A DNA stretch of 36,428 nt, from NCBI GenBank assembly GCA_032718475.1, contig JAUCBJ010002378.1:1-36428 (forward strand), given 5' to 3'. The DNA is from Nemertoderma westbladi (taxonomy: Eukaryota > Animalia > Xenacoelomorpha). Each line of letters opens with the position of its first letter. Position 1 is the first letter of the stretch. The notes under the pieces were generated by a model, which ran no database searches, was not told the origin of the DNA, and was given only the letters and a program-made list of their open reading frames with translations. The position numbers and the translations under genes were made by a program. This document shows positions 1 to 36,428 of the stretch, in pieces.

Positions 1-1199
1 GATTACGTGAAGTACTGTAAGGTGATAATTAATATTTAATGATGGATTTGTTCTAAGAAGGTTAAGAAGCTGGGAGGAGTTGAAAGTAGCTTGTCTTTGG
101 ATAACTATAAAATTTGACATTATAAAATAATGTACAAACATATTTAAGATCATATAGGGTTCAAATAATACTAATATTTATTTAAAGTAATAATATGTAC
201 CAAAGTTATCCTTTTAAGTATATCCATCCCATCTGAATCGAATGTATTGGTGCATGACCCAGTGGTGATTCCAAATTTCAAAGTTTTTCCATATTTTGTT
301 TCGTTCATGAGATATCATGTGTGAAGTACGGGTAGTCTATAATGTCGCGATATAAAAATAAATCACAAAATTGTACTTTCCCATGAGTGATTTTATCGCA
401 ATGAGCATGTCTTGTTAGTGGATCCATTCTGCTGAGCATTTCTAACCCACAAAGTGTGGGGGGAGCCGATTTACCAAGTTGGCCATCAAGGTATCCAATA
501 GGGCATACCAGCAAAGGTATGATGCAATAGGGCTAGTCGGGCAGTGGACTATCAATCCACCTCGGTGGGCAGAGAGAGGCTAGCAGAGGCCAAATTGAGG
601 CAGGTTTATGGCGTGATAAGGTAGCCAATATAGGAGGGCTGCATGTGGCATCTTAGAGTGTATCAATCACAGGCCACTTAAACGTGTTAGCCTATAGGCA
701 ATGTATTTCCCCCTTTATATTAATGGTCACATGTATTGTGCAATCAGTTATTCAGTGTAGTATTGGTGAAATAGTTTTCCCCCTCTATGCTGTGCTATCA
801 TCACTACCGGTACACTATATTCATCAGTCAGTCGATAGTAAAGTTCACCAAACAAATTCTTTCATTTCACTCGCCTACGGCCAAGTCAGTCAGTCCAACC
901 ACCAGTCAGCCATTAGCCGTCGCGCATGTGAGGAACATAACAAAGTCAAATGGTCGGGATCTCAGGACAACCGGGATCCCGTCACATGTCTTAAAAAAGT
1001 TTCATACCCTTCATTTTTTAACATACAGAGCGCATTCAGGTGAAATTCAAAACCAATGGTAAATGCAAAGTTCCATCATTTAAATGGTAAGCATTCACAA
1101 ATTTTGGAGTAATTATATTTCATTGCAGTCAAATAGTGGGTTATCTTGAAAGTCCCTCTGTAAAATATACTACCAGGCGTCATGAGGGCAGGGTCCCCG

Positions 1200-1730
1200 A
1201 GCAGCGCCGGTCAGCATAATAGCATGAGCCTGAGAAAGCACCGGGTTCGGTGACACAAGGCAAAGCGAGGGAGAAAGGGACAGGGACAGGGGCATCCGAC
1301 ACCCGAGCAGCACCGGTAAGCTTGGAGCGAGCCTGAGAAAGCATCGAGCCATGATGACACTAGGCAATGCAAGGGTCAGACTGATGGAATAGGACTGCCC
1401 GAGTGGCGCCAGTCAGCTTGGAGCAAGCCTGCGAAGGCATCGAGCCATGATGACACTAGGCGCCTTAGGGAACCAACAAACCCCGCACTAAGCCGCTTGA
1501 CTTGCCTGAGGACCAACCCCAAAAGGGATTGCGAGGGGCGAGCATTACGCAGAGGGTCGACTTCCTACCGACCCGACAGAGTGATATGCAGCATCACTGC
1601 TGCATTCTCTCACTGACCGACAGACACCCAACAGACAGCCGAGCGGCGTCAGTCAGCTTAGTATGAGCCTGCGAAGGTATCGGGCCATGGTGACACTAGG
1701 CAATGCAAGTGACAGACCTGGTGAACTACC
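1200..1730 (+). repeat. Four dispersed copies of a ~60-85 bp GC-rich unit (GAGCCTG-GAAAG-CAYCG...YGRTG-ACAC-WAGGC) with hairpin potential; parent element unidentified
   Basis: Copies start near 1200, 1305, 1401 and 1641 and share GCCTG(A/C)GAA(A/G)G and TGACAC(T/A)AGGC. Confidence 0.75.
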
Positions 1731-2249
1731 AACAGACCTCCGGCTTACTGACTAACTTTTGGCAGACACGGACTGGACGGACATTTTTACACACATAGTT
1801 GAGGGGTTAAAATCTAAAGAAAATAAAGTCAACTGCCCGTTTAAATAAATTGTACTGTAGGCTTATTATTTTTATGCTAAATACATTTATTGTATATATT
1901 CTATTTATATTTGCGTTTGGGGAGTCCCATGTATTTGGAATCAGTGTTAAAATCAATAGAGAACAAGATGAGTTAGAATAAATTGATGATTCAACCCAAC
2001 TCGTTCTTTTTCATTTACAACCTGCATTATCCAACCACACCCCTACCCAACCCAATAACAGTGACTAGTATCGCTGAGATCGCAAACCCTCTCAAACTTA
2101 CATCAGCGTTAAAGAATTAAAGGCAACAAAATTCCAAATATTAGCATTGAATTTTGTCTGACAAAATTTAGGATAAAGGAGAAACCTCGGAGCAACTTCC
2201 CGACAGAATGTGGCACTGCGACGAATTCTTGAAACCATCAGTGGTACAA

Positions 2250-3246
2250 TATACGACTTTGAGTTGGTCTACTGACACTGAGTCTTGTTTGCCGTTTATT
2301 TCTATGAGGAAATATTTATCGCCAGCCTCTAACACTTTGAATGGTCCAGTGTAGGGTCTTTCAAGTGGTCCGCGGTGCTTGTCCACTCGGACATAAATGA
2401 ACCTGATCGAAGCTAAGTTGCTTGGGAAATGTTTGGGCTTTTGTCAATGGATGGTTATTGGTGGAGGAAGTGTCGCCTGCATTGTTGATTGGAGGTGATT
2501 GAGAAACTCATCTATCGGCATCACGAGAGCCGGGTTGAAGGAGCTTGCTGGGAATGTGAAGAGATGTGCCACAGACGAGATCAGCGGCCAAGCAGTTTCC
2601 ATCTTCGCGCCACGCAGTCCGCATTCCGAGGAGAACGAGTGGCATTTCGTCTATCCATTGCGGGTTGATAAGGCGAGCTTTAAGAACAGCCTTAAGCTGC
2701 CGGTGCATCCATTCAACCATTCCATTTGCCTGTGATGCTGTAGTGGAGGAGGCAGAGATGCCGAGCAGTTTGTGTAGATTTGCCCAGAGTTTGGATGTGA
2801 ACTGGGCATCACGGTCCAAAGTTAGATCATCGGGTATGCCAAATCTGGACATCCAGTTCCTGATAAATGCTTGGGCACAAGTCAACGAAGTGGCATTCTC
2901 CAGTGGAATTGCTTCAAGCCTTCGTGTGAAACGATAGATGATCGTAAAGAGGTATGTGTAGCCTTCAGACACCGGAAGGGGACCAACGAGGTCGATGTGG
3001 ATGCTGCCAAATCGACGGTCAGGTTGAGGTCAAGTGGCAAGAGGTGCGTGTACGTGGCGCTGTACTTTTGATGCTTGGTCAGCACCATTTTCTAATATCT
3101 GATTTCATCTTGTGCCATAGGAACTTAGATGAAATTGCACGTTGTGTTGGACAGAAACCGGCATGTGCCAGATTGTGTATGGCATAGAACACAAGGCCAG
3201 GACGATGGGCTGATTGTTAACAGTGGAAACATCGCATAGGACTGAG
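2250..3246 (-). pseudogene. Gypsy-1 integrase (zinc-binding remnant, DDE core, GPY/F module), frameshifted
   Basis: ORFs 2508-2972 (YLFTIIYRFTRRLEAIPL...W..RFGIP...ANGMVE) and 2168-2386 (PLERPYTGPFKVL...SVSVDQLK). Confidence 0.9.
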
Positions 3247-3459
3247 TACCCGGGTTGAGAATCATGAGATTATTTTAAAGCCTTGACTATTACTTACAAT
3301 TTACTTGAAAGTACTCAAAAAGCGTTTGATAATTGTAATTTAACTAAGTCTTAGTAAGTTACTTGGTAATTCTATGAAAACTTGTAAGTAAATCAGTACT
3401 TGACAATATAACTAATTGTTTGGAAGTAATTATCAAGTTTTTCAAAGTTTTCAGTAGTG

Positions 3460-4264
3460 ATATTTTCAATTTTTATTTACATTTTTTACATTTCTCACGT
3501 AAGCACAAACCATAGCACAGTTTAAAACTAGGCCATAGCTCTACAGAGCTAGTGCGGCCAAATTATAACAGGTGATGAAATGTAAATATTTCGGTAGTAA
3601 TGTAATTTTAGATGTAATTATAACGGTAGATGACAGGAGGAGGATGTAGGGGGGAATATAGGGGGGGGGGGGGGGGGGGGGGGGGCAAGGGGTGGATTTA
3701 CTAATCAGAGACATGAAGGGCGACGGCGAACACGAAATGAGGACGATGGGCTTTCAATGCGTCATAGATGCTTACAAATTATAGTTACTAACATCTAGTT
3801 ATGAAATTATGCGCGAATAATAAGTAAATTTTGGGGAAATAATAATTTAAATAATAACAATTTAGATAAAAATAAATTTTTTGGGAAAACTAGTTTTCGG
3901 AGTTTTAAATACGATCAAGCAGTGAGAAGAGGTGATTTTTTAGGTACTTTATAAAACTGCTTCGAGATTTTTGTAATTTAATATTTTGGGGAAGGTTATT
4001 CCATACTATTGACCCGTCGTAGTGTATTGATTTTTGTGCAACTACTAATCTTGTAGATGGAATAAAGTAGTTTCCTCGCGAGCTAGATCGAGTGTAATGT
4101 TCGTGTATTTGCGAGGATTTTTGAAATAAAGATATTAATGCTACTGGTTTGTTGCCATGATGTATTGAAAACATGAATTTTGCTACTTCTTGTTTGTATA
4201 GAAAATCTAGAGGAAGGATATGTAGGGGCTTATAGATAGGTTTAAAAGAATGATTAACTTTCAA
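3460..4264 (-). mobile_element. 5'-truncated CR1/L2-group LINE (ORF2 C-terminus plus 3' UTR) nested in the CACTA element
   Basis: ORF 3905-4264 (PIYKPLHILPL...HEHYTRS...SIHYDGSIVWNNLP...FIKYLK) is a typical CR1-group ORF2 tail. 3' stem-loop at 3531-3559 and minus-strand AATAAA near 3472. Confidence 0.85.
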
Positions 4265-4592
4265 ATACTTGTCAGTAGCTTAGCACAGCACATGTACTTT
4301 TAATCAGGCCAGGTCAGTCATTCTGTCAGTTGGTCTGAGTCTGCAGGTCTGAGTGTGACTTTTACTTTTGTTTCAGTCACTTCCAGCCTATAAGCTCAGA
4401 TTGTCAGGCGCAGCCGCAGGCCTCAGGCAATACTGCAATAAGCCTCAAATTGACCGTCTGCTGTCTGTGTCTGACTGTGTACATAATAATTAGGCCTACA
4501 CAATTAATAGCAATCTGGCAATAGACCCTGCAGTTTACAGTTGGAAAAAACGTGACAGCCTATACAGCTATACCTGTATACTGCTATAGATA

Positions 4593-5854
4593 GTGTTGGA
4601 TGACGAATTTACAAGATGGATTTATGTAAATTTTAATACTGATGGGGTGACGACGGTGCATCGGTCGAAGGGATATTGTTTGTGGCCTGTGATGGTTTCT
4701 ATAATTAATCTGGCTCCACTATTGCGGCGGAAATTCGGGAACCTTTTAATGGTTGTTCAGTTGTTACTCTGTATCATGGATGCGAGAAACCAGATATACC
4801 AATTGCTCTACTAACTATACTACTATACGAAAATCTACAACAATTTAATATGATGTGGAATGGGTTAATTATTAAAATAAGTGTAGTAGCATTTATTGCT
4901 GATTTACCAGCCAAAGCTGATTCGTTAAATATAATGCATCACAATGCATTATTATGGGTGCTCATGGTGCTTTATATGTGGTACATACAGTCGAGAATTT
5001 TCTAAGATGATTTTCCCTTTCGAAGATAGCCCATCACAATGTCGGAGCAGTGATACACACACAGTTCTTTCTGCTAAGGCTGAAGAAACTGGTTTGCCAC
5101 AGAAGGCTTTAAGGGTCTTTCTCCTTTGCACAACGTCATCAGCATACCTCTGGGCGCACCTTTTGACCCGATGCATTTGCTATTCCTAGGTATTTGTAAA
5201 CTTCTTAAGTTCATGATTAAGGAGAAACTTGTTGATACTTCAAAATGTTCTGAAATTTTACTTACTTTGAGAGTTCCTGAACAATTTTCTAAACCACGAA
5301 CATTTGATTTCTCAAAAAACTAGAAATCTATGCAATACAAAAAAATTTTCTTATATTTTGCTGTACCACTTTTTTCCTTGATTTCTGTGGATATTAAGGT
5401 AATTGTTTTAGTACTTTCTTTGTCAACGGTAATGCATTTATTGTTGGGAGATCATATTACTTCTAGTAACATAGATGATGCAGAACAACTTATTACTTCA
5501 TTTAGAATTATACTTCCGAGACTTTTTGGAGACTCTGCTCAAAGTTTAACACTGCATGCGTTATCTCACTTATCGCAACAAGTGCGTTTCCATGGTCCAT
5601 TATTTAGTGTTGCTGCCAGTGTTTTTGAAATTGCGTTTCATCCCCTCAAATCAATGGTATCCGGAAGTGATAGTGAGGGTTCAATTATAGTCAAAAGATT
5701 TCTGCGTCTTAAATATCATTTAAGTGAACACAATAATTTTCCTACACAAAATTGCCATATGGACATTTTTGTGGATAACAACAATGTGAAAGTTCTTGGA
5801 AATCTGTCACCTTCTAGTGCATTACCCCATATCGATGACACATTATTTTTTTAA
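4593..5854 (+). pseudogene. EnSpm/CACTA transposase (Transposase_21-like), frameshifted
   Basis: Motifs across frames: FNTDG...LWPV...INLAP..RR..N, IADLPAKA, YYGCSWC, DPMHLLFLG, HALSHL..QV..HGPL...A..FE. Confidence 0.88.
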
Positions 5855-6007
5855 CATTGATCGCTCCCATATTAAAAATGTGGCTTATAGAATTTGCGTA
5901 AATAATATTATATTTCATTCATATTCATATCCTAGGAAAAAAATTTAGCATCGTTTTACGGCATTTTAATTGATGGAGGAATAGATTATACTTTTGTTGC
6001 AAAGTAG

Positions 6008-6400
6008 TAGTGTTTAAACTGGATCCGATCCTGGATCCCGGCAAATATGTAATCCCGATCCTTAAGTTAAAAAGAATAAATTAAATTTATTGAATATCCG
6101 TTGAAAAGTGACACCGGAATTTGTATTGATTATATCGAATTACTATGTCAGTAAACCATCCAGTAATCAACTATAAATTTATTTAAATATAAATTTATCT
6201 TAACTGATATTTGTGCAGTGTGAATTGTGAAATAAAGTGATAAAAAATTTCCAAAAACCATTTCGTACATACACCTGCCACACTGAAAACTATTAAGAAA
6301 CTTTAATTTAAAATTGCAATACCAATAGCGATAGAGTGGCAATCCCTGCTCAGATCCCGATCCCGGAAATCCCGAAAAGACTCATCCCGTTTAAACACTA
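6008..6400. mobile_element. Non-autonomous MITE, probably hAT superfamily
   Basis: TIRs TAGTGTTTAAAC (6008) and GTTTAAACACTA (ends 6400), subterminal GATCCCG motifs, degenerate 8-bp TSD CAAAGTAG/CAAAATAT. Confidence 0.75.
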
Positions 6401-6679
6401 CAAAATATTGCAAACTTGGTTTTGCTTTTTTTGCCTACTTATTAATTCGTTTTTCTATGTAGTACAATACCTATAAACTATTATACTATGTAAATTATGC
6501 CAAACTTTATATTATATGATTGCTGTATATGCTATAACTCTGTTAAAACTGTTATTGCATTTAATTTCAAGATTGTGCAATTTGATTTGATTATAATTGC
6601 AGACCACCATATATTATTATATTTCTGTTGGAAGTTGAGTTGCTTCTATTAAACATATCATTGACTTATTAAATGTGGT

Positions 6680-7000
6680 CAACTGATTACTTGGATCAAC
6701 TGATTACTTGGATCCACTGATCCAAGGTTTCACGCGATCCACTTTGATCCATTAATTACTTGGGAAACTTACTAAGTAGGCCTACTGATAATTACTTTGT
6801 AGGGTAATATTTCTCTAGGTTATTATTACTTGGGAAACTTGCAAGTAAATTATAATTACTTGGGTAATTTAGTAAGTACATTGTAATTACTTGGGAATCT
6901 TGGTAAGTGCATTGTAATTACTCGGGAATCTTGAAAGTACTTGCAACGTTCTTGCAAAGAGCTTGTAAAGGATGATTTATAAGTACTTGGTAATTTTACC
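6680..7000. repeat. CACTA subterminal repeats (ATTACTTGG / AAGTA), mirrored at 3285-3440
   Basis: Many ATTACTTGG(G) copies near the right TIR, with related motifs near the left TIR. Confidence 0.75.
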
Positions 7001-7018
7001 ATGATTTTAACCCGGGTG

Positions 7019-8390
7019 GTCACTGAAGGATATGTCTGTGAGGCAGAGACCAGAGATTGCTGTGTGATAGGAGGTGATGTCACCCGAGGAAGACTGGTCA
7101 ATTGTCAGCTGGGGATAGTTTATTGTTGGTAGGTAAATAGCTGAGACTGAGGGAGCAACAATGTTGTCAGGGCCTTTGGTATGGCGAATATCAGTTGTGA
7201 ATTTGGCAATGTATGACATATGTCGAGTTTGGAGTGGTGAACGATCAGTAGAGGCTGAGAAAGCGAAGGTAAGTGGCCTGTGATAAGTAAGTATGTGGAA
7301 CTTTGTACCCTCGACGAAGTGTTGGAAGTGTTTAATCGAGGTGTAGATAGCTAAAAGTTCACGGTCGAAAGTGCTGTGCTTCGACTCAGCAGTGGTAAGC
7401 TTCCGGGAAAAAAATGCCAGTGGTTGCCAAACTCCGGAGTTCTGCTGTTCCAGCTGTGCCCCAACAGCAATGTCGGATGCATCGGTGCTGATCCTTGTAT
7501 CACTCGTATGGCTAGGGTGTATGAGGGGGTGGCGTTTATAAGTGCTGATTTTGCGGCTTTAAAGGTGGACTGACAGTTTATTGTCCAGATTACATCTTTA
7601 CCTTTATGCCCTTTGTTGCTTCATGGAGTGCTGAAAGGGTGCTGGCAACACGCGAAATATAGCGGTGATAATATTTATCATTCCGAGGAAACGTTGGAAT
7701 GCAAGTTTTGATTCAGGTACTGGGTAGTCGAGGATGGCAGAAACTTTGGTTGGTAGTGGAGTAATGCCTGTGGCATTGATGTTGTGTCCTAGGTATGTGA
7801 GTTCTGCTGAACCGAAAACACACTTACTACTATTTATTACCATCCCATTGACAAGAAGGGGGCGGAAAACATGTTTCAAGTGGTCTGCATGTTCCTCAGA
7901 GTTTGCACTAGCAACAAGGATGTCGTCTAGGTACACAAATGTGAAGGGAATGCCGCGTAGGATGCCATTCATGAGGCGCTGGAAGGCCTGTGTGGCATTC
8001 TTCAGTCCGAATGGCATCCTGAGGAACTCATATAACCCAAAGGGTGTTGTGATGGCAGTTTTAGCTACATCATTGGTATGGACAGGGATGTGATGAAACC
8101 CTCGCACCAAGTCGATCTTAGAAAACATAGTTGTGCCATCAAGACTGGCATTGAAGTCTTGTATGTGAGGGAGAGGATATCTATCATCCGTTGTGACATC
8201 ATTTAGTTGGTGGAAGTCCACACATGGGTGCCAGCCACCACCAGGTTTGGGGGCGATATGGAGGGGAGTGGACCAAGGTGAGTTGGATTGGCGAATGATA
8301 CCGTGTTCCTCCATGTCTGTGGTCCTCTGTCTTGGCTATTTCCAATTTCTCAGAATTGAGACGCCGAGCTTGAGAGTGAAGTGGTAGGCC
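7019..8390 (-). pseudogene. Gypsy-1 reverse transcriptase and RNase H, frameshifted
   Basis: ORF 7604-8314 has SPWSTPLH, DRYPLP, FSKIDL, MPFGLKNA and YLDD. Downstream RNase H remnants include TDASD, FDRELLAIY and HTKGPDNIVA. Confidence 0.93.
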
Positions 8391-8516
8391 TTGGGTAAGG
8401 AAATAATGTTCTACACCATATTTGTTTGTCGCGTCTGTGTAGAAGCGTGGTATCAGGAGTTCAGGAAACTCATTAATGATCTTGTCGAAGGGATTACCAG
8501 AGTGGGAGTGGATGCC

Positions 8517-8885
8517 TCAGATAGATGGCTGTATGTGGGATTCCTTGGAAGGGATCGTTTCCAGCAGTTTGAAGTCGAGGAGGCGACACCCAGTCATGTC
8601 GATTGCCAAGTGGTTGGTTGTCAGCAAAGACGTCTGCACCGAGAATAGGTTGTGAAACTTCAGCAAGGCGGAACTTGTGGATGAAGGATCAACGACCGAG
8701 TAGGAGAGGGATGTCTCATGAACCCCATGTGCGGATGATGTTTGAGTTTGCAGCTTCAGGTGGATCTGTGCATGTGTTAAACCGCTTTTCATATGCAGAT
8801 GCAGGGTAAACCGAGTAATCGCACCACAGTCTACGAGGTAGTGGCGACCAGAGCGGCGGTCACAAACCTTCATCGTGTTTCTTTT
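8517..8885 (-). pseudogene. Gypsy-1 aspartic protease remnant
   Basis: VCDRRSGRHYLVDCGA is a variant of the D-T/S-G active site; ILGADVF occurs in another frame. Confidence 0.75.
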
Positions 8886-8962
8886 CGTCGTTGGAGGGTG
8901 GCCGACCACAGAGAAGCCTAGCGGTCGGCCTGGGAGTTTCCCGAGGCTTTCCTGTACCATTG

Positions 8963-9699
8963 TTAGGTTGTCAATGTTCGTACTAGTTTGCGGAGTGGGC
9001 AATCCCCTTGTTTACAGTTCCGTGCTTTCTCTCCAAATTTTGCGTAGTAGAAACAAAGGCTGTTTGTAGTGGTCATTAGGTGAGGTGGGGCAAAACGGCA
9101 AAAAATGTAAATGCAGGCTGGACCGAGTTCGGGATTCCCAGCCTCGATAATGTGGTCAGCCTCTGTTGCTAGTTTTTCGAGGTCTGTAGTTCCAGATCCA
9201 GCAAGGATGCAACACACTTCAGTGGGCATTTGGGCCAGGAATAGAGCGCGAAAAATTGTCTCAGGGTTACTATTCAGGGAACGCATGTATCGTAGCAGAC
9301 CCGATGGTGTTCGGTCTCCAAGACCAGACAATGACAGCAGTGCGTTGTCTCTTGCTGCTTGCGTTGTTCCAAATGCTTTGATCAGGGCAATCTTGAGAGC
9401 CCCATAGCGTTCATTAGCGGGAGGAACGAGGATGAGGGCGCGAACTTCTTTTGCGGTTGCATTGTCAAGGGAAGCTAGTTGAACTTGGTCTTGTCAGCAG
9501 TGATTGATGGAGTCCGTGTCTCAAATTGCGCCTCCACTTGAGTGAACCAGATTTCTGGATCAGAGGTCCAAAAAGTAGGTAGTTTGACTGACACAGATGT
9601 GATGGTTGGAGTGGGATTGGTGACGGGCTGTGCCTGTGCTAAGCCGTTGAGGGCCTGGGCGATGAGCAGAATGTCGTTGGGTTCCATCTGTTGCTGCAC
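8963..9699 (-). pseudogene. Gypsy-1 gag
   Basis: VKLPTFWTSDPEIWFTQVEAQF, LGDRTPSGLL, and a CFYYAKFG..A.NC...C zinc-knuckle variant. Confidence 0.88.
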
Positions 9700-10604
9700 A
9701 GTGTGCAGGGTGTGTCAGCGAGAGAAAGTTCTTGATCGTCAACTACTTTTCGAACGAGTAATCAACAATCAACTACTATCCTACTTAAACAAAAATTCAA
9801 TACTATCAGACAGCCAGTACGGTTTTAGAACACACTCCACTACGACAGACGCCATACTCACGGTAACTGAGAGACTACTACAGATACTAGACTCACAGGA
9901 ATATGCTTGTCTAGTATCTATCGACCTTAAGAAAGCATTTGATACACTACAACACCAAATACTATTGGACAAACTAGACTGCTATGGCATACGACGAGGC
10001 ATCCCACACAAACTGCTGACTAGCTACTTACACAAGAGAACACATACCGTTGCAATAGGCAACTCTACTTCAGAATCAATACATGCTTCCTGTGGTACCC
10101 CACAGGGAGCAATACTGAGCGCAACACTGTTCCTACTGTACATAAATGACCTACCAAATTGTACTTCACTACTAACAACACTATTTGCGGACGACACGAA
10201 TCTACTTTATTATCACTCAAACCCTGACACACTACAAGACACTATCACTACTGAACTTAGTAAACTTGATCAGTGGCTCACTGACAACCAACTATCACTA
10301 AACCTTAAAAAAACAGAACACTTAATTATCACAAATAAAAAACACGCCAACATTGCAAATATAAAAATACGACAAACTCCTATTAAAAAAGTAATTCACA
10401 CAAAATTTCTTGGAATATGGATAGACAATGAACTAACATAGAAAAATCACTGTGCCTACGTGCTTAAAAAAATTTCAAAATCTATAGGTATTTTCTTTAA
10501 ACTTCGCTACTTTCTACCACTACACATACTTAAACTACTTTACCACTCCCTTATACAACCATACATTACATACGGGATAGTGATCTGGGGAAATGCTCAA
10601 CCTG

Positions 10605-11724
10605 TGTTCGCGCTTTCAGACCTTTAGCAGTTTAACCTGCCAAATTTGGATGTGTTTTAGATGATAAATAGTCTTTAGCCTATAACAAGTATTTGATACA
10701 CTACATTAGCCGAATCCAGTCTATGCGCGATCATTCACCCGCTGGATATACCCGGGAGACTGGATTCGGAAGCCTAACCGTATTGCGAGGTAGGCCTACT
10801 GTATTATTCGACTGATCGTAATATATATAATCTCTGACAAATATTATTCACTTTCGGGAAATATTAACAGTTCCTTTAGGACGTGGCGCTTTAAATATAT
10901 AAACAGAGTTATGACTTGGAATATGGCGCATTCTTTAGGAGATGCTTCGTTATCAATCACAATCATACACAATACTGCACAATGCTGCACACTAATCTGC
11001 CGACCTTCACTAATTTTAGTCACATATAAGGAGAACAACAGACAATACGTGTAGGGCCTATAAAATAGCATTAGATTCACTTCAAACCACTTAATGTAAG
11101 TCGCAATCGTTATATGTATCCGGTCTCTCTAACCTTTAGTATAAGATTGGGGTGTCTGATTGTTTATCAGTATTCTGAATATAATATTCCATCAACAAAT
11201 AATAATGAATAACCGACAGTAAAAGCAGTAATGTTAAGGTATGAATGATTATGAGTGACTGAGTTATGAGAGTGAGTAAGATAACGGATATACGTTCTAT
11301 AATTAAGCCTACTAATGTTGATGCTAAAGACTGAAACACGGAGGTTCCACGCCGGTGTTGTAGGCTGTGGACAAAATCACATACTGACTCACTTCCCTAG
11401 TTTCTATATACCATCTCCAACACAGAGGCAAAAAACGCTCTGATTGGTCGACCGAACAAAGAGAGAACAAAGAACAAAGAGATGTTCTACGTGGCAATAT
11501 CAGCTGTTAGCCGTCGTCATGGTAGCTACACTGTTTCAAGAGGATCTGGCGTATTGCGTCATAGAATTGCTAATCATGTCCGCTAAAGTACACATACAGA
11601 AGAAATGGCTTTTATGTCCTCTAAAACAACAATACAGTAAGGACACGGCCTTTTATGCCTGTTAAACCAACTACAGAGTACTTTACGGGGAAAATAACCG
11701 GCTAATTACGCAAAAGCCTTTACA
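10605..11724 (-). repeat. BEL 3' LTR (1120 bp)
   Basis: TGTTCGCGC...TTTACA, near-identical to 26400-27556. Confidence 0.96.
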
Positions 11725-11733
11725 CCGCTCCCA
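11725..11733 (-). promoter_or_regulatory. Short purine-rich tract (probable PPT) of the BEL element
   Basis: The minus strand reads GGGAGCGG immediately before the TG of the 3' LTR. Confidence 0.6.
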
Positions 11734-11750
11734 GAAAATGGGATTTAAGT

Positions 11751-14490
11751 CTATAAAATATAACAAATCACAGTTTCTAAAATATAAAAATACTCTAAAC
11801 AGTTAGCCTTTCTTACGCAGACGGCGTTTACGCAGTTTTTTGAGGCTAGCAAGAGTCCTTTTCTCTTTGGGGGGAGCCACTTTACTAGGAGGGCCATAAC
11901 TCCTGGGTGAAGGGTGCAATATGATTGCATCAGAAGGTGTAGGATTATGGTCGAGGCATCCGCCGTTTCGATATGCTTCTCCTCGAGCTGATTTTCCTCC
12001 GCTCGTAGCTGGATACGTTCATCCAAAAACTCTTGCAGAGAATAGGATCGTCCAAGTTCGATAACTTCTTAGAGATTCTGGATTTCCCGATCAAACTGAG
12101 ATATAGTTACTTTGTTTACCGCTTGGACTTGCTAGTGCAATTTACGTTTATCTGAACAAGCGTAAGTTCCTTTTCTGATCTTTGTAGAATAGCGTCTAAC
12201 TCATTTGGTACAACGCTCTCCGCCACTTTGGTGACAGGTTATATCGTGTTAAGCCGGGACGATGGTAAGGGTTAAACGGCGATATTAAATGTCCGCGTCC
12301 CAATCCGGCTAGGTAGGATGGGCTAATATCTAGGAAGCCCACAACCGGGGTGCCACCGACTAATTGTTCAGGTAACACTAGATCTTTGAGTAGTGAGTAC
12401 AGCTCGGGAGGATCCGTCATACTAATAGGATCAAGAGTCTGAGGTCTCACTAGGGAATGAGGAGGTCTGATCGAGTATTCCGAAACTCTGATCATTGGTT
12501 TATTTAAGGATCGTCTGAGTCGAACGAGCGTAGGTGATACGTCAAACAAATTTCGCTCGAAACTCCCGCCAGTATAGCGAGTAAAACCGTGTTTAGTGCA
12601 ACGTCTCCGCGGATGTTTAGGTCTTTCCGTTTGTTGGTTGGGTCTAGGGCATTCCTCGCAATAATACCAAAGACGCACGTCTTGTAGGGGAAACGCGAGT
12701 GATCTTTCTCCAGCTTACAATATTCCTCCATCTGTTCGAAGCTATCCTGTACAACAGGTAGCGGTCGATCGGTGGTAAGATACATCCTAGTGAATAGAGC
12801 CGTTTGAGTTCTACCCTGCGGTCATGATGTATACCTTGAGGATATCGAGTGTCTAGATTCTGTTGACTAGTAATATCGAGATAGGTTTCTCTCAAGAATT
12901 CCCAGTATTTGGTGAAGTCGCTGCGTTTATCCGGCTCTTCAACATCTGCATTTTCGAGTCGGTTTCGAATAGAATTTTCGTGTTCGAGTCTCAGTTTATC
13001 GTTCCGCTTCCGCTGGGTATGATATTTAAATAAAACCATTTCCCTTTTGGTGTCTATCGTTCGTATTGTGTAGGTCGATAGGATGACCAGTAGTTAAGAA
13101 GTCCATATACGTACCATTACGATGCGTATAGCGAGCGGTGAATTTTCTATAGTCCAATTCACGCGTAAGTTGTTCCCGGGACATTGGCGGTTAGATATAA
13201 CGACCATCGGGGTAAATCTTTTCGACCTACGCGTAGGCCTACGCGTAGCTACGCGTAGCTACGCGTAGCTACGCGTAGTTCGCAACATTGGGTCATATAT
13301 CACCAGTTTCAGAGTTTTAACAATAACTACGCGTAGGTGCTACGCGTAGCTACGCGTAGGTCCTACGCGACCTACGCATAGGTGCTACCCATAACTATGC
13401 CTATACGTCGTTTATCATTAGTAGGCTTACGTATTCCAAGCGAGTCAGTACTAAAATAAGACACAATACGGTATGTTCAATAAACAACCCACAACCATCA
13501 AATGCTTTCAACAGTAATGTATCCTATACCTGTATACTCTATATAGAGGAATACGCGAAAACTACATATTCTTCACTTCATGCGTTGCGGGCGGTAAAAT
13601 GTGTTAATAATTAATGTTTAGAGTTCAAAAATAGTTTCCAAAGGAAATAGGCCGATGGTTCTTATCGATTCTCTATGCTTTTTATTGCCTTTGTTCACGA
13701 TAGGGCAAGGATATACTGTATTTAATATGTTAACCCCTTGACAAGGGAAGGGGGAGACTAAATTGTCTACCATGATTGGTTGCACTTGTCATTTGACCAA
13801 ACAATTTGATTATATGCAGTATTTATCAGCTTTCGCTTAACCTCTTCACCGGTAGACTGGTCGCTTTATTTACTACTATTCAATATTTAAATAATCCAAT
13901 GGAAACAAAGATACTTGAATCATGAGACGTGAATTTTAAGTTTACTTTTTATTCATCCTCTGTGTTTGTATATGAAAGAGCCGAATATTATTTATTACCA
14001 GTGCTGTATGTAGAGATATGAGTTTCCGATTCTGTTATTACATTTGTCTGATAATCAGATACCTGACATATACCGATACTTGCCTAACAACTCAACCCTA
14101 CCGGACCTGAAATGAAAAATCATTGTTATCAGGACTGCTACGCGTAGCACCTACGCGTAGCTACGCGTAGCACCTACGCGTAGTTTCAAAATACCTACGC
14201 GTAGTTCCAAAATAACTACGCGTAGTTTTAAAACACCTACGCGTAGTTGTTAAAAAGGCAGTAAGTCTGGCCCTACCGGTAAATGACAGGAATGGAAGTT
14301 ACAAACTACGCGTAGCTACGCGTAGCTACGCGTAGGCCTACGCGTAGGTCGAAAAGATTTACCCCGACCATCGTCCTCCGTAGTAGTTGGACCAGCGTCG
14401 CCGCGTATCAAGCTATCAACAAACGCTTGCAAAGGTAGAGTATATCGCTCCCTGATACCAAGATCATCTTCTATCAACTCAATCATATCT
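11751..14490 (-). pseudogene. Decayed accessory ORF(s) of unknown function between BEL pol and the 3' LTR, interrupted by a MITE
   Basis: Chain of overlapping minus-strand ORFs (12644-13039, 12504-12785, 12196-12678, 11751-12026), plus open stretches at about 13030-13185 and 14370-14490. No family recognised. Confidence 0.6.
13210..14364. mobile_element. Mutator/MULE-type MITE with TIRs built from palindromic decamers
   Basis: Perfect TIR of about 59 bp (GGGTAAATCTTTTCGACCTACGCGTAGG...) and perfect 9-bp TSD CGACCATCG (13201-13209 and 14365-14373). No coding capacity. Confidence 0.9.
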
Positions 14491-15316
14491 GCTACATAAG
14501 TTTATCCATATTATAATGAGTTTATATTTAGGCGAGCGGGCGTCGCTGCCTACCCCTCTCTGCCCCCGGACAGTGCAAGATCCTCAGCGCAGATGTACCG
14601 TCGTCGCTGTGCTTTCGCCAATGATGTAGCTACACAACGACAACGATAACTGGCACAAGTCACTCCACTGTCCGTCCCAAAGGCTTAGATGTACTTCAGG
14701 TTCTTACTGGAGAGTTAGGGTTACTTTCACAATTGCGACTCGCTACTGTAAACACACCTTAGTAGTAACATTCACCTACAAACGCACAAATTCCACGTAA
14801 CTGTCACAAATGGTACACATTCTATCACACATTCGGGTCATTTGTCAGTTAGTCAGTGCCTTCCAGAATGTCACGTTGTTATTATGTATCCTTGGATACT
14901 AGCAGTGTGCTATTTATTCCGTATGCTATTCAATGAGCAAGCCTTTTATTGTTCTTTTAACTCACTTCTAATTCTAGCGTGGTTGTTGCCATGGTGACAT
15001 TATGGAAAGCTAGCGGTAGAATTAGGGTAATTCTCATGCATACAGCTCTGGGATGCTATTTAATAGTAATTCTTTAATTGTCAATATCCTCTCTATATAT
15101 GATTTTATGAATTTTATCGGCTATTGACTATATATTGGAGATTCTCGCACACTGATACACTTAATAGAGTGAATCTCCGCTCCTATGATCTATTAATTAA
15201 TGGAATTTTGGGAATGTTATAAATTGTATAAAATGACAATTTATTAAATTCATTGAAATATATGAATTTAAATTTATTCCCGTAAATTTTATTATTTAAT
15301 GTTAAATAGATGTAAT

Positions 15317-15610
15317 TTTATTCCAGAACGTGTCTGGGGACTGGGATCCTAGATTCTAGGAATTTGTCTTTTTAAGAATATCGGTAAGTGCTACGATATC
15401 TTAATCGACTAGAATGTTAAAGGATCTAAAATTTGACAGATTTTGTAAATATTAATAATTAATATTTAGGATGGGCACCAGTTTATTCCAGAACTTGTCT
15501 GGGGACGTTAACCACTGATTCTAGAATTTTGTCTTTCAAGTATATCGGTGGGTGCCGCGATATCTTAATCGACTAGAATTGCAGATGGTCAAAGGGTTTA
15601 ACAGATTTAT
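15317..15610. repeat. Diverged ~165-bp tandem duplication with long hairpins in the BEL 3' non-coding region
   Basis: TTATTCCAGAAC.TGTCTGGGGAC ... GATATCTTAATCGACTAGAAT at 15317-15415 and 15482-15579. Confidence 0.85.
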
Positions 15611-16157
15611 TTTGCGTTTTACGCTACTGTTAAAGGGACATCACGCTACTATATGTATTATTTAATATACGGTATGAGAACAATATCACACGAAGCAATG
15701 TCAGTGTGAAGAGGCAAGTCGTTTCCAAGGTCTACCCAGAGCTTGGTTTAGCCGAGACACGAGGATCTGAACTTTGCATTCCTAATACTCTGCCTACCAA
15801 TAATACTTGAATATAGTAGTGGCTTTATTGTACTTTAATAAGTACGGACATTTCATCTTACTGTAGTTACGTATTCGTAATGTAATACGGGCAGCAAGGA
15901 AAGAGAAAAAGAATTGTTTCTCGCCGTCGCACTAAATATATAATATAAGTAATTACGTAATAAACGCGAATATATTGCACTAATCTACTAAATAATCGCT
16001 AAAATAACATGCTACTAAATAAAATTAAATAAAACGATTATAATAAAATTACATAATAATACATACATAAATATAAAATAATATGAATATAAAATAATAT
16101 GGTCACACACCCACTCCATATGCTACTAAGCTGGGGAGTCCCTAGATGTTGGTTGGA

Positions 16158-19100
16158 TTAGGGAGGTGGTCGTGGGAAGAGTATCTTGCCTCCCATAGTT
16201 TCCGGAGAGTTCTCTGTCTCTTCCAGTAAACATAAGCGACCAACTGGGCGATTGAGCTGATGCGTCTCGAAGACAATTCCCGGTTTCTTGAAGTTACGTC
16301 GCATGACGACGAGTTCTACCGATCGCACCAAACCGTCATCCGAGATGTGAGTCTCGATGATACGACCTGTCTGCCACCGCTTACGTGGAAGATCTACATC
16401 CACAATAAGAACCATGTCTCCAGCGCTGACGTTTTCTTGCTGCGCAAACCACTTAGTTCGAAGTTGTAGCGTGGGCAGATAATGTTTTTCGAAATGGTCA
16501 GTGAAACGACGGGATAACAACTGCATGAGTTGCCAAGTTTGCCGGCAGTATTCGTCTCCGTCTGTGATTTCCGATTGTGGGAGCATGGCTACAGGTTTCT
16601 TTAGTAGGAAATGCGCGGGTGTTAGCGCTTCCAGGGAATCGGGACTCGATGAGACTGGCATAAGTGGTCTCTCGTTGAGATAGGTGGCGATTTCCTCCAT
16701 TAACGTCCGCAAAAGTTCGTCGGTGAGATACGCGCGGCACGGCACTATAAAGTGAAATGCGGTCTTCACACTTCTTATTAATCTCTCCCAACTTCCTTCC
16801 CACCAAGGGGCGTCGGCGGCGTTGAAGGTCCAGCTAGACGCTGTTACTCATAGCTGATCGTCCACCTCCAATCTTTGACGTAAGCTTTGATTTCATTGTT
16901 GGCACCAATAAAGTTTGTTCCCTTATCAGATCTCATCGTGTTACTAGTGCCAAAGCGAGCGATCTGTCGTCGTAAGCTTAATAGAAAGCTGTTGGTAGAT
17001 AAATCGTTCACCATGTCGAGATGGATAGCTCTACAAGTCATACAAACAAAGATGACACACCATCTCTTAACTATAGTCCTAGCACGATATACTTCAATGG
17101 GACCAAATAAATCCACACCGGTATTAGTAAAGGGTGGCTCATAGAAGCTTACTCGTTCCCTAGGTAATTCTGCCTCTCGCTGTGTTAAAGGCCTACTGAA
17201 TGCTTTCCTACAGGGTATGCAGTTCCTAAGAACTTGGTTCAGAGCTCTACGGGGTTTATAAAAATAATAGCGAGTTCGAATTTCGCTAAGAACTCGTTCC
17301 CTACCAGCATGATAAAGTTTGCTGTGAACGTCTACAATCATCTTGACTTGTATTTCAAGATTTCTAATGAGTATGGGAAACTTAGTGTCAAAGGATAGTG
17401 GAGCATTCGTTAATCTTCCTCCAACACGTATCAACCCATCTATCATTGTGCTAGAGAAACGATCCCTTAAGCGCATCTGTGGATTTCTCAACAACAGGAA
17501 ATACTTATCGGAATCCTCATAGCATTGCAGGAGTCTCAGCATCTGCTTGTTGGTTTCTTCATGCTCCTGATAACTGATCTTCTCCATCAGAAACCTGTCG
17601 GGTATCTTATATTTGGGAAGATCTTTAATAACATGGACCTGCACTGATGTTATTGGAGCGGTATCACCTTTGGCCTTCATCCCGGAGTATTGATGGTGAA
17701 AACATCTCTTTAAATATGTAACGGCCTTACAGAGCCGATTCCAGGAACTGTAGTGATGTATCGCTCTCTGCAGAAGAGGTGAGAGTCCTTGCGAGACGTC
17801 TGGTATTCCAGATTTCCAATCCTTCTCACGGATTTCCACAACAAGTTTATTTGTGGCTGTGGGTTTCTGATCCAAAGCGTCGTCTCCGGAAATATGTAGT
17901 ACAGACAGATCTACCATGGGTTTGAATAACTTCGATTTACTCGCCCGAGTTTTAGGTTTGACTTTCTCCGCTCCATTGGCCTGTCTAATCTCTGCTGTAG
18001 TAAGATGAGGAGGCCATTCTTCTTCTTCTTTGTAGAGGAAGTCGGGTCCACCTAACCAGTCTGGAGTGTCTACCAGTTCTTGTGGAGTTGCTCCCCTGGA
18101 GGCGATGTCTGCTGGATTAATCGTTCCGGGGCAATGTCTCCATTGCTCCATCGTTGTGCGACTGAGTATAATGGCTACTCTGTTGGTAACGAAGACGCTG
18201 AACTGACAGACTTCATTGGTTATATACTCCAACACGAGTAAAGCGTCGGTCCAATAGACAGTTTTCTCCAGTGGATAGTCGATCTGTTCTGTTACATTCC
18301 GGCCGATGGCTGTAGCGTATAGAGCCGCTTTTAACTCCGCTCGAGGAACTTTCAACTTATTGTTTATCAATGCCTTAGAAGTAACCAAGCCGACTTTGAT
18401 TCCGTCCGGAGTTTCCACCCTTAGGTAGGCTACTATACCTATTCCCATATCGCTGGCGTCTCCAAACACATGGAGTTGATAGGAATACGTAGGGAGAACA
18501 TGACCAAAATATGAACGGGAAATTATAAAGTTCTCGAGGGCTGGTAGAGAATCTTCCCATTTCATCCACTTCTTTAATAATTCTCCCTTAAGTGGATCGT
18601 CCCATGAGTGGTTTTCAAGCCACATTTGTTGTACTAAACTCCGAGCAATCAATATAACTGGGCTAATAATTCCCAATGGATCGAAATAAGTGCTCAGGAT
18701 ACTTAAACAAATCCGTTTAGTCCGAACTGGATTATCTCGCTGTTTTAGTTGGAAAAACAGGATATCTCTTTCGGTGTCCCATTTCAAACCAAGGGTCTTA
18801 GTTTCTGGGAGATCATCTTTTATTAGATCCAGGTCTTTTGCTCCTCGATCTTCTACCGGGATCGACTCCAGAAACTCACGGGAGTTGCTGGTGAATTTAG
18901 TTAATCGAAATCCACCTCTTTTTAAGCACTCTACCGTTCCTTTAGCGACATCAATGGCTTCTTCGACTGATGGAAGGGACTTTAGATTGTCGTCCATGTA
19001 TATATCTCTCTTGATGTTGTCAATCACCTCTTTAGAGAAGGCGTCTCGGTTGTCATCCGCAGTGGTGCGCACTACGGAACAGGCGTTTGAAGGGCTCGAG

Positions 19101-22100
19101 ATTATCCCAAAAGCCTGGATGGTCATCCAGTACTCCACCGGTTTCTGGTTGAGGTCTCCTTCAGGCCACCACAGAAATCGTAGGCTGTCTCGATCCCTAT
19201 CCAGCGCCTTTACTTGTAAGAACATGCCTTCTATATCTGAGGCGAAAGCAATTGAATATTGTCTTAATCTTAAAAGTATTCCCAACAAGGATTGGAGTAA
19301 GTTGGGTCCGGGTAACAATTCAGAATTAAGGGATTGGCCCATATAGAGGGCGGAGCCGTCAAACACCACTCGTACTTCATGGGGTTTACCGGGTTTGGGA
19401 ACATAATGGTGAGTTAAATAATACGTTCTCTCAGTTATAGGTGTTTTTTCCGGTACTAGCTCCGCATATCCCTTGCTAATAAATTTCTTCAACTGCGTTT
19501 GATACATTTCTTTAGCTGAAGAATTTGCCGTAAGGCGTCGATGTAGTTGAGCAATTCTTTTCTCCGCCAAGGGTCTGTTGTTTACAAACTTTGGTTCTCG
19601 CTTTCGGAAAGGTAGACCGATCTCATATCTACCTTGATCTTTAAGAAAATGTGTAGTTGTCTCTTGGATCTGCTTGGCTCTTTCTTCCTCTACCGATAGG
19701 GCCTTATCGTAGGAATTGGGCTCTACAGCCTCTTGAGTAAAGAATCGTACGGCATGTTCATCCCGAGTCTTGGCATTATATCGTTCAATGACATCATTAA
19801 GTTCGTCGTTATAGTCGTCTCGTTCTGATGGAAGAAGGAGCTGACATAAGTTCACTTGGTTTTGCCAAGTCTCGTTTTCCTTAAGGAGATCGATGGTATT
19901 CTCCTCATCGAAAAGTTGGTGGACATCGTCATTATCTGAGGAGTATGGTGTTCCCTCAGTTAGATCATCTAACTCACTGCCCTCGATTTCCCATTCTCTC
20001 ACTTGACATACCTGGTCTTTCGGTAATCTTTCCATGAGAGTTCTACGGGAAGGGCCAGTAAAGTACCAACCCACTCTAGTTCTTCCCGCATAAGCTTGTA
20101 GTGGTTGCAGTTTAGCGGGCCGTTTCTCCAATGTCTCGAGCGCTTCATGCGCGTTTTGACCGATGAGTATTTGCACTCCAGGGTAATCGGTGTTGAATCT
20201 AGGTATTTCTAGCTGCTGGGTGAAATCGTCCTCATCCCAGTTATAAGGTTCCACTTGGGTGTTAGCGAAGTTCTTTATCGCCACCATTTTTACTGACCTT
20301 ATACTATGTTCTCCTAGTTCATCCTGGGGGGTGGACAACGCACCTACATAATAATCCGCTATTACGGTAGATTTCCAAACCTGCATAATTCCTGAAATGT
20401 TTAGCTTAGTTCGGAACTTGGGTTGTCCAGCAAAGATGTCTTCGGCTAGTTCTTTGTCGATGAATGTTCCTGTACTACCGGAGTCAAGGAGGGCGTTCAC
20501 TACATAACTCCTTTTAGGTCCGTGGACCCTTACCTGTACTACAGGAAATTCTCGGATTCCTACATTGGAAGGTGGTGCTTTCCAAGATGGTTGTCGATCA
20601 GAAGTAGTTAGGGTGAGGTCGCTGTCTGTGTCTTTTTCATACGTAAGTGCTCGATACACTGCGGTATTTATCATGTAACAGGATTCACCTTCGTCGGAGA
20701 ATTCGTCTGTATAGAATCCTTCCATCTCAGAGCTTTGGTCAGTGTCGTTCATATCACTGAATTGGACATGTAGTTCGGAATCACTTACCTGACTCTGGCT
20801 GTTTCGCTCAAATTCAGTGTGCAACAAGATATGATGCTTCGCACCGCACTTTGCACACCTTGTGTCGGAGTAACAGGTGCGCCGTTGGTGTCCTTGTCTG
20901 AGGCAATTATAACACAACCGCTTATCCTACATGACTTCTCGTCTCTCCGCTAATGATTTCTTCAGGAATTCATCACACGTATTCAAACGGTGGGTCCCAT
21001 CACATAGCGCACATTTCGGTTTGATGTTACTTACCTTATTTTGAATAACAGTGTGCACACTCGTTCTTTCTTCGGGCTTTCTCACCTGAATTCTCTTGGG
21101 AGACGTAGGAGGAGTTTTTCTTACCTGTTCTCTCCTGTCATTGGTTCGAGACTTGAATTTACTTACCTGGTCTTTAGGCGTTTTATTGACATAATAAGAT
21201 CTTTCAGTGTCTTTCCCGCTATCCTCTCCTTGAGAAGTCTGGCTTTCGCCGTCGTCTGTATAACACACTGGTGTTACCTTTCTCCTAGAGACGGGTTTCT
21301 CACTTACCTTATTTTCCGGTGTCTTCTCTCTGGACTGCTTTATGAGCTGTAATTTCACTTCGCCATCCAAGAATGACATGAGATCAGCCATGGTAGGGTC
21401 TCGTTGTTGTTGTTCCATCATATATAACACTTTCTTGTCCCAGCGTGTACCTACTCCACCCTTCGGTAAAGTAGAAGCCACTGCTCTAATAACCATAGCA
21501 CTCTGATACTCATGAGACTTACCTAGCCAATCTAATTGTCTGCAGATCTCCTGAATCTCATCGGAAAACTCTATAATCCCGCTGCTAATAAACTTTCGGG
21601 GCGCTACCAACTTTGCATACAAATACCCAGCTATGTTATTCCTATTACCATACCTGATGTTTAGTGTATCCCAAACTTGTCTTAATCCGTCTGGATGTCC
21701 AATAAACTTTAACGCCATTAACTTGGGAGATCCTTCCAAGCACTCGATGAGGAATCTAAGTTTCTCTCCATTAGATAGCACAGAGTTCTGTATGTTATCT
21801 TTGTAATATTCATTAAAAGGTAACCATTTCATCTCATCTCCATTGAACTTGACTATCTCTCCCACCTTTACCGCTTGGCGGGCTTCGGTTCTAGCCATTT
21901 GACGCGTAAAACTTTCTTGGGCCATCGTGTTATTTAATATCGAGTTATCGGTATATAAATTTCTCGGTTTATGATCAGGTCTATAGAGAATATCACTATC
22001 AACAGGTCTATAATTACCCTTAATAGGGTTTACTATAGGAGTTTCTACTTCGCTAGCAGTATAGATGCGTGTAGGCTCCACACCTTGCACATGAGATACT

Positions 22101-24213
22101 TCAGACCTAACGGGTTGACATATTGTTACAGGGGGTGGTGATATACCCTTTTGTGTATTTACTAATTTATCGCATTCTAGAGCGATACTTTGCTGCACTT
22201 CTTGCAACTCTAACCTACTTTCCCTTACTGTGCCCTTGAATTGCTGAACAGTCTCCTGCATCTGCCCGAGCAGGAGATCCATCCCCCGTCGTCCCTCATC
22301 CACCCACTCGACCGCCGAAGCGGGAGCCGCCAACGTTGTAGCGGGCCGACGAGGGACAACGGGCGACAAATCATTAATATTTCGCTCGGAGTCCAGGACA
22401 TGAACATTTTCAAGGGTGGTTCTGTGTGGCACAGATAGCTTAGTGCTGTGCAGAGGGAATTTAGAGGTAGGTTCAGGGAGTACAGGTGTGTCTACCACCG
22501 AAAGGGTGGCTTCGGGAACAGGCCTAATTATTTCAGGCTCATCTACTATAGTAGGGAGTCTTTATATTTTAATTATTGGGTCTGTGGGTTCTGTACTACC
22601 TAAGTTTGTGTTATTTAGTTGCCTTCTAACAGCTGGAGGCAAATCAGGCAATTTCTGACGGTGGGATGTTCTTCTACGTCTGCTTAGACGAGACCTATTT
22701 CCTTTGCCTTCAGTATCGGTGGTATCGCCTTCCTCAGATGATGTATATCCCTGTCTTTTGGGAGTAGATCGATTCATCATCTGCATATTACTAGCTGTTA
22801 ACTGTTTATTTATGCAGTCTTGATTCTCCTGAATGTTTTCCAATTCTAATTGGGTGGTTTCTTCAGCCGCTCTCCGTTCTGCTTCTGCCACTGCCTCTGC
22901 CGCTTTTCTTTCCGCTTCTGCCGCTGCCGCTTTTCTTTCCGCCTCGGCCGCTGCCACTGCCGCCTTTCTTTCCGCCTCTGCCACTGCCGCTTTTCTTTCT
23001 ACTTCTGCAGCTGCCACTGTTGCTGCCACTGCCGCTGCCTTTCTGTCTTCTATACGTTTTTTCTTTACTTGTTCTTCTTGGACTCTAGCGATGCGGAGTT
23101 GTTCATCAAATTTAGCTTGGTTCGCAGCTCTCATATCCACATCGATGGCGTCCAACACACGCTGGGTTCCTTCACTATTAGGGCTAAGTCCATCTAGCCT
23201 TCTCCTCAACTCTTCATCACCTAAAAAACGTTGATAGTCTGACAGATAGATGTCAATGGCATCCCTCTTATGTGGTTTCTCTGCCGTCGCTTCACTTTCC
23301 ACTTGTGAAAAAGTAGCGTCTGTTGATTCTCCATGGGTTGAGCGCTCATCTAGCTGAGCTTTCCACTGAGCTGTTCCTTGAACCTGGAGACTCACCCGTT
23401 GAAACCAAGTCTTTACGGCAACTTGCAACGACGTGTCTTGTCTTCTTTTAGAAGCCTCCTCAAAGGCCGATAAGATTAGCCTGATTCGTAGAATTCTTTC
23501 TCTAACTGATAAAGCAGCTGTCCCTGCTCTTGAGGTCCTTGGGGTTGTTGAAACAGTTGTTCTTTTAATCGCTCCATGGAGCTGAAGAATCCCTGTGCGT
23601 ATCCTGCTGCGGATCTCTTCCACACAGCTGGATCGATGGTTTCTTTGGTTACTCCCATCCTGTGTATATCTTCCCAGGCAGCTTCTGATAAATCAAACGG
23701 GAGTCCGGGTCCGGGGAAGTTCCATTGCGACTCGACAATAGACTTCAGTTCTTCCCTTGTATATCCCGCATAACTATCTTTAGTCGATCGCTTACTTCTC
23801 GCCCAATCGATCTGGTGTTCTTCCACCGCAATCAATAACCTAGTGAGTACGGCTGCAGGAAGGATGAGAAGGGGATCCGAATAAACCGCATCCGTCATCT
23901 TTGCTCCGCGCTCGGGTGTCAGCTCTACAGTATCCTCACTACTGGAGCTGTCGGGCCGTTGAGAAATAAGTTCTTGGCTCGCGGGTTGTTGTTGTTCCGC
24001 TGCTTCTTGGTCCCGCTTGACCTGAGCTCTAGTGCCTATGATAGACCTACGGTGTTGGACCAGCCTAGGTTCTGATATTACTACTGGGGGAATGATCTTT
24101 CTTACAGTAGGAGGTGAGTTGAACTTCGGTCTTACACATTCCACACTCCTGTCTGGGTCACATGTGGTTGTATCTAGGAGACTGTCTGACAGGTTTTGCT
24201 TTGTGTCAGACAT
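16158..24213 (-). pseudogene. BEL Gag-Pol polyprotein (about 2,680 codons) with a few disablements
   Basis: Three Cys/His knuckles (CALC..H....C, CYNC...H....C, CAKC...HH..LH), PR LLDSGS, RT YMDD, RNase H VFGDAS, IN H..H/CIPC, GVDLFGP, SDKGTNF and WERLI. In-frame stops at 22562 and 20927; frameshifts near 23600 and 16860. Confidence 0.95.
22860..23045 (-). repeat. Coding Ala/Glu/Arg-rich repeat (about 6 x E-x-ERKAA) in the BEL Gag N-terminal extension
   Basis: AEVERKAAVAEAERKAAVAAAEAERKAAAAEAERKAAEAVAEAERRAA in ORF 22562-23623. Confidence 0.85.
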
Positions 24214-24344
24214 GTTGGTTTGTACAGTTGAATGCCTACTGCTATATTACAGTTTAAGCAAGTCTAGTAATTCAGTATCACTGTTAGCCTAGTAATTAAT
24301 TACCGATACTGCTACTCAGTATAGCGTGATATATATATAATATA

Positions 24345-24598
24345 TTAGAATACCGGTATGCTTATAGTATATATAAGTATTATTACAGACTAGGTTTGTC
24401 ACAGAATACCGGTAGGTAATTTCAGCACAAATATATATAAATATATAATAGGCCTATCGTGAATACCGGTATGCAGCTTACACTTATAGTATATATAAGT
24501 ATAATTATGAACTAGAATTAATTACAGAATACCGGTATAATTTCAGCCTAAAATTTATAGAAATAAATATAATAAACCTATGGTAAATACCGGTATGT
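24345..24598. repeat. Array of five regularly spaced AATACCGGTA motifs in the BEL leader
   Basis: TACCGGTA at 24351, 24407, 24464, 24530 and 24588. Confidence 0.85.
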
Positions 24599-25551
24599 CA
24601 ATTATTTTAAATAATTGAATTTCTGAATTTTTTAGTGGTTACTTGGTTACTTTACTTACTTTATTACCGTTATTTGAGCAGTAGTCCAACTGATATTTAG
24701 ACCTAATTGATGTATGGCAGGCCTACTATTTATAAATCGTTTGAGTTGATTTATAATATATATACCCGTTAAAATGGGTTTTGTCAATATTTGAAATAAA
24801 TGTTATTATTTCTGGGGAAGTCACTACACAGAAGCTATGCGCTCTCAGTGAAGTGCTACTTGTTGGACACTAAAACAAATAATTCTAATTTACCTAAGTT
24901 ACTTAATACTACAAATTACATACAATTCGGGGTGAGATTACAATCTCTAAATAAACACAAAAAATTTACAAGTACGAATTTTTAGGGTAATTTTACAAGA
25001 AGTCTACAAACCAGCCTAACAAAGGGTTAGAATATCTGGTTATTACAACGGACAGGTTACTACGGTATTTGAAAATAATAAGTAGTAGTAAATATACTGC
25101 GTTGTCCAGATAGGAAAATACCACCGTCTGACGACTTATAGCCGTATCGCTATAAGTACTACGTTATGTATCACGGAGTGTTCCTACCTAGAAGTTAATT
25201 ACCGCGGTCTACCAGAACCAATGTGCCTATTAACCACTTTACAACACAAATATACTGCCTACACACTAATCACCTTCGGAAAGCACTGTACACTAAACCC
25301 TAAATTAGGTACAAGTACTTATATAACAAATAATCAGTAGTTAGAAATACTTTAACAGCTAAAAGAACCACGGTATCTGCCGGAGTGACCAAAGCATAAA
25401 ATCTCCAGTCTTTACCTACGCCAAGCAGCCCTGATGTAGTACCGGGGTTAGTTTAACTGTAACGGTATATATAACAAGCACAATTACTGCAGGAATAAAC
25501 TTGGGGATATGAATGTTGCGAATAATAGCATAAACTCTGAATAATAAATAT

Positions 25552-26119
25552 TACGCTACGCGTACAGACTACTCAAACAAAATGCAGACCAAATACTGAC
25601 AGACTACTATCAAGCCTAAACAAACTACGGTATATGCAGACTCCGAAATGGTTAGTTAGTATGCGTTCTAACCTAGTAGTACGACTTATTCTTTCAGAGG
25701 GGGTTTACCTCACAGCACTGGAAGCCCCTACGTTCCCAACTGGCACTTTATCGGACATACACTCTACACACACCGAAATTTCCTCAGACCTAACAACAGC
25801 CAGACAACTATCCAGCCTACAAATTATCTAAATAAGAATTATACGCTACCTGTATAGACTACACAAACAAAGTACAGACCAAACGCTGGCAGACTACTAT
25901 CAAGCCTAAATAAACTACAGTATATGCAGACTCCGAAATGATTAGTTAGTATGCGTTCTAACCTAGTAGTACGACTTATTCTTTCAAAGGGGGTTTACCT
26001 CACAGCACTTGAAGCCCCTACGTTCCTAACTAGCACTTTATCGGACAGATGCTCTACACACACTGCAATCCGTTCAGACTTAACAACAGTCAGACAACAG
26101 TCTAGCCTACAAATTGTCT
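25552..26119. repeat. ~289-bp tandem duplication in the BEL leader
   Basis: Copies at 25552-25829 and 25841-26119 share long identical blocks, e.g. TTAGTTAGTATGCGTTCTAACCTAGTAGTACGACTTATTCTTTCA. Confidence 0.92.
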
Positions 26120-26387
26120 GTACAATCTGAGCAGGCTTACACGCCTTCTGCTCAATATTGGCCTACAAATAAATAAAACTTGACAGAAATAGGCCTAAGT
26201 AAAATCCCAATAAAAACCAGGCGTCCCCGATTAATTATTAAGACCTACTGGTATATAATAATCAAAATCTAATAATACTGCTGTACCTGTACTGCTGTAG
26301 GTACCGGTCCGGGTGGTTAGGTAGTCAGGCCTACTGGGTACCGGTTGGCCGGTACTTCAGCTTTATTGCCTACTGCAATACAGAAGC

Positions 26388-26399
26388 TATATCCGTTAT
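26388..26399 (-). promoter_or_regulatory. Non-tRNA primer-binding position of the BEL element, complementary to its own LTR (candidate self-priming site)
   Basis: The minus strand after the LTR CA reads ATAACGGATATA with no TGG. Its exact complement lies in the LTR at 27113-27124. Confidence 0.6.
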
Positions 26400-27556
26400 T
26401 GTTCGCGCTTTCAGACCTTTAGCAGTTTAACCTGCCAAATTTGGATGTCTTTTAGATGATAAATAGTCTTTAGCCTATAACAAGTATTTGATACACTACA
26501 TTAGCCGAATCCAGTCTATGCGCGATCATTCACCCGCTGGATATACCCGGGAGACTGGATTCGGAAGCCTAACCGTATTGCGAGGTAGGCCTACTGTATT
26601 ATTCGACTGATCGTAATATATATAATCTCTGACAAATATTATTCACTTTCGGGAAATATTAACAGTTCCTTTAGGACGTGGCGCTTTAAATATATAAACA
26701 GAGTTATGACTTAAACTATACACAACGGGATGGCTATAGATTCACGTATATGGCGCATTCTTTAGGAGATGCTTCGTTATCAATCACAATCATACACAAT
26801 ACTGCACAATGCTGCACACTAATCTGCCGACCTTCACTAATTTTAGTCACATATAAGGAGAACAACAGACAATACGTGTAGGGCCTATAAAATAGCATTA
26901 GATTCACTTCAAACCACTTAATGTAAGTCGCAATCGTTATATGTATCCGGTCTCTCTAACCTTTAGTATATCAAGAAGATTGGGGTGTCTGATTGTTTAC
27001 CAGTATTCCGAATATAATATTCCATCAACAAATATAATGAATAACCGACAGTAAAAGCAGTAATGTTAAGGTATGAATGATTATGAGTGACTGAGTTATG
27101 AGAGTGAGTAAGATAACGGATATACGTTCTATAATTAAGCCTACTAATGTTGATGCTAAAGACTGAAACACGGAGGTTCCACGCCGGTGTTGTAGGCTGT
27201 GGACAAAATCACATACTGACTCACTTCCCTAGTTTCTATATACCATCTCCAACACAGAGGCAAAAAACGCTCTGATTGGTCGACCGAACAAAGAGAGAAC
27301 AAAGAACAAAGAGATGTTCTACATGGCAATATCAGCTGTTAGCCGTCGTCATGGTAGCTACACTGTTTCAAGAGGATCCGGCGTATTGCGTCGTAGAATT
27401 GCTAATCATGTCCGCTAAAGTACACATACAGAAGAAATGGCTTTTATGTCCTCTAAAACAACAATACAGTAAGGACACGGCCTTTTATGCCTGTTAAACA
27501 AACTACAGAGTACTTTACGGGGAAAATAACCGGCTAATTACGCAAAAGCCTTTACA
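26400..27556 (-). repeat. BEL 5' LTR (1157 bp)
   Basis: TGTTCGCGC...TTTACA. It differs from the 3' LTR by about 7 substitutions and 3 indels on my manual comparison. Confidence 0.96.
27212..27280 (-). promoter_or_regulatory. Candidate LTR core promoter (CCAAT, TATA-like, Inr-like)
   Basis: Minus strand has ACCAATCAG (27280-27272), TATATAG (27242-27236) and TCAGT (27219-27215). The TATA-Inr spacing is slightly short. Confidence 0.45.
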
Positions 27557-28345
27557 ACCTGCACACATTAACCCAATTAAAATTAAAGTTAACAAACTTA
27601 TCAGAGCAGTTACTTTCAGTCACTACCAAAAACACGCACCACCACTTTACAAACAACTTAACATACTTCCGATCGAACAACTACACCGACTCGAAACCGC
27701 AAAATTAATGTGGGAAATCAACCACGGAAAGAAACAACCTTTTATTACCTCACTGTTTAAACAAATATCCACTATACATACATATAACACACGGTCAGCC
27801 TCAAGTAAAAACTGTTTTATTCCACGTATACGTTTACAACACGCACAAAAATCACTAAAATATCACGGTGCCATTGTCTGGAACTCGTTAGACAACAGTC
27901 TAAAACAATGCAAATCTAAAATATCACTCGCACACAAATTAAAAATTCAATTAATTTCTGAACTAAACTAAATAAAACATCAATACTGAACATAAGGGTA
28001 CTTAAGTAGGTAAACTAAATTAAATAACATAAATAAATAAATAAATAAAATAAAATTTAACAGTAAAACAATAATCACTTGAATAACTAACTTTTTTATA
28101 AACACAAACAAATACTATACACACATACTATAAAAGTATACATAAAAGACCGCTGACCGAAGCCAACTACACTAGCTTAGGCTACAGTTGGCTTCTATCA
28201 GTGCATTGCATCATAACTCTAAAAGACGCCCCCTAACCCTAACCGAATTCGTCAATACCTTTCTAAATATTACCAAAGTGGTGGCGGTTATATTACCGGT
28301 ACAGTAATGTGCGGTCTATTTGAGAAAGGAAATAATAATCAGTTA

Positions 28346-28361
28346 ATCGTCCGGGTCACCA
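28346..28361 (-). promoter_or_regulatory. Gypsy-1 primer-binding site, tRNA-Trp type
   Basis: Minus strand TGGTGACCCGGACGAT resembles the tRNA-Trp PBS TGGTGACCCCGACG. Just upstream on the minus strand is a short LTR-end-like remnant with AATAAA (28362-28410). Confidence 0.8.
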
Positions 28362-28400
28362 GTTTAGTGTGAGCTAAATTATGTTCTAAAACTTTGTTGT

Positions 28401-28960
28401 TTATTGTAAATCTTCAACCAAAATCTTTCTAAGACGTTCAATATCGCTTTCTGCGAGGTGAGTTATGATGTTTTCTTTAATCTGTTCGAAAGAATCATTT
28501 ACGTTGGCACCCGAATCAAGAATCGTTTCTGTTGGCAATACAGCCAACAGGTTCATTTCATTGAAGAGGGGGTATGACTTTGCAGGATCTCTTCGATTTG
28601 TTGGAACCACACTCTAGCGTCATGGAGTAAAACTCGGGCAGTTTTACTTTCTTGTTGCAATTGCGCTATTATCTGGATGACCTGATGTTGTGGCATTTTT
28701 TAGCAGAATCTTTACCACAGTTTGGTTCTCCATATTCAGTTCATCGATTATATCGCCCTTTTTTCCCGGTGATTGGAAAGTGGCATATCATCCGATCGTA
28801 ATTCGGTTAACACTTCTAGTAGGTCGGCTAGAAGTAGGTTCTAGTAAATTGATAATGACTTTTTTTTTTTTAGAGTAAATTTAATTTGTACACTCATCTG
28901 GGTCACCAATGTATCTCTGTAGTGACGCAAATTTATTTTTATGACCGAGGGTCACTACTC
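28401..28960 (-). mobile_element. Second Gypsy family 5' fragment (LTR end, tRNA-Trp-type PBS, decayed gag)
   Basis: Minus strand ...TACA-T-TGGTGACCCAGATG at 28913-28895. Gag motifs KVKLPEFY..ARVWFQQIE and FEQIKENIITHLAESDIERLRKIL. Confidence 0.8.
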
Positions 28961-30267
28961 AGTTAACCAATGCGACTTGGGGGGGGGGGGGGGGGGGGGG
29001 GGGGTGGTGAAATTTTTAATTTTTTAAATTTGAAAGTTTTTGAAATTTTTTTTCGCTATAAAATTCAGAAATTTTTTTATTGAATCTACTGTAGAGCAGA
29101 ATTCTATAGTGATTTCAAATCTGAAAACAGCTTAGAGAGATCTCTTTTTAGTTCTCAGGTTATCATGGAATCTATGTCTGCCAAAATGTTTGTCAAAATG
29201 TAAAACTGACATCGCGAATGAAATCAGCGACCCCGAAAACCCACATAAATATATTTTTACCTCTGTGCGGTGTACTTCATTCATGTGAGACACTATTAAC
29301 CCCATACAGGTACCGACACACATGTAGTTTAGCGCGAGAAGGTTTGGACTTTGAAGTCGATTATCTCAGAATGACATTTTTGTAGCACGAAAAATACAAC
29401 TCCTCCGCCATTTCTTAACACCGTTTTTTACAATTTTGCTTTATATGATTTATATACAATTTATGCTTTTTGCTTTATAGGTAATTTCATAACCTTCAAT
29501 AAATTTCGAGCAGTATTCTTAATTTAATATAGTATTTCCACTTTTTTTATTGAAAAATTAGAAAAAACATAGCTGTTTTTACAGTGATTTATGTACCGGT
29601 GCTTTTGATGATTGTCTTTTCTATGGAATATCGTTTTCTATGCATTTTTCAACCATATTGTAGACATGTACAAAATAAGAAAAAACCGTGGGGGGGGGGG
29701 AACCTTAACGAAAAATAAATACGATTCAACTATATTAATTACAGCTGTTCCACTCTGGCATTGCAATGTTAGATAGAGATAAACGTTACAATATTATAAC
29801 AAAAATTTAATTAACACGCCAATCGGTACAGAAAAGTTTCCAAATAACCAATCAGATTGTAAATTAGAACTAACACCAACTAACTACATAACAAAACACA
29901 CCCCACAAAACTCGATAAACAACACAACGATATTGTAATGAATTATATCACCGTTATTTCAACAAAATACGATTAGCGCGTTTACAAAATATATAATTTA
30001 TAACGGACACAAACAATATACTGTAGTACATTTTCGAACCACACTAACCTAAACAAACACATTAATTACACTGCTTTTAAATCAATTGAACAATAAGCTG
30101 ATTTACTGATAACTAAAATAATACTTAATTATAAAGATAGACTCCATTTTTATACTCTTGAACAAAAAATTGATTGATTGGTTATTATAACAAAGACAGA
30201 TACAGTACTGTTATTGTTATATTTTAGACAGATACCTATTTTTAAAGAGATGGTTTAAACGTTTCAC

Positions 30268-30549
30268 TTATGAATAGAATATAAGACGTTTATTGTAGAA
30301 TACGAGGTTGCCTTCGCTAGCTAAAGAGTCATCCCGGCTTGCTTGCGATATATGACTGTCGTCGCTAATGTAGCACGAGTTTCTATGGTGATTGATATAA
30401 GCTGTGTACTGACCAGCTTCAATGGTGCCACAGTAAATAATTATTAACGCTAAACAGTTCGTACCTGTAAAAATTGGAAAAAATAAATTATTATTACCAA
30501 TTAAACTGTGTAACAGCACATATGTGGCTAGTGGAAAGGTTCTCTGCAA
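30268..30549 (-). pseudogene. Degenerate ubiquitin-specific protease (USP, peptidase C19) His-box fragment
   Basis: LALIIIYCGTIEAGQYTAYI...CYISDDSHIS...EGNLVFY resembles the USP consensus L.AV..H.G....GHY.AY....W...DD..V.......Y.LFY. Confidence 0.6.
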
Positions 30550-30633
30550 TCACTTAACAGCACATGTTCAAACGTTTAAAGAAAATTTTGGAAGATAACA
30601 CTAAAATTATGAGGCTAAACTATGGCTGTTTTA

Positions 30634-33600
30634 CTACTACTACTAGGTCGAGCGAACTCGGACAGTGGAAATGAGATCCTTCCAGGCTTCCCGATTCTCC
30701 ATAGTTGTCGCAATTTCGTTTCTCCCAAGTTCAGTATCCCTTTCAAGTTGATCTATATATGTTATGGCCGGTCGTCCACGACTACGCTTTCCAAGAGTTG
30801 GTTGCCAGAGAAGTAGATCTGGTATGACCTCGTCTTTACTTCGCCAGCAGTGCCCACTGAATCTTAATCTGCGTTCACGGAGGGTGGTTGATACAGGCGG
30901 TATTGTACCATAAAACTCGGCCTTTGTCACGTGTTGTCTCCAGCTGATGTTTTAGGGCTACCCTTAGTAGTCTTGTGTAGCAACCATCAATTCGTTGTTC
31001 AAGTGATTTAGTCAGTGTCCAGGTCTCACCCCCGTATAAAAATACACATTCCACTGTGGCTCGAAATAACTTAGACTTCGGGTGCCTGGAGAGATCTGAT
31101 TTCCAGATGGTATCCATTTTTGATAGAGCTACCCAAGCCTTTGATTTCCTAACTTCTATGTCCTTTTTGCTACTCTCTATCCATGATCCAAGGTACTGGA
31201 AGTCATCGACCTTCCTTAGTTGATTATTTATTATCAATGGTTGTCAAGTTTCCATCAACATCAAATGTCATGAATTCGGTCTTGGTAGCATTTATATGCA
31301 ATCCAACCTCCTTAGCAGCCCTCTCAACTTTATTTAGTAGAAGCTGTGCATCTGCTAGCGTATTAGAGAGCAGGGCGATGTCATCCGCAAAGTCGGTGTC
31401 TGTGACTGTAGTTGCCGGATATCTACTACTTCTGCGTTCTTGAAGTGTGAATCCCAGGTCTTCACCCTTTGTGGCTGTCCTCATTGCGTAATCCAGCACA
31501 ATTACAAATAGTAATGGTGCTAATGTGTCACCTTGCAGTACGCCAGCCAGGATTGAGAAAAACTCAGTTTCACCATCTGGTGAGAGTACCTGCGCTTCTG
31601 TGTCACAATATAACAATCCGATGCCAGCAACGATTACTTCTGGTATTCCATAAGCTCTTAGGATTTCAAGCATTTTACCTCTATGGATGGAGTCGAATGC
31701 CTTCTTGAAGTCCACAAAAGTCATGACTGCGGGGAGATTCTATTGTTGATCTACTTGGTCGAAATCCGTTTAGGCTCTTACGCAGTAGTTTCTCCATGTG
31801 AGGCCTAATCCTATATAGAATCATTTTATTGTATATTTTGGCAGCTACTACAAGCAGACAGATCCCACGATAGTTTGTTGGTATGCCGAGGTCTCCTTTC
31901 TTGGGGAGAGGCTTTAGTTGACCTTTAGTCCAAATTGGTGGTGGCTTTTCCCCTTTTAACATCCGGTTGCAAACATTCATTCAATAATGGTCTATTTAGC
32001 ACTCCGGTTTTCCATACCTCCGCTGGGATTTCATCTAATCCACTCGCTTTAATATTGGACATGCTTTTAATGCTTCTTTGGAGCACGGCAGGTGTGAAGT
32101 TCCCTGTCTCTATAGGTAGTGTCTTGTCATATATTTTCCTTGTAGGGCTGACCTCGATGTTTGGTGGCTGCCCAAGCAAGTTGCTGAAGTTCCCAACACG
32201 TTCTTCTGGACTATCGGATTTGAGGCGCCCCGTTGCACAACTTTTCCGACCAGATACCTCATTTACAGTTTGCCAGGTAAGTCTTGATTGTTGCTGTATG
32301 TGAGCAGTTGTAATTGCTTCAATTTTACCCTGTATGTACTTTTCCTGGCTGATGTTGTAGGCCAATTTAAGATCGTCCTTATCTTTCTCAACCTTGTTAA
32401 TGTTTTCGGTTGTTGGTTGTTCGGTTTTAACTTTGTAGGCTATTTTAAGAAGATCTTCTCTCTTCAAGTAACCTCAGAGTTTTGCCATGGCACATACTGT
32501 TTTGTTTGGGTTTCTGGGGGATATGCCTCTTAGCTGATTCCTTGTGGGCTGTTATTATATTCTGGTATATTGAATCGGTGCGGTGGACTGGTCTTCATCC
32601 ATTGACTGAAGTGCTTCAAAGCGGTTTTGAACTTCTACTGTGTAAGCATCCTTTACAGCACTGTCAATTCTGAGTTTCTCCCAGTCATAGTTGATTTGCT
32701 TGCTTGTCCTGGGTTTGCTGGCTCTCAAACTGAATCTGATCTCAGCAGTCACAATTCTGTGGTCCGAACCAATTAGGTTGAACGAGCTGTATGCCTCGCA
32801 GTTAGTTGATCATGCTGTTTCTCCACTTTTTGTTTATAAGGATGTAATCCATTAGGGTATTGAAAGGTCCATAGCTTACCCTTACTCTTTTGGAATGTGT
32901 TGTTTGTTGGTATCAATTCACATTCTTCCATTAGGTCTAAAAGTAAGTACCCATTTCTGTTAGAATTGGTGTTTTAGGTGTAACCCTTGATGTCTTCTGG
33001 GCCAATTTGCGCATTCAGGTCACCAGCAATAACTTTAATATTGTGTTTCGGAATGTCCTTCATAAGCCCAGTCAGATCTTCATAAAACTTGACTGCTTGT
33101 TCTGGCTCTGAGGCATTGGTTGGACTGTAGCAACATATAACTGTTGCCTTGGGATTCCCATCAAATGTTGCGATCATAACCCTGGAATTTATAGATTCGA
33201 TGTTGTTTAGGGTCTTAAGTGCAAATGGGCTTATCAGAATTCCTACTCCTCCAATTGATGCATTGGCCGAGTTTCTTACTGCTGAGCTTGTTACTAACGT
33301 CCATCCATTTCCAATGTCATTGTACTTCATGGCAGTGCCTTCATGACAAATCCGATGTTCTTGGATGCAGATGATGTCGATGTTATATTCCATTGACAGA
33401 GCGACCATGTCACCCTGTTTGGTATGTGCTTTCAGCGTGCGTGCGTTCATTGTAGCAATCCTTAGTGTTTTTTTACATTTCAACAGGTTTGGTTCTTCTT
33501 TCTTCTCTGTTTTCTGTTCCAGTAGCCAATTTATCGACCCCAGCCTCAGCCTGGTGTACCACTGAGGGACGCGGTCCTTGTTGACCCGGGCGACGACCGA

Positions 33601-33759
33601 GCCGGTATTTCTCCTGGAGGGTTCTCATACCCATTACCTTCCGCCGACCTTGTCAGCATGTCTAGCCGTTGGTTGATTATCTTCCGCCTATCCATGGCCT
33701 ACAGCCCTGCTGCCGACTATAGGTGTTCTTTTGTTACACCTTGAACCAAGTAGGCTGTA
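30634..33759 (-). mobile_element. Near full-length RTE-clade LINE (about 3.1 kb), frameshifted
   Basis: APE endonuclease at 32974-33483 (IATMNARTL, ICIQEHR, YSPT, IAGDLNA). RT motifs FVDFKKAFDS, GVLQGDTLAP and DFADD. C-terminal LRFSGHCWR...RGRP. (TAG)n tail at 30634-30645. 12-bp TSD ATGGCTGTTTTA (30622-30633 and 33760-33771). Confidence 0.94.
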
Positions 33760-33981
33760 ATGGCTGTTTTAAAACCGATTTAAAATAGTTATTTATTACA
33801 TGGAAAGTAAATATAGCGTTTTATTTCCCTTCGACATTCAGAAAGCCATCCGATATATCCGAACGTGTCTATATCAGGTTATAATTGGCTGTCTTAAGTC
33901 AGAGTGGCGCCATAAACCCTAATTAAAGCAACCATGTAAGCCTAACCCTAAATCACGAGGCTATAACATGTAACCCATACC

Positions 33982-34720
33982 TTAACCCTATTAAACCCGG
34001 GGGGGGGGGGGGGGTGGTCAATATGAACGCCCCGTGGATTTTTTGTTATAATTCTGAGACATAAGCAGTTGGGAATCTGAAATTTTATGACTTTTCCTAA
34101 AAATCTATTGTCTTCCTAGAGGTGAAAACCGTTTTCAATAATATTGGGTATAGTTTTCGAGTTATAGCACTATTTTAACCCTACTTTTGGCACTTTTTTT
34201 TGAGACGTTTTTTGAAAATTACATTTCATGAAATATGATTTGTAACATCTCTAATTTTTATTTACACCGGTTTTTTGGCGTTAGCAATTAGATGGAATTC
34301 ATATAAATTAATTTAGAAATTTTAAACTAGTTTTTTCGCGGGTGCCAAATTTTGGATTTTGAAAATCCATTCAATAGTTAAAATTGCTTGTGACAATTAT
34401 TTCTTGCGTTTTAGACGTTTATGGCTGTTCTGAATTCAATGGAATATATAATTATCGAACTAGACATCTAAAACTTGTATTTTTCGGAAGTGGGTACAAA
34501 ATGTGGTGCTGGCACCAAATTTTAAAAACCATCAAATATATAAATTGAATGTGTCACCTTGTTTCTTGCGTTATACGTGTTTGTGAGGGTTCTGAATTCA
34601 ATAGAATCAGTAAATATTTTATAAGAGTTTTCAAACTTGTATTTTTCGCCGGTGGGTGAAAATTGTTGTGCCAGCACTACATTTTTTAAAATAAGCAAAT
34701 TGATCCATGACCTACGATAG
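33982..34720. mobile_element. Possible piggyBac-type non-autonomous element (left end only) with diverged ~160-bp internal repeats
   Basis: TTAA-CCCT start followed by a G run. Repeats TTTCTTGCGTT...GTTCTGAATTCAAT at about 34400 and 34562. No matching right end seen. Confidence 0.35.
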
Positions 34721-34928
34721 ATACGACCCGCCAAGCTGCTGCAAAGCCCCTAGATTTAGTGGGCCAGTTATTTATCTTAGATAGAACCCCTGAAACAATA
34801 TGTCAGCACGTCGATAGTAAAATCGTCGATAGTCAAATGTACTTGTCCCTCACTAAAATTATGTCCTCTTTCAGATGAGGCAGATAAAAAATTTTTAACT
34901 CCAGTAAGTTTTTCCCATTCCCTGTTTG

Positions 34929-35690
34929 TACACCCCTTCCCGGATCCAATAAAACTTGGAAATTAACTTGAACCCGCGATTTACACCCCTTCCCGGATCC
35001 AATAAAACTTGGTAATTAACGTAAATCCGTGTTTTACACCCCTTCCCGGATCCTTAAAACTTGGTAATTAACATAAATCCGTGTTTTACACTCCATCCCG
35101 GATCCAATGAAACTTGGTAATTAACTTGAATCCGCGATTTACACCCCTTCCCGGATCCAATAAAACTTGGAAATTAACTTGAATCCGCGATTTACACCCC
35201 TTCCCGGATCCATTAAAACTTGGTAATTAACGTAAATCCACGTTTTACACCCCTTTCCGGATCCAATGAAACTTGGTAATTAACTTGAATCCGCGTTTTA
35301 CACCCCTTCCCGGATCCATTAAAACTTTGTAATTAACTTGAATCCGCGTTTTACACCCCTTCCCGGATCCAATAAAACTTGGTAATTAACTTTAATCCGC
35401 GTTTTACATCCCTTCCCGGATCCAGTAACAGTTGGTAATTAACATGAATCCGCGTTTTACACCCCTTCCCGGATCGAATAAAACTTGGTAATTAACGTAA
35501 ATCCGTGTTTTACACCCCTTCCCGGATCCATTAAAACTTTGTAATTAACTTTAATCCGCGTTTTACACCCCTTCCCGGATCCAGTAACAGTTGGTAATTA
35601 ACATGAATCACGCGTTTTACACACTTTCCCGAATCCAATAAAACTTGGTAATTAACGTAAATCCGTGTTTTACACTCCATTCCGGATTCA
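34929..35690. repeat. Minisatellite, 53-bp unit, about 14 copies
   Basis: Unit TTACACCCCTTCCCGGATCCAATAAAACTTGGTAATTAACTTGAATCCGCGTT repeated in tandem. Confidence 0.95.
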
Positions 35691-35876
35691 CAAAATATAT
35701 GAATCCGCGTTTTACACTGCAATACGGATTGCGTATTTCAGAATCCGCATATTACACTCAGTTACGGATTGTATGTAAATCCGGATCCGCCTTTTACACT
35801 CGTAAATCCGGGTCCTGATCCGTATCCGGATCCTGAATCCGGATCCGGATCCGGATCCGCGTTTTACACCTACCCC
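35690..35876. mobile_element. Probable right terminus of a TIR DNA transposon (GGATCC arrays ending TTTTACACCTACCCC)
   Basis: Short variants of the satellite motif and (CCGGAT)n end abruptly in TACCCC. The reverse complement starts GGGGTA, like the MULE MITE. The partner end is not in the window. Confidence 0.5.
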
Positions 35877-36428
35877 TTATTTTACAATTATTGTTCAAAT
35901 CACTGGGTAAATTGTATGTTTTCAATTACTCGGGAACCAGAGACCTATCCGGAGACCAAAAACTAGCCCGGAGAATCCAGAGAACAGAGATCAGTTACAA
36001 GTCTCTGTTTCAACTCTAATGCCTATCATATTACGATTGCCATCTATTATATATTTAAATTAGGGTGTATATAACTTTCGCTTATTAATTAATTAATATG
36101 CACCAATTTATATAAGAAAACTACTGCTTCTATTAATTGTAATTATGTACTCTCCATTTATTACAGTTATTTAGAGTAACTTACATTGATGGTACTGGGA
36201 ATCAGATAGACTACACGCTAGATTTATACATTTAGAGCACACAATATCAATTCGAATAGTTTGAGTTAAATATCAAGACCAATTTACGGGTTCAAATCGC
36301 ATATTCACTATGACTAATTCCTTATGAAAAGTAACTTTGTACAAGTACGGCCACGTGTCACTAAGAAGGTACAACATTACTCAGCAAAGTCAAAAATCGG
36401 GCAAATTTGCGTGACATACCTTATGAAC

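What the first reader, a model, noticed from the sequence alone, without database searches (positions are those of the whole stretch)
26381..27130. BEL/Pao element with no tRNA PBS and a perfect PBS-to-LTR complement: candidate self-priming
Seen: directly after the 5' LTR terminal CA, the element strand reads ATAACGGATATA (26399-26388), with no TGG in the next ~50 nt. The LTR contains the exact complement on the element strand, TATATCCGTTAT (27124-27113; also 11292-11281). After two mismatches the pairing extends by 4 more bp. A rough chance expectation for a 12-mer match in a 1.15-kb AT-rich LTR is about 2e-4. The duplex would put a primer 3' end flush with the LTR end. Established: fission-yeast Tf1 (Gypsy chromovirus group) primes by annealing its first 11 nt to a PBS next to the LTR and cleaving. 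From memory, to be verified, that PBS also starts ATAAC. Inference: this BEL lineage may prime without tRNA, which I do not know to be described for Belpaoviridae. Caveat: my best TATA/Inr guess puts the start site about 90 nt upstream of the complement, so either the start is elsewhere or the primer is internal.
Basis: partly seen in the sequence, partly recalled or inferred. Interest (0 to 1): 0.88.

Follow-up and report, generated by a model that had tools for sequence, protein, structure and literature searches.

The report
Self-priming BEL/Pao retrotransposon, intron-less primer
A recently inserted jumping gene of the BEL/Pao group in an animal genome has no tRNA landing site; the 12 letters at that spot pair exactly with a conserved stretch of its own terminal repeat, so it likely starts copying itself with a piece of its own RNA, a route the official description of this group does not include.

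Summary
Observation confirmed. The 16.95-kb BEL/Pao-type element (LTRs 26400-27556 and 10605-11724, 5-bp target duplication) has no TGG for 180 nt after the 5' LTR. The 12 nt flush with the LTR end are the exact complement of LTR 27124-27113 (5 of 20,000 shuffles).

Two added lines of evidence support function:
(1) In contigs from the host's sequencing runs, family conservation ends sharply at 27112, one base past the predicted primer 3' end.
(2) In distant relatives with fixed LTR ends, 8 of 14 without a tRNA site (10 under a looser rule) have an 11-14-nt self-complement with different letters, mostly formed only across a GT-AG intron in the LTR. None of 11 with a TGG site has one.

This family carries its primer unsplit, 713 nt from the LTR end. 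Transcription start, cleavage and priming are not shown. The tree placement is unresolved.

The scan has reported this signature before in other genomes; ten literature searches found no BEL/Pao self-priming. Verdict: likely Tf1-like self-priming, a new variant.

The parts
26400..27556 (-). 5' LTR, 1157 nt, TG...CA
   Evidence: 1112 matches, 7 mismatches and 4 indels against the 3' LTR
26388..26399 (-). Primer-binding site flush with the LTR end, not tRNA-type
   Evidence: first TGG at +181
27113..27124 (-). Predicted self-primer, exact 12-nt complement of the PBS; predicted 3' end at 27113, 713 nt from the LTR end
   Evidence: 5 of 20,000 shuffles; conservation edge at 27112
27112..27150 (-). 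Block shared across subfamilies; holds the primer; candidate RNA 5' end
   Evidence: summed contig depth about 210,000-336,000 in X1 over 27116-27150 against 800-4,700 over 27060-27108; no substitution at 3% or more listed at 27111-27154
27127..27133 (-). Possible 7-bp extension pairing with 26385-26379 after a 2x2 loop
   Evidence: 139 of 2,000 random 12-mers as good, not significant
27078..27111 (-). Variable CT/CA-rich patch just downstream of the primer; holds Inr-like words at 27094 and 27080
   Evidence: depth dip; loose ends at 27111-27112 in X2, X3, X4; motifs
27217..27279 (-). Upstream promoter-like words: CCAAT box 27279, TATA-like 27242, AP-1-like TGAGTCA 27223, Inr-like 27219
   Evidence: motif scan (motif names from general knowledge); TATA-like word changed in other contigs
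24214..26387 (-). 2.2-kb 5' leader with a 290-nt tandem duplication; AATAAA at 26367
16161..24213 (-). gag-pol in five open segments, broken by in-frame stops (near 22562, 20927) and frame changes; order Gag(DUF1759, Cys-His boxes)-PR-RT-RNase H-IN-DUF5641
13209..14365 (.). Nested MITE-like insertion with terminal inverted repeats and a 7-9-bp target duplication
11800..13100 (-). Degraded coding-like stretch of unknown kind before the PPT
   Evidence: no Pfam match at curated cut-off
11725..11733 (-). Polypurine tract
10605..11724 (-). 3' LTR, 1120 nt, with the second copy of the primer sequence at 11292-11281
27557..27561 (-). 5-bp target-site duplication (twin at 10600-10604), inside an old LINE RT gene on the + strand

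Best explanation
This BEL/Pao-type retrotransposon likely primes its minus-strand DNA with its own RNA: the 12 nt at 27124-27113, predicted to lie at or near the RNA 5' end, would fold onto the site just after the 5' LTR, be cut at about 27113/27112 (probably by the element's RNase H, as in Tf1) and be extended into a strong-stop DNA of about 713 nt. Shown: the exact complement, the missing TGG, the family conservation edge at 27112, and the same relation with other letters in relatives. Inferred: the start site (best fit 27124-27156), duplex formation, cleavage, and priming. In most relatives the primer would be assembled by splicing an intron inside the LTR; this family carries it unsplit.
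For: Exact flush 12-mer, 5 of 20,000 shuffles; 1 of 300 PBS shuffles, best foreign PBS 7 nt. No TGG within 180 nt. Depth over the primer block is tens of times that of the patch just downstream in all three deep runs, and is zero downstream in X4; contigs of X2, X3 and X4 diverge right after 27112/27111 (3 samples). The wider lay, free of edge effects there, also dips at 27078-27123. Relatives with LTR ends fixed by an LTR pair: 8 of 14 non-tRNA loci reach 11-14 nt under a strict splice rule (0-1 of 300 shuffles each), L086 and L135 reach 11 under a looser acceptor rule, and 0 of 11 TGG loci exceed 6 nt. Gag-anchored scan: 16 of 58 at 11 nt or more, against 1 and 2 of 58 in two controls. Sister families change both partners: L085/L089, L001/L040, L035/L036. 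Predicted pairing probability is 0.84-1.0 for starts 27124-27148.
Against: No RNA data: no raw-read RNA was available, so start and cleavage are unseen. Predicted pairing falls to 0-0.05 for starts at 27164 or upstream, and for the 27133 start with a 3' end at 26200. Co-variation was not shown within this family: one X4 contig end differs at two of the 12 primer positions and its PBS partner was not seen. The element is a long branch, unresolved between splice-primer and TGG relatives in IQ-TREE, so the relatives are an analogy, not proven homology. Its architecture differs from theirs: 713 nt from primer to LTR end against 48-175 nt, and no AATAAA/ATTAAA in the LTR. No Tf1-like pretzel arms above chance (292 and 423 of 500). 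4 of 14 non-tRNA relatives lack an 11-nt match. Host tRNAs could not be searched.
Confidence: 0.72

Rival explanations
1. The conserved block is a core promoter and transcription starts just downstream (about 27105-27092). The 12-mer would then be absent from the RNA 5' end, and a self-derived primer would come from the 3' LTR copy (11292-11281) or from a separate short LTR transcript.
For: A TATA-like word at 27133-27126 and Inr-like words at 27094 and 27080. The family is very abundant as LTR sequence. An AATAAA at 26367 could end a short LTR transcript.
Against: The supposed start region is the most variable patch, while the spacer would be the conserved part. In relatives the primer sits just upstream of a poly(A) signal and, in L001 and L089, 29-36 nt after a TATA-like word, that is in R near the 5' end.
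Confidence: 0.11
2. A host RNA (tRNA fragment or other small RNA) primes at this site, and the LTR complement is a structural switch that masks or presents the PBS.
For: Half-tRNA priming exists in Ty1/copia lineages (PMC6317226, passages). Host tRNAs were not available to exclude it. The fold is start-dependent, as a switch would be.
Against: A host primer would fix the PBS sequence, yet non-tRNA relatives show many different PBS sequences, each matched by its own LTR. The match is flush with the LTR end and stops where conservation stops. No Rfam match at the site.
Confidence: 0.1
3. The match is chance, or a local inverted copy without function in a decayed element.
For: A window reader scans many elements. 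An unrelated 14-nt complement to the LTR exists at 13429 inside the nested MITE. The element is broken.
Against: Position-specific probability 2.5e-4; family-wide conservation edge; the 8-10 of 14 versus 0 of 11 contrast in relatives.
Confidence: 0.05

Closest known systems
Tf1/Tf2/Tj1 and the Tf1/sushi group (Ty3/gypsy chromoviruses): self-primed reverse transcription
   Same: No tRNA site; 11-12 nt of LTR-derived RNA complementary to a PBS next to the 5' LTR; the predicted primer end is flush with the LTR end (PMC7175516 and 10.1101/2022.12.06.519325, passages).
   Different: Different superfamily (BEL/Pao proteins, no chromodomain match). Primer position at the RNA 5' end is not shown. The loop is 713 nt. 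No pretzel arms above chance. Relatives mostly split the primer with an intron.
Predicted self-priming plant lineages Tcn1 (gypsy) and TAR/Houba/Osr-1 (copia)
   Same: Self-priming inferred from LTR-PBS complementarity, showing that the trait arose in more than one superfamily (PMC6317226, passages).
   Different: Plant and fungal hosts, other superfamilies; no BEL/Pao case in the passages read.
Belpaoviridae / Semotivirus as described by ICTV (PMC8742986, whole text)
   Same: LTRs of 0.2-1.2 kb, PPT, gag-pol with PR-RT-RH-IN order, animal host.
   Different: ICTV gives an 18-nt PBS for host tRNA-Arg or tRNA-Gly, tRNA priming, and a 4.2-10-kb genome; here there is no tRNA site and the element is 16.95 kb (15.8 without the MITE).
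C. elegans Cer7 (BEL/Tas type), recalled from memory as proposed to encode its own tRNA-like primer
   Same: Would be host-tRNA-independent priming within BEL/Pao.
   Different: Recalled only, not verified (searches did not confirm it). A tRNA mimic is a different mechanism, and no tRNA gene is found in this window.

Membership tests
BEL/Pao (Belpaoviridae) | TG...CA LTRs, target duplication, PPT | tested here: met
BEL/Pao (Belpaoviridae) | Gag-PR-RT-RH-IN order with Pao-specific families (Peptidase_A17, DUF1759, DUF5641), Cys-His boxes | tested here: met
   (E 7e-36, 4e-11, 7e-21); motif order and two regex-matched Cys-His boxes; the best homologues listed all carry PF05380
BEL/Pao (Belpaoviridae) | 18-nt PBS complementary to a host tRNA 3' end (ICTV profile) | tested here: not met
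   first TGG at +181; hence BEL/Pao-type by proteins, but not a canonical semotivirus as profiled
BEL/Pao (Belpaoviridae) | Genome of 4.2-10 kb | tested here: not met
   10605-27556 = 16,952 nt
BEL/Pao (Belpaoviridae) | Named clade (Pao, Sinbad, Dan, Flow, BEL, Tas, Suzu) | not tested
   no named reference elements were among the fetched sequences; trees used unnamed loci
Tf1/sushi group | Ty3/gypsy chromovirus RT and chromodomain integrase | tested here: not met
   Pfam shows Pao families and no chromodomain
Tf1/sushi group | PBS complementary to an LTR segment instead of tRNA | tested here: met
Tf1/sushi group | Primer is the first 11 nt of the RNA | not testable with these tools
   only contigs were served; folding favours a start at 27124-27156
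Tf1/sushi group | Three-duplex pretzel structure | tested here: inconclusive
   flanking duplexes no better than shuffles, 292 and 423 of 500; only 50-nt flanks were tried
Tf1/sushi group | RNase H cleavage releases the primer | not testable with these tools
   needs RNA-end data; RNase H motifs are present
Splice-built-primer BEL/Pao group (this scan's notes; seen here in loci) | Primer split by a GT-AG intron inside the LTR | tested here: not met
   the best match in the window is unspliced, 12 nt
Splice-built-primer BEL/Pao group (this scan's notes; seen here in loci) | Common descent by RT-RNase H tree | tested here: inconclusive
   nested among them in FastTree with 221 rows, unresolved with 101 rows and in IQ-TREE

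The most novel reading that the evidence does not exclude
A broad lineage of aquatic-animal BEL/Pao retrotransposons has abandoned tRNA priming. Most families let the host spliceosome assemble an 11-14-nt self-primer across an intron in the LTR, which survives replication because the cut removes the junction from strong-stop DNA. This high-copy family is an intron-free form whose primer sits 713 nt from its target and is usable only on RNAs from one start site, so start-site choice acts as a priming switch.
Probability: 0.45. Interest if true: 0.88.

Novelty: new variant of a known kind. Interest (0 to 1): 0.72.

Why it matters
The ICTV profile describes Belpaoviridae as tRNA-primed. If this holds, self-priming occurs in all three LTR superfamilies and in invertebrate-type animal elements, and tRNA-based annotation pipelines miss or mislabel a sizeable BEL/Pao group. 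Such elements would also escape control by tRNA 3' fragments (inference). This family gives an unsplit, high-copy case with a sharp, directly testable prediction: RNA ends at 27113/27112 and a strong-stop DNA of about 713 nt. It is the natural comparison for the intron-split relatives.

Tried and rejected
No whole genome is held, so no sister copies or host tRNA genes could be read directly.
Viral contigs gave no relative with a single-protein or an alignment query.
No RNA holder was listed; the one run guessed as RNA (X6) is contigs with a small share and was not used as evidence on expression.
An unanchored scan of all CA sites was uninformative for unspliced matches (39 vs 37 and 35 of 88 in controls) and only modest for spliced ones (14 vs 4 and 6). 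Unspliced hits from it, such as the 13-nt one in L090, were dropped; L090 later showed a spliced 11-nt match next to gag.
A splice-built primer in the window's own LTR was tested and rejected: the best spliced match is 11 nt with a non-consensus donor, 6 of 150 shuffles, and nothing beats the unspliced 12 under the strict rule.
Rfam over 24000-28000 gave one chance hit. ARAGORN found no tRNA in the window and two calls in 21 loci, no use as a host set.
Large elements L120-L122, fetched as possible architectural relatives, have TGG-type sites. No LTR end could be fixed for L119, L123, L125, L126, L133, L138. L037, the closest locus by score, showed no readable PBS.
Primary Tf1 papers and the recalled Cer paper were not held. 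Supplements of the papers were not read; family tables there may bear on novelty.

Full report
The element. On the minus strand, 27556-10605 is one LTR retrotransposon of 16,952 nt. The 5' LTR is 26400-27556 (1157 nt) and the 3' LTR 10605-11724 (1120 nt); both run TG...CA, with a 5-bp target duplication and a purine tract ending at 11725. The LTRs differ by 7 substitutions in 1119 aligned bases and 4 indels, so the insertion is young. It sits inside an old LINE RT gene whose coding sequence appears to resume after it. Gag-pol runs from 24213 to about 16160 in five open segments, broken by stops and frame changes. It matches DUF1759, Peptidase_A17 and DUF5641 in the order Gag-PR-RT-RH-IN: a BEL/Pao-type element. 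Its best homologues are 34-44% identical over RT-RNase H; named ones come mostly from corals, a nemertean, sea urchin, bivalves, barnacle and fish. No host genome is held.

The 12 nt flush with the LTR end (26399-26388) are the exact complement of 27124-27113, repeated at 11292-11281. Only 5 of 20,000 dinucleotide shuffles of the LTR reach 12 nt at offset 0. The first TGG is at +181; an intact tRNA primer ends in CCA and needs TGG (established knowledge). The extension beyond the 2-nt mismatch is there but is matched by 139 of 2,000 random LTR 12-mers, so I give it no weight.

Evidence from the family. Six of seven listed runs hold part of the LTR; all are contigs and none is on record as RNA. 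Laid on 26250-27600, the LTR draws very high summed depth with many differences, that is a large, diverged family. On 27060-27250, summed depth in X1 is 800-4,700 over 27060-27108 and about 210,000-336,000 over 27116-27150. X2 and X3 show the same step, and X4 has no cover below 27109. No substitution at 3% or more is listed between 27111 and 27154, though small indels occur at 27129 and 27151-27154. Contigs of X2, X3 and X4 leave the window's sequence right at 27112/27111. Some of the low depth is an edge effect, but the wider lay also dips at 27078-27123 and recovers beyond. Conservation therefore stops one base past the predicted primer 3' end. Limits: contig depth reflects shared words, not copy counts; these are 3 samples; primer and PBS could not be phased. 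One X4 contig end differs at two primer positions, with its partner unseen.

Evidence from relatives. After my first reading, the scan's notes reported BEL/Pao self-primers in other genomes, many built across an intron in the LTR. I treated this as a lead and tested it on other DNA. An alignment of 31 proteins fetched 80 of 550 metagenome matches and 38 loci from contaminated prokaryote bins; 25 more regions came from those bins. For 25 loci the LTR end could be set by an LTR pair (4 of them uncertain: L004, L006, L013, L056; near-copies such as L128-L132 and L121 were represented once). Of 14 without a tRNA-type site, 8 have an 11-14-nt self-complement under a strict rule: six across a GT-AG intron (L001, L025, L035, L089, L093, L109) and two unspliced (L072, L004), each at 0-1 of 300 PBS shuffles. 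L035 and L093 are one family. L086 and L135 reach 11 nt with a GTAAGT donor under a looser acceptor rule. L013 reaches 9, L082 has an internal mismatch, and L006 and L056 show nothing. None of 11 loci with a TGG site exceeds 6 nt. A scan anchored on the gag start found 11 nt or more in 16 of 58 loci against 1 and 2 of 58 in two controls; the 16 include near-copies and two low-complexity hits. A looser look at 14 loci added L016, L055 and L090 at 11 nt and L075 at 10 (no control). The letters differ between families, and sister pairs change both partners (L085/L089, L001/L040, L035/L036). A host-supplied primer would not predict that.

How this family differs. Its primer is unsplit, as in the L072 3' LTR. 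It lies 713 nt from the LTR end, against 48-175 nt in relatives. Of 12 relatives with a defined second exon, 10 have a poly(A) signal in it; this LTR has no AATAAA or ATTAAA. In trees of RT-RNase H the element is a long branch. FastTree nests it among self-primer rows with 221 rows but leaves it unresolved with 101. IQ-TREE leaves it in an unresolved group that holds self-primer and two TGG rows. Shared origin of the trait is possible but not shown.

Where the RNA starts. Unknown. Predicted pairing of primer and PBS is 0.84-1.0 for starts at 27124-27148, 0.38-0.84 at 27156, and 0.02 or less from 27164 upstream. One 27133-start fold with a longer 3' end also lost it, so long-range folds are fragile. 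The permissive range coincides with the conserved block, and CCAAT and AP-1-like words lie 100-155 nt upstream of the primer. This fits a start near the primer. Inr-like words downstream of the primer fall in the variable patch.

Mechanism. Likely self-priming: LTR-derived RNA anneals to the PBS, is cut at about 27113/27112, and primes a strong-stop DNA of about 713 nt. In Tf1 the first 11 bases anneal and RNase H cuts between bases 11 and 12 (PMC7175516, passages). Pretzel arms of the Tf1 kind (10.1101/2022.12.06.519325, passages) were no better than shuffles here. In intron-split relatives, the cut would leave the junction out of strong-stop DNA, which explains how the intron could persist in new LTRs (inference). 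Confidence 0.72. Rivals: a downstream start with primer from the 3' LTR or in trans (0.11), a host RNA primer with a structural switch (0.10), chance (0.05).

What is known. The ICTV profile (PMC8742986, whole text) gives tRNA-Arg or tRNA-Gly priming for Belpaoviridae. Self-priming is described for Tf1/sushi and predicted for Tcn1 and TAR lineages (PMC6317226, PMC4600332, passages). The large BEL/Pao survey PMC3118150 has no occurrence of primer, PBS, tRNA or intron in its main text, and the Sinbad paper PMC554778 none of PBS or tRNA. I also read passages of PMC8220671, PMC13524379, PMC3601003, PMC5443660 and PMC3286476, without a BEL/Pao case. Ten searches found none; the library lacks most subscription papers and Repbase, and supplements were not read. 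A self-encoded tRNA-like primer for Cer7 is recalled, not verified. Verdict: works like Tf1, is not a Tf1/sushi member; a new variant of a known mechanism, which this scan has noted before on other DNA.

Noticed in passing
L001, L016, L019, L025, L028, L035, L036, L040, L048, L055, L068, L075, L080, L084, L085, L086, L089, L090, L109, L135 (LTRs): BEL/Pao relatives whose PBS pairs over 10-14 nt only with the junction of a GT-AG intron (76-1022 nt) inside the LTR; different letters in each family.
   Followed up: yes
L072:1-170 and 6694-7103: The 5' end of the contig has a splice-acceptor-like stretch in front of the second half of the primer, while the 3' LTR carries the primer unsplit: intron-bearing and intron-less LTRs in one family (or a chimeric contig).
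   Followed up: partly
window 26367-26362 (- strand): The only AATAAA near the 5' LTR lies 33 nt after the LTR end, beyond the PBS; the LTR itself has none. It could end a short LTR-PBS transcript.
   Followed up: no
window 13209-14365: 1.16-kb MITE-like insertion inside the element, with terminal inverted repeats, a 7-9-bp target duplication and arrays of a palindromic 10-nt unit.
   Followed up: partly
window 11800-13100 (- strand): Degraded coding-like stretch between the MITE and the PPT, at the place of an extra 3' gene; no Pfam match.
   Followed up: partly
window 9542-10604 and 27557-27971 (+ strand): Old LINE RT gene split by the insertion; its coding sequence appears to resume after the target duplication.
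   Followed up: partly
window 2508-9493 and 30643-33624 (- strand): Fragments of a gypsy-like element (RT, RNase H, integrase) and of a LINE (endonuclease, RT).
   Followed up: no
window 34828-35727: Tandem array with a 53-nt period.
   Followed up: no
window 22850-23040 (- strand): Gag N-terminal region with Ala/Glu/Arg-rich 27-33-nt repeats, coiled-coil-like; the Gag is unusually long.
   Followed up: no
L081-L118; handles G001-G010: Prokaryote bins of the genome collection hold animal BEL/Pao elements, up to 14 matches in one bin: host contamination.
   Followed up: partly
L119-L123: BEL/Pao-like elements of about 21 kb (L120-L122) with TGG-type sites and one or two extra 500-1000-aa ORFs after pol.
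   Followed up: no
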